From Escherichia phage vB_EcoM_CUA3, in the sequence record PP410321: 64,000 bases of DNA. One strand, given 5' to 3'. How positions within the stretch are numbered: position 1 is the first letter of the stretch; every line of letters starts with the position of its first letter. Made by a program: the position numbers and the translations under genes. The notes under the pieces were generated by a model. It made no database searches. It had not been told where the DNA came from and was given only the letters and a program-made list of their open reading frames with translations. Positions 1 to 64,000 of the stretch are shown here, piece by piece.

Positions 1-777
<777 letters not shown>

Positions 778-806
778 ACAATAAAGCATAACCAAGAGGA
801 TTCAAA

Positions 807-2789
807 ATGTCTTTATTATCACCGGGCATTGAGCTCAAAGAAACGTCCGTACAGAGTACTGTCGTTCGTAACGCAACGGGTCGTGCAGCGCTGGTTGGTA
901 AATTCCAGTGGGGCCCTGCTTTCCAGGTAACTCAAATTACTAACGAAGTTGAACTGGTGGATTTGTTTGGAGGTCCTAACAACGAAGTGGCAGATTATTT
1001 TATGTCTGGTATGAACTTCCTCCAATATGGTAACGACCTTCGTACTGTTCGTGTTGTTAACCGTGAATTCGCTAAAAACGCATCTCCTATTGCAGGCAAT
1101 ATCGAAACCACTATTACTACGGCTGGTTCTAACTATGCGGTAGGCGATAAAATCAATATTAAATATAACCAAACTGTTGTTGAATCTGAAGGCCGTGTGA
1201 CTTCTGTAGATACGGACGGTAAAATTCTTTCCGTGTTTATCCCAACAGCAAAAATTATTGCTTATGCACGTTCTCTAAACCAGTATCCTACCCTGGGTCC
1301 GGCTTGGACAGCTGAAGTTACTTCCGCATCTTCCGGTGTTTCTGGTACTATTACCGTAGGTAAAATTGTTACGGATTCAGGTATTCTTTTGACTGAAGCA
1401 GAGAATAGCGAAGAAGCTATTACTTCTCTTGAATTCCAAGCATCTCTTAAGAAATTTGCTATGCCAGGCGTAGTGGCTCTTTATCCTGGTGAAATTGGTT
1501 CTACTCTGGAAGTAGAAATCGTTTCCAAAGCCGCTTATGATGCTGGTTCTTCTAAAATGCTGGATATTTATCCTGGCGGTGGCACCCGTGCTTCTATTGC
1601 TAAGGCAGTATTTAATTACGGCCCGCAAACAGATGACCAATATGCAATTATTGTTCGTCGCGATGGCGCTATCGTAGAATCCGTCGTACTTTCTACCAAA
1701 GAAGGTGAAAAAGACGTTTACGGTAATAACATTTATCTTGACGACTATTTCGCTAAAGGTACTTCCAATTACATCTATGCTACCTCTTTGAACTGGCCTA
1801 AAGGCTTCAGCGGTATCATTAATCTGATGGGTGGTGTTTCTGCTAACGATAAAGTTACTGCAGGCGATTTGATGCAAGGTTGGGATTTGTTTGCCGATCG
1901 TGAAGCACTCCATATTAACCTTTTGATTGCTGGTGCTGTTGCCGGTGAAGGCGACGAAGTGGCTTCTACTGTTCAGAAACACGTTGTGAGTATTGCTGAT
2001 GAACGTCAGGATTGCTTAGCATTTATTTCTCCTCCTAAAGGACTGTTGGTTAACGTTCCATTGACTCGTGCAGTAGATAATCTTATCGACTGGCGTACCG
2101 GTGCAGGTACTTTCGATGCCAACAACATGAACATTAGCACCACTTATGCTGCTATTGATGGTAACTATAAATATCAGTATGACAAATATAATGACGTAAA
2201 CCGTTGGGTACCACTGGCTGCCGATATGGCTGGTTTGTGTGCACGTACTGATGATGTGTCTCAGCCTTGGATGTCTCCTGCTGGTTATAATCGTGGTCAG
2301 ATTCTTAACGTTCTGAAATTGGCAATTGAACCACGCCAAGCACAACGTGACCGCATGTACCAGGAAGCTATTAACCCGGTTGTTGGTTTTGCTGGTGGTG
2401 ATGGTTTCGTATTGTTTGGTGATAAGACTGCAACTAAAGTTCCATCTCCGATGGACCACATTAACGTTCGCCGTCTGTTCAACATGCTTAAGAAAAATAT
2501 CGGTGATGCCTCTAAATATAAACTGTTTGAATTGAACGATAACTTCACTCGTTCAAGCTTCCGTATGGAAGTTTCTCAGTACTTAGATGGTATTAAGGCA
2601 CTTGGTGGGATTTATGAAGGACGTGTGGTTTGTGATACTACGGTGAACACTCCTGCGGTTATCGACCGTAACGAGTTTATTGCTAATATCTATGTTAAAC
2701 CTTCTCGTTCTATTAACTACATCACGTTGAACTTCGTTGCAACGAGCACTGGTGCTGATTTTGATGAATTGATTGGACCTTTAGTATAA
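807..2789 (+). CDS. 18: tail sheath protein gp18
   Basis: 660-aa ORF; N-terminus MSLLSPGIELKE and long conserved blocks recalled as matching T4 gp18 (659 aa). Confidence 0.97.
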   Translation: MSLLSPGIELKETSVQSTVVRNATGRAALVGKFQWGPAFQVTQITNEVELVDLFGGPNNEVADYFMSGMNFLQYGNDLRTVRVVNREFAKNASPIAGNIETTITTAGSNYAVGDKINIKYNQTVVESEGRVTSVDTDGKILSVFIPTAKIIAYARSLNQYPTLGPAWTAEVTSASSGVSGTITVGKIVTDSGILLTEAENSEEAITSLEFQASLKKFAMPGVVALYPGEIGSTLEVEIVSKAAYDAGSSKMLDIYPGGGTRASIAKAVFNYGPQTDDQYAIIVRRDGAIVESVVLSTKEGEKDVYGNNIYLDDYFAKGTSNYIYATSLNWPKGFSGIINLMGGVSANDKVTAGDLMQGWDLFADREALHINLLIAGAVAGEGDEVASTVQKHVVSIADERQDCLAFISPPKGLLVNVPLTRAVDNLIDWRTGAGTFDANNMNISTTYAAIDGNYKYQYDKYNDVNRWVPLAADMAGLCARTDDVSQPWMSPAGYNRGQILNVLKLAIEPRQAQRDRMYQEAINPVVGFAGGDGFVLFGDKTATKVPSPMDHINVRRLFNMLKKNIGDASKYKLFELNDNFTRSSFRMEVSQYLDGIKALGGIYEGRVVCDTTVNTPAVIDRNEFIANIYVKPSRSINYITLNFVATSTGADFDELIGPLV

Positions 2790-2914
2790 TCTATTATCCC
2801 AGGCTGTAATATAAAGAACCTAAAACCATTATACCATGTGTTCGGTTACAGCGTATATCACGTAGAATTGCGCCTGGGATTGATTAACTATCGGGAATAT
2901 GATTTATCAACTGT

Positions 2915-2922
2915 TATAAATA
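2915..2922 (+). promoter_or_regulatory. late promoter TATAAATA for gene 19
   Basis: Exact TATAAATA in the 18-19 intergenic region. Confidence 0.55.
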
Positions 2923-2974
2923 AATTAATCAGAACGTTCCTGGTGTGGCCAGGAACTGACTTATGAGGCATCCC

Positions 2975-3466
2975 ATGGAGTTGACAGATATCACTCGTGC
3001 GTTTGAGTCAGGTGACTTTGCACGCCCTAACCTTTTCGAAGTGGAAATTCCATTTCTCGGTAAAAACTTTAGCTTTAAATGTAAAGCAGCACCCATGCCG
3101 GCAGGCATTGTAGAAAAAGTACCGGTTGGCTACATGAACCGTAAAATTAACGTAGCCGGTGACCGTACATTTGATGATTGGACCATTACCATTTATAACG
3201 ATGATGCTCATGACACCCGTCAGGCAATTGTTGATTGGCAGAACCTCTGTCACGGTATGACCAATGAAATTACCGGTGCTGCACCTGCAGAATATAAGAA
3301 ACAAGCAGTAGTTCGCCAGTTCCATCGTGATGGCAAGACTGTGACTAAAGAAGTTACAATTTATGGCTTATGGCCTACTAACGTTGGTGAAGTCCAGATG
3401 GACTGGGATTCAAACAACGAGGTAGAAACTTTCGAATCTACGTTCGCTATCGATTGGTGGGAATGA
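2975..3466 (+). CDS. 19: tail tube protein gp19
   Basis: ORF with TRAFESGDFARPNLF...DWDSNNE motifs recalled from T4 gp19; the second in-frame ATG at 2975 (GAGG SD upstream) gives 163 aa, the T4 length; the ORF track starts at 2963. Confidence 0.93.
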   Translation: MELTDITRAFESGDFARPNLFEVEIPFLGKNFSFKCKAAPMPAGIVEKVPVGYMNRKINVAGDRTFDDWTITIYNDDAHDTRQAIVDWQNLCHGMTNEITGAAPAEYKKQAVVRQFHRDGKTVTKEVTIYGLWPTNVGEVQMDWDSNNEVETFESTFAIDWWE

Positions 3467-3467
3467 G

Positions 3468-3475
3468 TATAAATA
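3468..3475 (+). promoter_or_regulatory. late promoter TATAAATA for gene 20
   Basis: Exact TATAAATA just after gene 19 stop. Confidence 0.55.
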
Positions 3476-3483
3476 GAACTATA

Positions 3484-3501
3484 AAGGAGCTTCGGCTCCT
3501 T
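3484..3501 (+). other. stem-loop AAGGAGC-TTCG-GCTCCTT in the 19-20 intergenic leader
   Basis: Perfect 7-bp stem with TTCG tetraloop; no following T-run, so more likely a leader or stability structure than a full terminator. Confidence 0.4.
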
Positions 3502-3523
3502 ATCCCATTCATCGGAGACTCTA

Positions 3524-5101
3524 ATGGCAAACTTTAATACAATATTAAGTTTTCTTAAGCCATGGGCTAATGAAGACGAAAAAGAATTTAAACAACAATT
3601 AAATAACAATTTAGAGTCTGTCACTGCACCTAAGCTTGATGATGGCGCTCGCGAAATTGAAACCCAAGAGCAAAATATTCCTTATAACGCTCTTATGCAA
3701 CAAATGTTTGGTAGTAATGAGCCTGAAGTAAAAAACACCAGGGAACTCATTGATACCTACCGTAATTTGATGAACAACTATGAAGTCGATAACGCAGTTC
3801 AAGAAATTGTGTCTGACGCTATTGTCTATGAGGATGATAAAGAAGTAGTTGCATTGAATTTAGACGGGACAGAATTCAGTCAATCAATTAAAGATAAAAT
3901 TTTGGCTGAATTTAGTGAAGTTTTAAACCTTTTAAATTTCCAACGTAAAGGCACTGACCATTTCCAACGTTGGTATGTAGACTCGAGAATATTCTTTCAT
4001 AAAATTATAAACCCTAAAAAAATGAAAGATGGCGTACAAGAGCTTCGACGCTTAGACCCGCGCCAAGTCCAATATATTCGTGAAATCGTTACACGTATGG
4101 AAGACGGCGTTAAAATTGTAGACGGGTATCGCGAGTTTTTCGTTTACGACACAGGCCATGAAAGTTATTGCGCTGATGGACGCATTTATTCAGCCGGGAC
4201 TAAAGTTAAAATTCCTCGTGCTGCGGTAGTTTATGCACATTCCGGATTATTAGATTGTTGTGGTAAAAACATCATTGGCTATTTGCAACGTGCTATTAAG
4301 CCTGCAAACCAGCTTAAATTGATGGAAGACGCAATGGTCATCTACCGTATTACACGTGCTCCCGACCGTCGTGTGTTTTATATCGATACAGGTAATATGC
4401 CTTCTCGTAAGGCGGCAGCACAAATGCAACATATCATGAACACGATGAAAAACCGTGTGGTGTATGATGCTTCGACCGGTAAAATTAAAAACCAGCAACA
4501 TAATATGTCAATGACTGAAGACTATTGGTTGCAACGTCGAGACGGTAAAGCAGTTACAGAAGTTGATACAATGCCAGGTGCTACTGGTATGAGTGATATG
4601 GATGACGTTCTTTATTTCCGCACAGCACTTTACCGTGCGCTGCGTATTCCAGAGTCGCGTATCCCTAGTGAATCTAATTCCGGTGTTATGTTTGATGCTG
4701 GTACGGCTATAACTCGTGATGAGTTGAAATTTGCTAAATGGATTCGTCAGCTCCAAAATAAATTCGAAGAAATTTTCTTAGACCCATTAAAAACAAACCT
4801 CATTCTTAAAAAGATTATTACAGAAGATGAGTGGGAAAGAGAAATAAATAATATTAAAGTTACGTTCAACCGTGATAGCTACTTCAGTGAAATGAAAGAT
4901 GCGGAAATCATGGAACGCAGAATCAATATGCTAACGATGGCTGAACCATTTATTGGTAAGTATATTTCACATCAAACGGCTATGAAAGATTTCCTTCAGA
5001 TGACTGACGAAGAAATTAATCAAGAAGCTAAGCAAATTGAAGAAGAGTCTAAAGAGGCTCGTTTCCAAAACCCAGATGAAGAAGAAGAAGAGGATTTCTA
5101 A
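3524..5101 (+). CDS. 20: portal vertex protein gp20
   Basis: 525-aa ORF, same size and position as T4 gp20 (524 aa), between 19 and 67; acidic C-terminus ...DEEEEEDF. Confidence 0.95.
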
Positions 5102-5376
5102 TGGAAGATTTAATCGAAGCTATTAAATCAAACGACCTCGTAGCAGTTCGTAAAGCAGCAGCCCCGCTTATCGAATCTCGAGTAGCCGCTTTGATTGAAG
5201 CCCGTAAAGCAGAAATTGCTCGCTCCGTTATGATTGAAGGCGAAGAAGCCGACGAAGATGACGAAGACGAAGATAAAGACGAAAAATCCGATAAAGCAGA
5301 TAAGAAAGACAAAAAAGAATCTGACGATGCGGATGAAGGTGATGACGGCGATGATGAAGACGAGGACGACGAATAA
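5101..5376 (+). CDS. 67: prohead core protein gp67 with extended acidic C-terminal tail
   Basis: 91-aa ORF start-overlapping gene 20 stop; very acidic tail; position between 20 and 68. Confidence 0.85.
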
Positions 5377-5804
5377 TGTTCCTTATCCCTGATGATTACG
5401 AATTAACTCTAGAAAGTGTAGAGGCCAAAATTCCAGAAGCACAGGGACGTTTTGCTACTCTTTCTGAAGCCCTCGAGAAAAGCGATATAAATAATCTTGT
5501 AGAGAACATGATTGCTGATGGCGATATTGATACAGCTATTGCCATCGCCTCTTTGAATGAAAATATGGCTCTTAACGAATTTATTGTTAAGCACGTTTCT
5601 TCTAAAGGTGAGCTTACTCGTACTAAAGATATTAAAACCCGTCAACGCAACGCTTATCAAACGACCGGGTTGTCTAAAGCAAAACGCCGTCAGATTGCTC
5701 GCAAAGCATCTAAAACCAAACGTGCTAATCCGTCTACTCAAGTACGTGCTGAACGTAAGCGTAAGAAAGCTCGTTCTAAACGTAAAGCCTTTGGACTTAA
5801 CTAA
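5376..5804 (+). CDS. 68: prohead core protein gp68
   Basis: 142-aa ORF with basic C-terminus, ATGA-type overlap with gene 67 and with gene 21; T4 synteny. Confidence 0.85.
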
Positions 5805-6439
5805 TGAAACCTGAATTGCTCATCGAACATTGGGGACAACCAGGTGAAATTATCGATGGGGTTCCAATGTTGGAATCTCATGATGGAAAAGATTCTGGAC
5901 TTGCCCCAGGCCTTTATATAGAAGGCATATTCATGCAAGCCGAAGTGGTTAACCGTAATAAACGCCTTTATCCAAAACCTATTTTGGAAAAAGCTGTTGC
6001 CGATTATATGGCAGAACAGGTTGCTACTAAACAAGCTTTAGGAGAATTAAATCATCCGCCTCGTGCTAACGTTGACCCTATGCAAGCCGCTATTATTATT
6101 GAAGATATGTGGTGGAAAGGTAATGACGTTTATGGACGTGCTCGTATTATTGAAGGCGACCATGGTCCTGGTGATAAACTAGCTGCTAATATTAGAGCCG
6201 GTTGGGTACCTGGTGTTAGTTCTCGTGGTCTAGGTTCTTTAACTGAAACCAACAAAGGATATAAGCGTGTAAACGAAGGTTATAAATTAACCGTCGGTGT
6301 TGATGCAGTATGGGGACCATCTGCTCCTGATGCTTATGTAACTCCTAAACAAATTACAGAATCACAAACGGTAGATACCGATACCAGTGCCGATGACGCC
6401 TTTATGGCTCTCGCAGAGGCCATGAAAAAAGCGTTATAA
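5804..6439 (+). CDS. 21: prohead core scaffold protease gp21
   Basis: 211-aa ORF (T4 gp21 is 212 aa) between 68 and 22. Confidence 0.93.
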   Translation: MKPELLIEHWGQPGEIIDGVPMLESHDGKDSGLAPGLYIEGIFMQAEVVNRNKRLYPKPILEKAVADYMAEQVATKQALGELNHPPRANVDPMQAAIIIEDMWWKGNDVYGRARIIEGDHGPGDKLAANIRAGWVPGVSSRGLGSLTETNKGYKRVNEGYKLTVGVDAVWGPSAPDAYVTPKQITESQTVDTDTSADDAFMALAEAMKKAL

Positions 6440-6442
6440 ATA
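6435..6442 (+). promoter_or_regulatory. late promoter TATAAATA for gene 22
   Basis: Exact TATAAATA overlapping gene 21 stop, about 28 nt before gene 22 ATG. Confidence 0.55.
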
Positions 6443-6469
6443 TTATTATCTAAACAACAGGACTACAAA

Positions 6470-7285
6470 ATGCTTAAAGAACAACTGATTGCTGAAGCAC
6501 AGAATATTGATGCTTCCGTTGCTCTTGACAGTATTTTCGAATCAGTTAATATTTCTCCGGAAGCAAAAGAAACTTTCGGCACTGTATTCGAAGCTACCGT
6601 CAAGCAACACGCCGTTAAACTGGCTGAATCTCACATCGCTAAAATCGCTGAAAAAGCGGAAGAAGAAGTTGAGAAAAATAAAGAAGAAGCTGAAGAAAAA
6701 GCCGATAAGAAAATCCAAGAAGCTGCCGGTCGTTTCCTTGACCACGTCGCTAAAGAATGGATGGCTGAAAACCAGCTGGCTGTTGATAAAGGTATTAAAG
6801 CCGAACTGTTCGAATCCATGTTGATGGGTATGAAAGAACTGTTTGTTGAACACAACGTGGTTGTTCCAGAAGAAGCAGTAGACGTTGTCGCTGAAATGGA
6901 AGAAGAACTTCAAGAGCAGAAAGATGAAACCGCTCGTCTGTTCGAAGAAGTTGGTAAGCGCGATGCGTATATTAATTACGTACAGCGTGAAGTTGCGTTG
7001 ACTGAAGCAACTAAAGACCTGACTGAATCTCAGAAAGAAAAAGTTAGTTCTCTGGTAGAAGGCATGGATTATTCCGATGCATTTGGTAAAAAAATTGGCG
7101 CTATCGTTGAAATGGTTAAAGGCCAGACCGACGTTGAAAAACCAATCACCGAAGCCGCTATAAATAAAACTGAAGACGATGCTGCAGCACTGAATTATAT
7201 TTCGGAAGCAGTTGAAGAAAAAGGCGCTAAGCCTACCCTGTCCTTCGCGGACCTGTCTGCAATCGCAGCATCACGAATTTCTTAA
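6470..7285 (+). CDS. 22: major prohead scaffolding core protein gp22
   Basis: 271-aa highly acidic, E/K/A-rich coiled-coil-like ORF; position before gene 23. Confidence 0.93.
   Translation: MLKEQLIAEAQNIDASVALDSIFESVNISPEAKETFGTVFEATVKQHAVKLAESHIAKIAEKAEEEVEKNKEEAEEKADKKIQEAAGRFLDHVAKEWMAENQLAVDKGIKAELFESMLMGMKELFVEHNVVVPEEAVDVVAEMEEELQEQKDETARLFEEVGKRDAYINYVQREVALTEATKDLTESQKEKVSSLVEGMDYSDAFGKKIGAIVEMVKGQTDVEKPITEAAINKTEDDAAALNYISEAVEEKGAKPTLSFADLSAIAASRIS
7159..7166 (+). promoter_or_regulatory. candidate late promoter TATAAATA inside the 3' end of gene 22
   Basis: Exact TATAAATA about 140 nt upstream of gene 23 ATG; unusually far, so tentative. Confidence 0.35.
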
Positions 7286-7306
7286 TTTAATAAGGTTATA
7301 CAACAC

Positions 7307-8866
7307 ATGAAAAAGAATGCATTAGTTCAAAAATGGTCCGCTCTGCTGGAAAACGAAGCTCTTCCTGAAATCGTTGGTGCTTCTAAACAAGCTATCATCG
7401 CTAAAATTTTCGAAAACCAGGAACAAGACATCCTGACTGCTCCGGAATATCGTGACGAAAAAATCTCCGAAGCATTTGGTTCTTTCTTGACCGAAGCTGA
7501 AATCGGCGGTGACCACGGTTATGATGCTACCAATATCGCAGCTGGCCAGACCTCTGGTGCTGTAACTCAGATTGGGCCGGCAGTAATGGGTATGGTTCGT
7601 CGTGCTATTCCTCATCTGATTGCTTTTGATATTTGTGGTGTTCAGCCTCTGAATAACCCTACCGGCCAGGTATTTGCACTGCGTGCAGTATATGGTAAAG
7701 ACCCTATCGCTGCTGGCGCTAAAGAAGCTTTCCACCCGATGTATGCTCCAAATGCTATGTTCTCTGGTCAGGGTGCTGCTCAGACTTTTGAAGCACTGGC
7801 TGCAAGTAAAGTTCTGGAAGTTGGTAAAATTTATTCTCACTTCTTCGAAGCTACCGGTTCTGCACACTTCCAGGCTGTTGAAGCTGTAACCGTTGATGCT
7901 GGCGCTACTGATGCCGCTAAACTGGATGCTGCTGTAACCGCTCTGTTGGAAGCTGGTCAGTTGGCTGAAATCGCTGAAGGCATGGCTACTTCTATCGCTG
8001 AACTTCAGGAAGGCTTTAATGGTTCTCAGGATAACCCGTGGAACGAAATGGGCTTCCGTATCGATAAACAAGTTATCGAAGCTAAATCCCGTCAGCTGAA
8101 AGCAAGCTACTCCATCGAACTGGCACAGGACCTTCGTGCAGTACACGGTATGGATGCAGATGCTGAACTGTCCGGTATCCTTGCTACCGAAATTATGCTC
8201 GAAATCAACCGTGAAGTTATCGATTGGATTAACTACTCTGCACAGGTTGGTAAATCTGGTATGACCAACACCGTTGGCGCTAAAGCTGGTGTGTTTGACT
8301 TCCAGGACCCGATTGATATCCGTGGTGCTCGTTGGGCCGGTGAAAGCTTTAAAGCTCTCCTGTTCCAGATTGATAAAGAAGCAGCCGAAATCGCTCGTCA
8401 GACCGGTCGTGGTGCTGGTAACTTCATCATCGCTTCCCGTAACGTAGTTAACGTACTGGCTGCAGTTGATACTTCTGTAAGTTATGCAGCTCAGGGTCTT
8501 GGTCAAGGTTTCAACGTTGACACCACTAAAGCAGTATTTGCCGGTGTTCTTGGTGGTAAATATCGCGTTTACATTGACCAGTATGCACGTTCCGATTACT
8601 TCACTATCGGTTATAAAGGCGCTAACGAAATGGACGCAGGTATCTACTACGCTCCGTACGTTGCACTGACCCCGCTGCGTGGTTCCGATCCGAAGAACTT
8701 CCAACCGGTAATGGGCTTCAAAACTCGTTACGGTATCGGTATCAACCCGTTTGCTGACCCAGCTGCTCAGGCACCTACCAAACGTATTCAGAATGGTATG
8801 CCGGACATCGTTAACAGCCTTGGTCTGAATGGTTACTTCCGTCGTGTTTATGTTAAAGGTATCTAA
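7307..8866 (+). CDS. 23: major capsid protein gp23
   Basis: 519-aa ORF (T4 gp23 521 aa) with strong high-expression codon bias; conserved blocks recalled from T4 gp23. Confidence 0.97.
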   Translation: MKKNALVQKWSALLENEALPEIVGASKQAIIAKIFENQEQDILTAPEYRDEKISEAFGSFLTEAEIGGDHGYDATNIAAGQTSGAVTQIGPAVMGMVRRAIPHLIAFDICGVQPLNNPTGQVFALRAVYGKDPIAAGAKEAFHPMYAPNAMFSGQGAAQTFEALAASKVLEVGKIYSHFFEATGSAHFQAVEAVTVDAGATDAAKLDAAVTALLEAGQLAEIAEGMATSIAELQEGFNGSQDNPWNEMGFRIDKQVIEAKSRQLKASYSIELAQDLRAVHGMDADAELSGILATEIMLEINREVIDWINYSAQVGKSGMTNTVGAKAGVFDFQDPIDIRGARWAGESFKALLFQIDKEAAEIARQTGRGAGNFIIASRNVVNVLAAVDTSVSYAAQGLGQGFNVDTTKAVFAGVLGGKYRVYIDQYARSDYFTIGYKGANEMDAGIYYAPYVALTPLRGSDPKNFQPVMGFKTRYGIGINPFADPAAQAPTKRIQNGMPDIVNSLGLNGYFRRVYVKGI

Positions 8867-8882
8867 GACCTAACCTTATTAT

Positions 8883-8900
8883 GGGAGACTTCGGTCTCCC
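8883..8900 (+). terminator. rho-independent terminator after gene 23
   Basis: GGGAGAC-TTCG-GTCTCCC perfect hairpin followed by T-rich ATTCTTGTTTCTG. Confidence 0.7.
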
Positions 8901-9247
8901 ATTCTTGTTTCTGTACNNNNNNNNNNNNNNNNNNNNNNNNNNNNNNNNNNNNNNNNNNNNNNNNNNNNNNNNNNNNNNNNNNNNNNNNNNNNNNNNNNNN
9001 NNNNNNNNNNNNNNNNNNNNNNNNNNNNNNNNNNNNNNNNNNNNNNNNNNNNNNNNNNNNNNNNNNNNNNNNNNNNNNNNNNNNNNNNNNNNNNNNNNNN
9101 NNNNNNNNNNNNNNNNNNNNNNNNNNNNNNNNNNNNNNNNNNNNNNNNNNNNNNNNNNNNNNNNNNNNNNNNNNNNNNNNNNNNNNNNNNNNNNNNNNNN
9201 NNNNNNNNNNNNNNNNNNNNNNNNNNNNNNNNNNNNNNNNNNACCTT

Positions 9248-9255
9248 TATAAATA
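9248..9255 (+). promoter_or_regulatory. late promoter TATAAATA for gene 24
   Basis: Exact TATAAATA about 30 nt upstream of ATG 9284, just after the masked block. Confidence 0.55.
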
Positions 9256-9283
9256 AACATATACCCTCAATAAGGAAAGCGCA

Positions 9284-10567
9284 ATGGCAAAGATTAACGA
9301 ATTACTGCGCGAGTCAACAACTACTACCAGCAACTCATTGGGTCGCCCTAATCTTGTTGCTTTGACCCGTGCTACCACTAAACTAATTTATCGCGATATC
9401 ATCGCTGAACAACGTACAAACCAGCCTATCGCTGCATTGTATGGTGTCAAATATCTTACTCCTGATAATGAATTTAGCTTCCAAACCGGCGCCGTTTATG
9501 GCGGTGAAGTTGGTGCTAAAGACCGCGAAACCATTCCAGAATTAACAGATAAGTCCCAGGCGATTGCCAAGGGTGACTACTTTAAGTATCAGAATGTGGT
9601 TTATAAGGCTCTTGAATCAAGCCCTCTCGCATCTACTAGCGCTACAGGATTGGCTGATGCTCTTCAAGAAGGTTTGGTGTCATTAACATGTCGTCTGGTT
9701 CCGGACGCTGCTCATACCACTAAATTCGAAGAGAGTGATGTAGAAATCTCTGATGCCGTATTCCAGGTTAATAAATGGAATGCCCCTGTTAAGACTCGTA
9801 AATTGAAGACTGCTTTGACAGTAGAATTGGCCCAGGATATGGAATCAAATGGCTTCGACGCCCCTGCATTCTTAGAAGACCTCCTGGCCACAGTAATGGC
9901 AGATGAAATTAATAAAGACGTTCTTCAATCCTTGATTACGGTATCCAAACGTTATAAAGTAACTGGTGTATCCGATAACGGCATTATAGATTTGACTTAT
10001 GCCAGTGCCCCAGAATCTGCACGTAAACTTTATGAAATTGTTTGTGAGATGAATTCTGAAATCCAGAAAACTACTTCTTATTCTGGCACGTTTGTTGTGG
10101 CTTCAAGTCGTGTAGCTGCAATGCTTGCAGGTTCTGGCTGGTTAAAACATAGACCTGAAGATAATAATTGGCTCCCAGAAACTGCCTATGGTTATTTGTT
10201 GAATGGATTACCTCTGTTCTGTGATGTTAACAGCCCATTGGATTATGTTATCGTCGGTGTTAAAGAGAACTATGGTGGTAATGAAGTTGTCGGTTCTATT
10301 TTCTATGCCCCGTATACAGAAGGCCTAGATTTAGATGACCAAGAACACGTTGGTGCTTATAAGGTTATTGTCGACCCGGATTCATTACAGCCTTCTATTT
10401 CTCTGATGGTTCGTTATGCACTTTCGGCTAACCCATACACCGTAGCTAAAGACGATAAAGAAGCTCGTGTTATCGATGCAACCAATATGGATTTAATGGC
10501 TGGTCAGAGTAATATGTCTTATCTGCTTGGTGTTAAACTTCCAGCAATTATTTACGAGGCTGATTAA
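9284..10567 (+). CDS. 24: capsid vertex protein gp24
   Basis: 427-aa ORF, same length as T4 gp24; N-terminus MAKINELLRESTTT and the YAPYTEGLDLDD...ANPYTVAKD blocks recalled from T4 gp24. Confidence 0.95.
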   Translation: MAKINELLRESTTTTSNSLGRPNLVALTRATTKLIYRDIIAEQRTNQPIAALYGVKYLTPDNEFSFQTGAVYGGEVGAKDRETIPELTDKSQAIAKGDYFKYQNVVYKALESSPLASTSATGLADALQEGLVSLTCRLVPDAAHTTKFEESDVEISDAVFQVNKWNAPVKTRKLKTALTVELAQDMESNGFDAPAFLEDLLATVMADEINKDVLQSLITVSKRYKVTGVSDNGIIDLTYASAPESARKLYEIVCEMNSEIQKTTSYSGTFVVASSRVAAMLAGSGWLKHRPEDNNWLPETAYGYLLNGLPLFCDVNSPLDYVIVGVKENYGGNEVVGSIFYAPYTEGLDLDDQEHVGAYKVIVDPDSLQPSISLMVRYALSANPYTVAKDDKEARVIDATNMDLMAGQSNMSYLLGVKLPAIIYEAD

Positions 10568-11850
10568 TGTCTAAGATTATAGACCTAATTAAAGAATCCA
10601 CACTGACGGCTGCCAACTCGGTTGGCCGTCCTGCTCTTCTTTCATACACCCAAGCAACTAATAAAAGAATCTTTAAAGCCTTAGTTGCCGAACAAAAAAC
10701 AAGCCAACCTGTTGCCGCTCTGTACGGGGTTCGTGTACTTAATCCTGACGACAAAATGACTTATATTGGTGGCGCTACATTTGCAGGCCAGATTGGTATG
10801 TCGGAACGTGAAAATATTCCTGAATTTACTGATTCGTCTACAGCTTATGCAGCAGGTGATATGTTCCAGTTTGAAAGTGTAGTGTTTAAAGTTCTGGAAG
10901 CATCTCCTTTCGCCGGAACCACAGAAACCGACCTCGGTGAAGTTATTTCTGAAGCAGTGGCCGCTGGACATATTCGTATGGTATCAGATGCTGCTATTAC
11001 TTCTAAATTCGAACAAGGCCATCCTGAAATTGCTGAAGCAGGCTTCCGTATTGATAAATGGCAATCTGAAGTTAAATCACGTAAATTGAAAACTTCGTTG
11101 ACAGTTGAATTGGCCCAAGACCTAGAATCAAACGGGTTTAATGCTCCTAATTTCGTTGAAAATCTGCTAGGAATTCAAATGGCAGAAGAAATTAATAAGG
11201 ACGTATTACAGTCATTAATTACGGTTAGTTCTCGTTTTAAAGTCCAAGGTGTTTCTGAAAAGGGTGTATTAGACCTTACCAACCCACGTTACGATAATGC
11301 CCAGGACCGTGCTCGTACACTATATTATTACATGTGTGAGATGAACTCTGCCGTCCAACGTCAAACTTCTTTCGCTGGGACTTATGCAGTAGCTAGTTCT
11401 CGTTGTGCTGCTATTCTCGCCGCTTCCGGTTGGGTTGAGAAAAAGGAAGACCAAGACGAACTGGCTTATGGTGTATTAAAGAACGGCCTGCCACTTTATG
11501 CTGATATGAATAGTCCATGTGATTATGTTATTGTTGGTGTGAATGCTCAGATGGGTGAAGGACAGACGGTCGCATCTTTATATTATGCGCCTTATACGGA
11601 AGGTTTGAATGTGGTTGATGAAGAAGGTGATACTTCAGTAGGTGAATTTAAGGTTATTGTTGACCCTGAAAGCTTACAACCTACAGTAGCATTGCTTGCT
11701 CGTTATGCATTGACTGCAAACCCTTATACCGTCGCTAAGGACGATAAAGAAGCCCGCATTATTGATGGCTCTGATATGGACAAAATGGCTAACCAAAGCC
11801 AATTGAGTTCTTATCTTGGTGTTAAACTTCCACCTTTAGANANAAANNNA
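10567..11850 (+). CDS. second gp24-like capsid vertex paralog; 3' end falls in masked bases, end approximate
   Basis: ORF start overlaps gene 24 stop (TAATG); roughly half the residues are shared with the first copy, including VAALYGV, KSRKLKT..TVELAQD, YAPYTEGL and ANPYTVAKDDKEAR. Confidence 0.85.
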
Positions 11851-11853
11851 AAA

Positions 11854-11869
11854 GGGACCTCACGGTCCC
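11854..11869. terminator. bidirectional hairpin terminator between convergent gp24-paralog and rnlB
   Basis: GGGACC-TCAC-GGTCCC hairpin with flanking A/T runs on both sides. Confidence 0.65.
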
Positions 11870-11877
11870 TTTATTGT

Positions 11878-12885
11878 TTATTTGGATACTAATTCAATCC
11901 ATACAGCTCGTAGCGTATCTTTAACACACTCAATGAGCTGCTTTTTAACTTCAACAGGATTTTCGGCATCGGTTAATTCTAATTCTTCACGGGCCGCTTC
12001 TTCCAAAATATCTTGGACCGTCAGTCCCATTACCTTTCCAAAATCTTTAGGTGATACTTCACCAATCTTACTGATAACATTGTTAATACGGTTAACAGTC
12101 ACATAATCAGTGAATTGCCACATCAAGTCCATATCGTCTTGGGACAATACCACTGCAACTTTAATAGGCTTGTCAGACTTTTTCTTCTCGCTGAATTTAG
12201 AGTTCTTACATTTAATCGCTACACGATTTCCATTAGGAAGCCAGATTGGAACATCAGGTTTCAGTACAAAGCCTTCAGCCGTAAATACTTTACCTTCAAC
12301 CTTAGGAATAAAATCAGTCGAGTTAGCAATGGTTAAACCTGCATTATCCACTGCAAAATTATAATCTGGGATAACAGAATCAAAATCATTTGGAAGTTTA
12401 ATAAGGTCTTCAAAGCTACCTGTGGCTAAGCATGGAGCAACCTTAAACTTATGGATAATACAGAAAGCTTCCATAAGGGTATCAGTTAGAACAGATTCGG
12501 TGCCATCTTCTTTAGTAACACGGATATCAAATACATAAAAGTCTTTATCGCCGTAATCCACATTCTTCTGGATACCTGTACCAGCGAACTCACCATAAAT
12601 TTGATATGACTGATAATTAATAGATTCGATTAGATGTTGAACAGATTTAATAGAATCAGCATAGTTCTTAAGTACGATTTCATAGCCGTAGAAATCTTCA
12701 GCAGGGAGAATTGGTCCGGTGCGCTTGGCGCATGTGACTGCGTCACGTTCTATGATTAAACTAAAGTTGGTTCCATGAATCTTCTCACGTGCTACCCATT
12801 CACCGCCAGTCAAACCATTAATACGGAGTTTTTCAATAAACTTATTGTTGTAGTGGTTTTCCAGACTGCTATATTTCTTGAACAT
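11878..12885 (-). CDS. rnlB: RNA ligase 2 (Rnl2)
   Basis: 335 aa from ATG at 12883-12885; [13 protein letters not shown]...[10 protein letters not shown] (lysine nucleotidyltransferase motif I KxHGxN) recalled from T4 Rnl2; masked bases begin immediately upstream. Confidence 0.93.
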
Positions 12886-15613
12886 ANNNNNNNNNNNNNN
12901 NNNNNNNNNNNNNNNNNNNNNNNNNNNNNNNNNNNNNNNNNNNNNNNNNNNNNNNNNNNNNNNNNNNNNNNNNNNNNNNNNNNNNNNNNNNNNNNNNNNN
13001 NNNNNNNNNNNNNNNNNNNNNNNNNNNNNNNNNNNNNNNNNNNNNNNNNNNNNNNNNNNNNNNNNNNNNNNNNNNNNNNNNNNNNNNNNNNNNNNNNNNN
13101 NNNNNNNNNNNNNNNNNNNNNNNNNNNNNNNNNNNNNNNNNNNNNNNNNNNNNNNNNNNNNNNNNNNNNNNNNNNNNNNNNNNNNNNNNNNNNNNNNNNN
13201 NNNNNNNNNNNNNNNNNNNNNNNNNNNNNNNNNNNNNNNNNNNNNNNNNNNNNNNNNAATCACCATAATAAATATAATTAAATAGAAGAGTTAGTATTCT
13301 TCTGTCACCAAGCCAAATGGTTTAACGGAAGGACCTAGACCCATTATAACACATCTAAATTTAAAGCATATTACTTTGAACCAGAACGCGCTTTGCGCCG
13401 AACCTTATTGNNNNNNNNNNNNNNNNNNNNNNNNNNNNNNNNNNNNNNNNNNNNNNNNNNNNNNNNNNNNNNNNNNNNNNNNNNNNNNNNNNNNNNNNNN
13501 NNNNNNNNNNNNAATTTTTTAGCAATATCAATAAAATTCATACCAGATTCATGTAAAAAATGTACTTTAATCTTATCCATAACAATTCTCTTGTNNNNNN
13601 NNNNNNNNNNNNNNNNNNNNNNNNNNNNNNNNNNNNNNNNNNNNNNNNNNNNNNNNNNNNNNNNNNNNNNNNNNNNNNNNNNNNNNNNNNNNNNNNNNNN
13701 NNNNNNNNNNNNNNNNNNNNNNNNNNNNNNNNNNNNNNNNNNNNNNNNNNNNNNNNNNNNNNNNNNNNNNNNNNNNNNNNNNNNNNNNNNNNNNNNNNNN
13801 NNNNNNNNNNNNNNNNNNNNNNNNNNNNNNNNNNNNNNNNNNNNNNNNNNNNNNNNNNNNNNNNNNNNNNNNNNNNNNNNNNNNNNNNNNNNNNNNNNNN
13901 NNNNNNNNNNNNNNNNNNNNNNNNNNNNNNNNNNNNNNNNNNNNNNNNNNNNNNNNNNNNNNNNNNNNNNNNNNNNNNNNNNNNNNNNNNNNNNNNNNNN
14001 NNNNNNNNNNNNNNNNNNNNNNNNNNNNNNNNNNNNNNNNNNNNNNNNNNNNNNNNNNNNNNNNNNNNNNNNNNNNNNNNNNNNNNNNNNNNNNNNNNNN
14101 NNNNNNNNNNNNNNNNNNNNNNNNNNNNNNNNNNNNNNNNNNNNNNNNNNNNNNNNNNNNNNNNNNNNNNNNNNNNNNNNNNNNNNNNNNNNNNNNNNNN
14201 NNNNNNNNNNNNNNNNNNNNNNNNNNNNNNNNNNNNNNNNNNNNNNNNNNNNNNNNNNNNNNNNNNNNNNNNNNNNNNNNNNNNNNNNNNNNNNNNNNNN
14301 NNNNNNNNNNNNNNNNNNNNNNNNNNNNNNNNNNNNNNNNNNNNNNNNNNNNNNNNNNNNNNNNNNNNNNNNNNNNNNNNNNNNNNNNNNNNNNNNNNNN
14401 NNNNNNNNNNNNNNNNNNNNNNNNNNNNNNNNNNNNNNNNNNNNNNNNNNNNNNNNNNNNNNNNNNNNNNNNNNNNNNNNNNNNNNNNNNNNNNNNNNNN
14501 NNNNNNNNNNNNNNNNNNNNNNNNNNNNNNNNNNNNNNNNNNNNNNNNNNNNNNNNNNNNNNNNNNNNNNNNNNNNNNNNNNNNNNNNNNNNNNNNNNNN
14601 NNNNNNNNNNNNNNNNNNNNNNNNNNNNNNNNNNNNNNNNNNNNNNNNNNNNNNNNNNNNNNNNNNNNNNNNNNNNNNNNNNNNNNNNNNNNNNNNNNNN
14701 NNNNNNNNNNNNNNNNNNNNNNNNNNNNNNNNNNNNNNNNNNNNNNNNNNNNNNNNNNNNNNNNNNNNNNNNNNNNNNNNNNNNNNNNNNNNNNNNNNNN
14801 NNNNNNNNNNNNNNNNNNNNNNNNNNNNNNNNNNNNNNNNNNNNNNNNNNNNNNNNNNNNNNNNNNNNNNNNNNNNNNNNNNNNNNNNNNNNNNNNNNNN
14901 NNNNNNNNNNNNNNNNNNNNNNNNNNNNNNNNNNNNNNNNNNNNNNNNNNNNNNNNNNNNNNNNNNNNNNNNNNNNNNNNNNNNNNNNNNNNNNNNNNNN
15001 NNNNNNNNNNNNNNNNNNNNNNNNNNNNNNNNNNNNNNNNNNNNNNNNNNNNNNNNNNNNNNNNNNNNNNNNNNNNNNNNNNNNNNNNNNNNNNNNNNNN
15101 NNNNNNNNNNNNNNNNNNNNNNNNNNNNNNNNNNNNNNNNNNNNNNNNNNNNNNNNNNNNNNNNNNNNNNNNNNNNNNNNNNNNNNNNNNNNNNNNNNNN
15201 NNNNNNNNNNNNNNNNNNNNNNNNNNNNNNNNNNNNNNNNNNNNNNNNNNNNNNNNNNNNNNNNNNNNNNNNNNNNNNNNNNNNNNNNNNNNNNNNNNNN
15301 NNNNNNNNNNNNNNNNNNNNNNNNNNNNNNNNNNNNNNNNNNNNNNNNNNNNNNNNNNNNNNNNNNNNNNNNNNNNNNNNNNNNNNNNNNNNNNNNNNNN
15401 NNNNNNNNNNNNNNNNNNNNNNNNNNNNNNNNNNNNNNNNNNNNNNNNNNNNNNNNNNNNNNNNNNNNNNNNNNNNNNNNNNNNNNNNNNNNNNNNNNNN
15501 NNNNNNNNNNNNNNNNNNNNNNNNNNNNNNNNNNNNNNNNNNNNNNNNNNNNNNNNNNNNNNNNNNNNNNNNNNNNNNNNNNNNNNNNNNNNNNNNNNNN
15601 NNNNNNNNNNNNN

Positions 15614-16984
15614 ATGAATAATTCTACCGTTACGAGATTCTTGTACATCAACCTCTGGATAATCGGCGACCATTTTTTGAAGAGTATAGCGATGGAGATA
15701 ATATTCACTATCAGGGTCATCAGTTTTCCAGTCTTTACCTTCAAGTGTCATTTTCTGGATTTCATCCATAACCCACCAACCAGCCCAAATATAAGCTGAA
15801 TTACGAACAGGAAGTGGATGTACATAAGGTAGTTCACCGTCAGGAACAGGAGCCACTTTAGCAGTAATTGTTACATTACCTGTTTTTTTGACCGTCACTG
15901 GGTTATAATCGGTTGCGGAAACCGCAACAGAAACTTCAATAACCTGCGAACCTTCAGCACTTGTATCGATTGCCAAAGTATCCGTGGTGCCTGCAACAGG
16001 TGAACCATCTTTCTTCCAAGAATATGCAAAAGTAGCACCAGCAGGGGCACCGGCTACGGTAGCTTTAAAAGAAGCTGGAATTCCTTCAGAGACATTAATA
16101 GACGGTGGCGTTAAGTTAACAGAAACACCCGTCATAGTCTTTTTAGTAATTGTTACACTTCCTGTTTTGGCAACGGTTAAATCTTTATAATCCGCACCTG
16201 TTAGGACTACCGAAACTTCAATAGAGTAAGAACCTATTGTAGATGTATCGACAGCAAGAATATTGCTGCTTTCGCCTGGAATAATAGAACCATTTTTCTT
16301 CCAAGAATAAGTTGCATTTACACCGGAAGGAGCGCCGATTACATCCGCTTTAAACTGTGCAGATGAGTCTTTCTCTGTACTAATTGAGGCCGGCGTTAAA
16401 GTAACAGAAACACCTGACAAAGTTTTCTTAACAAAAGTTACAGCAGCACCTTTAGTAGCGGTAGCCGAATTATATTCAGGGGCAGTAACGGTAACTTCAC
16501 AGTTCAAAGTGTAATTTGCTTCTGCTGCTTCAGTTATGGTAATAGTTTTACCTGTTTGACCTGATATTACGCTAGTGTTACGTTTCCAAACATAAGCGAT
16601 TGTTGCACCGGAAGGAGCACCTGTTACGTTAGCAGTAACAACCTGAGATTGGCCAATTTCTTTAGAAACGGAAGTAGGGTCTAAGGCCAAAGAAATGGTC
16701 NNNATGGTCTTATTAACTACGGTGACTTCAAAAGTATCTTCAGCTACCTCAGGTTCGCCTTCAGCTGGAGTAGAAGTTGCTACTACCTTTAAAACTTTCT
16801 TACCAGCCGGAGCCGCACCGGTATATTTCAAAACATTGGTTGCCTCTGGATTAGAAGCACCGCCAACGGTCCATACATATGTAATGGTTCCTTCTACAGC
16901 TGCACCTGTTGCGGTAGCAGTGTAGTTGGCACTTTCGCCTATTTTTATAGACGCAGCACCGGCTATACTTACAGTAAAAGCCAT
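15614..16984 (-). CDS. hoc: Hoc outer capsid decoration protein, four Ig-like modules plus capsid-binding domain; 3' end masked
   Basis: From ATG at 16982-16984; four roughly 90-aa repeats then ELPYVHPLPVRNSAYIWAGWWVMDEIQKMTLEGKDWKTDDPDSEYYLHRYTLQKM, recalled as matching the T4 Hoc C-terminal domain; the CDS runs into N-mask at 15613. Confidence 0.9.
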
Positions 16985-16993
16985 AGTTTACCC

Positions 16994-17665
16994 TTATTTT
17001 AAAGTTACGAAAGATGAATTACGTGTTTCACGTACTAATACTGAACCATTACGATTAATGTAATAAATCAGACTGAATAGTGTTTGGTGGGCAGATGGGT
17101 GTTGGAAATCTTTAGGACGTTCTTTCCAATCAGGGGTTTCGGCAATCCATTGATAAATCCACCAAGGCACAGTACAATACCCTGGATTTTTACCAATGAG
17201 TAAAAGATTAGGGCTAAAATTTTCAGGCAAAGAGAATACAGGTTTTTCAGATTCAATAACATTGGTTACAGCCTCTTCGAATTTCTCTTCGATAAAAGGA
17301 GTATCTTCTTCAATAANNNNNNNNNNNNNNNNNNNNNNNNNNNNNNNAACTTCAACCACGGCCTCAGGGGCATCAAATAATAGGGTGGCCTCTTCTTTAG
17401 CGGGTTCAGCACCATCAATAAATTCGTTAGCACCGGTAAGTTCATCAGCGGCGTCAATCAAATCAGAAATAGACAAACCTTCGGTTTCCGGAAGTGGTTC
17501 ATCTGCCAAGGCTTTAAGGCCTTCAGAGATATCGATAATCAAATTATCAAACGAACGGGTTTTCTTAAGTTTTAAACCGAACTGTTCGCCGTATTCGATT
17601 AACTTAGCTTTAGCTTCTTTTTTATCTTCGAGTGCACGAAGCTCTTCAATATATTGAGTATCCAT
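16994..17665 (-). CDS. inh: Inh, inhibitor of prohead protease gp21
   Basis: 223-aa ORF directly upstream of hoc on the same strand, as in T4 inh-hoc; acidic middle, conserved C-terminal half. Confidence 0.8.
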   Translation of the reverse strand: MDTQYIEELRALEDKKEAKAKLIEYGEQFGLKLKKTRSFDNLIIDISEGLKALADEPLPETEGLSISDLIDAADELTGANEFIDGAEPAKEEATLLFDAPEAVVEVXXXXXXXXXXXIEEDTPFIEEKFEEAVTNVIESEKPVFSLPENFSPNLLLIGKNPGYCTVPWWIYQWIAETPDWKERPKDFQHPSAHQTLFSLIYYINRNGSVLVRETRNSSFVTLK

Positions 17666-17684
17666 AATTAGTCTCTTGTTGGTG

Positions 17685-17692
17685 TATAAATA
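17685..17692 (+). promoter_or_regulatory. late promoter TATAAATA for uvsW
   Basis: Exact TATAAATA about 30 nt upstream of uvsW ATG. Confidence 0.55.
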
Positions 17693-17698
17693 TAACTA

Positions 17699-17706
17699 TA
17701 TTTATA
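17699..17706 (-). promoter_or_regulatory. late promoter TATAAATA (minus strand) for inh-hoc
   Basis: Plus strand reads TATTTATA, giving TATAAATA on the minus strand about 35 nt upstream of the inh start; divergent partner of the uvsW promoter. Confidence 0.5.
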
Positions 17707-17720
17707 ACTGAGAATTAGAC

Positions 17721-19217
17721 ATGCAAATTCAAGTACATTTTGATAATTTTAGTCATGTTCGTGTTGAGTGTGATGAATCCACCTTCTACGAACTCAGAGA
17801 CTATTTCAGCTTTGAAGCTGATGGATATAAATTTAACCCTAAATACCGATATGGACAATGGGATGGGAGAATTCGTCTTCTAGATTATAACCGTAAACTT
17901 CCATATGGTTTAGTCCCACAAATTAAAAAATTCGCTGACCAGTTTGAATACTCTCTTTGGATAGACCCACGAATTCTTGAACAGGAAGATATTTCACGTG
18001 AAGATTTTGACTCATGGGTGGCTTCACAAGAGATTTATTCAGGTTCTACCAAGATTGAGCCACATTGGTATCAGAATGAAGCCGTATACAACGGCCTGAC
18101 AAAACGACGCGCAATTCTGAATTTACCTACATCTGCAGGTAAATCATTGATTCAGGCGCTCCTGAGTCGATATTACGTTGAGAACTACGAAGGTAAAATT
18201 CTTATCTTAGTTCCTACTACTGCACTCGTAGACCAGATGATTAACGACTTCGTTGATTATCGTTTGTTCCCTAAAGCTGCTATGCTTGGTATTCGTTCAG
18301 GTACTGCTCGTGATTCCGATGCAATGATTTATGTTTCAACTTATCAAACGGCTATTAAACAACCTAAAGAGTGGTTTGCCCAGTTTGGTATGTTTATGAA
18401 CGACGAATGCCATTTAGCAACAGGTAAATCAATTTCTACCATCATCGAAGGCCTTACCAATTGTATGTTTAAATTTGGTTTGTCAGGTTCTTTAAAAGAC
18501 GGTAAAGCCAATTTAATGCAATACATGGGTTTATTTGGCGATGTGTTTAAACCTGTTTCCACCTCTCAATTGATGGAAGAAGGACAGGTCACTGATTTAA
18601 AAATAAACAGTATTTTCCTTCGTTATCCAGACGAATTCACTGTTAAGATGAAAGGTAAAGATTACCAATCAGAAATTAAAGTCATTACTAAGGCTACTCG
18701 TCGTAATAAATGGGTTGCTAATTTAGCTGTTAAACTCGCTAAGAAAGAAGAGAACGTATTCTTGATGTTTAAAAACATCGAGCACGGTAAAACTCTTTTT
18801 GAAATGGTTAAAGAGCAACATAAAGAGGTTTATTACGTATCAGGTGAAGTTAATACAGAAACTCGTAATGCTCTTAAAGTAATGGCGGAAAATGGTAAGG
18901 GTATTATTGTTGTGGCAAGTTATGGTGTATTTTCTACAGGTATTTCCGTTAAGAATCTCCATCATGTAATATTTGCACACCCAGTAAAATCTAAAATCAT
19001 TGTACTCCAGACAATAGGTCGTGTGCTCCGTAAACATGCATCTAAAACAACTGCACAAGTTTGGGACATTATAGACGACATGGGCGTTAAGCCTAAATCA
19101 GCAAATGCTAAAAAGAAATATGTTCATTTGAATTATGCATTAAAACATGCCTTAGAACGTATTCAACGTTATGCTGACGAGAAATTTAATTACGTAATGA
19201 AACAGGTGGATTTATGA
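17721..19217 (+). CDS. uvsW: UvsW recombination/repair helicase
   Basis: 498-aa ORF; N-terminus, Walker A LNLPTSAGKS and DEAH-like MNDECH box recalled from T4 UvsW. Confidence 0.95.
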   Translation: MQIQVHFDNFSHVRVECDESTFYELRDYFSFEADGYKFNPKYRYGQWDGRIRLLDYNRKLPYGLVPQIKKFADQFEYSLWIDPRILEQEDISREDFDSWVASQEIYSGSTKIEPHWYQNEAVYNGLTKRRAILNLPTSAGKSLIQALLSRYYVENYEGKILILVPTTALVDQMINDFVDYRLFPKAAMLGIRSGTARDSDAMIYVSTYQTAIKQPKEWFAQFGMFMNDECHLATGKSISTIIEGLTNCMFKFGLSGSLKDGKANLMQYMGLFGDVFKPVSTSQLMEEGQVTDLKINSIFLRYPDEFTVKMKGKDYQSEIKVITKATRRNKWVANLAVKLAKKEENVFLMFKNIEHGKTLFEMVKEQHKEVYYVSGEVNTETRNALKVMAENGKGIIVVASYGVFSTGISVKNLHHVIFAHPVKSKIIVLQTIGRVLRKHASKTTAQVWDIIDDMGVKPKSANAKKKYVHLNYALKHALERIQRYADEKFNYVMKQVDL

Positions 19218-19441
19218 AGTCCTTTAAAGAAGTTATCTATGAAGCCTCTATTGAGAGCTTCATGTCTAAAATTAGTTCCTGTCAAACCATGGACGGTTTG
19301 GAGGAATTGGAGAAGTATTACAAAACTCGTAGTAAAGAAGCTGAGCTTCGAGATTCGGATGATATCAGCGTTCGTGATGCCCTAGCAGGTAAACGAGCTG
19401 AATTGGAGTCGATGGACGACGAGGAAGAGGAAGATTTCTAA
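19214..19441 (+). CDS. uvsW.1: UvsW.1 small acidic protein
   Basis: 75-aa ORF overlapping the uvsW stop (ATGA), as in the T4 uvsW/uvsW.1 arrangement; C-terminus DDEEEEDF. Confidence 0.8.
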   Translation: MKSFKEVIYEASIESFMSKISSCQTMDGLEELEKYYKTRSKEAELRDSDDISVRDALAGKRAELESMDDEEEEDF

Positions 19442-19449
19442 ACAAAAAA

Positions 19450-19471
19450 GGCCCAACCTTTCGGAAGGGCC
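19450..19471. terminator. bidirectional hairpin terminator between uvsW.1 and the convergent uvsY operon
   Basis: GGCCCAACCTT-TCGG-AAGGGCC hairpin preceded by an A-run. Confidence 0.6.
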
Positions 19472-19501
19472 AATAACCATAAAATGGCTATACACACTAG
19501 A

Positions 19502-19669
19502 CTAAAGTAGTAATTGGGTTTCGTTCAGCTGTTCTTCAGTGTTTTCCGTAACAGGCATGCTTTGAACGTAATTATAACATGAACCCGGATGAACCGGACC
19601 TTTTTCTGTTTCAACAACCAATGCAGCATCGATTGGAGTTTTACAGACAACGCAAATCTTATCTGACAT
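19502..19669 (-). CDS. UvsY.-2-like small Cys-containing protein (55 aa)
   Basis: Read by eye: MSDKICVVCKTPIDAALVVETEKGPVHPGSCYNYVQSMPV..., with AAGGAG SD 7 nt upstream; position downstream of uvsY as in T4; below the ORF-track length cutoff. Confidence 0.6.
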   Translation of the reverse strand: MSDKICVVCKTPIDAALVVETEKGPVHPGSCYNYVQSMPVTENTEEQLNETQLLL

Positions 19670-19697
19670 GATTGTCTCCTTAGTTTAACTTACATAT

Positions 19698-19796
19698 CTA
19701 TTTATTACTTGCTAAAGCGGCATTAATGAATTCTTGGAGAAGTTTCATCTTATTAGCATCTACTTTAATGGGTTTGGTATTTTTAGTACGCCTCAT
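19698..19796 (-). CDS. small ORF (32 aa) translationally coupled to uvsY stop, uvsY.-1 position
   Basis: ATG overlaps the uvsY TAA (TAATG); MRRTKNTKPIKVDANKMKLLQEFINAALASNK; very short, so tentative. Confidence 0.3.
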   Translation of the reverse strand: MRRTKNTKPIKVDANKMKLLQEFINAALASNK

Positions 19797-20230
19797 TATT
19801 TGCCGGCCTCAAATTGTCTCATCTCATGCATGGTTTTAAGGTTAAACCCTCGCGCCTTAATAGCATCTAGTGCCGAACTACAAAAGTCTTGTAACAAAGC
19901 CCAATACTGGATTGATGTATCGATTTTAATCACGCTAGAATCTGCAGCCATTACGGTCTTTAATTCTGACTTCTCGTATTGGTCCATACAAACCTCATCA
20001 CCAGGCTCTCCACGTCCCGTGTAGAAATCTAATCGCTTCTTAAGAGAGGTCTTTTTCTGGATTTCTAATCGCATTATCTCTTTCTTACAATTCGTATACA
20101 GTCTTAGCCATTTGCTGTGCAGCAAAACGTTGTTCTGTACTTCATACTGTAAACGAGTCCCATCAATCTTTAAATCTTCATCTAATGCATCTTGGAATGA
20201 TTCCAATTTATATTCAATCTCTTTACTCAT
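19796..20230 (-). CDS. uvsY: UvsY recombination mediator protein
   Basis: KIDGTRLQYEVQNNVLLHSKWL...YTGRGE...YEKSELKTV...QYWALLQDFCSSALDAIKARGF recalled from T4 UvsY; start placed at the in-frame ATG 20228-20230, which has an AGGAAA SD (the ORF track begins 11 codons upstream). Confidence 0.9.
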   Translation of the reverse strand: MSKEIEYKLESFQDALDEDLKIDGTRLQYEVQNNVLLHSKWLRLYTNCKKEIMRLEIQKKTSLKKRLDFYTGRGEPGDEVCMDQYEKSELKTVMAADSSVIKIDTSIQYWALLQDFCSSALDAIKARGFNLKTMHEMRQFEAGK

Positions 20231-20261
20231 CGCATGTTTCCTGTTGAATGACCATAGGACC

Positions 20262-20288
20262 ATTATACACTATTTGTTTGTACAGCAA
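20262..20288 (-). promoter_or_regulatory. candidate MotA-dependent middle promoter for uvsY
   Basis: Minus strand reads aTTGCTGTA (MotA-box-like, one mismatch to TGCTTtA), 13 bp, then TATAAT; T4 uvsY is a known middle gene. Confidence 0.35.
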
Positions 20289-20678
20289 TTAACCACTTTG
20301 TGAGAGCTGGATTCTAATTTGCTCTAACGTATCCGGGTCATCAACAATACTAAACTGGACGGTTACTATAATAGAGTTGTCATCATAAACAGGGGTAACG
20401 CCTACAGCAAGAGCAGAAATTCTAGGTTCGAAGTTCCGCACAGCGGAAACTATATTACGCTTAATGGTATCCGTGATTAATGGAGTAATATTCTCAAACA
20501 GTTGATTACTGATATCACATCCAAATTCAGGCATAAAAGGGCGAGAGCCTTTACGAGTAGTAATAATGCCTAACAAACTATTTTTTACTGCACGGGCCCC
20601 TGTAGCTTTAGCGACGTCTCTATTCCAAGACGTCCTCATTTCAGGGTCTAAATCTGAATACATTTTATTGATATTCAT
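20289..20678 (-). CDS. 25: baseplate wedge protein gp25
   Basis: 129-aa ORF; NINKMYSDLDPEM...LLGIITTRKGSRPFMPEFGCD recalled from T4 gp25. Confidence 0.93.
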   Translation of the reverse strand: MNINKMYSDLDPEMRTSWNRDVAKATGARAVKNSLLGIITTRKGSRPFMPEFGCDISNQLFENITPLITDTIKRNIVSAVRNFEPRISALAVGVTPVYDDNSIIVTVQFSIVDDPDTLEQIRIQLSQSG

Positions 20679-21301
20679 TACATCACCTTAAAGAACTCTT
20701 TAAGTCCCTCAATAACGTGGACGGTATGCTCACCACATTCACAAGAAATAGGTATGGCCAAAATAGGCTTAGGGGTGACTAGAGCATCATAAACTTCTTT
20801 TACATCTTTTTCTGTTATCACAGAATAAAGGTCGTCTAGTTCCGCATCACTTAAATCAGAAAGAAGAAGCTTTTCGCCGGCAGAAGTTAAAATATAATCG
20901 ATACACCCTGCAACCATCATAGCCCTATTTTTGTCTTCAAAGAGCTTAGGATATCTGAACACTATTTTAAAGTTGCCAAAGTCCTTAATAACATCGGGCT
21001 CTTTACCTAATGTAGTGCGAGTTAACGTCATAGGGACCACCTGTGAGCGACCACAACTACAAACCCACTCACGTTCTATATTCACTTCAGCCAATGAATG
21101 GGCCCACAGGTTTATCACCAGGAGCTCAGATTCTTGCTTGTTTAAATCACGAGCATCTGTGCAATTCAAAATGAGTTCATTGATAAAGGACTCTATTCTG
21201 TCTTCTAATTTAGCTTGGAGCAAGTCCTTATACTCTCTGAGGGTAAATGCTCTGCATTTTATGGTCTTGTTTTTAATTTTTACGTCAAAAGTATAATTCA
21301 T
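20678..21301 (-). CDS. 26: baseplate hub protein gp26
   Basis: 207-aa ORF (T4 gp26 208 aa) upstream of and overlapping gene 25; divergent from gene 51. Confidence 0.85.
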   Translation of the reverse strand: MNYTFDVKIKNKTIKCRAFTLREYKDLLQAKLEDRIESFINELILNCTDARDLNKQESELLVINLWAHSLAEVNIEREWVCSCGRSQVVPMTLTRTTLGKEPDVIKDFGNFKIVFRYPKLFEDKNRAMMVAGCIDYILTSAGEKLLLSDLSDAELDDLYSVITEKDVKEVYDALVTPKPILAIPISCECGEHTVHVIEGLKEFFKVM

Positions 21302-21319
21302 TGTCTTCTCCTTTAAGCT

Positions 21320-21331
21320 TATTTATAAATA
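21320..21331. promoter_or_regulatory. divergent late promoters within palindromic TATTTATAAATA (minus for 26-25, plus for 51)
   Basis: TATAAATA readable on both strands (plus 21324-21331, minus 21320-21327) between divergent genes 26 and 51. Confidence 0.5.
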
Positions 21332-21351
21332 CATCAATAAGAGGATACCCT

Positions 21352-22104
21352 ATGGCTAATATAGTACGTTGTGAAATGCCTGATGGAGTCCACCGATTTA
21401 AGCCTTTTACAGTAGCTGATTATCGTGATTTTATTTTGATTCGAAATGATATGAATAGTAAATCACCTGAAGAGCAAAAACAAATTTTAGATGAGTTACT
21501 GGAAGAATACTTTGGTGAGTACCCTGTGTCATGGCGCCCATACATGTTTATTGAACTGTATACGTCATCTCTTGGCAAGACTAAAATTCCTATCCGATAC
21601 ACTTGCAGTAAGTGTGAAAAAGATAGACAAGTTTTATTTAATTTGAAGCAGGCTAAGTTGGACAACCCTACAATTGAAGTGGCCGGCTTAAAACTGACAT
21701 TCAAATTCCCTGAAATAGAATATCATGATAAGTCTGAATTAATTTTGAATACCATCCAGTCAGTAGAAGATGAAAATGGGGTTTATAATTGGTCGGACCT
21801 TTCTGAAGAGGACCAGTTAGCTGTAATAGATGCTATAGACTTATCTACTTTAGAAGATATAGTCAAACAAACCAGCCCTATTCATTTCGAGCTCAAATAC
21901 GGGTGTTGTAATCGTAGAACAATTACATATACCGATATTTTAGAGGTGTTTAAGCTTATAGTCAATCCGGATGAGATATTTTTATTTTACCAAATAAACC
22001 ATTTACTGGTAAAGAACAATTATTCATTAGAAAGCATTATGCATATGATTCCAATCGAACGTGGTATTGCTTTGTCTTTGGTTGAAAAGGACCTTAAGAA
22101 ATGA
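21352..22104 (+). CDS. 51: baseplate hub assembly catalyst gp51
   Basis: [27 protein letters not shown]... recalled from T4 gp51; first ATG at 21352 with AAGAGGA SD (the ORF track begins at an upstream TTG). Confidence 0.9.
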
Positions 22105-23270
22105 GTTCAAAAACTATGCAGCGTGAAGGCTTTCCTAATATCAGCATTCGCCTTTACGAAGATTATGACGCCTGGTTAGAGCATCGTTTTGTTGAACTAG
22201 GCGCGACATTTACTACCCTAACAATGCGAGACGGCCTTTACGGTAGTAATGAAGGATTGCTCCAGTTTTATGATGCAAAAAACCTTCATACTAAAATGGA
22301 TGGTGAACAAATTATCCAAGTTTCCGTTAAGAATGCCAACTCTGAACGTACCCAATCAAGAATTTACGGAAGTAAACACTTTGCAGTAGGGGTGGATTCT
22401 AAGGGCGACAATATCATAACAATACAACTCGCCCCTATCCACTTTTTAGAAAATCTTAAATTCGGACGTATGTTCTTCCCTAGCGTTCAAGAAACATTAA
22501 CCGAAATGATTGGGGTTATTTATCAAGACCGCCCGTTACTTGCTCCTCCTTTGAACGGAATAAACGTTTACGTTCCTAATGTTCCTTGGTGTGATTCAAT
22601 GGACAGATATATGGAATTTGTGCGAGAAGTAGGTATGGCTGTTGAATCCGATAAATTTGTATTTGTCTGGGAAGATATAGATGGTATTTCTATTATGGAC
22701 TACGAATTTATGGTTAATCAAGAGCCTATCAATTTTGTGGTGGGTGAGCCTCGTTTAATAGGCCAATACGTCCAAGATATGGATACCCCTATTGCATTTG
22801 ATTTTGAGTGGCTAACTAAAGCTAACCAACATACCAGAAAGCCGTATGAAAATGCTACAGTATACGCCCATTCGTTCCTAGATAAAAACGCTACACGAAT
22901 TACTTTTGGTGATGGACAAAACAGTATATTGGTTTCTCGTTCAGGTGGATATTCTGATTATACCTACCGAAACGGATTTGAAGAAGCTGATAGATTAGTT
23001 ACAATGGCCCAGTATGATGGTTATGCTCATTGCAAGGTATACGGAAACTTTGAGTTAACTCCAGGTGATAAGATTAATTTCTATGACCCTAAAAACCAAT
23101 TCCAGTACGATTTTTATGTAGACGAAGTTATTCATGAAGTGAGTAACAACACATCAATTACAAACCTTTATATGTTTACTAATGGTAAGCCTATTAAGAT
23201 TGAAGAGCCACCGAAGGTTAAAAATGAACTTAAAACTGATACTCCCGATCAAGAAAATAACGCTGGGTGA
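22101..23270 (+). CDS. 27: baseplate hub protein gp27
   Basis: 389-aa ORF (T4 gp27 391 aa) with conserved blocks [19 protein letters not shown] and AQYDGYAHC. Confidence 0.95.
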
Positions 23271-23745
23271 TAAAGAGATTTCCATTCCTAAATTGGGTCT
23301 TAAACACCAAAAATTGGTTAAAGATGAAAAAGACCCTTATAAAGCTCTTCATATATTAATGAATTCCATTTATAAGGGTTTAACTGCAGCGGAAACCGAT
23401 TTCGCTGCTCTCCATCTTTTGGAATTCAATGGACGGTTAAAAGAAAAGGTGACTAAGGATGGATTTACGTATAACCTAAATGACCTTTATATCTGCCAAC
23501 GTCTTGAATTCCAATTCCAAGGTAAAACGTTTAAATTTAAATCGCATGAACCGTTCCAAACATTTGGTCCTGTTGATAGCGTACTACAATCTCTTTATCT
23601 TGGTGATGATGTACCAGATTTTCTGGATATGCCTGCCTTTGTTGCTACATGGGCCGACGATATAACTTCTACTGTAGCTATCCCTGGTCCTAATGGTCCT
23701 ATTAAAGGATTGCTTAAAATCATGGATATCTTAAATGAAGAATGA
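23224..23745 (+). CDS. 28: baseplate hub distal protein gp28
   Basis: ORF overlapping the gene 27 3' end in another frame, position and size as T4 gp28 (177 aa); start at the first ATG (MNLKLILP...), the ORF track begins upstream at a non-ATG codon. Confidence 0.8.
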
Positions 23746-25471
23746 ATCTAATCAGAATAGTTTTCGTCGCAATAAACTGATTGAAGAAATGGCTCCTCAG
23801 CGTCGTGCTGAGGCGCTAGCACAAACCCAGAACGACGAATTAGGAAATATAACAGAAGCTTTATCAGAAACCCAGGCGGCGTCTGAATTGCTCTCTGAAG
23901 TTGTTGAAACAAAGTCTAATCAGATTATTAATTCTGTAGACCGAGTAGATAAAAGTGTTCAAGATGTTGTCGCCGGAACAGAATTAACAGCCGAAGCTAT
24001 ATCAGAACAGACCCAACAATCTAAAGCTCTTTCGGAAGCATTAAACGAAAAGATTAATAAGCTTTCTAATATGTTGGAGGCTAAATTTTCTGGTATTTCT
24101 ATACCACCAGACGGGAGCTCGTTAAAGGTTATTGAAGACTCTATTCCGGAAGAACCTAAGGCCGAAACTCCTAAAGTTCCTGCTGTTGTTGAAGATATTC
24201 TTCCGCCTGAAGATAATAAACCTGACGCTGAATTTGTACCAGAGCCTCCTAAAAATTCAAATGAAGGTAAAGAAGGTGATAAGTCTTCTCTTTCTGATAA
24301 AATCGAAGCCCTTACAAAAATAACCGAAAAAGGATTTAAAGCCTCTGTGGGTGTGGCTGATAGAATTTCAGGCATGCTTTTTAAGTATACCATTACCGCT
24401 GCCGCTGAAGCTGCTAAACTGGCTGCAGGTCTGGCCCTTTTAATATTTGGTATAGATGCTATTCGTGTATACTTCCAATATTTCATGGACCAATTTAATG
24501 AAGGGTGGAAGAAATTTAACGATAAGTTTAAAGAGTGGGGCCCTGTACTTGAAGGATTAATGACATGGGCCAAGAATGCTGAAGCTATGTTTAGCGAAAG
24601 AAATTGGTTAGGCCTGGCAGAAGCTATTATTCGTGGTATGGTTAATCTTACCAAAAATATGGCCCAACTTTTAATGCTCGGTATTTCTAAATTGATTTCA
24701 GCCATTTTAAGTAAAATACCTGGTATGGGTGATTTAGCTGAAAACGTAGAGGCTTCCGCCTTAATGTCATATCAACAAAATACCGGAGCCACTTTAGATG
24801 ACGAAGACCAGACTAAAGTAGCTAAGTACCATGATAGACGTTCAGCCGAGGCTTTAGAAGCAGCCGAGAAAATGAATAAGAAGTATAAGGATAAACCTGA
24901 GCTTATAAACCAGGCAGAGAAATACGGTAACCTTACTAAAGAACAAGCTGACCAATTACGCGCAGGTGGAATTGACACAAGCTTCCGTGACCTCCCTGAA
25001 GAAGAACGTTTAGAGTATTTCAAGAAACGTGATAAAGCCCAGGCTGATATTATTCGTTTAACCCAAACTGCCGATAATATAATGAAGCCTGATTCTAAAG
25101 ATATCGAAAATGCCAAGGCATTTAAAGCAGATATCGAGAAACAATTGGCCGACCCTATTATGGCTAAAGGTGGAGCACCGAAGGACCTTAATATCCAGCA
25201 ATTACTTGATAAGATGAATAAATCTTTAGAGAAATTTAATGAAGCTGAAAAGCCTAAACCTGCTTCTGTAGCGGAATCTCCTGAAAATACCCAGGTTAAA
25301 AAGGTTGATGAGCAAATGAGAGCAAAGGAAAATGCTAAATATAGTCAGCAAGCTCCAACTCAAATAAATCAGCAAACGAATATCAAGAAAACGAGTAAGA
25401 CCAGCTATAATTTGCCACCACAGTCTTCTACTCCTGCTCCTGGTATGCGTCAAGCTACTAAAGTTAATTAG
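23735..25471 (+). CDS. 29: baseplate hub / tail length determinator gp29
   Basis: 578-aa ORF (T4 gp29 590 aa), low-complexity, helix-rich, between 28 and 48. Confidence 0.9.
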   Translation: MKNESNQNSFRRNKLIEEMAPQRRAEALAQTQNDELGNITEALSETQAASELLSEVVETKSNQIINSVDRVDKSVQDVVAGTELTAEAISEQTQQSKALSEALNEKINKLSNMLEAKFSGISIPPDGSSLKVIEDSIPEEPKAETPKVPAVVEDILPPEDNKPDAEFVPEPPKNSNEGKEGDKSSLSDKIEALTKITEKGFKASVGVADRISGMLFKYTITAAAEAAKLAAGLALLIFGIDAIRVYFQYFMDQFNEGWKKFNDKFKEWGPVLEGLMTWAKNAEAMFSERNWLGLAEAIIRGMVNLTKNMAQLLMLGISKLISAILSKIPGMGDLAENVEASALMSYQQNTGATLDDEDQTKVAKYHDRRSAEALEAAEKMNKKYKDKPELINQAEKYGNLTKEQADQLRAGGIDTSFRDLPEEERLEYFKKRDKAQADIIRLTQTADNIMKPDSKDIENAKAFKADIEKQLADPIMAKGGAPKDLNIQQLLDKMNKSLEKFNEAEKPKPASVAESPENTQVKKVDEQMRAKENAKYSQQAPTQINQQTNIKKTSKTSYNLPPQSSTPAPGMRQATKVN

Positions 25472-25479
25472 GATTGACA

Positions 25480-26568
25480 ATGAAAGTAAAAGAAATTGAC
25501 ATTGATATAGCCTCCTTATTTAAAGGAGGTTCAAAGACCTCCGCGGGCCAGTCTAAAGCTAAACCGGTCCAAACTACGGTAACTGCACAGTATCCAGCCG
25601 AAAGGGCCTCCGGCAATGATACCTCTACAGATATGGTGTTAAGCGATTTATATAAAAATGGATTACTTTTTACAGCATATAATTTTAGCTCTCGTGTATC
25701 ACCAGATTTGCGTAACGACCGTTCAAGCCAAATGACTAAAAAGTTTTCAAAAGCCGCTAGTAAGCTTACTGGTAATAATGGCGGATTTAGTGCAGTTAAA
25801 AACTTGTTTAGTAACAACTCTAAAGGAGTTAAATTTGACAGCCAGGCTTTAGCCAATATTTTACTCCCACGTTCTAAATCTGACGTTGATTCGGTCACCC
25901 ATAAATTTAATGATGTAGGCGAATCCTTAATTACTAAAGGCGGTGGTACTGCTACAGGTATTTTGAGTAACGTTGCAAGTACTGCTGTATTTGGCGCATT
26001 GGAATCTGTAACCAATGGTGTAATGGCCGATTCCGGTGAGCAAATATACACCACCGCTCGTAGTATGTATGCAGGGCCAGATAACCGTACTAAGGTATTC
26101 ACTTGGGAAATGACCCCTAGAAATGCTCAAGACCTTATTCAGATTATTAAAATATACGAAATCTTTAATTACTATTCTTATGGCGAAACTGGTAACTCAG
26201 CCTTCGCTGGTGAATTAAAAGAGAAGATTGATACTTGGTACCGTTCCACGTTTAAAAAAGAAGCCATTGATAACTTTGATGGTAAACTATTAGGCGAAGG
26301 TATTACGAGCTTCCTTTCTAACGTTATTGTGGTAAGTAACCCAACTATTTGGTATATCAGAAACTTTGGCGATAGTAGTTCATATGATGGCCGTGAAGAT
26401 ATTTTCGGACCATGCCAAATCCAAAGTATACGATTTGATAAAACTCCTGATGGGCATTTTAATGGTTTGGCTATTGCTCCTAACTTACCGTCCACGTTTA
26501 GTTTAGAAGTTACTTTCCGTGAAATCATTACTTTGAACCGTGGCTCACTTTATACGGAAGGATTCTAA
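25480..26568 (+). CDS. 48: baseplate tail tube cap gp48
   Basis: About 362-aa ORF (T4 gp48 364 aa); first ATG at 25480 (the ORF track starts at TTG 25474). Confidence 0.9.
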   Translation: MKVKEIDIDIASLFKGGSKTSAGQSKAKPVQTTVTAQYPAERASGNDTSTDMVLSDLYKNGLLFTAYNFSSRVSPDLRNDRSSQMTKKFSKAASKLTGNNGGFSAVKNLFSNNSKGVKFDSQALANILLPRSKSDVDSVTHKFNDVGESLITKGGGTATGILSNVASTAVFGALESVTNGVMADSGEQIYTTARSMYAGPDNRTKVFTWEMTPRNAQDLIQIIKIYEIFNYYSYGETGNSAFAGELKEKIDTWYRSTFKKEAIDNFDGKLLGEGITSFLSNVIVVSNPTIWYIRNFGDSSSYDGREDIFGPCQIQSIRFDKTPDGHFNGLAIAPNLPSTFSLEVTFREIITLNRGSLYTEGF

Positions 26569-27521
26569 TGTATACTTTACAAGAATTTCAAAACCAGGCA
26601 ATTAATATTGACCTGCAGAGGAATAACCTGTTTAGTGTAGTATTTGCTACAGTTCCTTCTTCTAAATCTCAAGCGCTCCTCGACCAGTTCGGTGGAGCCT
26701 TATTTAATAATATTCCTTTAAATACAGATTTGTTTGGCATTACTCAAGGAGAGTTGACCCAAGGTGTTACGACATTAGTGACAGCGGGCACTCAGAAGTT
26801 GATTCGTAAGTCAGGCATAAGTAAATATCTGATTGGAGCTATGTCATCCAGGGTTGTGCAGAGCTTACTAGGAGAGTTTGAAGTAGGTACATATCTGATG
26901 GATTTTTTCAATATGGCCTATCCTACCGCAGGTCTTTTAGTCCATGCTGTTAAAATTCCAGATAATACCTTGAATTATGAAATGGATTTGAACCATAACT
27001 CGCCTAATATAAAAATTACTGGGAGAGAATATTCTCCATTGGTATTAAGCTTCCGTATGGATTCTGAAGCTGCCAACTACCGTGCTTTTAATGATTGGGT
27101 CAACAGTGTCCAAGACCCTATTACACAGTTAAGAGCATTACCGGAGGATGTTGAAGCTGACATCCAAGTCAACCTTCATTCTCGTAATGGATTGCCGCAT
27201 ACAGTAGTAATGCTTAATGGATGTGTTCCTGTAGGTGTTTCTTCGCCTGAATTATCTTATGATGGCGATAACCAAATTGCTTCGTTTGATGTTACATTTG
27301 CTTATAGAAGTGTACAGACAGGTGCAGTTGGTAAACAAGCCGCTTATGAATGGCTGGAAGATAAAGTCCTTAAAGGCGTAGCAGGCATAAGTGAGAGTAA
27401 CTCATTAAGTTCTTCTGTAGCTAAACTAAGCCGACTTTCAGGAGCTTCTAGTGGATTGACTGGATTGGTTAATACATTTGGTGGGCGTGCTATTAATAAT
27501 GGGGTATCGAGGTTGTTATAA
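26568..27521 (+). CDS. 54: baseplate tail tube initiator gp54
   Basis: 317-aa ORF (T4 gp54 320 aa), ATGA overlap with gene 48 stop; last gene of the plus-strand baseplate operon. Confidence 0.9.
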   Translation: MYTLQEFQNQAINIDLQRNNLFSVVFATVPSSKSQALLDQFGGALFNNIPLNTDLFGITQGELTQGVTTLVTAGTQKLIRKSGISKYLIGAMSSRVVQSLLGEFEVGTYLMDFFNMAYPTAGLLVHAVKIPDNTLNYEMDLNHNSPNIKITGREYSPLVLSFRMDSEAANYRAFNDWVNSVQDPITQLRALPEDVEADIQVNLHSRNGLPHTVVMLNGCVPVGVSSPELSYDGDNQIASFDVTFAYRSVQTGAVGKQAAYEWLEDKVLKGVAGISESNSLSSSVAKLSRLSGASSGLTGLVNTFGGRAINNGVSRLL

Positions 27522-27527
27522 CAAAAA

Positions 27528-27549
27528 AGGAGAGCGTATGCTCTCCTTT
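27528..27549. terminator. bidirectional terminator between gene 54 and the convergent alt operon
   Basis: AAGGAGAGC-GTAT-GCTCTCCTT hairpin flanked by A-run upstream and T-rich sequence downstream. Confidence 0.7.
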
Positions 27550-27555
27550 AGGGGG

Positions 27556-27846
27556 TTATTTGCGGAACGAGATAAAACCTGCAGCGGTCATTAATGGCTG
27601 CTTTTTAACAAAGACCGTAATAGAAATAGGAGCTTCAGATTCAAGCTGACCGGTTACTACGCCATTAAAGATATTTTCGGTTTGTTCGGGTTGTGAAAAA
27701 TTTTCAACCGGACGTAAGTCGAACTGCTTGTCTTCACCGAAAACTCGACGTAATTCATTACCTACTGCACTGTCGAACTCTTCAGAAGCAGGGATAACGT
27801 TTTCAACTACCAACTCTTGACCATTAAAACGGAATGCAGATTTCAT
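27556..27846 (-). CDS. hypothetical protein downstream of alt (alt.-1/-2/-3 position)
   Basis: 96-aa ORF with GAGGAG SD upstream of the ATG; positional equivalent of the T4 small alt-downstream ORFs. Confidence 0.6.
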   Translation of the reverse strand: MKSAFRFNGQELVVENVIPASEEFDSAVGNELRRVFGEDKQFDLRPVENFSQPEQTENIFNGVVTGQLESEAPISITVFVKKQPLMTAAGFISFRK

Positions 27847-27903
27847 AATGTTCTCCTCATGTTTATGTAAGGTAATAGTACCACATCCTTGTTGTGATGT
27901 AAA

Positions 27904-30027
27904 CTACATTTTGAATTTATTTGATAAAGAAGAGATGTCCAAAGATGCAGCAAGGATTTCCATAGCCTCATTACTTTCTGAAACAGATTCTGAAATTAGG
28001 AATTCTTTAAACCCGTTCATCAATTTAACTTCACCGGTTTCCATCAAATGGTCACCATCGTAAACAGATTCACTGAGCTCTGAAGGAGACGTTACGGTAG
28101 CTTCCATAAGGTATTTGTGAGATACTCTATCGTTCATAGCAAAAGCCGCTACTTTATCAACCTTCAACAACAATCCACGCGGAAGGATAATTTCTGCTTC
28201 TTCGGCGTATTCTGTAAGGTCACCAGGAGCGATAACTTTAACTGCTTCAGCACCTCTAATAACCATACCAATTTCGGCAATTCTATCTGCAGGACCTTCA
28301 GGTGCAATTGGATTACCAAACTCGTCTTCTTCCCATTCTACCTCTTCGTCATCGACTTCACCCACATCAGATGAACTACCGCTGGTCAATTTAAACAACT
28401 CATCAGCAGAGGATAAAGAACCTTCACCACCAACAAAAACGGCTTGGTTGTCGAGGGCCATATAATTTTTACCGAATTCACCAAAGATGTTAGGCTTTAA
28501 TGAGGCTGATACAAAGTTCTTAAAGTAAAATGTTTTGTTATCGATATTATGACGCAGAATTTTGTATGGCAAATCCTGACCACGATACAAAATAGTACCC
28601 TTAGGAAGTTTAATACCCTTAGTAAATGCTGAGTCTAAATCCTTAATCAATCTAATAGCCGTTGTATTGTTTTCGGATTCAGGTTTACCTAAAAGGAATA
28701 AGTTCATAGGAGCATATTCGGCCGCACAATATTCAATAATGGCGTTACTTTCGTCTTTAGTCAAGCCCTTAGGTTTAATGAGCTCGCCTGAATAAGCATA
28801 CGCATCACCAATAGAATCGTTAATCAGTTTATAAACGGCTTCCATAGCGAAAGCAATTCGGGATGCTTTCTCTGAAGGAGTACCCTTAAAACGGGTGCTC
28901 AGGTTATTAACAATTTTCTTAATAATATCCAGACTATTGGTTGTATTGATTTGCGAAAGGCCGCTTAAAAGTCTATCGACTTCTGTATTAAAAAATGCCA
29001 TATTTTTAGAGTAAATTTCAAACCCTTGTTTATCTCTATTAGCATAGTTTAGTTTAAATTTACTATCGGTCATTAAAGCGTGCGTAAGAGCAATGGTGTA
29101 TCTAAAGTTGGCAAGGTCCTCACTCTTAGATTTAAACTGAGAGGCCTGACGCATTTTAGTAATAGCACCTTTTTTAAAGTTCTGGCTAATCTGTTCAATA
29201 CCTTCGTTCTCAGGGCCTTCGGCCGAGTGAACAGGGACAGAAGCTTCAAACTCGTTATAAACCTGCAATTCTTTAGGTGATAAAGTTTCAGGTTCAGCAG
29301 TAGAATACTGCGCTGCTGCAGCCATACGACGGGAAATCTTAGTACGAGAAATAACAGCCTTATCGGTACGTTTCTCTTCAACCTGTGCAATAGATGCTGC
29401 TACGGCTTCTACCTTACTTACGGCCTGGCCGGTTTTCTTAGAAACATAAACTTCACCGACTTTAGACTCAACCTTGGTATAAAGGTCCGCATCAATTTCA
29501 GGCATACCCTTGATATCTTCGATATTAGTGCCACGACGTGCTAAAAGAACGTATGTATGTTTACCACTAAACTGGAACATATCATCGACAACTTTAAACT
29601 TACCACCGGTACGTGCCATCGCCAAACGAGCTAATACACGCTGAACGGTAGGACCCTTACCTTTCATTTTCTTGGTAGGGAAACGGAACAGAACTGCGTC
29701 CATTTTAAGTTTATTTACTTGTTCATATATTGTATCGAAAATAGTATTCAATGCGCCAAGTGGGTCTGGACCAAGACCACCTTTGAGTTCAGCCGGAGCA
29801 CCCTTGCTCGATAAACTCATTAGAATAACGTGGACATATTTGTCGCCGGGCTTAACCATTTTAATAGCGTCTCCTTGAGACGCATAAGATACCATACGAG
29901 CAACCAGGTTATCATTACCTGGTGCTTGGATAGAGAAAATCTGTGGGATACCTGAGCCTGGCTTAAGATTTGTTACTGGATAGTTTTTAGCTGAATCACT
30001 ATCAAAAACTTCGTTTAAATTTTCCAT
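27904..30027 (-). CDS. alt: Alt-like ADP-ribosyltransferase, paralog 1
   Basis: 707-aa ORF (T4 Alt 682 aa); C-terminal region has ART-like R (LYRGQ), S-x-S (FVSASL) and E-x-E (EEAEII) motifs. Confidence 0.88.
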   Translation of the reverse strand: MENLNEVFDSDSAKNYPVTNLKPGSGIPQIFSIQAPGNDNLVARMVSYASQGDAIKMVKPGDKYVHVILMSLSSKGAPAELKGGLGPDPLGALNTIFDTIYEQVNKLKMDAVLFRFPTKKMKGKGPTVQRVLARLAMARTGGKFKVVDDMFQFSGKHTYVLLARRGTNIEDIKGMPEIDADLYTKVESKVGEVYVSKKTGQAVSKVEAVAASIAQVEEKRTDKAVISRTKISRRMAAAAQYSTAEPETLSPKELQVYNEFEASVPVHSAEGPENEGIEQISQNFKKGAITKMRQASQFKSKSEDLANFRYTIALTHALMTDSKFKLNYANRDKQGFEIYSKNMAFFNTEVDRLLSGLSQINTTNSLDIIKKIVNNLSTRFKGTPSEKASRIAFAMEAVYKLINDSIGDAYAYSGELIKPKGLTKDESNAIIEYCAAEYAPMNLFLLGKPESENNTTAIRLIKDLDSAFTKGIKLPKGTILYRGQDLPYKILRHNIDNKTFYFKNFVSASLKPNIFGEFGKNYMALDNQAVFVGGEGSLSSADELFKLTSGSSSDVGEVDDEEVEWEEDEFGNPIAPEGPADRIAEIGMVIRGAEAVKVIAPGDLTEYAEEAEIILPRGLLLKVDKVAAFAMNDRVSHKYLMEATVTSPSELSESVYDGDHLMETGEVKLMNGFKEFLISESVSESNEAMEILAASLDISSLSNKFKM

Positions 30028-30030
30028 TAT

Positions 30031-32115
30031 TTACCCTTGGATGAATTTTTCTGGGATGTCATAGAGGTCTATGCATGAAGCCAAAAGAGGCAGTACGTCA
30101 AACCGTGTAGATTTAACAAATGAATCAAAAGATACAGGGCTTTCGGAAGTATCGAAGTCATCTTGATATACAACCAATTCACCGGTTTCCATTAGTACGT
30201 CACCATCATACACTACAGATTCTTGAAGCTCATCTGTCGTCATAACTTCAGCTTGAATGAGTTTTGTATTNNNNNNNNNNNNNNNNNNNNNNNNNNNNNN
30301 NNNNNNNNNNNNNNNNNNNNNNNNNNNNNNNNNNNNNNNNNNNNNNNNNNNNNNNNNNNNNNNNNNNNNNNNNNNNNNNNNNNNNNNNNNNNNNNNNNNN
30401 NNNNNNNNNNNNNNNNNNNNNNNNNNNNNNNNNNNNNNNNNNNNNNNNNNNNNNNNNNNNNNNNNNNNNNNNNNNNNNNNNNNNNNNNNNNNNNNNNNNN
30501 NNNNNNNNNNNNNNNNNNNNNNNNNNNNNNNNNNNTCTAAAAGACCTACACCGGCATGGGTAACACCAAAACGACCGAAAATAATAGGGGTCAGTGAAGT
30601 TGATACAAAGTTTCTAAAATAGAATACTTTATTTTTNNNNNNNNNNNNNNNNNNNNNNNNNGTCATACTCTGTGCACGATAAACTGTGATGCCTTCAGGT
30701 AATCTATCGCCGTTTTCAAAAGCAGAATCCAAATTATTAACTGCAGATTCGATATCTTTTTCGCTCATAACTTCATAGTTCTGAGGATTATATCGTCCTA
30801 AAAGAAGGTTATTGATATCGNNNNNNNNNNNNNNNNNNNNNNNNNNNNNNNNNNNNNNNNNNNNNNNNNNNNNNNNNNNNNNNNNNNNNNNNANAGTAAT
30901 ATCAACCATAATACCGCCACCTACACCAGCAAAACTATAAACACGTTTTTTAATGAACTTGGTCTTAGCGGCTTTCCACTTAGACTCGGTCAATTCGTTC
31001 CAGAGGTCGTCAGGTTGACCTTTACGAGTTTTGTTATGCTTAGCCAGCCATTCGCCTTTATATTCTTCAAAAACTGTATTAATAACAGAGGCATATTTTT
31101 CTAGAGCTTTAACAGATGTCAAAGGTTCGTTTTTGATGGCTGTAAGGATTTTCTCTTTAATTTTCTCTTGGATTTCACCTATACCGTGAAGAGGAAACAT
31201 TTTATAATCGTAATGCAACTCTTCAGCAGTGCCTTCAGCTACTATATTAGCAACCTTATTTTTAGCCGCAGGAGAATTGTTATTAGTAACCATTTCTTGG
31301 GCATCAGGGATTAATGGAGCTGTTGCCGGTTTATTAAAATCAGCGGCAGTGGCTTCATATTTCTTAAACAGTTCGCTTTCATTACGATAGGATTCTAAAG
31401 ACTGGCTTGCCGCAATAGCACGTCGAGAAATCTTAGTCTTGGTTATAACCATTTTATCGGTGCGACGTTCTTCAACTTTAGCAATACTGCCGGCAATAGC
31501 AGTTTCTTTAGTAACCTGCACGCCTTCTTTTTTAGAAATATAAACTTCACCGACATCAGAATCTACCTTAGTGTATAATTCGGAATTAATTCCAGGCATA
31601 CCTTTGATATCTTCGATATCAGCTTGTTTACGGACTACCAGGATGTAAGTATGTTTACCGGTAAATTGGTACATAGCCGGAACCACTTTAAAACGTCCAC
31701 CGGTTTTCTGCGCTACCAAACGTTGGATAATACGTTGAACGATAGGGCCTTGACCTTTCATTTTCTTAGTAGGGAAACGGAACATCACGGCATCCATACG
31801 AAGCTTTTTAACTTGTTCGAATACTACGTCGAAAATGGTATTGATAGCATCAATAGGAGTAGGGCCTAAGCCACCTTTGAGTTCAGCCGGAGAACCTTTA
31901 GCTGAAAGGCTCATAAGGATAACGTGGGCGTATTTATCACCTAATTTAACCTGTTTAATAGCATCGCCTTCAGAGGCATAAGATACCATACGAGCCACCA
32001 GTTGGGATTCGGCATCGCCAATCTTCCAAATCTGTGGTACTTTAAGTTTTGGGTTTAAGTTTACAGTAGGCAGGGTGCCTTCAGACTCAAACACCTCATT
32101 CAATTGTTCGGTCAT
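30031..32115 (-). CDS. Alt-like ADP-ribosyltransferase, paralog 2 (C-terminal domain partly masked)
   Basis: 694-aa ORF immediately upstream of paralog 1 with a 3-nt gap; the N-terminal 230 aa align closely with paralog 1; visible VYRAQSM and FVSTSL motifs. Confidence 0.85.
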   Translation of the reverse strand: MTEQLNEVFESEGTLPTVNLNPKLKVPQIWKIGDAESQLVARMVSYASEGDAIKQVKLGDKYAHVILMSLSAKGSPAELKGGLGPTPIDAINTIFDVVFEQVKKLRMDAVMFRFPTKKMKGQGPIVQRIIQRLVAQKTGGRFKVVPAMYQFTGKHTYILVVRKQADIEDIKGMPGINSELYTKVDSDVGEVYISKKEGVQVTKETAIAGSIAKVEERRTDKMVITKTKISRRAIAASQSLESYRNESELFKKYEATAADFNKPATAPLIPDAQEMVTNNNSPAAKNKVANIVAEGTAEELHYDYKMFPLHGIGEIQEKIKEKILTAIKNEPLTSVKALEKYASVINTVFEEYKGEWLAKHNKTRKGQPDDLWNELTESKWKAAKTKFIKKRVYSFAGVGGGIMVDITXXXXXXXXXXXXXXXXXXXXXXXXXDINNLLLGRYNPQNYEVMSEKDIESAVNNLDSAFENGDRLPEGITVYRAQSMXXXXXXXXXKNKVFYFRNFVSTSLTPIIFGRFGVTHAGVGLLXXXXXXXXXXXXXXXXXXXXXXXXXXXXXXXXXXXXXXXXXXXXXXXXXXXXXXXXXXXXXXXXXXXXXXXXXXXXXXXXXXXXXXXXXNTKLIQAEVMTTDELQESVVYDGDVLMETGELVVYQDDFDTSESPVSFDSFVKSTRFDVLPLLASCIDLYDIPEKFIQG

Positions 32116-32151
32116 AATAATTCCTCTTTAATAACCGTATTTATGCCATAA

Positions 32152-32167
32152 AAGGCCCGAAGGCCTT
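32152..32167 (-). terminator. hairpin AAGGCC-CGAA-GGCCTT upstream of alt paralog 2
   Basis: Perfect 6-bp GC-rich stem; on the minus strand followed by TTTTATGGCATAAATACGG, which contains the late-promoter-like CATAAATA. Confidence 0.5.
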
Positions 32168-32378
32168 AAAGTACTAATAATGTACGATATACTTCGAACT
32201 TAGGCCCCTTTTCATACCGGTCAAAAGTATCTTTGAAATCAGCAAAAGCGATTTCATTTTCAAANNNNNNNNNNNNNNNNNNNNNNNNNNNNNNNNNNNN
32301 NNNNNNNNNNNNNNNNGTTTCTAAATAAGCTTTCATATTATAGTCCAGTTTGAGACCAATCACCGAATACATCTTCAA
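32166..32378 (-). CDS. small hypothetical ORF between ligase and alt (interior masked)
   Basis: 70-codon ORF overlapping the ligase 3' end in another frame; interior N-masked. Confidence 0.3.
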   Translation of the reverse strand: MKMYSVIGLKLDYNMKAYLEXXXXXXXXXXXXXXXXXXFENEIAFADFKDTFDRYEKGPKFEVYRTLLVL

Positions 32379-33861
32379 ATGAATCGGCTTCTGTTTTATC
32401 GAAGCGCCATCCTTTAATAATTATAAGGAAAACACCTACAGTATCAGTACGTCCTTTAGAATGGACCCAACCATTACATTCACAATCGGCAATACGTCCA
32501 ATCAACTTACCTTCACGAGCTTGTTTCATAAGAAGTTCGCGGTCCATATCAGGACGATCTTCTAAAGGAATTAATACCTTTTTGCCTGCTTTATTTTTCT
32601 TATGAGTAGTATCCTTAAAGCCGGAACCACAGTCGGTTGTAATACGACGACAACGTGATACTAACTCAACACCACCAATCTTATTAGGGTCTTTAGAGTG
32701 TTCATAGTAACCTACCACTTCTAAAGCAATATCGATTACTTCTTTGAATTTAATAAGGTTTTTAGAACGACGGTTTTCCCAGTAGGAGTCCATGTTCTTA
32801 AGGATAATACCTTCCAGATTTTGGTCGATGTATTTTTTATAAACGACTTTAGCTTCTTCGAGATTATTAACCCATTGNNNNNNNNNNNNNNNNNNNNNNN
32901 NNNNNNNNNNNNNNNNNNNNNNNNNNNNNNNNNNNNNNNNNNNNNNNNNNNNNNNNNNNNNNNNNNNNNNNNNNNNNNNNNNNNNNNNNNNNNNNNNNNC
33001 ATCCAATGGAACATAGTCCCATGCCTGCAATACCATACCATCTGCTTCAGCTGGAGTAATGGTTCCTTGGAGGGCTTTATTAGCCAAACCATTTGAAGTA
33101 GAACGGTCGGCGACTGTCTGGAATTCCTTGGCTTTACTTAATTCTGGAAGTTCTTCATCAAACATACTAAACAAATCGTTAGCTGCTTTCGGTTCAACCT
33201 TAGGTGTATGGTAAACTAATTCACCATCAATCATAACACCATTAGGATGACGCTGACGAGCTTCTTCAGTCATNNNNNNNNNNNNNNNNNNNNNNNNNNT
33301 AAGCCCTTGATATTCATTACCACCGCGAGTAAGGAATGTTACCCCATCGTTACGAACTTCAGCAAAGCAACGAGCACCGTCAGCTTTTAATTGAGCGAAC
33401 GCTGGCCATTTAATATTTTTCTTAATCAGAGCTTCGTCATAAGAACTGGCCAACATCTGTGGTTGTTCAGGGATTAAACCTTTCCAAACCTTGTTAGCAA
33501 TAGAAATCGATGCACCACATTCAAGGTCGCGCATCATTACACGACGTAATACCTCAGCGTCTGGACCCTTGGCATCGGCAATAATTTGGGCAAGTTCTTC
33601 AATAGCAGCATTACCTGTAATCTTACGGGTTGCTAGTGTGAACTCAGCGAAATCAAGAAGGTCTTCAAGTGTAATCATACCAAAGGACTGAGACGTAAAT
33701 CCAGGTTCTGGCCACTTTTTAATACCATAGTTCAGACGACGGGTATAAGCCATACGATAAACACGTTTCAGAAGCTCGTTATCCTTTTCACGAGCAATAA
33801 TAGCTTCTTTAGCTTTAGTAGAATCAATAGCAGCAATTTCGTTCAAAATATCTAAAATCAT
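32338..33861 (-). CDS. 30: ATP-dependent DNA ligase gp30
   Basis: 507-aa ORF with small masked gaps; N-terminus MILDILNEIAA..., adenylation motif I AQLKADGARCF (KxDG) and the C-terminal FEDVFGDW...GL, recalled from T4 ligase. Confidence 0.95.
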   Translation of the reverse strand: MILDILNEIAAIDSTKAKEAIIAREKDNELLKRVYRMAYTRRLNYGIKKWPEPGFTSQSFGMITLEDLLDFAEFTLATRKITGNAAIEELAQIIADAKGPDAEVLRRVMMRDLECGASISIANKVWKGLIPEQPQMLASSYDEALIKKNIKWPAFAQLKADGARCFAEVRNDGVTFLTRGGNEYQGLXXXXXXXXXMTEEARQRHPNGVMIDGELVYHTPKVEPKAANDLFSMFDEELPELSKAKEFQTVADRSTSNGLANKALQGTITPAEADGMVLQAWDYVPLDXXXXXXXXXXXXXXXXXXXXXXXXXXXXXXXXXXXXXXXXXQWVNNLEEAKVVYKKYIDQNLEGIILKNMDSYWENRRSKNLIKFKEVIDIALEVVGYYEHSKDPNKIGGVELVSRCRRITTDCGSGFKDTTHKKNKAGKKVLIPLEDRPDMDRELLMKQAREGKLIGRIADCECNGWVHSKGRTDTVGVFLIIIKGWRFDKTEADSFEDVFGDWSQTGL

Positions 33862-34122
33862 TTTACCTTCNNNNNNNNNNNNNNNNNNNNNNNNNNNNNN
33901 NNNNNNNNNNNNNNNNNNNNNNNNNNNNNNNNNNNNNNNNNNNNNNNNNNNNNNNNNNNNNNNNNNNNNNNNNNNNNNNNNNNNNNNNNNNNNNNNNNNN
34001 NNNNNNNNNNNNNNNNNNNNNNNNNNNNNNNNNNNNNNNNNNNNNNNNNNNNNNNNNNNNNNNNNNNNNNNNNNNNNNNNNNNNNNNNNNNNNNNNNNNN
34101 AATTGTATGAACAACAAACATA

Positions 34123-34761
34123 TTAACCTCGAGCAATCCATTCAACTGCTGCATTATTACGAAGGGATTCGATGGCTGCGATATCGTCCCATGAATTAAC
34201 CTTTACGGCTAAATTAGGTTTAAAGTCACGTTCACCACGAGCTAACCAATAAACTTGGATATCCATGAGAATATTAGATGCGGCATCACAGTGGTGAGCC
34301 AAATCATCGACATAAAACTTAATGCGTTTGCCGTATGTATTTTTAGCTCTTATGAACAGGTCTTCTTTTGATTCTGAATGACCACACATCAGAATCTCCT
34401 TGAATGCGCCAGGGAACAAAGCATTCAAATTGAATTGTCTATTCAGCAGAGCATCAATTGAGTCGCCTAGCGCAGTCACGGCTACAAAATCGAAGTCTTT
34501 TTTTAGCTTGTTGATGTGTTTTAATGCGTCCATGTAAGGAGACAGATAACGAATAAAATCCGACTGATTATATTTCTCGATTAAACGTGCGCCTAATTCG
34601 TCGTCACAATTAAACAGTTCGCCTGGAGATAAGAAACGTTCGTCCTGAATCATATTCAAAATATGTTCTAAAGGCAAATTATATTTCTGTGCGAAATAAG
34701 GCAAGCCGGACTGCCAACTCAAACATACTCCATCGATATCTGTTAAGATAACTGGTTTCAT
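34123..34761 (-). CDS. HAD-superfamily hydrolase-like protein (putative nucleotidase/phosphatase)
   Basis: 212-aa ORF; N-terminal ILTDIDGV matches HAD motif I (DxDG) and YVDD is a late acidic motif. Confidence 0.6.
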   Translation of the reverse strand: MKPVILTDIDGVCLSWQSGLPYFAQKYNLPLEHILNMIQDERFLSPGELFNCDDELGARLIEKYNQSDFIRYLSPYMDALKHINKLKKDFDFVAVTALGDSIDALLNRQFNLNALFPGAFKEILMCGHSESKEDLFIRAKNTYGKRIKFYVDDLAHHCDAASNILMDIQVYWLARGERDFKPNLAVKVNSWDDIAAIESLRNNAAVEWIARG

Positions 34762-35225
34762 AATAAATCTCTCAATTTGTTTAGGATGTCGATAAACTCT
34801 TTTTCAGTTAGTATTGTATCACATTCTTTGAGGTGGCTTGCCATTGAATGCTTTAAAACCTTACCTTTAGTGGCTTGTAAAGCTTCTCGGAATCCTTTGT
34901 TCTGGAGCGCTGCTTCAAAATATGCATTTGTATACAACTCTTTCCATGCTGCAGAGTATCTTGAAAAGGGAATTCCAAGCCAGAAAAGCGTCCCACGGTC
35001 CGCAGCTCTTGCATAAGCTCTTCCACTTTGCTGGGCGGCCAATCCGGACATCCTAAATATACGTTTTTGTTGTTCAACATTTTTCACCTTACATCCTTGG
35101 AGGAATCCTTCGAGTCCACCAAATTGGATACCATCCATAACGAAAGGCCATTTAGCAAAGTTACTTAATGCGCATGATGGCCACGGAAAGTTACTTCTAA
35201 TTTCTAACTCAGACATCTTTGACAC
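34758..35225 (-). CDS. NADAR / YbiA-like (DUF1768) domain protein
   Basis: 155-aa ORF; LSNFAKWPFVMDGIQFGGLEGFLQGCK resembles the YbiA/NADAR core (SNFaaWP..vDG...E.yFQa.K) as I recall it. Confidence 0.6.
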   Translation of the reverse strand: MSKMSELEIRSNFPWPSCALSNFAKWPFVMDGIQFGGLEGFLQGCKVKNVEQQKRIFRMSGLAAQQSGRAYARAADRGTLFWLGIPFSRYSAAWKELYTNAYFEAALQNKGFREALQATKGKVLKHSMASHLKECDTILTEKEFIDILNKLRDLL

Positions 35226-35424
35226 TTATAATTTCGACATCAGCCCAATGTCCGTAACCCGGGAGTCGGTCTTCAATGGATAAACCGCCGTCGTGTTTAG
35301 GCATTTTAATTGTCATGATATAAGGTTCTAAATGGTCTGCCGTATGAGGAGAAACATCGGTCACACGATAAGTCACTTCAACCATTTCCGTACCTAACAA
35401 TTTCTGAATCAGTTTCTTAACCAT
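35209..35424 (-). CDS. hypothetical protein (30.x region)
   Basis: 71-aa ORF packed tightly in the operon; coding-like composition. Confidence 0.5.
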   Translation of the reverse strand: MVKKLIQKLLGTEMVEVTYRVTDVSPHTADHLEPYIMTIKMPKHDGGLSIEDRLPGYGHWADVEIISVKDV

Positions 35425-35425
35425 A

Positions 35426-35620
35426 TTATCCTCGCTTCAAACATTTGATTACAGACAATTCAGAACCCATGCGAACGTCTTCGGTGCCATCGACCCATAA
35501 GACTAAATACGCTTCTTTAATTACAANACNACCGAATTTAAAAGCAGGTAGAACCTTGGAAATCATTCCAGGAATACCCACACCTTTTAGCTGAACAGTT
35601 TGTGATAAGAATAGTTGCAT
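35426..35620 (-). CDS. hypothetical protein (30.x region)
   Basis: 64-aa ORF with two ambiguous bases; ATGA-coupled to the upstream ORF. Confidence 0.4.
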   Translation of the reverse strand: MQLFLSQTVQLKGVGIPGMISKVLPAFKFGXXVIKEAYLVLWVDGTEDVRMGSELSVIKCLKRG

Positions 35621-35907
35621 TAGAACCTCATCTGAAAGCCGTGTGATTTAACATTACCACCATAGATGTCAGAGGTATTGACTTCACGAGCAGCACTTGG
35701 GTCGATATTGATATCACGGTTGAGCTTAGTGATTGCCAGGGTATCACGACCATTAACAGTACGAAATTCTACTGGACAAACCACATCAGCATAAGCCTTA
35801 ATAGATTCACGAGTAGGCTGTTTGTCGGCAGGAACGTCTTTACCTGCTTTAGAGAAAACAACTTCACAGAAATTTTTACGAGTATCGAAATAAGTGGTCA
35901 TAAACAT
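35620..35907 (-). CDS. hypothetical protein (30.x region)
   Basis: 95-aa ORF downstream of an early-promoter-like element. Confidence 0.55.
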   Translation of the reverse strand: MFMTTYFDTRKNFCEVVFSKAGKDVPADKQPTRESIKAYADVVCPVEFRTVNGRDTLAITKLNRDINIDPSAAREVNTSDIYGGNVKSHGFQMRF

Positions 35908-35943
35908 AATATTTTNNCCTCANNNNNNNNNNNGTCTATAGTA

Positions 35944-35976
35944 TCACGCCTACCGGAGATGTACACCCTTTTTTAA
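35944..35976 (-). promoter_or_regulatory. early (sigma70-type) promoter, variant -35 GTGTAC
   Basis: Minus strand reads GTGTAC, 17 bp, TACTATAGAC; member of the repeated promoter family; the downstream leader is masked. Confidence 0.4.
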
Positions 35977-35994
35977 AGATTTAGAAACAAAAAT

Positions 35995-36012
35995 GGGACT
36001 CCGAAGAGTCCC
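35995..36012 (-). terminator. rho-independent terminator after the 53-aa ORF
   Basis: GGGACT-CTTCGG-AGTCCC hairpin followed on the minus strand by ATTTTTGTTT. Confidence 0.6.
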
Positions 36013-36017
36013 ATAAC

Positions 36018-36179
36018 TTATGCNNGANCTTTACCAAAGCAAGCAGCATCTGCACGCAATACTGCGCGAGCACGAGCTTGAAGCTTATCAACTAACGGAT
36101 TGATACGCTTGTTGGACGCACGCTTGTAACCAGCGCGTTTAGAGGTACCGTCAACTACTTTAACTTCTTTCTTAGCCAT
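36018..36179 (-). CDS. small basic hypothetical protein (53 aa; two ambiguous codons)
   Basis: Read by eye: MAKKEVKVVDGTSKRAGYKRASNKRINPLVDKLQARARAVLRADAACFGK...; followed by a terminator; below the ORF-track cutoff because of N bases. Confidence 0.45.
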   Translation of the reverse strand: MAKKEVKVVDGTSKRAGYKRASNKRINPLVDKLQARARAVLRADAACFGKXXA

Positions 36180-36446
36180 GTTNTATATCTCTTAAATTAG
36201 GATGCAGGACTTATTGACATTGCCTGCGCAAGCCCTCAAGGGGAACATAGGTTTAGGATATTTAACGACAGGATAACCATAAACCTCGTCATCATANNNN
36301 NNNNNNNNNNNNNNNNNNNNNNNNNNNNNNNNNNNNNNNNNNNNNNNNNNNNNNNNNNNNNNNNNNNNNNNNNNNNNNNNNNNNNNNNNNNNNNNNNNNN
36401 NNNNNNNNNNNNNNNNNNNNNNNNNNNNNNNNNNNNNNNNNNNNAT

Positions 36447-36782
36447 TCAAGAGGTACACCGTAAAANNNNNNNNNNNNNNNNNNNNNNNNGATTCGTAAA
36501 TCGATAATCAGACAATTCGACGGCTCCTCGATTTAACTTAAGGGTAATAATAAAATGACGTACTGCTTTACGAGCTGCAGAAGCCAGAGGCTTAGCATAT
36601 TTCAGTTCATCTTTAGCTTCCAGTTCAGTAGCCAGAACAGCCTGAGCAGGATTCAGATGTTTGAAATAACGCAGGATTTCCAGTGCTTCGGCTTCAACAT
36701 CAATAGATGCGCCGTAGTTTTCGTGACCGTTGTTCCAAGCGTTGCGTTGCAGTTCAAGAGCGTGATTCAGATGTTTGTTCAT
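36447..36782 (-). CDS. hypothetical protein at the rIII position (immediately downstream of gene 31); 3' part masked
   Basis: About 111-codon ORF starting at ATG 36780-36782; assignment is by synteny only and the length differs from my recollection of T4 rIII. Confidence 0.5.
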   Translation of the reverse strand: MNKHLNHALELQRNAWNNGHENYGASIDVEAEALEILRYFKHLNPAQAVLATELEAKDELKYAKPLASAARKAVRHFIITLKLNRGAVELSDYRFTNXXXXXXXXXLRCTS

Positions 36783-36928
36783 TTTAGATTCTCAATTCGA
36801 GATAAAGATTGGTGGACACGTTCTTCTGAATTTCACTTCCTTTCGGCAAGTCTCTCAGTTGTAGTCCACCGCTTAGGATTATCNNNNNNNNNNNNNNNNN
36901 NNNNAGCCAATCCATATTATTATTTATA

Positions 36929-37252
36929 TCACTTATAAAGACACGGAATAGCTTTATAGTGACAGGTAACGAATTTTTGTTTAATTTCTTTAGGCTGCTT
37001 AATACCGAGCGCAACTAAAGGATGAGGCACGTTAGCAATCTTACCAACAGGAAGTGGAGTCAAATCACCTACTTCACAAAAACCTTCAGGGACATCAGGT
37101 CCTACAGAATAAATTTCACAAAGTTCAGGGATTTCACCTTGATGAAGTTTGCCAATAACGATACCAGATGCAGTAGTTTCTTCATCACCAGCTTGTTTTG
37201 GTTCGGAAACGAGAATAACATATTCTCCGACCGCTTTAATAGGAAGTTCCAT
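36929..37252 (-). CDS. 31: co-chaperonin gp31 (GroES-like)
   Basis: 107-aa ORF; [20 protein letters not shown]...[19 protein letters not shown]...[32 protein letters not shown] recalled as near-identical to T4 gp31. Confidence 0.95.
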
Positions 37253-37310
37253 ATTTAATCCATGTTGTTTTGTTGATAGATTAATAATAACACGCTATTC
37301 TTAAAGCATA

Positions 37311-37577
37311 TTACAGGACAAGCAGAGTTTCAGTCTGGAGCCCGTTAATAGAAATCAGTTTATCGAAACGGAACGAGCGCCAGTCATTAACCTTGGTGTC
37401 AAATACACGGATATAATTAACCGGTTCTTTATTAGCTTCCGGGCCTGGTGCTTGAATTTCTTTATACGGGAGAAGGTCTAGGTCGCGAGTACAAGTCATA
37501 CGACGAACGCTACCATCCGCCTTTTCAAACAGAACTTCGTGAGTACCCCACAGACAGAATAGTCTTGGCTTTTTCAC
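37311..37577 (-). CDS. hypothetical protein (31.1 position)
   Basis: 88-aa ORF between cd and gene 31. Confidence 0.55.
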   Translation of the reverse strand: MKKPRLFCLWGTHEVLFEKADGSVRRMTCTRDLDLLPYKEIQAPGPEANKEPVNYIRVFDTKVNDWRSFRFDKLISINGLQTETLLVL

Positions 37578-37613
37578 GGAGCCTAATAGTTTCTTGTTCA
37601 GTTAAAATCATAA

Positions 37614-37847
37614 TTATTCCAGAATAGTTTTAATAGTGGTTGCATTACGCTCTTTTAGAGCTCTTAATAGGCTATGGCAATTATCAAGAATAGGTACTGT
37701 TTTGTAATTCATGTTGGCATAAACCCACTCGGATTTATAGTACGATTTCCATCGAGAGAAAAAGTACTTTTTGTATTCTACCGAATAGGCTACTAAACTT
37801 TCACCTTTTGAGTTCAGACCTGAAAACTTCACTAATCGAAATTTCAT
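37614..37847 (-). CDS. hypothetical protein (31.2 position)
   Basis: 77-aa ORF; its ATG overlaps the cd stop. Confidence 0.55.
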   Translation of the reverse strand: MKFRLVKFSGLNSKGESLVAYSVEYKKYFFSRWKSYYKSEWVYANMNYKTVPILDNCHSLLRALKERNATTIKTILE

Positions 37848-38392
37848 TATTCACCACAATAGTTTTGAATTGATTCCCAGTTCAGAGAACGGAGACCGGT
37901 ACGGTTATACTGGATAACTTCGATGCCTGATTCACGGAGGATGTCATCCCAACCTTCAGGATTTCGGTCATAGAGCTCAGCATAAACCAATGTTTTAATT
38001 CCGGACTGTGCAATAGATTTAGCACAATCAGCACATGGTGATAGTGTCACGTACATCGTAGCACCGTCAATAGAACTTCCAGTACGAGCTGCAAACAAAA
38101 TAGCATTCAGCTCGGCATGGATTTCATTTTTAGAAGACCACGCGGCATGAGCCATACGGTGTTCTTTAAGAAGAACCGATTTATGGGACATTCTTGCGGG
38201 GTCATACACAACACGAGTCCAGTCCTGTTCCACCGCATGGTCACAACAGTTCACACCGCCAGACGGCGAGCCATTATACCCTGTAGAAATAATGCGACCA
38301 TTCTTTTCAATAACGGCACCCACTTTCCATGAACAACATTTTGATTCCTGAGAAATCAGATAGGCAATCTGAAGATATGTACTTGCTTTCAT
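37847..38392 (-). CDS. cd: dCMP deaminase
   Basis: 181-aa ORF with cytidine/dCMP deaminase zinc motifs HAELNA and SPCADCAK. Confidence 0.93.
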   Translation of the reverse strand: MKASTYLQIAYLISQESKCCSWKVGAVIEKNGRIISTGYNGSPSGGVNCCDHAVEQDWTRVVYDPARMSHKSVLLKEHRMAHAAWSSKNEIHAELNAILFAARTGSSIDGATMYVTLSPCADCAKSIAQSGIKTLVYAELYDRNPEGWDDILRESGIEVIQYNRTGLRSLNWESIQNYCGE

Positions 38393-38622
38393 TCTACGAA
38401 CACTCGCTGCGCTTCGACCAGACCATCAGAACCAAGTTTTAACTGGGTAATCTGGTCGCCATTTTTAGGATTAACGATAACCAATACCGCACGTGGTGAT
38501 TCCTGAATTACTCGCAGAGTTGCATCAGGAAAACGTACAGAAACCTTATTAATCAAAGCCTGAGCAAATTCTTTAACTTTAACTTGGAACTGCTCTACAG
38601 TAATAGATTGTTCGCTCAGCAT
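38389..38622 (-). CDS. hypothetical protein (cd.1 position)
   Basis: 77-aa ORF overlapping the cd start. Confidence 0.55.
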   Translation of the reverse strand: MLSEQSITVEQFQVKVKEFAQALINKVSVRFPDATLRVIQESPRAVLVIVNPKNGDQITQLKLGSDGLVEAQRVFVE

Positions 38623-39176
38623 CAGATGGTCTCCAACTTAAGTTGTTTGGTAGTGGTAGCTTGGGTAACGTCGCCTTTAACAATATAACACACTTGTTGG
38701 AACGAACTGGTCAAAAGCTCTTCGGCCTGACGATCGGCTTGTTCCTTTGTGTTATGACGAGAATGAACTTCAATCTTACCATTTTTAACGATAAGCACTT
38801 TCCAATCGGCAGTGGTTTTTACTGGTTTAGGTTCCGGCTTTACGGCAATACTCGTAGTAGCCAATGGACGTACCACTTCAATAAAGTAATCGAATTCATG
38901 GCCAAAAAAGCCTGATGAATTAAAAAGAACAGCATTTGCATCATCAGGATTACCTGTGAATTTGCTAGGGTCGACAAACATCATCTCGTCATATACACGA
39001 ATTCTGCTTACACGTTCACGTCCATTATGGTAATCAATTTCAACTTCAAACGGGTTCATACCTACATACTTGGCAAAAGCTGTATTGAGGCCGTAAGCAC
39101 CGTTATTAGTGAATTTGTTTTTAGTGTATTCACTACCGAACTTATAAAACTTACGCTCTTCAAAGAACTTGCTCAT
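38622..39176 (-). CDS. hypothetical protein (cd.2 position)
   Basis: Start placed at the internal ATG (MSKFFEERKFYKF...) preceded by GAGGAA SD; the ORF track extends 37 codons further upstream. Confidence 0.6.
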   Translation of the reverse strand: MSKFFEERKFYKFGSEYTKNKFTNNGAYGLNTAFAKYVGMNPFEVEIDYHNGRERVSRIRVYDEMMFVDPSKFTGNPDDANAVLFNSSGFFGHEFDYFIEVVRPLATTSIAVKPEPKPVKTTADWKVLIVKNGKIEVHSRHNTKEQADRQAEELLTSSFQQVCYIVKGDVTQATTTKQLKLETI

Positions 39177-39238
39177 TTCGATTTCCTCATTTGTTTCGGT
39201 AGGACTACTATACCACAGTCCTACCATGATGTAAACAC

Positions 39239-39517
39239 TTAAATTGCTTCGACCACTACTGTTTGTTTCTGGAAGTCCATTTTGCATGAAATAGCCAAAA
39301 TGTGGTTATCAATTTTAAATGGGACGATTGCAAATGCTGCACCAGACGTGAGTTGAACAGTGATTGCATCAACTGCATCCGGGAACATGATTTCCAGAAT
39401 AGCAGACAAACGACCATGCACTTTTAGTTCAGTCGACGTGTCGACAGGTTCGTATAGGTAATCAGATACAATCTGACTAAAAACCACTTTAACAATTTCA
39501 GAATAAGTAGGGAACAT
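39239..39517 (-). CDS. hypothetical protein (cd.3 position)
   Basis: 92-aa ORF. Confidence 0.5.
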   Translation of the reverse strand: MFPTYSEIVKVVFSQIVSDYLYEPVDTSTELKVHGRLSAILEIMFPDAVDAITVQLTSGAAFAIVPFKIDNHILAISCKMDFQKQTVVVEAI

Positions 39518-39524
39518 AATTACC

Positions 39525-39740
39525 TCAGTGTACTGTATGGACCTTCACGTTAACAATAAACCGGTCAACGACTTCAGTCAGAGGAACAAACTCAACATAG
39601 TACTCGCCTTTGTAACGTTCATTCAAGTCATTACGGAGAGCTGCTAGAGAGTTAATGAGGGTAGGAGACATATTCTGTCCTACCAGTTTCTGAAGCTCTT
39701 TATAAGCTTCTTCTTCAACTTCATGGTGTTTGTTATACAT
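39525..39740 (-). CDS. hypothetical protein (cd.4 position)
   Basis: 71-aa ORF. Confidence 0.5.
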   Translation of the reverse strand: MYNKHHEVEEEAYKELQKLVGQNMSPTLINSLAALRNDLNERYKGEYYVEFVPLTEVVDRFIVNVKVHTVH

Positions 39741-39929
39741 AATATTCTTCCAGGTAGTCTAGTAGTTCAGTGGCAGATTTAAAGATACCACCATCGACCT
39801 TTTCTTCANNNNNATAGTCCATTACATCCAGGCCAATACGTCCATCAGTTAAAGGCCATACGCCGAAGAAAAAGCATTTACGTTTTTCAATTTCTTCGAT
39901 TGTACGAAAAATCTTTTCGATATTATTCA

Positions 39930-39930
<1 letters not shown>
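39733..39930 (-). CDS. hypothetical protein (cd.5 position)
   Basis: 65-aa ORF, start-overlapped by the pseT stop; contains ambiguous bases. Confidence 0.45.
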
Positions 39931-41151
<1,221 letters not shown>

Positions 41152-41155
<4 letters not shown>

Positions 41156-41649
41156 ACACCAAGCTCCTTATAAAGTTCTTCGCGACAGGTTTTAAGGATT
41201 TTACCAGTTTCATAAGCTGCACTTTCAGAAACATCGCCAAGTGCAGCAGCAGATTGCATTTGACCATGGCGTTTAGCCGCGTATTCAAAACTTTTTACTA
41301 GCTCACGAATACGTTCTTTTTCNNNNNNNNNNNNNNNNNNNNNNNNNNNNNNNNNNNNNNNNNNNNNNNNNNNNNNNNNNNNNNNNNNNNNNNNNNNNNN
41401 NNNNNNNNNNNNNNNNNNNNNNNNNNNNNNNNNNNNNNNNNNNNNNNNNNNNNNNNNNNNNNNNNNNNNNNNNNNNNNNNNNNNNNNNNNNNNNNNNNNN
41501 NNNNNNNNNNNNNNNNNNNNNNNNNNNNNNNNNNNNNNNNNNNNNNNNNNNNNNNNNNNNNNNNNNNNNNNNNNNNNNNNNNNNNNNNNNNNNNNNNNNN
41601 NNNNNNNNNNNNNNNNCATTTCCTCAAATTTTATAATCCGTAGGAGCAT
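41152..41649 (-). CDS. hypothetical protein, interior masked
   Basis: Only the C-terminal 55 aa are visible; the N-terminal region is N-masked, so the start is uncertain. Confidence 0.35.
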
Positions 41650-41780
41650 TATACTCTGCTCCCAAGAGTTTGTAAACTACTTTCCAAAAAGACCATGCAT
41701 ACACATGCTGAACACAATCCCAAAACAAAAGAATGCAGCGCCAAATNNNNNNNNNNNNNNNNNNNNNNNNNNNNNNTCAA

Positions 41781-42071
41781 TCATTTGCACTTCTCCTCTT
41801 TTAGTCCGGAACGATAATAACATAACATAGATTTTTGGTCTTGTACATATCTTTTTACGTCATTCAACCAAATACGATGTTCTTGTGAGTCTTCAAATGG
41901 CATACCGACCCACGCCTTACCATCGATTACCTTAACCTGCCATTTAACATTATGTTCGGCGATAGGTTGTGGCCATGAAGGATGTAGTTGTTGTTTAGGC
42001 GCTACAGGAACATCCTGGGCACATCCAACTAACAAGCCAATAGATAATACTACTGCAGCTGATTTAATCAT
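41781..42071 (-). CDS. outer-membrane spanin lipoprotein (Rz1-like; T4 pseT.2 equivalent)
   Basis: 96 aa with signal peptide and lipobox (LLVGC); proline-rich mature N-terminus; start overlaps the i-spanin stop. Confidence 0.75.
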   Translation of the reverse strand: MIKSAAVVLSIGLLVGCAQDVPVAPKQQLHPSWPQPIAEHNVKWQVKVIDGKAWVGMPFEDSQEHRIWLNDVKRYVQDQKSMLCYYRSGLKEEKCK

Positions 42072-42421
42072 TCTGTAATGCTCCTGAAGTCTTCTGTAAA
42101 GGAATCGAAGGACTTGTTGATTTGTTTTTCGACCAATCCTGGCTTACTTGCCACCACGTGCGCCTTCTTCGAATCTTTACGGAGCTTTTCATTTTCTACC
42201 TTAATTTTATCCATTCGGGCGTTCATTTCAGTAGTACGGAATTCAATATCAGAGTATTGACCACGAAGGTCCTCTACAGCTTCAGCGTTCTGTTTAGCCG
42301 CTTCCTGGGTCGTTTTCAGTTCTTCAGTAAGGGTATCAATACGGCTTGATTGATATGAAATCAGACCATAAGCACCTACTGCAAGAGCTCCAGCTAAAAG
42401 GTAAATATTTAATTTAGACAT
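42068..42421 (-). CDS. inner-membrane spanin (Rz-like; T4 pseT.3 equivalent)
   Basis: 117 aa with an N-terminal transmembrane helix (IYLLAGALAVGAYGLI) followed by charged coiled-coil-like sequence; adjacent to the lipoprotein gene. Confidence 0.75.
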   Translation of the reverse strand: MSKLNIYLLAGALAVGAYGLISYQSSRIDTLTEELKTTQEAAKQNAEAVEDLRGQYSDIEFRTTEMNARMDKIKVENEKLRKDSKKAHVVASKPGLVEKQINKSFDSFTEDFRSITE

Positions 42422-42909
42422 TTGGTAATAATCTCGATGATGTCATCACGCGACAGGGAGTTGATAAGAACCGTTTTAGGGTTTTCACACTGGATTTTAT
42501 ACGTTTCAAACATCACGCACAATTCTTCAGCGGTATGGTAAGGGCTGGAAATGCCAAGGCGATTAAACTTGTCGCTTAATGGGTCGCAAATCAAATAGAA
42601 AGTGATTCCTGCGATTTTAACATTAGGCTGACTGATATTAATGAACACCTCGGCATCATACTTAGAAAGGTTGTTTTGGAGAAACTCTACCATAGAGTTA
42701 ACTGCTTCAGGCATGGCCTCGCGCTTTTCTTCTGCATAGCGGGTAGAGTATTCTTTTTGCTTGATTTTCTTTTTAGCATTTTTGGCTAAAGTAACACGAA
42801 GATCGGTTAGGTAACCTACTGCACGAGAACCTTTAAAAACTTGGATACCGTCGGTAGAGTCACCAAAAGCTTTAACAACCATTTCGTTAGTAATCATTTG
42901 CATATTCAT
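42409..42909 (-). CDS. alc: Alc, inhibitor of host transcription
   Basis: 166-aa ORF (T4 Alc 167 aa) between pseT.3 and rnlA; early promoter and GAGGAG SD upstream. Confidence 0.8.
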   Translation of the reverse strand: MNMQMITNEMVVKAFGDSTDGIQVFKGSRAVGYLTDLRVTLAKNAKKKIKQKEYSTRYAEEKREAMPEAVNSMVEFLQNNLSKYDAEVFINISQPNVKIAGITFYLICDPLSDKFNRLGISSPYHTAEELCVMFETYKIQCENPKTVLINSLSRDDIIEIITKCLN

Positions 42910-42939
42910 TTTGTTTTCTCCTCATTAGTTGGTAGGTCT

Positions 42940-42968
42940 ATACTAACACATCATGAGGAGATGTAAAC
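42940..42968 (-). promoter_or_regulatory. early promoter for alc
   Basis: Minus strand reads GTTTAC, 17 bp, TAGTAT, then the conserved leader AGACCTACCAACTAATGAGGAG...ATG. Confidence 0.6.
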
Positions 42969-44116
42969 TACTCTATCACAATTTCTTTCAAATATTTTTC
43001 AGGGATTTGGGCCTTATGATTTTTCAAGAACACAGAGTTAATCTGGTCTACGACCGTATCATAATTAATACCGCCTACGTACGCCTGCATAAGAATAGAG
43101 AACAGCCCTGGGAAGTCTTTGAGGATTAACTGACCTGTAACAGCGTAGTCCTTACGGTCACGACCCTTGAGCTGAGAATATGCTGCTTCTAACAAAGCCA
43201 ATGACTGTTCTAAGTAGTCTAAATGGATACGTTCAAATGCGTTGATTTTCTCAATAGCAAACGAATCTGTGCTGAACAAACCTCGGAGGTCATCAGTTCC
43301 GCCAGCCACTACAACTTCAAACAAACGCTCGTTATTGTTAATGGAATCTTTGGTATGATGTAGTGCGCTATACCAAGCGGTTTTGAGTTTAAAGAAAGTG
43401 CCATCTTTAAGTACAAAGATAAAGCCTTCAATACCCTCTTGTTTGCGAATGTTGTCAACAAAATCGCCTTCAGAGAGTTCGTAGCTTTTAACCAAATGCT
43501 TACGCAGGGCGCCATCTTTAAACAGTTCAGAGTAAGGGATATACTCACCCGTTTCGTTATTACGAACGTTCAGTAAGATAAGGTTTGTTTCTTGGTAAGC
43601 CAGCACAATACGGTTAGTAGGCGAAACATACTCGAGGTTGCATGTATACCCGGCTTTGGTGATTTCTTCTAAACGGGCCGCGAAGGCTTCGTTTTCAGGG
43701 AGACGAAGGAAACGTAAGGAATCATGCACCATCGACGAATGGATAGAGCCTTTAGATTTAACGGAAAGATATTGTCTGTCCATGAAGGTAGAAATCAAGG
43801 AACCATCTTCCTTAGCCATTACGAGGTCGATATTTTCTTTTGATAAATCCAAACCGATAGTCAATGGGTTTTCATCGAGATTAAAGAACTTTTGCATAGG
43901 ACGAGCAGCGATACGTACAGGACCGTTCTCGTCCATCTCAAACATAATGCCTCGACACTCTAGCGCGCCGTCTTCCAACCAATCACTGTACGATGCATAG
44001 TTATAACTAAAGATGCGATAGTTGACTCCTAGCGCACTCTGGAAGTCTTTAAAGAAGAACTTAGATTTAGTTGAGTTTTTAACCAAAGCCATCAAGTTAT
44101 CATATAATTCAATCAT
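42968..44116 (-). CDS. rnlA: RNA ligase 1 (Rnl1)
   Basis: 382-aa ORF; YRIFSYNYASYSDWL...ALECRGIMFE...KEDGSL (motif I KxDG) recalled from T4 Rnl1. Confidence 0.95.
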   Translation of the reverse strand: MIELYDNLMALVKNSTKSKFFFKDFQSALGVNYRIFSYNYASYSDWLEDGALECRGIMFEMDENGPVRIAARPMQKFFNLDENPLTIGLDLSKENIDLVMAKEDGSLISTFMDRQYLSVKSKGSIHSSMVHDSLRFLRLPENEAFAARLEEITKAGYTCNLEYVSPTNRIVLAYQETNLILLNVRNNETGEYIPYSELFKDGALRKHLVKSYELSEGDFVDNIRKQEGIEGFIFVLKDGTFFKLKTAWYSALHHTKDSINNNERLFEVVVAGGTDDLRGLFSTDSFAIEKINAFERIHLDYLEQSLALLEAAYSQLKGRDRKDYAVTGQLILKDFPGLFSILMQAYVGGINYDTVVDQINSVFLKNHKAQIPEKYLKEIVIE

Positions 44117-44526
44117 TGCTTTATCCTATGTTGGGTATTCCAAGGTGGATTAAATTTCTTTATGAACATTGGCTCTTCAAGAGACATGGTCTCAACTGAC
44201 ATAGTTCCAAGTTCGTTAGTCATCGACAGATTAAAGCACTGTCTAGCATAGAACTCTACCTTTTTACCTGCCATTAACGCTTCATGAATCAGAATGGACT
44301 TGGTCGAATCCGACGTTTGGTCCTTACGATTAATAGCGGTTCGGTAGTAGTTGATGCGTTTACGAAGATTTTTGGTCTTCCCGATGTAGACTAGTATATC
44401 ATCAACCGCTATAGCATATATGACATTTTGTTTATTTGGAACCGTGATAGGGGCTATAGTAGCATCTGTTTGGAGCTCCAGTGTAACGTACTTGATAAAG
44501 CTAAATTCATCTGCGATTTCTTTCAT
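44113..44526 (-). CDS. denA: endonuclease II (GIY-YIG family)
   Basis: 137 aa from ATG 44524-44526; GIY-YIG-like VIYAIAVDDILVYIGKTKNLRKRINYY; the ORF track start lies inside the upstream hairpin and is rejected. Confidence 0.85.
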   Translation of the reverse strand: MKEIADEFSFIKYVTLELQTDATIAPITVPNKQNVIYAIAVDDILVYIGKTKNLRKRINYYRTAINRKDQTSDSTKSILIHEALMAGKKVEFYARQCFNLSMTNELGTMSVETMSLEEPMFIKKFNPPWNTQHRIKQ

Positions 44527-44534
44527 AGCAATAA

Positions 44535-44548
44535 GGGGCCGAAGCCCC
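44535..44548 (-). terminator. stem-loop between nrdB and denA
   Basis: GGGGC-TTCG-GCCCC hairpin (minus-strand sense) immediately after the nrdB stop. Confidence 0.5.
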
Positions 44549-44553
44549 ATTCC

Positions 44554-45693
44554 TTAAAAATATTTCTTGTATGACGCCATTACTTTTTCATCGACATCAT
44601 TATCAATTTGTGCTACAAGGTAAGAACTGATTTCCACTTCCTGAGGGGCAGCCTGTACAGAATCAGAGTTCAGGTATTCGCGAATCCAAGGGTAAGGATG
44701 GCGAGTAGGGGCATCAGTAATAGGACATGGTAAGCCACATTGCTTCATACGAGAAACTGTCAGGTAATCGACAAAAGCACCCATGTTCTGAGTATTTAAT
44801 CCAGGGCAAGTACCATCTTTGAACAGGTGAGCGGCCCATTCTTTTTCTTGACGGTTAACTTCCATGAAAATATCAACTGCTTCTTGTTCGCATTCTTGAG
44901 CAATTTTAACCCATTCATCGCCATCAGTACCAAGTTGGAGTTGACGAATAATGTACTGAGTACCTTTAAGGTGAAGCTGTTCATCACGTGCAATGAACTT
45001 CATAATCTTAGCATTGCCTTCCATGATTTCCATGTTCTTATGGAAGTTAAAGGTGCATGCGAAAGATACATAAAAGCGAATAGCTTCCAATGCGTTGATT
45101 ACGTGCAGGCAAAGGTAAAGAGAACGCATTAGTTCGTATTTGGCAGTTTTAACACCTTCACTGAACTCATGGTATTCTTCTAAAGCATTTTGGTATTTAC
45201 GGGTTTTCTCAATAACATCATCATAATAGCGACCAATAGATTCAGCACGTTTCATGATAGCATCATCTAACAGAATTTCATCAAATACTTTAGATGGGTC
45301 TGTATAGAGGTTACGCATGATATGGGTATATGAACGAGAGTGAATAGTCTCACTAAAGGTCCATGTAGCCACCCATGTATCAAGGCTAGGGTCCGAAATC
45401 AAGGCTTGAAGTGCAGCAGAAGGAGCACGCCCTTGGATACTGTCCAGAAGTGATTGATACTTCAGATTATTGGTAAAAATATTTTGTTGGAACTCTGGGA
45501 GCTTATTAAACTGGGCTGCATCCATCATCAAGTTAACTTCTTCAGGACGCCAGAAAAAACTCAACTGCTTTTCACAAAGCTCTTCGAATACTTTATGACG
45601 TTGGATATCGTAACGAGCAATACCCAATCCTGAACCAAAGAACATCGGTTCGACTAAAACATCAACTGGGGTAGTATTAAAAACTGTAGACAT
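44554..45693 (-). CDS. nrdB: ribonucleotide reductase small subunit
   Basis: Start at MSTVFNTTPVDVL... recalled as the T4 NrdB N-terminus; continuous ORF with no intron interruption. Confidence 0.95.
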   Translation of the reverse strand: MSTVFNTTPVDVLVEPMFFGSGLGIARYDIQRHKVFEELCEKQLSFFWRPEEVNLMMDAAQFNKLPEFQQNIFTNNLKYQSLLDSIQGRAPSAALQALISDPSLDTWVATWTFSETIHSRSYTHIMRNLYTDPSKVFDEILLDDAIMKRAESIGRYYDDVIEKTRKYQNALEEYHEFSEGVKTAKYELMRSLYLCLHVINALEAIRFYVSFACTFNFHKNMEIMEGNAKIMKFIARDEQLHLKGTQYIIRQLQLGTDGDEWVKIAQECEQEAVDIFMEVNRQEKEWAAHLFKDGTCPGLNTQNMGAFVDYLTVSRMKQCGLPCPITDAPTRHPYPWIREYLNSDSVQAAPQEVEISSYLVAQIDNDVDEKVMASYKKYF

Positions 45694-45746
45694 ATTATTC
45701 TCAATTGTTAGTGACTCATCCATGAGTCAATTATAATCAGATTTTA

Positions 45747-48002
45747 TTAAAGCTTACAAGCTGCGCAATCGTCGGCTTTAGGAGTTTCGATTTCGTAATC
45801 GTCAGTACCAGAGCCATCACGGGTGTTATGATAATAAAGGTTCTTACCACCGTAGTACCAGAAATACAGAAGGTCATCAAGCATTACAGACATCGGAACT
45901 TTTCCTTTTGGAAAAATTTGTGGGTCGTAATATGTATTTGCTGATGCCGATTGACACACCCATTTCAACGCTATCGCCACTTGGGTAAGATAAGGTTTAT
46001 TACCTTTCTTAGCGAGGGTCCAAGCGTAATCATAAAGGCCTTGGTTATATTCTACATTAGGAACTACCTGACGGAAGTTACCTTCTTTAGATTCTTTAAT
46101 ACTTACCGGACCACGCGGAGGTTCGATACCGTTTGTAGAGTTGGAAACCTGGCTGCTTGATTCACATGGCATAAGTGCTGATAATGTGCTATTACGGATG
46201 CCATGTTTAGCCAAGTCTTCCCGCAACGTCGCCCAGTCACAAACATAGTTAGGGGCTGCGATTTGGTCAATCTTTTTATTGTACCAGTCGATAGGAAGCT
46301 CGCCTCGAGACCATTTAGTGTCTGAATAATACTCGCAAGGTCCTTTTTCTTCGGCCAACTTGATTGATGCTCGGATAAGTCCATATTGTAATCTCTCAAA
46401 CAGTTCATGAGTTAAATCGTTTGCGTCTTCATAAGAAGCAAAGTTTGAAGCCAACCATGCAGCGTAGTTAGTAACACCAACACCCAAGTTACGACGTTTC
46501 TTAGCCTTCAGAGCTTCAGGAACAGGATAATCTTGGTAGTCTAACAAGTTATCAAGTGCACGTACCTGGACTTCAGCGAGTTCGTTGATTTTGTCTTGGT
46601 CTTGCCAATCAAAGTTATCCAACACGAATGCAGACAAAGTACACAATCCGATTTCAGCGTCCGGACTATTCACGTCAGTAGTTGGGATAGCAATTTCACA
46701 ACACAAGTTGCTCTGGCGAATAGGAGCTTTCTCACGAATAAATGGTGTGAAGTTGTTAGTGTTATCAACGAACTGTGGATAAATTCGTGCAGTGCCTGAA
46801 CGTTCGGTCATGAACAATTCGAAGAGGTCGCGTGCTTTAATACGTTTCTTACGAATACTAGGGTCTTTTTCAGCCGCTTCATACAATTCACGGAAACGTT
46901 CTTGGTCTTCGAAATAAGAATAATAAAGCTCACCACCCATTTCATGAGGACTGAACAACGTGATGTAATCATTCTTACCGAAACGTTCCATCATAAGGTC
47001 GTTCAACTGGATTCCGTAGTCCATATGACGAATACGGTTCTCATCGACGCCTTTGTTATTTTTCAGAACGAGCAGATTTTCAACTTCCAAATGCCAAATA
47101 GGATAATAAGCAGTAGCAGCGCCGCCACGGATTCCACCTTGTGAACATGATTTAACAGCAGTCTGGAAATGCTTCCAGAATGGAATAACACCGGTATGTT
47201 TGACTTCACCCATGCCAATACGAGAACCTTCAGCACGAATCATACCAACGTTGATACCAATACCTGCACGTTTAGAAATGTATTCAATTATTGAGTTCGC
47301 AGTTTTGTTAATAGATTTCAGCGAGTCACCTGCTTCAATAACAACACAAGAACTAAATTGACGGGTTGGAGTACGTGCTCCGGCCATAATAGGAGTAGGC
47401 AACGAAACCTGACGAGTACTTACAGCGTCATAAAAACGAATAATATGTGCTAAACGGTTACCTGGCTCGTCTTGGTGTAAGGCCATACCAATACACATGA
47501 TAGCGAACTGAGGAGTTTCATAGATTTTACCGGTTGTTTTATCTTTAACCAGATATTTCTCTTTCAGCTGCATTGCACCAGCATAGGTTAATTCGAAATC
47601 GCGTTCATGCTTGATATGAGATTCTAAGAAAGTAATTTCTTCTGCAGAATATCGAGACAGCAATTCAGGGTCATATTTACCTTCGTTAACACAATAGGAA
47701 ATATGGTCAATAAAACTACGCGGTTCAAACTGGCCGTAAACTTCTTTACGCAGTGCAAACATCAATTGCTTTGCAGCAACATACTGATAGTCAGGCTCTT
47801 CAACCGAGATAAGGTTGGCTGCTACCTTAACAGTCAGATTTTGGATATCTTTGGTAGTCATACCATCACGAAGGTGGGTTTTGATTTCTTCATATAATTC
47901 ATAGGGGTCGATTTGGGTTCCTTCACAACCCCAAGTCAGAACTTTAATAATTTTTTGTGCGTCAAAATCTTGGGATACACCACTACTCTTTTGTACTTGC
48001 AT
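45747..48002 (-). CDS. nrdA: ribonucleotide reductase large subunit
   Basis: 751-aa ORF (T4 NrdA 754 aa) with class I RNR active-site region (NLCCEI...) and C-terminal Cys pair. Confidence 0.96.
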   Translation of the reverse strand: MQVQKSSGVSQDFDAQKIIKVLTWGCEGTQIDPYELYEEIKTHLRDGMTTKDIQNLTVKVAANLISVEEPDYQYVAAKQLMFALRKEVYGQFEPRSFIDHISYCVNEGKYDPELLSRYSAEEITFLESHIKHERDFELTYAGAMQLKEKYLVKDKTTGKIYETPQFAIMCIGMALHQDEPGNRLAHIIRFYDAVSTRQVSLPTPIMAGARTPTRQFSSCVVIEAGDSLKSINKTANSIIEYISKRAGIGINVGMIRAEGSRIGMGEVKHTGVIPFWKHFQTAVKSCSQGGIRGGAATAYYPIWHLEVENLLVLKNNKGVDENRIRHMDYGIQLNDLMMERFGKNDYITLFSPHEMGGELYYSYFEDQERFRELYEAAEKDPSIRKKRIKARDLFELFMTERSGTARIYPQFVDNTNNFTPFIREKAPIRQSNLCCEIAIPTTDVNSPDAEIGLCTLSAFVLDNFDWQDQDKINELAEVQVRALDNLLDYQDYPVPEALKAKKRRNLGVGVTNYAAWLASNFASYEDANDLTHELFERLQYGLIRASIKLAEEKGPCEYYSDTKWSRGELPIDWYNKKIDQIAAPNYVCDWATLREDLAKHGIRNSTLSALMPCESSSQVSNSTNGIEPPRGPVSIKESKEGNFRQVVPNVEYNQGLYDYAWTLAKKGNKPYLTQVAIALKWVCQSASANTYYDPQIFPKGKVPMSVMLDDLLYFWYYGGKNLYYHNTRDGSGTDDYEIETPKADDCAACKL

Positions 48003-48423
48003 AATTTCCTCAATATGTTAGGTTCTACATCTATAATAACATAGAACCTGTTAAGCATGGACTGATATTTATAGNNNNNNNNNNNNNNNNNNNNNNNNNN
48101 NNNNNNNNNNNNNNNNNNNNNNNNNNNNNNNNNNNNNNNNNNNNNNNNNNNNNNNNNNNNNNNNNNNNNNNNNNNNNNNNNNNNNNNNNNNNNNNNNNNN
48201 NNNNNNNNNNNNNNNNNNNNNNNNNNNNNNNNNNNNNNNNNNNNNNNNNNNNNNNNNNNNNNNNNNNNNNNNNNNNNNNNNNNNNNNNNNNNNNNNNNNN
48301 NNNNNNNNNNNNNNNNNNNNNNNNNNNNNNNNNNNNNNNNNNNNNNNNNNNNNNNNNNNNNNNNNNNNNNNAAATTCAGCCCAATCATAATAACCAAAAA
48401 TAAGGTACCAGCAATTTGAATTT

Positions 48424-49280
48424 TCATACAGCCATCTTAGCCTTAATAGTAGGGTGTGATTCATAACCNNNNNNNNNNNNNNNNNNNNNNNNNNNNNNNN
48501 NNNNNNNNNNNNNNNNNNNNNNNNNNNNNNNNNNNNNNNNNNNNNNNNNNNAATTAATTTCCAGTTCACAAAGCTCTTTAGGCTCACGACGAAGAACTTC
48601 TTGGCATTGTTCAACGTGATTAGAATAGATGTGCGTATTGCCGCCTGAGAACACTAAATCGCCCGGAATAAGATTACACATCTTAGCTACAATATGCACA
48701 AGAGCGGCGTAAGAGGCGATATTAAATGGCAATCCTAAGAACACGTCAACAGAACGTTGGTACCACTGGAGGTCAAGATGTCCATTACGAACGTTGAACT
48801 GGTAAAAACAATGGCACGGTGGAAGAGCCATCCGGTTGATTTCAGCCGGGTTCCATGCGGATACGATTTGACGTCGGTCATTAGGCATCTTTTTAATACG
48901 GTTGATGATTTCTACAACCTGGTCGACACCACCAAAATCTCGCCATTGTTTCCCATATACCGGACCGAGTTCACCACTATGATAACCTAGGTCTTTGGCC
49001 TGATTTTCATAGTTCTCGTCCCAAATAGTTTTGCCATCAATTAATGAACCGTGAGTACGGAAACGAAGGTCATTAACGTTAGTTGAACCCGAAAGGAACC
49101 AAAGGAGTTCAGCAATACAGGCTTTCCATGCTAATTTTTTAGTTGTTACCGCAGGAAAGCCTTTAGTTAAATCAAAACGTAATTTAGTACCGAACAGTGC
49201 AATTGTACCAGTGCCGGTACGGTCGTCGGTTTCGTAGCCATTTTCCAGGATATCTTTAATTAAAAATTGGTATTGTTTCA

Positions 49281-49281
<1 letters not shown>
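48424..49281 (-). CDS. td: thymidylate synthase
   Basis: 286 aa from MKQYQ...; TS catalytic motif ALPPCHCFYQF; a short 83-nt masked stretch lies inside, but the frame is preserved, so no intron. Confidence 0.95.
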
Positions 49282-50898
<1,617 letters not shown>

Positions 50899-50924
50899 TT
50901 TATTCTCCTCAAGTTGATAAGGCT

Positions 50925-50954
50925 ATAGTATCACTACCATAGCCTTAGGTAAAC
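50925..50954 (-). promoter_or_regulatory. early promoter
   Basis: Minus strand reads GTTTAC, 18 bp, TACTAT, then TAGCCTTATCAACTTGAGGAG...ATG. Confidence 0.55.
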
Positions 50955-50956
50955 AC

Positions 50957-51184
50957 TTATTTTTGAATTAAGCCCATATAAAATTCAGCGTCTTCAGCAT
51001 GCATACCATCGCAATATTCATCAGCCATAAAGCGGGTAAGGTCTTCAAGAGGACCTTGAACTTCAATTTGCATACTAAAGAATTGTGTGTCTTTGATATA
51101 AGTCATAGTCAAAGAAGGATAACGATTACGGATAACTTCGTAAGTGTATTCAAAATCAACGATATCGATATTAACCTTAGCCAT
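50957..51184 (-). CDS. hypothetical protein (frd.3 position)
   Basis: Start at MAKVNIDIV... with GAGGAAAATAAAATG SD; the ORF track start is 6 codons upstream. Confidence 0.55.
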
Positions 51185-51216
51185 TTTATTTTCCTCACTC
51201 ATTAGTTGATAGGTCT

Positions 51217-51245
51217 ATAGTATCATGCCTATAGACCTTGTAAAC
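51217..51245 (-). promoter_or_regulatory. early promoter
   Basis: Minus strand reads GTTTAC, 17 bp, TACTAT, then TAGACCTATCAACTAATGAGTGAGGA...ATG. Confidence 0.6.
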
Positions 51246-51247
51246 AC

Positions 51248-51508
51248 TTATTTTTGAATTTTATCGAGCCACTTACCGAGTTTAATCATTTCCTTAGTGG
51301 CTTTTTCCATACTTCTGAATTTAACCAGTAAAGGTTGGGCATCAACACCCATAACCAAAGTGGTTACAAGACTATGTTCACCTACAAGCCATAACGAATA
51401 CGTTTGAATATCGAGCCCGTAATTTCGGTCTTTATGGACCCGTACACCCATTACTTCAAATTTCTCACTGGCTTTTTCTACTGCATCCAGGAAATCATCT
51501 TTGGTCAT
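51248..51508 (-). CDS. hypothetical protein
   Basis: Start placed at the internal ATG (MTKDDFL...); stop adjacent to the early promoter. Confidence 0.5.
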   Translation of the reverse strand: MTKDDFLDAVEKASEKFEVMGVRVHKDRNYGLDIQTYSLWLVGEHSLVTTLVMGVDAQPLLVKFRSMEKATKEMIKLGKWLDKIQK

Positions 51509-51509
51509 A

Positions 51510-51893
51510 TTAGGCCTTAAAAGTTTTTTGCAAAAGTTCAATGATTTGGTCGACGTTCTGTTCAGTGACAATGCAATGGATTTGGGTCACGCCAGCCTTA
51601 GTAACAGGTTCGTCAACTTCATCTTGTTCGACGTATTCACGGAAGCAATAGAACTCATCTTCATGCAATTCAAAATATTCCTCTAGTGTCCCGTCTGAAC
51701 TAAAAACCTCACCATTCGCACATTTGATTTTAGTTACAAATTCGTCCCCATCCGAGGTCATAACGTCCTTTACTTCAAACCAGCCACCGTTTTCTTGGAT
51801 AATATCGACCATATCATTATTATTGATAGGGCTGATATTGATAAAAGATTTGATACGCTCAGGACGAAGTTCGTATTTTTTACCGATTTCCAT
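51510..51893 (-). CDS. hypothetical protein, paralog A of a tandem pair
   Basis: MEIGKKYEL... begins like the upstream paralog MEIGKFYVL...; both share the EYFEL motif and similar length. Confidence 0.6.
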   Translation of the reverse strand: MEIGKKYELRPERIKSFINISPINNNDMVDIIQENGGWFEVKDVMTSDGDEFVTKIKCANGEVFSSDGTLEEYFELHEDEFYCFREYVEQDEVDEPVTKAGVTQIHCIVTEQNVDQIIELLQKTFKA

Positions 51894-51897
51894 TTTT

Positions 51898-52269
51898 TTA
51901 AATTCCAAAGGTAGATTTAATCAAGGCAACAACTTCTGCCGCATTTTTGTGATTTACCTGTACATTGATAGTTTGGATATCAACAGCAGGAGCATCGCCA
52001 TCAACTTCCAGGAAGTGGCAGAATTCCCATTCACCAAGTTCAAAGTACTCATCAACATCACCCATACTATTCAGGATGGTGCCATCTTTCATTTCAACTT
52101 TTTCAACAAAATAATCGCCATCAATATAGCACATATCCAGGACTTTGAAGGAATTACCATGTTGTTCCATCNATCNNNNNATNCGCGNNNNNNAATTGTC
52201 ATCAGGACTACCAGCGATGAATTGTTTTTTGGCAGCAGGGTCTAATACGTAAAATTTACCGATTTCCAT
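51898..52269 (-). CDS. hypothetical protein, paralog B of a tandem pair
   Basis: 123-aa ORF (contains ambiguous bases) with SD GAGGAAATAAAAATG and an early promoter upstream. Confidence 0.6.
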   Translation of the reverse strand: MEIGKFYVLDPAAKKQFIAGSPDDNXXXXXXXXMEQHGNSFKVLDMCYIDGDYFVEKVEMKDGTILNSMGDVDEYFELGEWEFCHFLEVDGDAPAVDIQTINVQVNHKNAAEVVALIKSTFGI

Positions 52270-52298
52270 TTTTATTTCCTCATGTAGTTGATAGGTCT

Positions 52299-52327
52299 AT
52301 AGTATCATGTTTAAAGGCATTGTAAAC
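52299..52327 (-). promoter_or_regulatory. early promoter
   Basis: Minus strand reads GTTTAC, 17 bp, TACTAT, then TAGACCTATCAACTACATGAGGA...ATG. Confidence 0.6.
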
Positions 52328-52343
52328 CATTAAATGCCAAAAA

Positions 52344-52363
52344 GGGAAGACCGAAGTCTTCCC
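52344..52363 (-). terminator. rho-independent terminator after gene 32
   Basis: GGGAAGAC-TTCG-GTCTTCCC hairpin followed on the minus strand by CTTTTTGGC. Confidence 0.75.
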
Positions 52364-52379
52364 ATTATAAATCAATAAC

Positions 52380-53285
52380 TTATAGACCAGCTAACAGGTC
52401 GTCCAGACCATCGTCATCAGAAGGACTTACTGATGGTTCAGGAGTAGTGGAACGGGTCGGTGTAGACGGTTTGGAATCATATGCATCAAGGTCTGCACTG
52501 AATGCGTCCAGGTCATCACCAATCTTATCAGCAGCTGCAGAAGCTTTAGCGGCAGCACCACCAAGAGCAGCAGTACCAACAACTTTCTTAAACTTGGCTT
52601 CGTTAGTTTCAAAGGATTTGAACTCGAGCAGTTTAGAAAGGTCGTGCATTTCTTCCATCAATTTAGCTTGGTAAGCTTCATCATTGATGTTAGGAATTTC
52701 AGACTGACCCATGAATTTGGAATCGTCGTAGTTTTTGAAGTCACCAACTTTCTTAGATTTCAGTACGAAGTTAGCACCATCAAACGGACATGTTACGTCA
52801 ACCGGCACTTCACCAATATCGGTATCAACTTCAACCATCTGGTTGATTTTATCCATAATTTTCTGACCGAAACGGAATTTAAACACTTTACCTTCGTTAG
52901 CAGGCACTGCACTATCCTTAATAACAAGGATGTTAGCCCAGAAGGAAGTTTTACGTTTCATCAGTTTGTATTCGGCGTTATTGGTATTATAGGTATCGTT
53001 CTGGTTCATGTATTTACATACAGGACAAGAATCGAAATCACCGTGAGTAGACGTACAGTTTTCAATGTACCATTGACCATTTTTCTTAAAGCCGTGGTTA
53101 ACGAGCTTAACGAATGGAGATGGATTTTCTTCGTTTTTCGAAGGTAGGAAACGAATTACCGCAGTACCAACACCATTGTCGTCTTTCAATTTCCATTCAG
53201 CTTTATCATCGGAAGAGAAAGAAGAGCCACCTTTCATTGCAGACAGTTGAGCAGCCAGTTGGGAAGGGTCTTTACGTTTGAACAT
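52380..53285 (-). CDS. 32: single-stranded DNA-binding protein gp32
   Basis: 301-aa ORF (T4 gp32 301 aa); MFKRK...AVIRFLPSK...[14 protein letters not shown], Zn-binding Cys/His region and acidic C-terminal tail recalled from T4 gp32. Confidence 0.97.
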
Positions 53286-53340
53286 ATTATTTACCTTAGC
53301 AGATTTTAGCAGTTGTATTTTATTAACAGTTTTTAACAGA
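53286..53340 (-). promoter_or_regulatory. gene 32 mRNA leader, candidate autoregulatory translational operator
   Basis: A/U-rich leader with reiterated UAAA/UUAAA-like elements; T4 gp32 is known to repress its own translation through such a leader. Confidence 0.4.
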
Positions 53341-53350
53341 TTAAGTTAGT

Positions 53351-53375
53351 ATATTAACACATTTGATATGAAGCA
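53351..53375 (-). promoter_or_regulatory. candidate MotA-dependent middle promoter for gene 32
   Basis: Minus strand reads aaTGCTTCA (MotA box), 12 bp, TAATAT. Confidence 0.4.
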
Positions 53376-54029
53376 TTAAAACTTACAAGATTTGATAGTT
53401 TCAATGAACAATTTACGAGCTTCTAAATTATCGATTATAAGAATTTTCTTATAAGCATTTAATTTAGTCGAATACTTAGACCACACTAAATCGTTGGTCT
53501 GTTCATCATGTTTATTTATTATATCCATAAATGAATCAAGCAAAATAAACGTTTCGAACGAAATAACATTCGATTGAAGGAGCTTAAAAATATAGCTCGA
53601 GTTAACTTTTTTATTATAATCAAAAATTTCAGAAAGCGCTTGAACTTCCACTTTCTTACTGAAATAATAGATGTTTTTGATATCATCCTCAAAAACTTGT
53701 TTTATTCTTTTAAGTCTACCGATATATTCTCGGTAAAAGACTAAGGCGTCAGCATCACTGATGTCGCCAATCCATGCGTCTTGGTTAGCCACCAAGTTAC
53801 TCATGAAGATAAGAGCAAGCTCTTTCAAAGTGTATTTATCACTCAATTTCTCGAAGAAATATTTGTCACGACGTTTTTGGTAAGCCGTATCAGAGATTCG
53901 CATGACCCAGTTGTATTTGATAACGTCGTATTTGGCGTTGAAGTGATGTTTGAGCATTAAGTATAGTGAATATACGCTCTTACCATTCACCATACGGTTA
54001 TTGTTTGGTGGCATGCGAATCTTAATCAT
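53376..54029 (-). CDS. 59: helicase loader gp59
   Basis: 217-aa ORF, same length as T4 gp59; N-terminus and LALIF.SNLVANQDAWIGDISDADALVFYREYIGRLK block recalled as near-identical. Confidence 0.95.
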   Translation of the reverse strand: MIKIRMPPNNNRMVNGKSVYSLYLMLKHHFNAKYDVIKYNWVMRISDTAYQKRRDKYFFEKLSDKYTLKELALIFMSNLVANQDAWIGDISDADALVFYREYIGRLKRIKQVFEDDIKNIYYFSKKVEVQALSEIFDYNKKVNSSYIFKLLQSNVISFETFILLDSFMDIINKHDEQTNDLVWSKYSTKLNAYKKILIIDNLEARKLFIETIKSCKF

Positions 54030-54328
54030 AACAAGAAATCCAGGGTATTAGTTTTTTGCGTTCGTGCCATTGAAGGACGAAGCAAGTTATCATCAATGGC
54101 CTCGTTCATAATTTTATCAATAATTCCTGCAGGCAAATAACGAGCAAAGTTACCTTCAGGGATGCTGTTCTCTTCCAACCATGCGGTAGCCGCTTCGAGA
54201 TAGCTACATCCTTCAGCCTCAACAAAGGCCTCAATATCAAGGCCGTTCTGTTGTTTATTTACCAATACATGGACAGGTTCAGAAGCGGTATTAACCGCTC
54301 CATCAAAATCATTCAAAGATTGTGTCAT
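54026..54328 (-). CDS. 33: late transcription co-activator gp33
   Basis: 100-aa ORF between 59 and dsbA; acidic, with C-terminal ...TLDFLL as I recall for T4 gp33. Confidence 0.85.
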   Translation of the reverse strand: MTQSLNDFDGAVNTASEPVHVLVNKQQNGLDIEAFVEAEGCSYLEAATAWLEENSIPEGNFARYLPAGIIDKIMNEAIDDNLLRPSMARTQKTNTLDFLL

Positions 54329-54578
54329 ACAGTTCTACCACTTCAGTTTTTTCGTCTTCGAAACGTTCACGGGTGCCTTTATGATACAGGGAGAACAGCT
54401 GGTTAAACATTTTACCGTCGACACCAAGTTCAGTCTTAGCACGGTCTTTGATATCTTTAATTTCATCACCGTAGGCTTCCATTTTTAATTTAGTATCGGA
54501 AGCGGTTTTAATCAACTGGGCCAGGGTATTACCATGTTCTTCTTGATTGAATTCAACTTTCACTTTTTCTTTAGCCAT
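54309..54578 (-). CDS. dsbA: double-stranded DNA-binding protein DsbA
   Basis: 89 aa from MAKEKVKVEF... (same length as T4 DsbA); the ORF track start is an upstream GTG. Confidence 0.85.
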   Translation of the reverse strand: MAKEKVKVEFNQEEHGNTLAQLIKTASDTKLKMEAYGDEIKDIKDRAKTELGVDGKMFNQLFSLYHKGTRERFEDEKTEVVELYDTIFE

Positions 54579-54588
54579 TATATTCACC

Positions 54589-55536
54589 TTAATAAAAATC
54601 AGCTACTGTAGCAGTTAGTTTAGACAAACCGGATTTAACGAAATAAGGATAAACTTTAGATTTCGAAGGTTTGTTATACGTATTATATCTTTCAGTAATT
54701 AAAGCAACAATATCATCCGGAATAAAGTCCATATCAATTAAGATTTGGTTTTCACAGAAACGTTCATATTGTTCCTCAGTAAGAAGTGTTTTAATTATAT
54801 CATGGTCATAATAATTCAGAGCAATTGCTTCAAGCTCTTTAGCACGAGTACTTGGAGTACGTTCACCTTCAACCATAGTCAACCAATAATCACCACGAAC
54901 TTTAATACTTGCAACGTTATCCTTGCGGTCACCTTTAATAACCTTAGTTACGCAATCAAGCAAAGCATCACCGGATTTTGTTTTGACGAATTTTTTCTGC
55001 ATTGGAGACCATTGTTTTACCCCAGGGAATTTATGAAGCTGGGTAAAGTCACCATCAGAAGAACCAATCATAACCGGATGGCCTTTAGCCGTAAGGATTC
55101 GAGTCAACACAGCAATATGGTCATCAGCCTCGATTGTATCGATATTCATAACAATATAAGGCATGTTTTGTTCCAATTCATCCACAATAATATGCATTGC
55201 AGTGAATAAGCCTTCCCAATCAAATGGTGATTCGTCACGTGCCTTGGCACGGTTTTTCTTATAATAAGAAGAATAACGACGACGCCAATAACCTGATTTA
55301 GAGTTATCAACACAAATGATTAGCTGGTTGTAACCTTGTTTTTTAAAGTCTTTAATGTTTTTCTTGATTGAATTCAACACGAGGTGTCGAAGCATTGCTG
55401 TGGTTACTTTAGGAAATCCAGCATTTTCACCAAATTCTTGGAAGGCCGCCGCCATAATTATTTGGCTGAAATCCAGGAGTAAAAATCCATCTTTTTGTTG
55501 GTCTTCTTCAGGAAGTAAAAAATCTAAATCGTTCAT
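54589..55536 (-). CDS. rnh: RNase H / 5'-3' exonuclease (FEN-1 family)
   Basis: 315-aa ORF; conserved blocks LNSIK, GYWRR..YYKKNR, EADDHIAVL and SSDGDFTQLHK recalled from T4 RNase H. Confidence 0.95.
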   Translation of the reverse strand: MNDLDFLLPEEDQQKDGFLLLDFSQIIMAAAFQEFGENAGFPKVTTAMLRHLVLNSIKKNIKDFKKQGYNQLIICVDNSKSGYWRRRYSSYYKKNRAKARDESPFDWEGLFTAMHIIVDELEQNMPYIVMNIDTIEADDHIAVLTRILTAKGHPVMIGSSDGDFTQLHKFPGVKQWSPMQKKFVKTKSGDALLDCVTKVIKGDRKDNVASIKVRGDYWLTMVEGERTPSTRAKELEAIALNYYDHDIIKTLLTEEQYERFCENQILIDMDFIPDDIVALITERYNTYNKPSKSKVYPYFVKSGLSKLTATVADFY

Positions 55537-55567
55537 ATGAACCTCTGTCCAATTAGTGTAGAAGGTT

Positions 55568-55596
55568 ATTATATCATGACCCTAGAAGAAGTAAAC
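55568..55596 (-). promoter_or_regulatory. early promoter for rnh
   Basis: Minus strand reads GTTTAC, 17 bp, TATAAT; textbook sigma70 spacing. Confidence 0.6.
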
Positions 55597-55603
55597 ACTT
55601 TGC

Positions 55604-55611
55604 TATAAATA
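55604..55611 (+). promoter_or_regulatory. late promoter TATAAATA for gene 34
   Basis: Exact TATAAATA about 33 nt upstream of gene 34 ATG, back-to-back with the rnh early promoter. Confidence 0.55.
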
Positions 55612-55643
55612 GTTCTATACCCTGAAAACGAAAAGGAAATAAA

Positions 55644-58600
55644 ATGGCTGATATTTTAAAACCTGCATTCCGTGCTACATCCGGACTCGATGCTGCGGGC
55701 GAGAAAGTTATCAATGTTGCCAAAGCCGATTACAATGTACTAGATGATGGCGTCAACGTTGAATTCTTTATAGATGAGAACACCATCCAGGCGTACGACG
55801 AGACGCGCGGATATAAGAAAGGGTTTGCAGTAATCCATGACCAACGTATTTGGGTTGCTCAACGTGATATCGATGCGCCAGCTGGAACTTTTGTACCTGG
55901 TTATTGGACCGCTACCCGTACTGACCCTAAGTGGATTACCGTAGCATCTCCTACTCGCCAGTTGGCTTCCGGTGAATATATTGCAGTGGATTCTGCGGCT
56001 AGCTTTACTACATTTACTCTGCCTCCGAACCCTACAGACGGTGATACCATTGTAATCAAAGATATCGGTGGTCGTGTAGGTTATAATGAAATCAAAGTTC
56101 AATCTAGTTCTGCACCTGGTGGTGGTAACCAGAAAATTGTTCGATTTGGTAATCAGTTCTCTGAAACTCTGATAACCAAACCTTTTTCTTATAACATGCT
56201 TATCTTTGCTAATCGTTTATGGCATTTCTGGGAAGCTGGTAACGAAGAACGTGGTATTCGTGTAGAGCCTAACACCGCTCAGTTCCAAGCTCAAGCAGGT
56301 GATAACGTTTTACGTCGTTATACTTCTGGTGCAGTAATTAAATTTACTCTTCCTAAGTATGCGAACCAAGGTGATATGGTTAAAACCGTTGATATCGATG
56401 GTCTTGGAAGTAAGTTCCATTTAATCGTTGAAACGTTTGATGCATCGTCTTCATTAGGTAAGCCCGACCAGCATAGCATGGAATTCCGTACCTCCGGTGA
56501 TGGATTCTTTGTTTATAACTCTGTTGAAAAAATGTGGTATGTTTGGGACGGCGATCGTCAAACTCGTTTACGTGTAATTCGTGACGATGTTGAGCTCTTG
56601 GCTAATGAAAGCGTTATCGTTTTTGGTCCTAATAATACGACCCCACAAACTATTAATATCACTTTACCTACTAACGTAGCGCAAGGCGATACTATTAAAA
56701 TCGCATTGAACTACCTTCGTAAAGCTCAGACCGTAAATATTAAGGCCGCTGTAGGAGATAAGATTGCTTCTTCGGTTCAATTACTCCAGTTCCCTAAACG
56801 TTCGGAATATCCACCAGATACTGAATGGGTTCTGAATGACGTACTGACCTTTAATGGTAACTTAAGTTATACTCCGGTTATTGAACTTAGCTATATCGAA
56901 GATACCACCACAGGTGGAAAATATTGGGTTGTTGCTCAGAACGTTCCTACTGTAGAACGTGTCGATTCTAAGGACGATTTAACTCGTGCTCGTCTTGGTG
57001 TTATTGCCCTTGCGTCTCAGACTCAGGCAAACGTCGACCATGAAAATAATCCTGAGAAAGAACTTGCAATTACTCCGCAGACTTTAGCCAATCGTGTAGC
57101 GACCGAAACTCGTCGTGGTATTGCTCGTATTGCTACAACAGCTCAAGTTAACCAGAACACGACTTTCGCTTTCCAGGACGATTTGATTATTTCTCCTAAG
57201 AAATTAAACGAACGTACTGCTACCGAAACTCGTCGCGGTGTCGCTGAAATTGCTACGCAACAGGAAACTGATGCTGGTGTTGATGATACAACCATTATCA
57301 CTCCTAAGAAGCTACAGACGCGCCAGGGAACTGAAACCCTGTCTGGTATAGTAAAATATNNNNNNNNNNNNNNNNNNNNNNNNNNNNNNNNNNNNNNNAC
57401 TGTAGGTACCAACGTTTATAATAAGAACNNNNNNNNTTTAGTTATTTCTCCTAAAGCTTTAGACCAGTATAAAGCTNNNNNNNNNNNNNNNNNNNNNNNN
57501 NNNNNNNNNNNNNNNNNNNNNNNNNNNNNNNNNNNNNNNNNNNNNNNNNNNNNNNNNNNNNNNNNNNNNNNNNNNNNNNNNNNNNNNNNNNNNNNNNNNN
57601 NNNNNNNNNNNNNNTTAATTGAAATTGCTACGCAAGCAGAGACTGATGCTGGAACTGATTATACTCGTGCGGTAACGCCCAAGACGTTAAATGATAGGAA
57701 GGCTACAGANNGATTAACTGGTATTGCTCGTATTGGTACTCAAGTAGAATTTGATGCAGGTGTATTAGATAATGTTATTTCAACTCCGTTGAAAATTAAA
57801 ACAAGATTTAATGATACTGCTAGAACTTCTGTCTCAGCAGCCAGTGGTTTGGTTGAATCAGGAACCTTATGGAACCATTATACACTAGATATCCGTGAAG
57901 CAAGTAATACCCAACGTGGTACGGCTCGTTTGGCTACCCAAACTGAAGTTAATNNNNNNNNNNNNNNNNNNNNNNNNNNNNNNNNNNNNNNNNNNNNNNN
58001 NNNNNNNNNNNNNNNNNNNNNNNNNNNNNNNNNNNNNNNNNNNNNNNNNNNNNNNNNNNNNNNNNNNNNNNNNNNNNNNNNNNNNNNNNNNNNNNNNNNN
58101 NNNNNNNNNNNNNNNNNNNNNNNNNNNNNNNNNNNNNNNNNNNNNNNNNNNNNNNNNNNNNNNNNNNNNNNNNNNNNNNNNNNNNNNNNNNNNNNNNNNN
58201 NNNNNNNNNNNNNNNNNNNNNNNNNNNNNNNNNNNNNNNNNNNNNNNNNNNNNNNNNNNNNNNNNNNNNNNNNNNNNNNNNNNNNNNNNNNNNNNNNNNN
58301 NNNNNNNNNNNNNNNNNNNNNNNNNNNNNNNNNNNNNNNNNNNNNNNNNNNNNNNNNNNNNNNNNNNNNNNNNNNNNNNNNNNNNNNNNNNNNNNNNNNN
58401 NNNNNNNNNNNNNNNNNNNNNNNNNNNNNNNNNNNNNNNNNNNNNNNNNNNNNNNNNNNNNNNNNNNNNNNNNNNNNNNNNNNNNNNNNNNNNNNNNNNN
58501 NNNNNNNNNNNNNNNNNNNNNNNNNNNNNNNNNNNNNNNNNNNNNNNNNNNNNNNNNNNNNNNNNNNNNNNNNNNNNNNNNNNNNNNNNNNNNNNNNNNN

Positions 58601-59612
58601 NNNNNNNNNNNNNNNNNNNNNNNNNNNNNNNNNNNNNNNNNNNNNNNNNNNNNNNNNNNNNNNNNNNNNNNNNNNNNNNNNNNNNNNNNNNNNNNNNNNN
58701 NNNNNNNNNNNNNNNNNNNNNNNNNNNNNNNNNNNNNNNNNNNNNNNNNNNNNNNNNNNNNNNNNNNNNNNNNNNNNNNNNNNNNNNNNNNNNNNNNNNN
58801 NNNNNNNNNNNNNNNNNNNNNNNNNNNNNNNNNNNNNNNNNNNNNNNNNNNNNNNNNNNNNNNNNNNNNNNNNNNNNNNNNNNNNNNNNNNNNNNNNNNN
58901 NNNNNNNNNNNNNNNNNNNNNNNNNNNNNNNNNNNNNNNNNNNNNNNNNNNNNNNNNNNNNNNNNNNNNNNNNNNNNNNNNNNNNNNNNNNNNNNNNNNN
59001 NNNNNNNNNNNNNNNNNNNNNNNNNNNNNNNNNNNNNNNNNNNNNNNNNNNNNNNNNNNNNNNNNNNNNNNNNNNNNNNNNNNNNNNNNNNNNNNNNNNN
59101 NNNNNNNNNNNNNNNNNNNNNNNNNNNNNNNNNNNNNNNNNNNNNNNNNNNNNNNNNNNNNNNNNNNNNNNNNNNNNNNNNNNNNNNNNNNNNNNNNNNN
59201 NNNNNNNNNNNNNNNNNNNNNNNNNNNNNNNNNNNNNNNNNNNNNNNNNNNNNNNNNNNNNNNNNNNNNNNNNNNNNNNNNNNNNNNNNNNNAAGTTAAA
59301 TCACCTGGTACATTAACCCAGTTCGGTAATACNNNNNNNNNNNNNNNNNNNNNNNNNNNNNNNNNNNNNNNNNNNNNNNNNNNNNNNNNNNNNNNNNNNN
59401 NNNNNNNNNNNNNNNNNNNNNNNNNNNNNNNNNNNNNNNNNNNNNNNNNNNNNNNNNNNNNNNNNNNNNNNNNNNNNNNNNNNNNNNNNNNNNNNNNNNN
59501 NNNNNNNNNNNNNNNNNNNNNNNNNNNNNNNNNNGATTGGCTGCGTATTGGTAACGTTCGTATAATTCCAGACCCAGTAACTCGTTCTGTTAAATTCGAA
59601 TGGATTGAATAA
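55644..59612 (+). CDS. 34: long tail fibre proximal subunit gp34 (interior partly masked)
   Basis: 1322-codon frame open across the masked segments (T4 gp34 1289 aa); repeated ...ETRRG.A.IAT.. fibre motifs; first gene after the late promoter. Confidence 0.9.
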   Translation: MADILKPAFRATSGLDAAGEKVINVAKADYNVLDDGVNVEFFIDENTIQAYDETRGYKKGFAVIHDQRIWVAQRDIDAPAGTFVPGYWTATRTDPKWITVASPTRQLASGEYIAVDSAASFTTFTLPPNPTDGDTIVIKDIGGRVGYNEIKVQSSSAPGGGNQKIVRFGNQFSETLITKPFSYNMLIFANRLWHFWEAGNEERGIRVEPNTAQFQAQAGDNVLRRYTSGAVIKFTLPKYANQGDMVKTVDIDGLGSKFHLIVETFDASSSLGKPDQHSMEFRTSGDGFFVYNSVEKMWYVWDGDRQTRLRVIRDDVELLANESVIVFGPNNTTPQTINITLPTNVAQGDTIKIALNYLRKAQTVNIKAAVGDKIASSVQLLQFPKRSEYPPDTEWVLNDVLTFNGNLSYTPVIELSYIEDTTTGGKYWVVAQNVPTVERVDSKDDLTRARLGVIALASQTQANVDHENNPEKELAITPQTLANRVATETRRGIARIATTAQVNQNTTFAFQDDLIISPKKLNERTATETRRGVAEIATQQETDAGVDDTTIITPKKLQTRQGTETLSGIVKYXXXXXXXXXXXXXTVGTNVYNKNXXXLVISPKALDQYKAXXXXXXXXXXXXXXXXXXXXXXXXXXXXXXXXXXXXXXXXXXXXXXLIEIATQAETDAGTDYTRAVTPKTLNDRKATXXLTGIARIGTQVEFDAGVLDNVISTPLKIKTRFNDTARTSVSAASGLVESGTLWNHYTLDIREASNTQRGTARLATQTEVNXXXXXXXXXXXXXXXXXXXXXXXXXXXXXXXXXXXXXXXXXXXXXXXXXXXXXXXXXXXXXXXXXXXXXXXXXXXXXXXXXXXXXXXXXXXXXXXXXXXXXXXXXXXXXXXXXXXXXXXXXXXXXXXXXXXXXXXXXXXXXXXXXXXXXXXXXXXXXXXXXXXXXXXXXXXXXXXXXXXXXXXXXXXXXXXXXXXXXXXXXXXXXXXXXXXXXXXXXXXXXXXXXXXXXXXXXXXXXXXXXXXXXXXXXXXXXXXXXXXXXXXXXXXXXXXXXXXXXXXXXXXXXXXXXXXXXXXXXXXXXXXXXXXXXXXXXXXXXXXXXXXXXXXXXXXXXXXXXXXXXXXXXXXXXXXXXXXXXXXXXXXXXXXXXXXXXXXXXXXXXXXXXXXXXXXXXXXXXXXXXXXXXXXXXXXXXXXXXXXXXXXXXXXXXXXXXXXXXXXXXXXXXXXVKSPGTLTQFGNXXXXXXXXXXXXXXXXXXXXXXXXXXXXXXXXXXXXXXXXXXXXXXXXXXXXXXXXXXXXXXXXXXXXDWLRIGNVRIIPDPVTRSVKFEWIE

Positions 59613-59620
59613 GAGGTAAT

Positions 59621-60800
59621 ATGGAAAGATTTATGGCTGAATTTGGACAAGATTACGTTCAAATTCCTGTACTATCTGAAAATAATGCCGTTAGTTATAA
59701 ACTTAGTATAGCAGGGAGCTGTACTAAGTCCACTAAAAAGGCTTATATTAAATTTCAAGATGAGGACTTCGGTCCNNNNNNNNNNNNNNNNNNNNNNNNN
59801 NNNNNNNNNNNNNNNNNNNNNNNNNNNNNNNNNNNNNNNNNNNNNNNNNNNNNNNNNNNNNNNNNNNNNNNNNNNNNNNNNNNNNNNNNNNNNNNNNNNN
59901 NNNNNNNNNNNNNNNNNNNNNNNNNNNNNNNNNNNNNNNNNNNNNNNNNNNNNNNNNNNNNNNNNNNNNNNNNNNNNNNNNNNNNNNNNNNNNNNNNNNN
60001 NNNNNNNNNNNNNNNNNNNNNNNNNNNNNNNNNNNNNNNNNNNNNNNNNNNNNNNNNNNNNNNNNNNNNNNNNNNNNNNNNNNNNATGGAACACGTTCTT
60101 TATAACGACGGCGTTTTAGTTGAAGATGTTTCAACTCCATTAGAAGTNNNNNNNNNNNNNNNNNNNNNNNNNNNNNNNNNNNNNNNNNNNNNNNNNNNNN
60201 NNNNNNNNNNNNNNNNNNNNNNNNNNNNNNNNNNNNNNNNNNNNNNNNNNNNNNNNNNNNNNNNNNNNNNNACTCCTTGTGCGGATTATAANATGGTTCC
60301 TGGGGATTTCTTTTATCTTAAATTCCAAATGACTTATGACCAGGCTTTAAAAGATTTAGGGACGACCCAGATGTCNNNNNNNNNNNNNNNNNNNNNNNNN
60401 NNNNNNNNNNNNNNNNNNNNNNNNNNNNNNNNNNNNNNNNNNNNNNNNNNNNNNNNNNNNNNNNNNNNNNNNNNNNNNNNNNNNNNNNNNNNNNNNNNNN
60501 NNNNNNNNNNNNNNNNNNNNNNNNNNNNNNNNNNNNNNNNNNNNNNNNNNNNNNNNNNNNNNNNNNNNNNNNNNNNNNNNNNNNNNNNNNNNNNNNNNNN
60601 NNNNNNNNNNNNNNNNNNNNNNNNNNNNNNNNNNNNNNNNNNNNNNNNNNNNNNNNNNNNNNNNNNNNNNNNNNNNNNNNNNNNNNNNNNNNNNNNNNNN
60701 NNNNNNNNNNNNNNNNNNNNNNNNNNNNNNNNNNNNNNNNNNNNNNNNNNNNNNNNNNNNNNNNNNNNNNNNNNNNNNNNNNNNNNNNNNNNNNNNNNNN
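59621..60800 (+). CDS. 35: long tail fibre hinge protein gp35 (most of the gene masked; 3' end approximate)
   Basis: N-terminus MERFMAEFGQDYVQIPVLSENNAVSYKLSIAGSC recalled as matching T4 gp35 (MEKFMAEFGQGYVQTP...); end inferred from T4 length and the gene 36 position. Confidence 0.7.
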
Positions 60801-61466
60801 NNNNNNNNNNNNNNNNNNNNNNNNNNNNNNNNNNNNNNNNNNNNNNNNNNNNNNNNNNNNNNNNNNNNNNNNNNNNNNNNNNNNNNNNNNNNNNNNNNNN
60901 NNNNNNNNNNNNNNNNNNNNNNNNNNNNNNNNNNNNNNNNNNNNNNNNNNNNNNNNNNNNNNNNNNNNNNNNNNNNNNNNNNNNNNNNNNNNNNNNNNNN
61001 NNNNNNNNNNNNNNNNNNNNNNNNNNNNNNNNNNNNNNNNNNNNNNNNNNNNNNNNNNNNNNNNNNNNNNNNNNNNNNNNNNNNNNNNNNNNNNNNNNNN
61101 NNNNNNNNNNNNNNNNNNNNNNNNNNNNNNNNNNNNNNNNNNNNNNNNNNNNNNNNNNNNNNNNNNNNNNNNNNNNNNNNNNNNNNNNNNNNNNNNNNNN
61201 NNNNNNNNNNNNNNNNNNNNNNNNNNNNNNNNNNNNNNNNNNNNNNNNNNNNNCCTGGTAACACCCCTACTAAAGCCCAAGTAGGTTTNGCGATNGTAGA
61301 TAACGCAAAACAGGTCCAAATAAATAATAGTAACATACAANNNNNNNNNNNNNNNNNNNNNNNNNNNNNNNNNNNNNNNNNNNNNNNNNNNNNNNNNNNN
61401 NNNNNNNNNNNNNNNNNNNNNNNNNNNNNNNNNNNNNNNNNNNNTNAAGATTTTGGATATTATTAA
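60801..61466 (+). CDS. 36: long tail fibre distal-half small subunit gp36 (mostly masked; start approximate)
   Basis: The visible fragment 61254-61340 and the terminal ...DFGYY-stop at 61464-61466 are in one frame; T4 gp36 ends in DFGYY as I recall it. Confidence 0.55.
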   Translation, partial: XXXXXXXXXXXXXXXXXXXXXXXXXXXXXXXXXXXXXXXXXXXXXXXXXXXXXXXXXXXXXXXXXXXXXXXXXXXXXXXXXXXXXXXXXXXXXXXXXXXXXXXXXXXXXXXXXXXXXXXXXXXXXXXXXXXXXXXXXXXXXXXXXXXXXXXPGNTPTKAQVGXAXVDNAKQVQINNSNIQXXXXXXXXXXXXXXXXXXXXXXXXXXXXXXXXXXXXDFGYY

Positions 61467-61474
61467 GAGGCATT

Positions 61475-64000
61475 ATGGCTACTTTAAANNNNATCCAATT
61501 TAAAAGAAGTAAANNNNNNNNNNNNNNNNNNNNNNNNGCCCAGTTAGATGAAGGTGAACTGGCTATTAACTTNNNNNNNNNNNNNNNNNNNNNNNNNNNN
61601 NNNNNNNNNNNNNNNNNNNNNNNNNNNNNNNNNNNNNNNNNNNNNNNNNNNNNNNNNNNNNNNNNNNNNNNNNNNNNNNNNNNNNNNNNNNNNNNNNNNN
61701 NNNNNNNNNNNNNNNNNNNNNNNNNNNNNNNNNNNNNNNNNNNNNNNNNNNNNNNNNNNNNNNNNNNNNNNNNNNNNNNNNNNNNNNNNNNNNNNNNNNN
61801 NNNNNNNNNNNNNNNNNNNNNNNNNNNNNNNNNNNNNNNNNNNNNNNNNNNNNNNNNNNNNNNNNNNNNNNNNNNNNNNNNNNNNNNNNNNNNNNNNNNN
61901 NNNNNNNNNNNNNNNNNNNNNNNNNNNNNNNNNNNNNNNNNNNNNNNNNNNNNNNNNNNNNNNNNNNNNNNNNNNNNNNNNNNNNNNNNNNNNNNNNNNN
62001 NNNNNNNNNNNNNNNNNNNNNNNNNNNNNNNNNNNNNNNNNNNNNNNNNNNNNNNNNNNNNNNNNNNNNNNNNNNNNNNNNNNNNNNNNNNNNNNNNNNN
62101 NNNNNNNNNNNNNNNNNNNNNNNNNNNNNNNNNNNNNNNNNNNNNNNNNNNNNNNNNNNNNNNNNNNNNNNNNNNNNNNNNNNNNNNNNNNNNNNNNNNN
62201 NNNNNNNNNNNNNNNNNNNNNNNNNNNNNNNNNNNNNNNNNNNNNNNNNNNNNNNNNNNNNNNNNNNNNNNNNNNNNNNNNNNNNNNNNNNNNNNNNNNN
62301 NNNNNNNNNNNNNNNNNNNNNNNNNNNNNNNNNNNNNNNNNNNNNNNNNNNNNNNNNNNNNNNNNNNNNNNNNNNNNNNNNNNNNNNNNNNNNNNNNNNN
62401 NNNNNNNNNNNNNNNNNNNNNNNNNNNNNNNNNNNNNNNNNNNNNNNNNNNNNNNNNNNNNNNNNNNNNNNNNNNNNNNNNNNNNNNNNNNNNNNNNNNN
62501 NNNNNNNNNNNNNNNNNNNNNNNNNNNNNNNNNNNNNNNNNNNNNNNNNNNNNNNNNNNNNNNNNNNNNNNNNNNNNNNNNNNNNNNNNNNNNNNNNNNN
62601 NNNNNNNNNNNNNNNNNNNNNNNNNNNNNNNNNNNNNNNNNNNNNNNNNNNNNNNNNNNNNNNNNNNNNNNNNNNNNNNNNNNNNNNNNNNNNNNNNNNN
62701 NNNNNNNNNNNNNNNNNNNNNNNNNNNNNNNNNNNNNNNNNNNNNNNNNNNNNNNNNNNNNNNNNNNNNNNNNNNNNNNNNNNNNNNNNNNNNNNNNNNN
62801 NNNNNNNNNNNNNNNNNNNNNNNNNNNNNNNNNNNNNNNNNNNNNNNNNNNNNNNNNNNNNNNNNNNNNNNNNNNNNNNNNNNNNNNNNNNNNNNNNNNN
62901 NNNNNNNNNNNNNNNNNNNNNNNNNNNNNNNNNNNNNNNNNNNNNNNNNNNNNNNNNNNNNNNNNNNNNNNNNNNNNNNNNNNNNNNNNNNNNNNNNNNN
63001 NNNNNNNNNNNNNNNNNNNNNNNNNNNNNNNNNNNNNNNNNNNNNNNNNNNNNNNNNNNNNNNNNNNNNNNNNNNNNNNNNNNNNNNNNNNNNNNNNNNN
63101 NNNNNNNNNNNNNNNNNNNNNNNNNNNNNNNNNNNNNNNNNNNNNNNNNNNNNNNNNNNNNNNNNNNNNNNNNNNNNNNNNNNNNNNNNNNNNNNNNNNN
63201 NNNNNNNNNNNNNNNNNNNNNNNNNNNNNNNNNNNNNNNNNNNNNNNNNNNNNNNNNNNNNNNNNNNNNNNNNNNNNNNNNNNNNNNNNNNNNNNNNNNN
63301 NNNNNNNNNNNNNNNNNNNNNNNNNNNNNNNNNNNNNNNNNNNNNNNNNNNNNNNNNNNNNNNNNNNNNNNNNNNNNNNNNNNNNNNNNNNNNNNNNNNN
63401 NNNNNNNNNNNNNNNNNNNNNNNNNNNNNNNNNNNNNNNNNNNNNNNNNNNNNNNNNNNNNNNNNNNNNNNNNNNNNNNNNNNNNNNNNNNNNNNNNNNN
63501 NNNNNNNNNNNNNNNNNNNNNNNNNNNNNNNNNNNNNNNNNNNNNNNNNNNNNNNNNNNNNNNNNNNNNNNNNNNNNNNNNNNNNNNNNNNNNNNNNNNN
63601 NNNNNNNNNNNNNNNNNNNNNNNNNNNNNNNNNNNNNNNNNNNNNNNNNNNNNNNNNNNNNNNNNNNNNNNNNNNNNNNNNNNNNNNNNNNNNNNNNNNN
63701 NNNNNNNNNNNNNNNNNNNNNNNNNNNNNNNNNNNNNNNNNNNNNNNNNNNNNNNNNNNNNNNNNNNNNNNNNNNNNNNNNNNNNNNNNNNNNNNNNNNN
63801 NNNNNNNNNNNNNNNNNNNNNNNNNNNNNNNNNNNNNNNNNNNNNNNNNNNNNNNNNNNNNNNNNNNNNNNNNNNNNNNNNNNNNNNNNNNNNNNNNNNN
63901 NNNNNNNNNNNNNNNNNNNNNNNNNNNNNNNNNNNNNNNNNNNNNNNNNNNNNNNNNNNNNNNNNNNNNNNNNNNNNNNNNNNNNNNNNNNNNNNNNNNN
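61475..64000 (+). CDS. 37: long tail fibre distal subunit gp37 (only the first ~30 codons visible; rest masked, 3' end outside window)
   Basis: AAGAGG SD then MATL.IQFKRSK...AQLDEGELAINL, recalled as the T4 gp37 N-terminus. Confidence 0.7.
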   Translation, partial: MATLXXIQFKRSKXXXXXXXXAQLDEGELAINXXXXXXXXXXXXXXXXXXXXXXXXXXXXXXXXXXXXXXXXXXXXXXXXXXXXXXXXXXXXXXXXXXXXXXXXXXXXXXXXXXXXXXXXXXXXXXXXXXXXXXXXXXXXXXXXXXXXXXXXXXXXXXXXXXXXXXXXXXXXXXXXXXXXXXXXXXXXXXXXXXXXXXXXXXXXXXXXXXXXXXXXXXXXXXXXXXXXXXXXXXXXXXXXXXXXXXXXXXXXXXXXXXXXXXXXXXXXXXXXXXXXXXXXXXXXXXXXXXXXXXXXXXXXXXXXXXXXXXXXXXXXXXXXXXXXXXXXXXXXXXXXXXXXXXXXXXXXXXXXXXXXXXXXXXXXXXXXXXXXXXXXXXXXXXXXXXXXXXXXXXXXXXXXXXXXXXXXXXXXXXXXXXXXXXXXXXXXXXXXXXXXXXXXXXXXXXXXXXXXXXXXXXXXXXXXXXXXXXXXXXXXXXXXXXXXXXXXXXXXXXXXXXXXXXXXXXXXXXXXXXXXXXXXXXXXXXXXXXXXXXXXXXXXXXXXXXXXXXXXXXXXXXXXXXXXXXXXXXXXXXXXXXXXXXXXXXXXXXXXXXXXXXXXXXXXXXXXXXXXXXXXXXXXXXXXXXXXXXXXXXXXXXXXXXXXXXXXXXXXXXXXXXXXXXXXXXXXXXXXXXXXXXXXXXXXXXXXXXXXXXXXXXXXXXXXXXXXXXXXXXXXXXXXXXXXXXXXXXXXXXXXXXXXXXXXXXXXXXXXXXXXXXXXXXXXXXXXXXXXXXXXXXXXXXXXXXXXXXXXXXXXXXXXXXXXXXXXXXXXXXXXXXXXXXXXXXXXXXXXXXXXXXXXXX

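Follow-up and report, generated by a model that had tools for sequence, protein, structure and literature searches.

A conserved tandem pair of gene 24 homologs, probably an ancient late operon for two capsid vertex proteins, in Escherichia phage vB_EcoM_CUA3

The stretch of DNA analysed here (64,000 nucleotides of Escherichia phage vB_EcoM_CUA3, record PP410321; hereafter the window) contains two full-length gp24 genes, which lie head to tail in the same orientation and are of equal length. In the program-made list of open reading frames, both were found on the plus strand, at positions 9284-10567 (24a, 427 amino acids) and 10567 to about 11850 (24b). The stop codon of 24a and the start codon of 24b share one base in the sequence TAATG (10565-10569). 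Over their full length, the two proteins show 56% identity and 77% similarity (E = 7e-180), which exceeds chance level by far. 24a is 71.5% and 24b 56.4% identical to T4 gp24. A preliminary description of the locus had claimed two complete gp24-like frames with overlapping stop and start, the first one resembling T4 gp24 and the second one being a diverged paralog, and had set them against a single gene 24 in T4; these claims were borne out.

The frame of 24b extends mechanically to 11892 in the list because the stop codon falls in the masked letters ananaaannn (11841-11850). In an alignment to phage JS10 (97% column identity), the visible letters fit GATAAAAACTAA, corresponding to D-K-N-stop, and the C-terminus reads ...LPPLDKN-stop. 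24b thus ends at 11850, comprises 427 amino acids like 24a, and is neither truncated nor frameshifted. The boundaries 9284-11850 of the preliminary description are therefore right, and the resequencing of the masked end that it had proposed is dispensable, since the alignment suffices.

The gene order of the head cluster is 20-67-68-21-22-23-24a-24b, followed by the convergent gene rnlB, and the pair occupies the position that characterizes the gp24 family. A foreign composition of 24b was ruled out, as its GC content (0.42 in both genes) and codon usage equal those of 24a. The codon adaptation indices relative to gp23 (0.447 for 24a, 0.426 for 24b) are uninformative with regard to expression.

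Upstream of 24a, an exact match to the T4-type late promoter motif TATAAATA is located at 9248-9255 on the plus strand and is predicted to serve both genes; its activity as a late promoter is deduced from the knowledge of T4 late promoters. A second copy of TATAAATA was absent from both strands between 9256 and 17684. The motif also precedes the 24a start by approximately 30 nt in JS10, JS98, VR7, CF-SP2 and F48, and it is present upstream of the single gp24 gene in T4, MM02, P479 and Kp5N. A separate promoter for 24b was considered and rejected: no late-promoter motif lies between the genes, and the region contains six sigma-70-like matches, while 6.1 were expected by chance. As read from the sequence, 24a is preceded by the Shine-Dalgarno sequence AAGGA (9272-9276, plus strand), and the ribosome-binding context (A)AGGAAAGCGCA-ATG is kept in all six two-copy genomes compared. 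The corresponding GAGG of 24b (10556-10559, plus strand) lies within the final codons of 24a. The window, JS10, JS98, VR7 and CF-SP2 all have it 7 nt ahead of the 24b ATG; the F48 version is weaker. The unit ends with a predicted intrinsic terminator (11851-11872, plus strand), a hairpin common to the convergent rnlB, for which the terminator scan gave a 9-bp stem with five G-C pairs, a loop of four and a T-rich tail. An equivalent hairpin follows 24b in six of six genomes and the single gp24 gene in T4, MM02, P479 and Kp5N. Hence each locus checked has a single late promoter, a 24b start coupled to 24a and a single terminator, and the layout would be that of an operon in which the late promoter is followed by 24a, a translationally coupled 24b and the terminator. 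Both proteins would accordingly be late products.

Both proteins match Pfam PF07068, the T4 gp24 capsid vertex protein family (HK97 fold with insertion domain), over the entire length (E ~1e-97; 24a E = 4e-98). In comparison to PDB sequences, 24b matches the solved structure of T4 gp24 (1YUE) over residues 1-423 (E = 5e-151), whereas gp23 reaches only ~1e-11; the two proteins of the window are full-length homologs that are clearly nearer to gp24 than to gp23. The N-terminus of 24a, MAKINELLRE↓ST, contains LRE↓ST, the same as the T4 gp21 cleavage site, and that of 24b, MSKIIDLIKE↓ST, contains an I-x-E motif; I-x-E↓ST is kept in all six 24b sequences compared. A predicted gp21 prohead-protease site motif, (L/I)-x-E↓S-T, is thus present at residue 10 of both proteins, and gp21 would probably trim both after Glu10.

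24b is the derived copy of the pair. A signature of 13 residues (T4 numbering: L25, S26, N32, R34, F36, R56, V57, F72, F108, Q244, V261, F267 and Q335) was obtained by comparing 11 b-type with 19 a/T4-type sequences (consensus ≥90%), and 24b holds the derived state at each of these sites. The 24b of the window, which was itself part of the set, carries 13/13. Residues that distinguish the paralogs include Leu/Arg34, Tyr/Val57 and Glu/Gln335, and 24b has specific insertions of three residues behind T4 residues 239 and 354. Eight of the 13 residues lie within T4 residues 25-72 (Fisher p = 1.2e-5).

The window is 95.7% identical to JS10 DNA over 9284-11900 and represents a JS10-like Dhakavirus; at the protein level, the identities are 97.7% (24a) and 99.5% (24b). 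The tandem pair as such is not new. It is annotated as 24a/24b in JS98, JS10 and IME08, as 24(1)/24(2) in VR7 and as vertex protein I/II in VR5, and the tandem duplication is already in print for phages S16 and Melville. With the pair in GenBank since the JS98/JS10 records, the discovery value is small. What this analysis adds is the age of the split, the selection on both copies, the shared expression signals, the derived state of 24b, its probable loss in the T4 group and the cassette swap in SP18-type phages. The primary paper on JS98 (Zuber et al. 2007, J Bacteriol) reportedly covers the JS98 genome together with a structural proteome. Full-text searches of the literature retrieved no virion proteomics, cryo-EM or genetics concerning the two copies of any two-copy phage.

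The pair was present in about 120 of 1418 T4-like phage records, i.e. in roughly one out of twelve, and is characteristic of Dhaka-, Gapriver-, Gelderland- and Marfaviruses. A gp24 gene directly precedes 24b in all GenBank-derived genomes (6/6), IMG/VR loci (16/16) and deeper metagenomic loci (5/5) inspected. In the 16 IMG/VR loci, 24b begins at a distance of -4 to +1 nt from the 24a stop, GenBank annotations are within the same range, and the window, like each locus compared, shows a 24a-type gene followed at this spacing by an intact 24b-type gene. Both frames are intact (422-432 amino acids) at each locus where both are fully readable. A phage with a lone 24b-type gene was found neither in the phage collection, nor in IMG/VR, nor among those homolog-search matches whose context was read.

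In neighbor-joining (NJ) trees, the a- and b-type sequences form two superclades with 100% support each and a mirrored internal topology, and the copies of the window fall into the respective clades, likewise with 100% support each. T4 gp24 nests inside the 24a clade; the grouping of 24a with T4-type gp24 has 100% NJ support. In the best maximum likelihood (ML) tree, b is the sister of the T4-containing a-superclade. The ML analysis was a home-made implementation (Gonnet-derived rate matrix, +F, four gamma categories, fixed candidate topologies), and its homogeneous model leaves some room for artefacts of the long 24b stem. A topology in which the T4 group diverged before the duplication was rejected (delta lnL 43.4, SH p = 0.010, RELL 0.002). 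The trees indicate that the duplication is ancient and that the split predates the radiation of T4, RB69-type phages and Karamvirus. The position of the single T4 gp24 inside the 24a clade makes a secondary loss of 24b in the T4 group most likely.

The preliminary description had implied a recent, lineage-specific duplication in JS98/JS10-like phages, after which the second copy diverged rapidly. The genes are indeed adjacent, co-oriented and equally long, and a and b have some states in common that are absent from T4 (AEQ at 41-43, ESNGF, DVLQ). Nevertheless, a placement of b as sister of the crown 24a clade was rejected (delta lnL 55.2, SH p = 0.001, RELL 0.0001), and so was b as sister of 24a plus the SP18 type (delta lnL 33.9, SH p = 0.009). 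A recent origin would moreover require a 5.6-fold longer b stem (0.49 vs 0.088), pairs are present in four named genera and in FBB1-like phages, their a and b trees mirroring each other, and synonymous divergence between the two copies has reached saturation (pS ~0.7 in six of six genomes). We regard this scenario, which the NJ bootstrap also contradicts, as extremely improbable. Ongoing gene conversion between the copies was also considered, and the saturated sites of the six genomes gave no sign of it.

A different origin of 24b, namely capture from a distant T4-like phage at about the depth of Jiaodavirus and insertion beside the resident gene, was suggested by a smaller data set of 21 taxa, which grouped 24b weakly with Jiaodavirus (55% NJ; best ML tree by ~1 lnL unit). 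24b is 62.6% identical to Jiaodavirus gp24 vs 56% to 24a. Furthermore, cassette exchange occurs at this locus, and homing endonucleases are found in the gp23-gp24 spacer of T4 and MHG19. When the FBB1-like pairs were added, however, the best ML tree had b as sister of the whole a-superclade and Jiaodavirus outside; the grouping of b with Jiaodavirus was 3.3 lnL units worse, a difference at which it is not rejected. The mirrored subtrees, the lack of a lone 24b-type gene in the collections searched and the matching composition of the two genes also speak against a capture, which we therefore consider improbable.

The most plausible course of events would be one tandem duplication before the separation of the lineages of T4, RB69-type phages, Karamvirus, Kanagawavirus, Dhakavirus, Gaprivervirus, Gelderlandvirus, Marfavirus and the Erwinia-phage-FBB1-like phages. 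The 24b stem would then have changed about three times faster than that of 24a (ML stem lengths 0.333 vs 0.109 substitutions per site), with strong purifying selection on both copies since. The pair was presumably retained in several lineages, and the T4 group, EcS1 and the SP18-type Gapriverviruses probably lost 24b.

Both genes are under strong purifying selection, with dN/dS among orthologs of 0.04-0.15 for 24a and 0.02-0.08 for 24b. This bears on the question of whether the virion requires or employs only a single product, the second copy being a spare kept, for example, as insurance or for dosage. A single gp24 is sufficient for T4, EcS1 and SP18-type phages, the gp23 of the last being 98% identical to that of the window, and at least two to three losses of 24b can be counted. 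A spare should decay, yet both frames are intact, dN/dS stays ≤0.15 over divergences with saturated synonymous sites, and the derived residues of 24b are fixed and clustered. This pattern favours a role of its own, under selection, over a mere dosage effect, and redundancy appears improbable as well. The preliminary description had also offered a bypass-type redundancy. In T4, the byp24 substitutions N381S, N384S, A387T and K420R of gp23, with the accessory V99I and A295V, allow gp23 pentamers (PMC10580926, PMC9546572). None of them occurs in the gp23 of the window, which has V99, A295, N381, N384, A387 and K420 as in wild-type T4. A natural bypass-type gp23 is thus ruled out at all known byp24 positions, and the idea finds no support in gp23.

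It might be assumed that 24b acts outside the vertex, for example as an assembly factor or portal-proximal component, or by decoying a capsid-sensing host defence. The fast stem branch and the derived signature residues would be in line with this. The same applies to the faster divergence of the gp24 genes in Dhakaviruses, where the window and JS98 share 76-87% nucleotide identity for these genes vs 94-98% for gp23, which could reflect an arms race. Against such a role, 24b is still full-length with all domains alignable to 1YUE, and it has kept its place in the late operon as well as the protease site and the C-terminal LGVKLP motif; to our knowledge, no defence system is documented to sense gp24. 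A role outside the vertex is thus very improbable. Both copies are most likely processed vertex proteins, and both would enter the head as vertex pentamers. Altogether, an account in which a conserved two-gene late vertex operon comprises 24a and its ancient paralog 24b, both likely being vertex proteins, is probable.

How the two proteins are arranged, for which the preliminary description had suggested mixed or specialised vertices, can be stated only tentatively. In T4, 55 gp24* subunits form 11 vertices without significant conformational differences (PMC9546572). Cleavage removes the first 10 residues of gp24, residues 11-20 of gp24* extend to the neighbouring hexamer (PMC9546572), and residues 26-29 pair with an I-domain linker belonging to the next subunit of their own pentamer (Fang et al. 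2022, PMC9546572). Separate homopentamers of 24a and of 24b are a possible arrangement, favoured because the residues changed in 24b are concentrated in the N-terminal segment and in I-domain linker 1, whose T4 counterpart latches neighbouring subunits within one pentamer. Mixed pentamers of both proteins are also conceivable, as coupled translation from one mRNA provides both at the same time and place, and their constant pairing would suit obligate partners. However, two kinds of subunit cannot share a five-fold ring symmetrically at a fixed ratio. In addition, 24b is changed in both probable halves of the latch (25-36 and 56-72), as would be expected for a self-matched interface. Moreover, in JS98, 24b groups with VR7 24b but 24a with JS10 24a; the genes recombined independently between Dhaka- and Gapriverviruses and can therefore recombine apart, so that the pair is not tightly co-adapted. 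Mixed pentamers thus seem unlikely, although all of these arguments are indirect.

Homopentamers would raise the possibility that 24a and 24b form two chemically distinct five-fold vertices at defined positions of the prolate shell, the one-protein set of T4 being a secondary simplification. This remains speculative and somewhat doubtful. If it were so, C5 symmetry would sort the 11 non-portal vertices into three sets, one at the distal apex, five at the distal shoulder and five proximal to the portal, and copy ratios of 5:50, 25:30 or 30:25 would be expected. The heads of SP18-type phages with a single gp24, together with the uniform T4 vertices, imply that the lattice does not demand two vertex proteins. 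The puzzle is that strong selection maintains two vertex proteins in about one-twelfth of the sequenced T4-like phages, while T4 and some near-identical relatives need one. Different vertices for 24a and 24b would represent a simple natural positional coding in a prolate capsid, which would bear on head-length determination and on the engineering of T4-type capsids. gp24 has been called a recent, easily bypassed addition (Rao & Black 2010, PMC3012670); the probable loss of 24b in the T4 lineage would qualify this remark, as the vertex family would have undergone an old duplication and then a loss.

In comparison to the known pairs of JS10 and JS98 (Dhakavirus) and of VR7 and VR5 (Gaprivervirus), the locus, gene order, spacing, flanking gp23 and convergent rnlB are the same; there is no substantive difference, and the window represents another isolate of the same kind. 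CF-SP2 (Gelderlandvirus) also has a one-base gene overlap, its a copy being 87% and its b copy 84% identical to those of the window. S16 and Melville possess the same paralog pair in a different genus and host, and their publication records the duplication without an analysis of age or function.

T4 gp24, known from the structures 1YUE, 5VF3, 7VS5 and 8GMO, is a single vertex protein and the ortholog of 24a, with an identical cleavage site and the same layout of promoter and terminator; T4 lacks 24b, and its genes 23 and 24 are separated by segD, a homing endonuclease gene. gp24 itself is described as a derivative of gp23 (Majewska et al. 2023, PMC10580926; Rao & Black 2010, PMC3012670). This older duplication likewise produced a tandem capsid-gene copy of which one was specialised, and gp23, 24a and 24b all match PF07068. 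gp23 and gp24 share ~21% identity and have demonstrated separate roles in hexamers and pentamers, whereas 24a and 24b share 56%, any division of labour between them being hypothetical.

The SP18 type (SP18, P479, MX01, KIT01, AnYang and others; some Gapriverviruses) has the same genomic slot, promoter and terminator as the window, but a single gp24 gene, whose product is 69% identical to 24a and 55% to 24b. A 24a-24b fusion by unequal crossing-over was considered for P479/SP18 gp24 and rejected, as its C-terminus is a-like (IDATNMDLMAG...) and the 69% a / 55% b identity holds along the entire length. Identity between VR7 and P479 is 92-100% as far as the gp24 start, drops to 57-78% over gp24 and rnlB, and returns to 84-95% from gene 24.2 onwards. 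This pattern indicates that the SP18-type gp24 was exchanged as a cassette together with rnlB, and 24b would have been lost there by replacement of the entire cassette. The swap provides ready natural controls for experiments.

Downstream of a T4-type head-gene cluster (gp20, gp67, gp68, gp21, gp22 and gp23; 3524-8866), the window carries two long ORFs on the same strand, 24a (9284-10567, + strand) and 24b (10567-11850, + strand; 427 aa), and the 24a stop codon overlaps the 24b start codon by one base (TAATG, 10565-10569). The preliminary description had placed two complete gp24-like ORFs head to tail with overlapping stop and start at 9284-11850, and these coordinates are right. The two proteins are 56% identical and 77% similar over their full length (E = 7e-180), and both match Pfam PF07068 end to end. 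Identity to T4 gp24 (tblastn) is 71.5% for 24a and 56.4% for 24b, in agreement with the earlier assignment of the first ORF as T4-gp24-like and the second as a diverged paralog. 24b matched the sequence of the T4 gp24 crystal structure (1YUE) over residues 1-423 (E = 5e-151) and gp23 with just ~1e-11. For the masked letters 11841-11850, the visible bases agree with GATAAAAACTAA in the JS10 alignment (97% column identity); the end of 24b was therefore read as ...LPPLDKN with the stop at 11848-11850, and the second copy is neither truncated nor frameshifted there. A 24b ORF extending to 11892 was rejected as an artefact of this masking.

The tandem pair is real and already known from databases and in print. 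The DNA of 9284-11900 showed 95.7% identity to Escherichia phage JS10 and several other Dhakaviruses and was matched over at least 80% of its length by 89 phage records. The genes are annotated as '24a' and '24b, gp24 head vertex protein' in JS10, JS98 and IME08, as '24(1)' and '24(2)' in VR7 and as 'capsid vertex protein I / II' in VR5; the pair also occurs in Gelderlandvirus CF-SP2 and Marfavirus F48. By tblastn with either protein 1418 phage records were matched, and the matching places exceed the records by about 120, which implies that roughly 120 records hold two copies. The analysis adds modest points: how old the duplication is, the loss of 24b inferred for the T4 lineage, the clustering of signature positions in 24b and the SP18-type cassette swap.

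24b is a conserved, selected gene and not a decaying duplicate. A gp24 gene lies directly upstream of the 24b-type gene in six of six GenBank-derived genomes, 16 of 16 IMG/VR loci and all five more distant metagenomic 24b loci (one being a sequenced relative of Erwinia phage FBB1). Both ORFs are intact (422-432 aa) at all loci where both are readable in full, and among orthologs dN/dS (Nei-Gojobori) ranges over 0.04-0.15 in 24a and 0.02-0.08 in 24b. Within one genome, synonymous sites are saturated between the two genes (pS about 0.7), and thus this comparison gave no sign of recent gene conversion between them. GC content and codon usage are similar in both. The prohead-protease motif at residue 10 reads L-R-E|S-T in 24a, as in T4, and I-x-E|S-T in all 24b sequences compared.

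The T4-type late-promoter motif TATAAATA is found upstream of 24a (9248-9255, + strand), with no further copy on either strand before 17685 and no promoter motif between 24a and 24b. The ribosome-binding site of 24b, GAGG (10556-10559, +), lies within the final codons of 24a, and a hairpin terminator (11851-11872, +) comes after 24b, which shares it with the convergent rnlB. Together with knowledge of T4, a promoter before 24a only, the internal position of the second ribosome-binding site and the terminator after 24b suggest that the pair would form one late transcription unit with coupled translation. TATAAATA and an AGGA ribosome-binding site upstream of 24a are kept in all six two-copy genomes compared, and likewise upstream of the single gp24 of T4, MM02, P479 and Kp5N; GAGG is kept in five of the six. 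The spacing between 24a and 24b is -4 to +1 nt in 16 IMG/VR loci, and GenBank annotations fall within the same range. Over the whole window TATAAATA occurs 16 times (5.0 ± 2.2 expected by chance), including nine + strand copies in the first 9.3 kb, where they precede head and neck genes.

Trees of both copies were built, and alternative placements were compared with a maximum-likelihood evaluator written for the purpose (Gonnet-derived rate matrix, empirical frequencies, four gamma categories, optimised branch lengths). In a first data set of 23 sequences, the 24a clade (98.7% support) was nested among gp24 of T4, RB69-type (MM02), Karamvirus and Kanagawavirus, and the 24b clade (100%) lay outside this whole group. 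Placing 24b as sister to 24a was 55.2 lnL units worse (SH p = 0.001) and as sister to 24a plus the SP18 type 33.9 units worse (p = 0.009). Searching a large protein collection brought in 24b-type proteins with identities as low as 66-70%, among them one of the two vertex proteins of Erwinia phage FBB1, and their contigs again carried the tandem pair. The data set extended with such proteins (35 sequences) resolved a- and b-type sequences into two superclades (NJ support 100% for both) with a mirrored internal order: FBB1-like basal, then Marfa-, Gelderland-, Gapriver- and Dhakavirus. The a-superclade also takes in the single-copy vertex proteins of EcS1, Kanagawa-, Karam-, Moon-, Mosig- and Tequatrovirus as well as the SP18 type, all nested within it; one copy each was confirmed for EcS1 and phiR1-RT. 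In the best maximum-likelihood tree b is sister to the entire a-superclade, with Jiaodavirus and Tegunavirus outside; a T4 group outside the duplication was rejected (delta lnL 43.4, SH p = 0.010, RELL 0.002). On the simplest reading of these trees, the gene would have been duplicated in tandem once, long ago, the pair then inherited vertically, and 24b lost two to three times later; we infer one of these losses on the line leading to T4. That 24b is a xenolog is unlikely but formally possible, as joining b with Jiaodavirus costs just 3.3 lnL units. No phage with a lone 24b-type gene was found among phage records, in IMG/VR or at the homologue loci inspected.

After the split, the stem of 24b is about 0.33 substitutions per site long and that of the a-type about 0.11. 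At thirteen positions all b-type sequences differ from all a/T4-type ones (at least 90% consensus), and since the outgroup majority agrees with a/T4 at every one of them, 24b is the derived copy. Eight of these changes fall in T4 residues 25-72 (V25L, A26S, T32N, L34R, Y36F, K56R, Y57V, Y72F; 15-fold enrichment, Fisher p = 1.2e-5). In T4 prolate-head structures, gp24* residues 26-29 form a beta-strand that pairs with an I-domain linker from the adjacent subunit of the same pentamer; linker 1 comprises residues about 60-81 (Fang et al. 2022, PMC9546572). From the signature cluster and these contacts it may tentatively be proposed that 24b re-tuned the inter-subunit latch of the pentamer, and that pentamers of 24b alone would then be favoured over mixed ones; the proposal is weak, because the paper does not specify whether residues 26-29 pair with linker 1 or with the other linker. 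In both clades variation is greatest in the surface-exposed insertion domain (residues 82-142; mean identity 0.64 in 24a, 0.72 in 24b).

Both members of this ancient conserved pair are likely to encode structural vertex proteins that are made late and processed by a protease. As to how the eleven vertices are shared, 24a and 24b might form separate homopentamers at defined or random vertices, the tentatively favoured arrangement, and mixed pentamers, which a re-tuned latch would disfavour, appear unlikely. All 55 gp24* subunits of T4 adopt essentially one conformation (PMC9546572), so that geometry alone does not demand two vertex proteins. In gp23 of the window, every known vertex-bypass position, where substitutions let gp23 form pentamers, keeps the wild-type residue, and by analogy with T4 the phage would still need a vertex protein. 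The preliminary interpretation is partly supported: it stands for the two gp24 genes, one T4-like and one diverged; gp23 lends no support to bypass-type redundancy. Plain redundancy of the two proteins seems improbable for this selected pair, and a role of 24b away from the vertex very improbable for a protein matching 1YUE almost throughout. As gp24 contributes to the resistance of T4 to acid, heat and proteases (PMC10580926), it is a reasonable idea that a second vertex type might widen environmental robustness.

The window also encodes a Hoc-like outer capsid protein (about 15600-16984, minus strand) that comprises four to five Ig-like repeats, each about 95 aa long, and a C-terminal capsid-binding-like domain. 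The listed 1148-aa ORF (13538-16984) is artificially lengthened across a long masked stretch; JS10 is annotated there with two 'hoc' genes and a 'tail fiber-like protein'.

Within the head cluster of Dhakaviruses (window 7307-12886), divergence is greatest in the two gp24 genes and exceeds that of their flanks. Nucleotide identity between the window and JS98 is 76-87% in the gp24 genes, 94-98% in gp23 and about 90% in rnlB, and is lowest in the 5' third of 24b (10584-11183). JS98 24a groups with 24a of the window and JS10 (98.7% bootstrap) and JS98 24b with that of Gaprivervirus VR7 (98%), so the two genes can recombine apart; the comparison of 9284-11850 with JS98 and VR7 indicates recombination between or within 24a and 24b across genera. 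Between genes 23 and 24 the content of the spacer varies (8917-9242 in the window, masked). A small minus-strand ORF occupies it in JS10 (L001 5633-5899), JS98 and VR7; T4 has the homing endonuclease SegD there (L006 2239-2910), Yersinia phage MHG19 a different homing endonuclease (L013 1247-1909), Acinetobacter phage AM101 a nuclease/acetyltransferase (L014 480-1907) and phiR1-RT a 504-aa ORF (L039 1904-3418). It is speculation that such a homing endonuclease could drive co-conversion of the adjoining gp24 cassette. FBB1-like and related uncultured phages carry two extra plus-strand genes between 24b and rnlB (L033 2676-4506; L034 4890-6427; L037 2634-4140), whose products are about 330-350 aa (a faint collagen-repeat match in one) and about 165-280 aa; the window lacks both genes.

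A single SP18-type gp24 is present in about 19 records, including SP18, P479, MX01, KIT01 and AnYang, and is just 69% identical to 24a and 55% to 24b. The gp23 of P479, in contrast, is 98% identical to that of the window and of VR7. Between VR7 and P479, nucleotide identity is 92-100% from gp22 through gp23 and the spacer to the gp24 start, drops to 57-78% over gp24 and rnlB and returns to 84-95% from gene 24.2/24.3 onward, which shows exchange of the vertex gene(s) with rnlB as a cassette. VR7 (L003 2500-6100) carries 24a-24b-rnlB and P479 (L007 3000-5320) a single SP18-type gp24 with rnlB, with the left breakpoint at the gp24 start and 9284-12886 as the window equivalent. As this exchange took place beside a nearly identical gp23, the gp23 lattice does not force the two-protein state, and the SP18-type phages with their single gp24 are a natural control for the two-copy state of the window and its relatives.

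Follow-up and report, generated by a model that had tools for sequence, protein, structure and literature searches.

Two Alt-type genes occupy the alt locus

In T4, the ADP-ribosyltransferase Alt is packaged in the capsid and injected, and its targets include RNA polymerase alpha as well as other proteins of the host. The corresponding locus of Escherichia phage vB_EcoM_CUA3 (record PP410321) contains two adjacent genes of this type, which raises the question of whether they duplicate one function or encode two distinct enzymes. The window, i.e., the whole 64,000-nucleotide stretch of DNA analyzed here, belongs to a Dhakavirus, a JS98-like, T4-type coliphage. We consider it likely that the two genes are paralogs within the T4 Alt family that are old and have been maintained separately, and whose products would be active, made late, packaged, injected, and different in their substrates.

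The two adjacent open reading frames of about 700 aa reported as Alt-type in a preliminary description of this DNA were confirmed. Both are on the minus strand and are separated by 3 nt: altA (30031..32115, 694 aa) is the upstream paralog and the positional counterpart of T4 alt, and altB (27904..30027, 707 aa) is the downstream paralog, readable throughout. The pair is located between DNA ligase and alt.1 on one side and alt.-3 (27556..27846, minus strand, 96 aa) and gene 54 on the other, which is the position of alt in T4. Both products matched the Pfam family PF03496 (ADPrib_exo_Tox), with scores of 61.6 bits for AltB and 48.3 bits for AltA (gathering score 23.4), and PHROG 802, "Alt-like RNA polymerase ADP-ribosyltransferase" (E 8e-251 and 6e-209). 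The latter match covered residues 1–707 of AltB and two stretches of AltA, of which the best comprised residues 1–522. According to precomputed annotation, PF26846 and PF03496 are both present in all homologues. Judging from these matches, both genes are Alt-type ADP-ribosyltransferases (ARTs). NCBIfam had no model for AltA, AltB, or Alt.-3, and a phmmer search with AltB against PDB sequences gave no match; toxin ARTs were reached only with a profile of the ART region. No tRNA genes were found in the window.

The same pair, in the same order and position, is annotated as altA/altB in the Dhakavirus genomes JS98, JS10, and IME08; therefore, the finding is already known. As stated, it adds nothing new, since annotation of the pair dates back to the JS98 genome and many T-even phages carry it. 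AltB is 98% identical to its counterparts in these phages, including the altB product of JS10/JS98, and the N-terminal module and tail of their AltA are 97%–99% identical to those of the window. The center of AltA (residues ~261–617) differs from that of JS98 (36% identity in the middle region and 67% in the ART domain) and represents the dhaeg/CLB_P2 allele; AltA is 99.3% identical to AltA of CLB_P2 and dhaeg over 572 readable residues.

Domain organization of AltA and AltB

AltA and AltB share a four-part layout: the N-terminal module, which is conserved and comprises about 240 aa, is followed by a helical middle, the ART domain, and a short conserved C-tail. All the following coordinates refer to the minus strand. 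The N-module of AltB (residues 1–240; 29308..30027) is of the alpha/beta type and shares 65% identity with the N-module of AltA (residues 1–240; 31396..32115), which begins with MTEQLNE|V. The middle region of AltB (residues 241–430; 28738..29307) is all-helical according to model secondary structure and cannot be aligned with that of AltA (11% identity). The ART domain of AltB includes residues from about 431 to 650 (28078..28737). The C-tail contains the motif YDGDHLMETGE (28030..28062) with an L-x-E candidate gp21 site, and its counterpart in AltA is YDGDVLMETGE (30178–30210); this region forms an 81% nucleotide repeat between altA and altB.

Overall, AltA and AltB are 39% identical (E 2e-113), with 65% identity in residues 1–240, 11% in the middle, 40% in the ART region, and 38% in the C-tail; for the effector parts, from residue ~240 onward, identity is 33%–38%. 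The contrast between similar N-termini and diverged C-terminal catalytic regions that had been noted earlier was thus observed in the pairwise alignment, but the divergence extends beyond the catalytic region: from residue ~240 onward, the two proteins carry different cassettes throughout, and their helical middle regions are unrelated.

The ART fold of R-S-E mono-ADP-ribosyltransferases was recognized, and AltB contains the complete triad: R482 in LYRGQ (28576–28590), S507-A-S509 in FVSASL (28498–28515), and E610-A-E612 in EAEIILPRG (28174–28200), the latter being of the arginine-specific ExE type. In AltA, the readable catalytic motifs (30592..30684) are VYRAQ (30670–30684) and FVSTSL (30592–30609). 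The catalytic arginine (YRxQ) and S-x-S columns are invariant in the alignment. Both proteins are most likely active arginine-specific mono-ADP-ribosyltransferases. AltB also has a disordered acidic insert (residues 551–578) between SxS and ExE. The fold and the R-S-E motifs are shared with the bacterial mono-ART toxins C3, VIP2, iota-Ia, and Vis, which differ in sequence (13%–25% identity) and in the route of delivery.

Distribution and evolution of the pair

The same A and B pair was found in the Tequatrovirus phages T6 and slur02, where the order is ligase, alt.1, a 697-aa Alt, a 3-nt gap, a 685-aa Alt, alt.-3, and gene 54. Compared with the window, their A-type effectors are 70%–72% identical and their B-type effectors 52% identical (over 457 aa for slur02 AltB), whereas the N-modules are genus-specific, with 42%–47% identity across genera. 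The N-terminal 240 aa cluster by phage genus, whereas the remainder clusters according to paralog type, each with 1000/1000 bootstraps, and AltA effector cassettes are common to different genera. Alt proteins are mosaics, separation of the A type from the B type predates the Tequatrovirus/Dhakavirus split, and the pair is ancient, being neither a recent duplication nor peculiar to the vB_EcoM_CUA3 genome. Recent gene conversion between the N-modules was rejected in view of the lack of long identical tracts, the nucleotide identity of 72%–75%, and a dS of 1.19; older gene conversion is possible. A third Alt type, present in WG01 and SP18, is devoid of the C-tail, which is thus not obligatory for the Alt family.

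The pair is usual in T-even phages, and T4 is an exception because most of its second copy was deleted. It has one full alt gene and alt.-1/alt.-2, which are the remnant of altB after a deletion of ~1.7 kb, instead of the two full genes of the window. The decisive comparison was that with slur02 AltB (94.6% identity), while Dhakavirus proteins gave a marginal preference for AltB (43%) over AltA (37.5%). T4 Alt resembles the Alt proteins of the window in its locus, upstream hairpin, late promoter, domain order, R-S-E triad (partly predicted in AltA), N-terminal L-x-E site, and C-tail motif, and differs from them in sequence: its N-module is 42%–46% identical, and its effector part is 48% identical to the AltA cassette and 34% to that of AltB.

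If the copies were redundant, RNA polymerase alpha and the remaining substrates of T4 Alt would be modified by both enzymes, and the second copy would only raise the dose or buffer against loss. Indeed, both proteins have catalytic motifs of one type, the arginine-specific ExE (predicted in AltA), and share the N- and C-terminal signals, and altB was lost in T4 without obvious harm; since T4 thrives in this state, altB can be dispensed with, at least on laboratory hosts. However, a duplicate kept for dosage should remain similar or disappear, while the effector parts of AltA and AltB are just 33%–38% identical, their middle regions are unrelated, AltB has its own acidic insert, and the two types have been distinct since before the split of the two genera. 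We therefore regard redundancy as unlikely.

In the preferred explanation of two separately maintained effectors, the differences in the middle, the ART domain, and the tail make different substrates the most likely outcome, and different host targets of AltA and AltB are plausible. Neighboring phage ART paralogs with divided substrates are exemplified by ModA and ModB of T4 (PMC10468400), which belong to the same R-S-E clade as Alt (PMC5512222) but are small, early, and unpackaged proteins without the N-module. A precedent for functional divergence among Alt alleles comes from a preprint (10.1101/2025.11.20.689424), according to which T4 Alt aids evasion of Mokosh type I and Bas37 Alt fails to complement. 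This result suggests that the range of hosts that can be infected is affected by which alleles and paralogs are present at the alt locus, and such an effect, if real, would bear on the choice of therapeutic T4-like phages. Knowledge of Alt comes almost wholly from T4, although the AltA cassette of this phage is atypical (46%–48% identical to those of T6 and the window) and AltB is missing. By analogy with T4 Alt, the second ADP-ribosyltransferase is probably also packaged and injected, and its AltB-type effector part occurs in roughly 400–460 sequenced phage records. In the literature searched, we found no functional study of AltB, and a review of T4-related genomes does not mention alt.

Probable transcription unit

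A late-promoter-like element and a hairpin had been described upstream of the first copy, and both are homologous to elements of T4. The element CATAAATA (32138..32145, minus strand) is located 22 nt upstream of the altA ATG, and the hairpin GGCCTTCGGGCC (GGCC-UUCG-GGCC; 32154..32165, minus strand) directly 3' of the alt.1 stop codon. They match, column for column, an identical hairpin and the canonical TATAAATA upstream of T4 alt, the latter annotated as a late promoter in the T4 alt record X15811. CATAAATA differs from TATAAATA by one mismatch (C for T at position 1), which is conserved across Dhakavirus, and the hairpin is identical at 12/12 nt in T4, JS98, dhaeg, and WG01. Alone, neither element is statistically remarkable: CATAAATA was found once versus 3.9 occurrences expected, and the hairpin fold of −10.8 kcal/mol corresponds to z = −1.1. 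Scans for sigma-70 promoters and terminators performed no better than on shuffled sequence. The promoter and the hairpin were accepted only because both align with the annotated elements of T4. The GAGG Shine-Dalgarno sequence of altA (32123..32126, minus strand) likewise aligns with the annotated T4 ribosome-binding site. An intrinsic-terminator-like hairpin followed by a T-run (27526..27549, minus strand) lies after alt.-3 and separates the alt unit from gene 54, the two being convergent. From this arrangement, altA, altB, and alt.-3, the last gene, appear to form one late transcription unit, which would probably be read from the single promoter upstream of altA through the 3-nt gap to the terminator.

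Putative packaging signals and the N-terminal module

Both proteins begin with a putative gp21-type L-x-E site (MENLNE|V in AltB), the counterpart of which in T4 Alt is ITE|L, where 6 aa are removed. The N-terminal [LIV]xE motif was found in 114/120 homologues and the C-tail LxE motif in 86/120. According to published work, gp21 processes Alt of T4 at both ends, including the C-terminus (PMC9026906), and each head contains about 40 copies of the protein (PMC9026906, PMC9958956). If the analogy with T4 holds, AltA and AltB would probably both enter the prohead core, where the prohead protease would trim the N-terminal site and probably a C-terminal one; they would then be injected with the DNA and modify host proteins at the onset of the next infection. 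For the N-module, we infer a role in packaging or ejection.

The GNAT (acyl-CoA N-acyltransferase) superfamily was considered for the N-module, but the N-modules of five proteins gave no match to Pfam, including the GNAT models, in hmmscan at E values up to 10. The module contains a nearly invariant L-K-G-G-L-G-x-x-P just before a modeled helix (residues 89–106). In a sequence comparison with the pyrophosphate-binding loop of GNATs (Q/R-x-x-G-x-G/A, before helix 3), G-x-G is present and the leading Q/R is absent. At the sequence level, the module was detected in 70 cluster representatives out of 1.84 billion. Of ten scanned representatives of unusual length, six had the same ART and four an unrecognized cargo, and all full-length matches from the AltB search carried the ART; these observations only weakly suggest that cargo of many types is generally carried by the module. 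A conserved delivery part with variable, recombining cargo is also known for T-even internal proteins with a capsid-targeting sequence and for MuF-fused and polymorphic toxins (PMC3012670, PMC9503650). The Alt pair differs in that a folded domain of 240 aa, rather than a 10-residue peptide or a MuF domain, forms the conserved part, and that the cargo nearly always belongs to the same ART family.

A more far-reaching and rather doubtful reading is that alt is a polymorphic locus of injected effectors rather than one gene for an RNA polymerase modifier; in this locus, a genus-specific N-module would be combined with ART cassettes swapped between T-even genera by recombination, and AltB would be a second injected enzyme with its own host or defense-system targets, overlooked because T4 deleted altB. 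In its boldest form, the GNAT-like N-module itself may be an active acyltransferase, and Alt proteins would then be bifunctional injected effectors.

Injection of AltB could be questioned on the grounds that packaging was demonstrated for T4 Alt alone, which is the protein at the AltA position; the literature searched contained neither proteomics of AltB nor virion proteomics of any Dhakavirus. AltB could then act late in the producing cell or be a structural head protein that retained the ART fold. This is quite improbable, given that AltB kept the N-terminal L-x-E site, the N-module, and the C-tail motif in common with T4 Alt and that its gene follows altA by 3 nt in the same apparent late unit.

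Intactness of both copies

As described earlier, the C-terminal region of AltA is partly masked. Runs of N occupy positions 30271–30535, 30637–30661, 30821–30892, and 30894, in total 363 of the 2085 nt of altA; they represent masking rather than biology because 57 such runs occur across the window. The longest run (30271..30535, minus strand) covers residues 527–615, including the expected site of ExE-ILPRG, and the frame continues across it. Relative to the dhaeg/CLB_P2 proteins, which are 99% identical, the masked block has 8 additional codons; its length fits 694-aa variants, so its content is not fully predictable from the closest relatives.

One earlier concern was a pseudogene, in which case one copy would be decaying or catalytically dead. 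The position of the AltA ExE under the mask would leave room for this, and T4 alt.-1/alt.-2 show that altB can decay. Nevertheless, both frames are open without frameshifts, the triad of AltB is complete, and ExE-ILPRG is kept in 120/120 homologues, including the 97%–99% identical relatives of AltA, where the masked site reads TEAE(I/V)ILPRG. The dN/dS values were 0.016 for altA (versus dhaeg) and 0.044–0.056 for altB (versus close relatives). Both copies look intact and under purifying selection, the ExE of AltA being judged from homologues, and inactivation of either is very improbable. The other earlier concern, a duplication produced by assembly, has nothing in its favor except the tandem arrangement and can be dismissed, since the best-matching stretch is only 75% identical over 286 nt, the middle regions are unalignable, and dozens of phages sequenced independently carry this pair as well.

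Tandem Alt genes and their neighbourhood

The window was assigned by megablast to Dhakavirus (JS98-like coliphages), with dhaeg, dhabil, and CLB_P2 as the best matches (~95%). As the preliminary description had stated, two adjacent Alt-type ORFs of about 700 aa occupy positions 27904–32115: the upstream one at 30031–32115 (minus strand, 694 aa, partly masked) and the downstream one at 27904–30027 (minus strand, 707 aa), spaced by 3 nt. Both products scored well over the gathering score of the Pfam family PF03496 (ADP-ribosyltransferase exoenzyme) and matched PHROG 802, "Alt-like RNA polymerase ADP-ribosyltransferase," AltB over its full length. Their identification as Alt-type ADP-ribosyltransferases (ART) was right, and the interpretation of the pair as functionally diverged injected effectors is plausible. 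The flanks are T4-like: the pair is bordered by alt.1 and DNA ligase at one end and, at the other, by alt.-3, beyond which lie gene 54 and gene 48. The two genes are annotated as alta and altb in JS98, JS10, and IME08; the upstream gene of the window is altA and the downstream gene is altB. Being annotated in the closest relatives and common in T-even phages, the pair is already known and of low interest in itself. The locus is of moderate interest because AltB, missing from T4, escaped study.

Mosaic history of AltA and AltB

AltA and AltB are 39% identical overall. Identity is 65% in residues 1–240 (the N-module), 11% over the next ~190 residues, 40% in the ART region, and 38% in the C-tail, in agreement with the claim of similar N-termini and diverged C-termini. 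In a four-taxon bootstrap analysis of Dhakavirus AltA and AltB and slur02 AltA and AltB, the N-terminal 240 residues clustered by genome in 1000/1000 replicates, while the middle region, ART domain, and tail each clustered by paralog type, also in 1000/1000. The dS of the two N-modules inside the window (1.19, versus a saturated value of ~2.6 between genera) agrees with the grouping by genome.

Within a genus, the N-module is almost invariant and the AltA centre is variable. AltA of the window and of JS98 are 99% identical in the N-module, 36% in the middle region, 67% in the ART domain, and 97% in the tail, and the dS between these altA genes is 0.30 for the N-module and 0.96 for the remainder. 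Unlike the AltA centre, AltB is 97%–100% conserved across the four Dhakaviruses compared. T4 and T6, again within one genus, share 100% identity in the N-module and 46% in the effector cassette. Related cassettes also occur in different genera: cassette and N-module identities are 82% and 46% for WG01 AltA versus T6 AltA, and 75% and 76% for JS98 AltA versus Mosigvirus Alt. The simplest reading of these sequence comparisons is that the AltA cassette was swapped by recombination between co-infecting T-even phages; crossovers may have taken place in the conserved motif RTDKxVIxxTKISRR, with which the N-module ends, and in the C-tail motif. Such exchange cannot be told apart from older gene conversion between the two N-modules of a tandem pair.

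Comparison of the altA centre (30265–31336) with JS98, WG01, Mosigvirus, and Tequatrovirus likewise points to an exchange of cassettes between genera independently of the N-module. The cassettes of JS98 and dhaeg AltA are 46% identical, with N-modules 99% identical, and the T4 cassette is only 46%–48% identical to those of T6 and the window.

Integrity of both genes

AltB is readable throughout, and its R-S-E triad is complete (LYRGQ, FVSASL, and EAEIILPRG). In AltA, the motifs VYRAQ and FVSTSL are readable, and the ExE position falls under a 265-nt mask. The N runs of altA (30271–30535, 30637–30661, 30821–30892, and 30894) represent masking rather than biology, since the window contains 57 N runs at scattered positions and these four are among them. 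Together, the 57 runs total 10,765 nt and include large blocks at 13595–15613 and 57954–59292 and the last 2.4 kb (61573–64000); several long ORFs listed in masked areas consist mostly of X.

Across the 572 residues of AltA that can be read, identity is 99.3% with the proteins of CLB_P2 and dhaeg and 97% with a set of 694-aa variants; all of these relatives carry TEAE(I/V)ILPRG at the place of the masked ExE motif. ExE-ILPRG was kept in 120/120 homologues retrieved from 5.8 billion proteins. The block 30271–30535 maintains the reading frame; it is 8 codons longer than in dhaeg and CLB_P2 and equal in length to that of the 694-aa variants, so the hidden stretch and the readable flanks may belong to different alleles. 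The dN/dS ratios against close relatives were 0.044–0.056 for altB and 0.016–0.033 for altA. Neither gene is decaying: the possibility that one copy is a pseudogene is contradicted by the complete AltB triad, the maintained altA frame, and the low dN/dS values. An assembly duplication was ruled out, since even the most similar DNA stretch of the two genes, 286 nt long, reaches only 75% identity, and many independent genomes contain the same pair.

Age of the pair and its loss in T4

The AltB effector part (residues 241–707) was found by tblastn in roughly 400–460 records, among them many Tequatrovirus genomes, where identity is ~51% and coverage 90%–97%. The arrangement in slur02 and T6 is exactly that of the window: ligase and alt.1 are followed by two Alt genes (697 and 685 aa) spaced by 3 nt, and these by alt.-3 and gene 54. 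The T4 genes alt.-1 and alt.-2, which according to their annotation arose by an old duplication of the alt start, are 94.6% identical to residues 1–56 and 62–116 of slur02 AltB. Comparison of the T4 locus (NC_000866, 4066–4451) with that of slur02 (3239–5296) showed at the DNA level that T4 lacks ~1.69 kb matching the remaining altB (slur02 locus 3587–5276). The match of alt.-1 and alt.-2 to slur02 AltB and the missing segment indicate that T4 deleted most of a full-length altB. The pair is thus ancient, and T4 is exceptional in lacking most of altB, which is still present in T6 and slur02.

Tandem Alt pairs were also found in SP18 (Gaprivervirus), Shewanella phage Thanatos-2, Aeromonas phage avDM1, and Acinetobacter phage Henu6. 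A single copy is present in Mosigvirus, Marfavirus, and S16, and a third one in some Dhakaviruses (WG01, PSD9, and AnYang). A third Alt type, of 624–631 aa and located upstream of altA, occurs in SP18 and some Dhakaviruses (WG01 locus 7117–9012; SP18 locus 4495–6369) and is absent from the window; it retains the N-module and the R-S-E triad and lacks the YDGDxLMETGE C-tail.

Expression and packaging signals

On the coding strand, the altA ATG is preceded, in this order, by the alt.1 stop codon, GGCCTTCGGGCC, TTTTATGG, CATAAATA, and GAGG. The hairpin and late-promoter-like element previously noted upstream of this copy were both present and aligned with their T4 counterparts. The hairpin GGCCTTCGGGCC (32165–32154, minus strand), which follows the alt.1 stop codon, is identical in 5/5 aligned sequences (window, T4, JS98, dhaeg, and WG01). 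The octamer CATAAATA (32145–32138, minus strand), upstream of the altA GAGG and ATG, aligns onto the canonical T4 TATAAATA, annotated as a late promoter in the original T4 alt record X15811. Further features of this record are a ribosome-binding site and a mature peptide without the first 6 residues. Taken alone, these elements are statistically unremarkable. No promoter-like element was found in the 3-nt gap between altA and altB. Next to altB, and apparently in one unit with it, comes alt.-3 (27556–27846, minus strand, 96 aa), and a strong terminator-like hairpin (27549–27526, minus strand) after alt.-3 faces gene 54. From this arrangement, we infer that altA, altB, and alt.-3 form a single late transcription unit. 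No NCBIfam model matched Alt.-3; C-terminal extensions of T4 Alt.-3 enable escape from the CmdTAC defence by blocking CmdA degradation (PMC11618068).

T4 Alt is described as a prohead-core protein present in about 40 copies per head and cleaved by the prohead protease gp21 after an L/I-x-E motif (PMC9958956; PMC9026906); C-terminal trimming is also reported from more recent mass spectrometry (PMC9026906). Both AltA and AltB start with ...LNE|VF, the T4 counterpart being ITE|LF, and this N-terminal motif was found in 114/120 homologues. Both also carry, about 45–50 residues before the C-terminus, the nearly invariant YDGDxLMETGE (86/120 homologues), whose internal L-x-E is a candidate C-terminal gp21 site.

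Possible role of two Alt proteins

AltA and AltB are probably produced late and brought into the prohead core by the terminal parts that they have in common. After trimming by gp21, they would enter the host together with the DNA and modify its proteins by ADP-ribosylation of arginines, a specificity supported by the ExE motif. A disordered acidic insert of AltB (residues 551–578) lies between S-x-S and ExE. Given this insert and the differing middle regions and ART surfaces, different substrates are most likely the reason why both genes have been kept. T4 ModA and ModB, between which targets are divided, provide a precedent (PMC10468400). As a further precedent, T4 Alt is reported to help in evading Mokosh type I and Alt of phage Bas37 is reported not to (2025 preprint, 10.1101/2025.11.20.689424).

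Fold and distribution of the N-module

The N-module contains a nearly invariant LKGGLGxxP loop before a long helix, which may correspond roughly to the place where GNATs bind the CoA pyrophosphate, and we call the module GNAT-like in fold only. Its sequence is rare, with 70 cluster representatives among 1.84 billion. Of 10 representatives of unusual length scanned with Pfam, 6 carried the same ART family. The other four, the rare metagenomic proteins P0171 (1142 aa), P0172 (541 aa), P0169 (485 aa), and P0175 (347 aa), had no ART or other known domain after the N-module in Pfam and PHROGs, so the module may carry other cargo. Foldseek comparison with predicted viral structures revealed weaker N-module matches (E-values of 1e-6 to 1e-4, TM about 0.47) in large proteins from Ackermannviridae, Vibrio phages, and jumbo phages; these proteins are uncharacterised, and some have zeta-toxin and deaminase domains. 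A role as a cargo carrier is suggested, if not decisively, by these matches.
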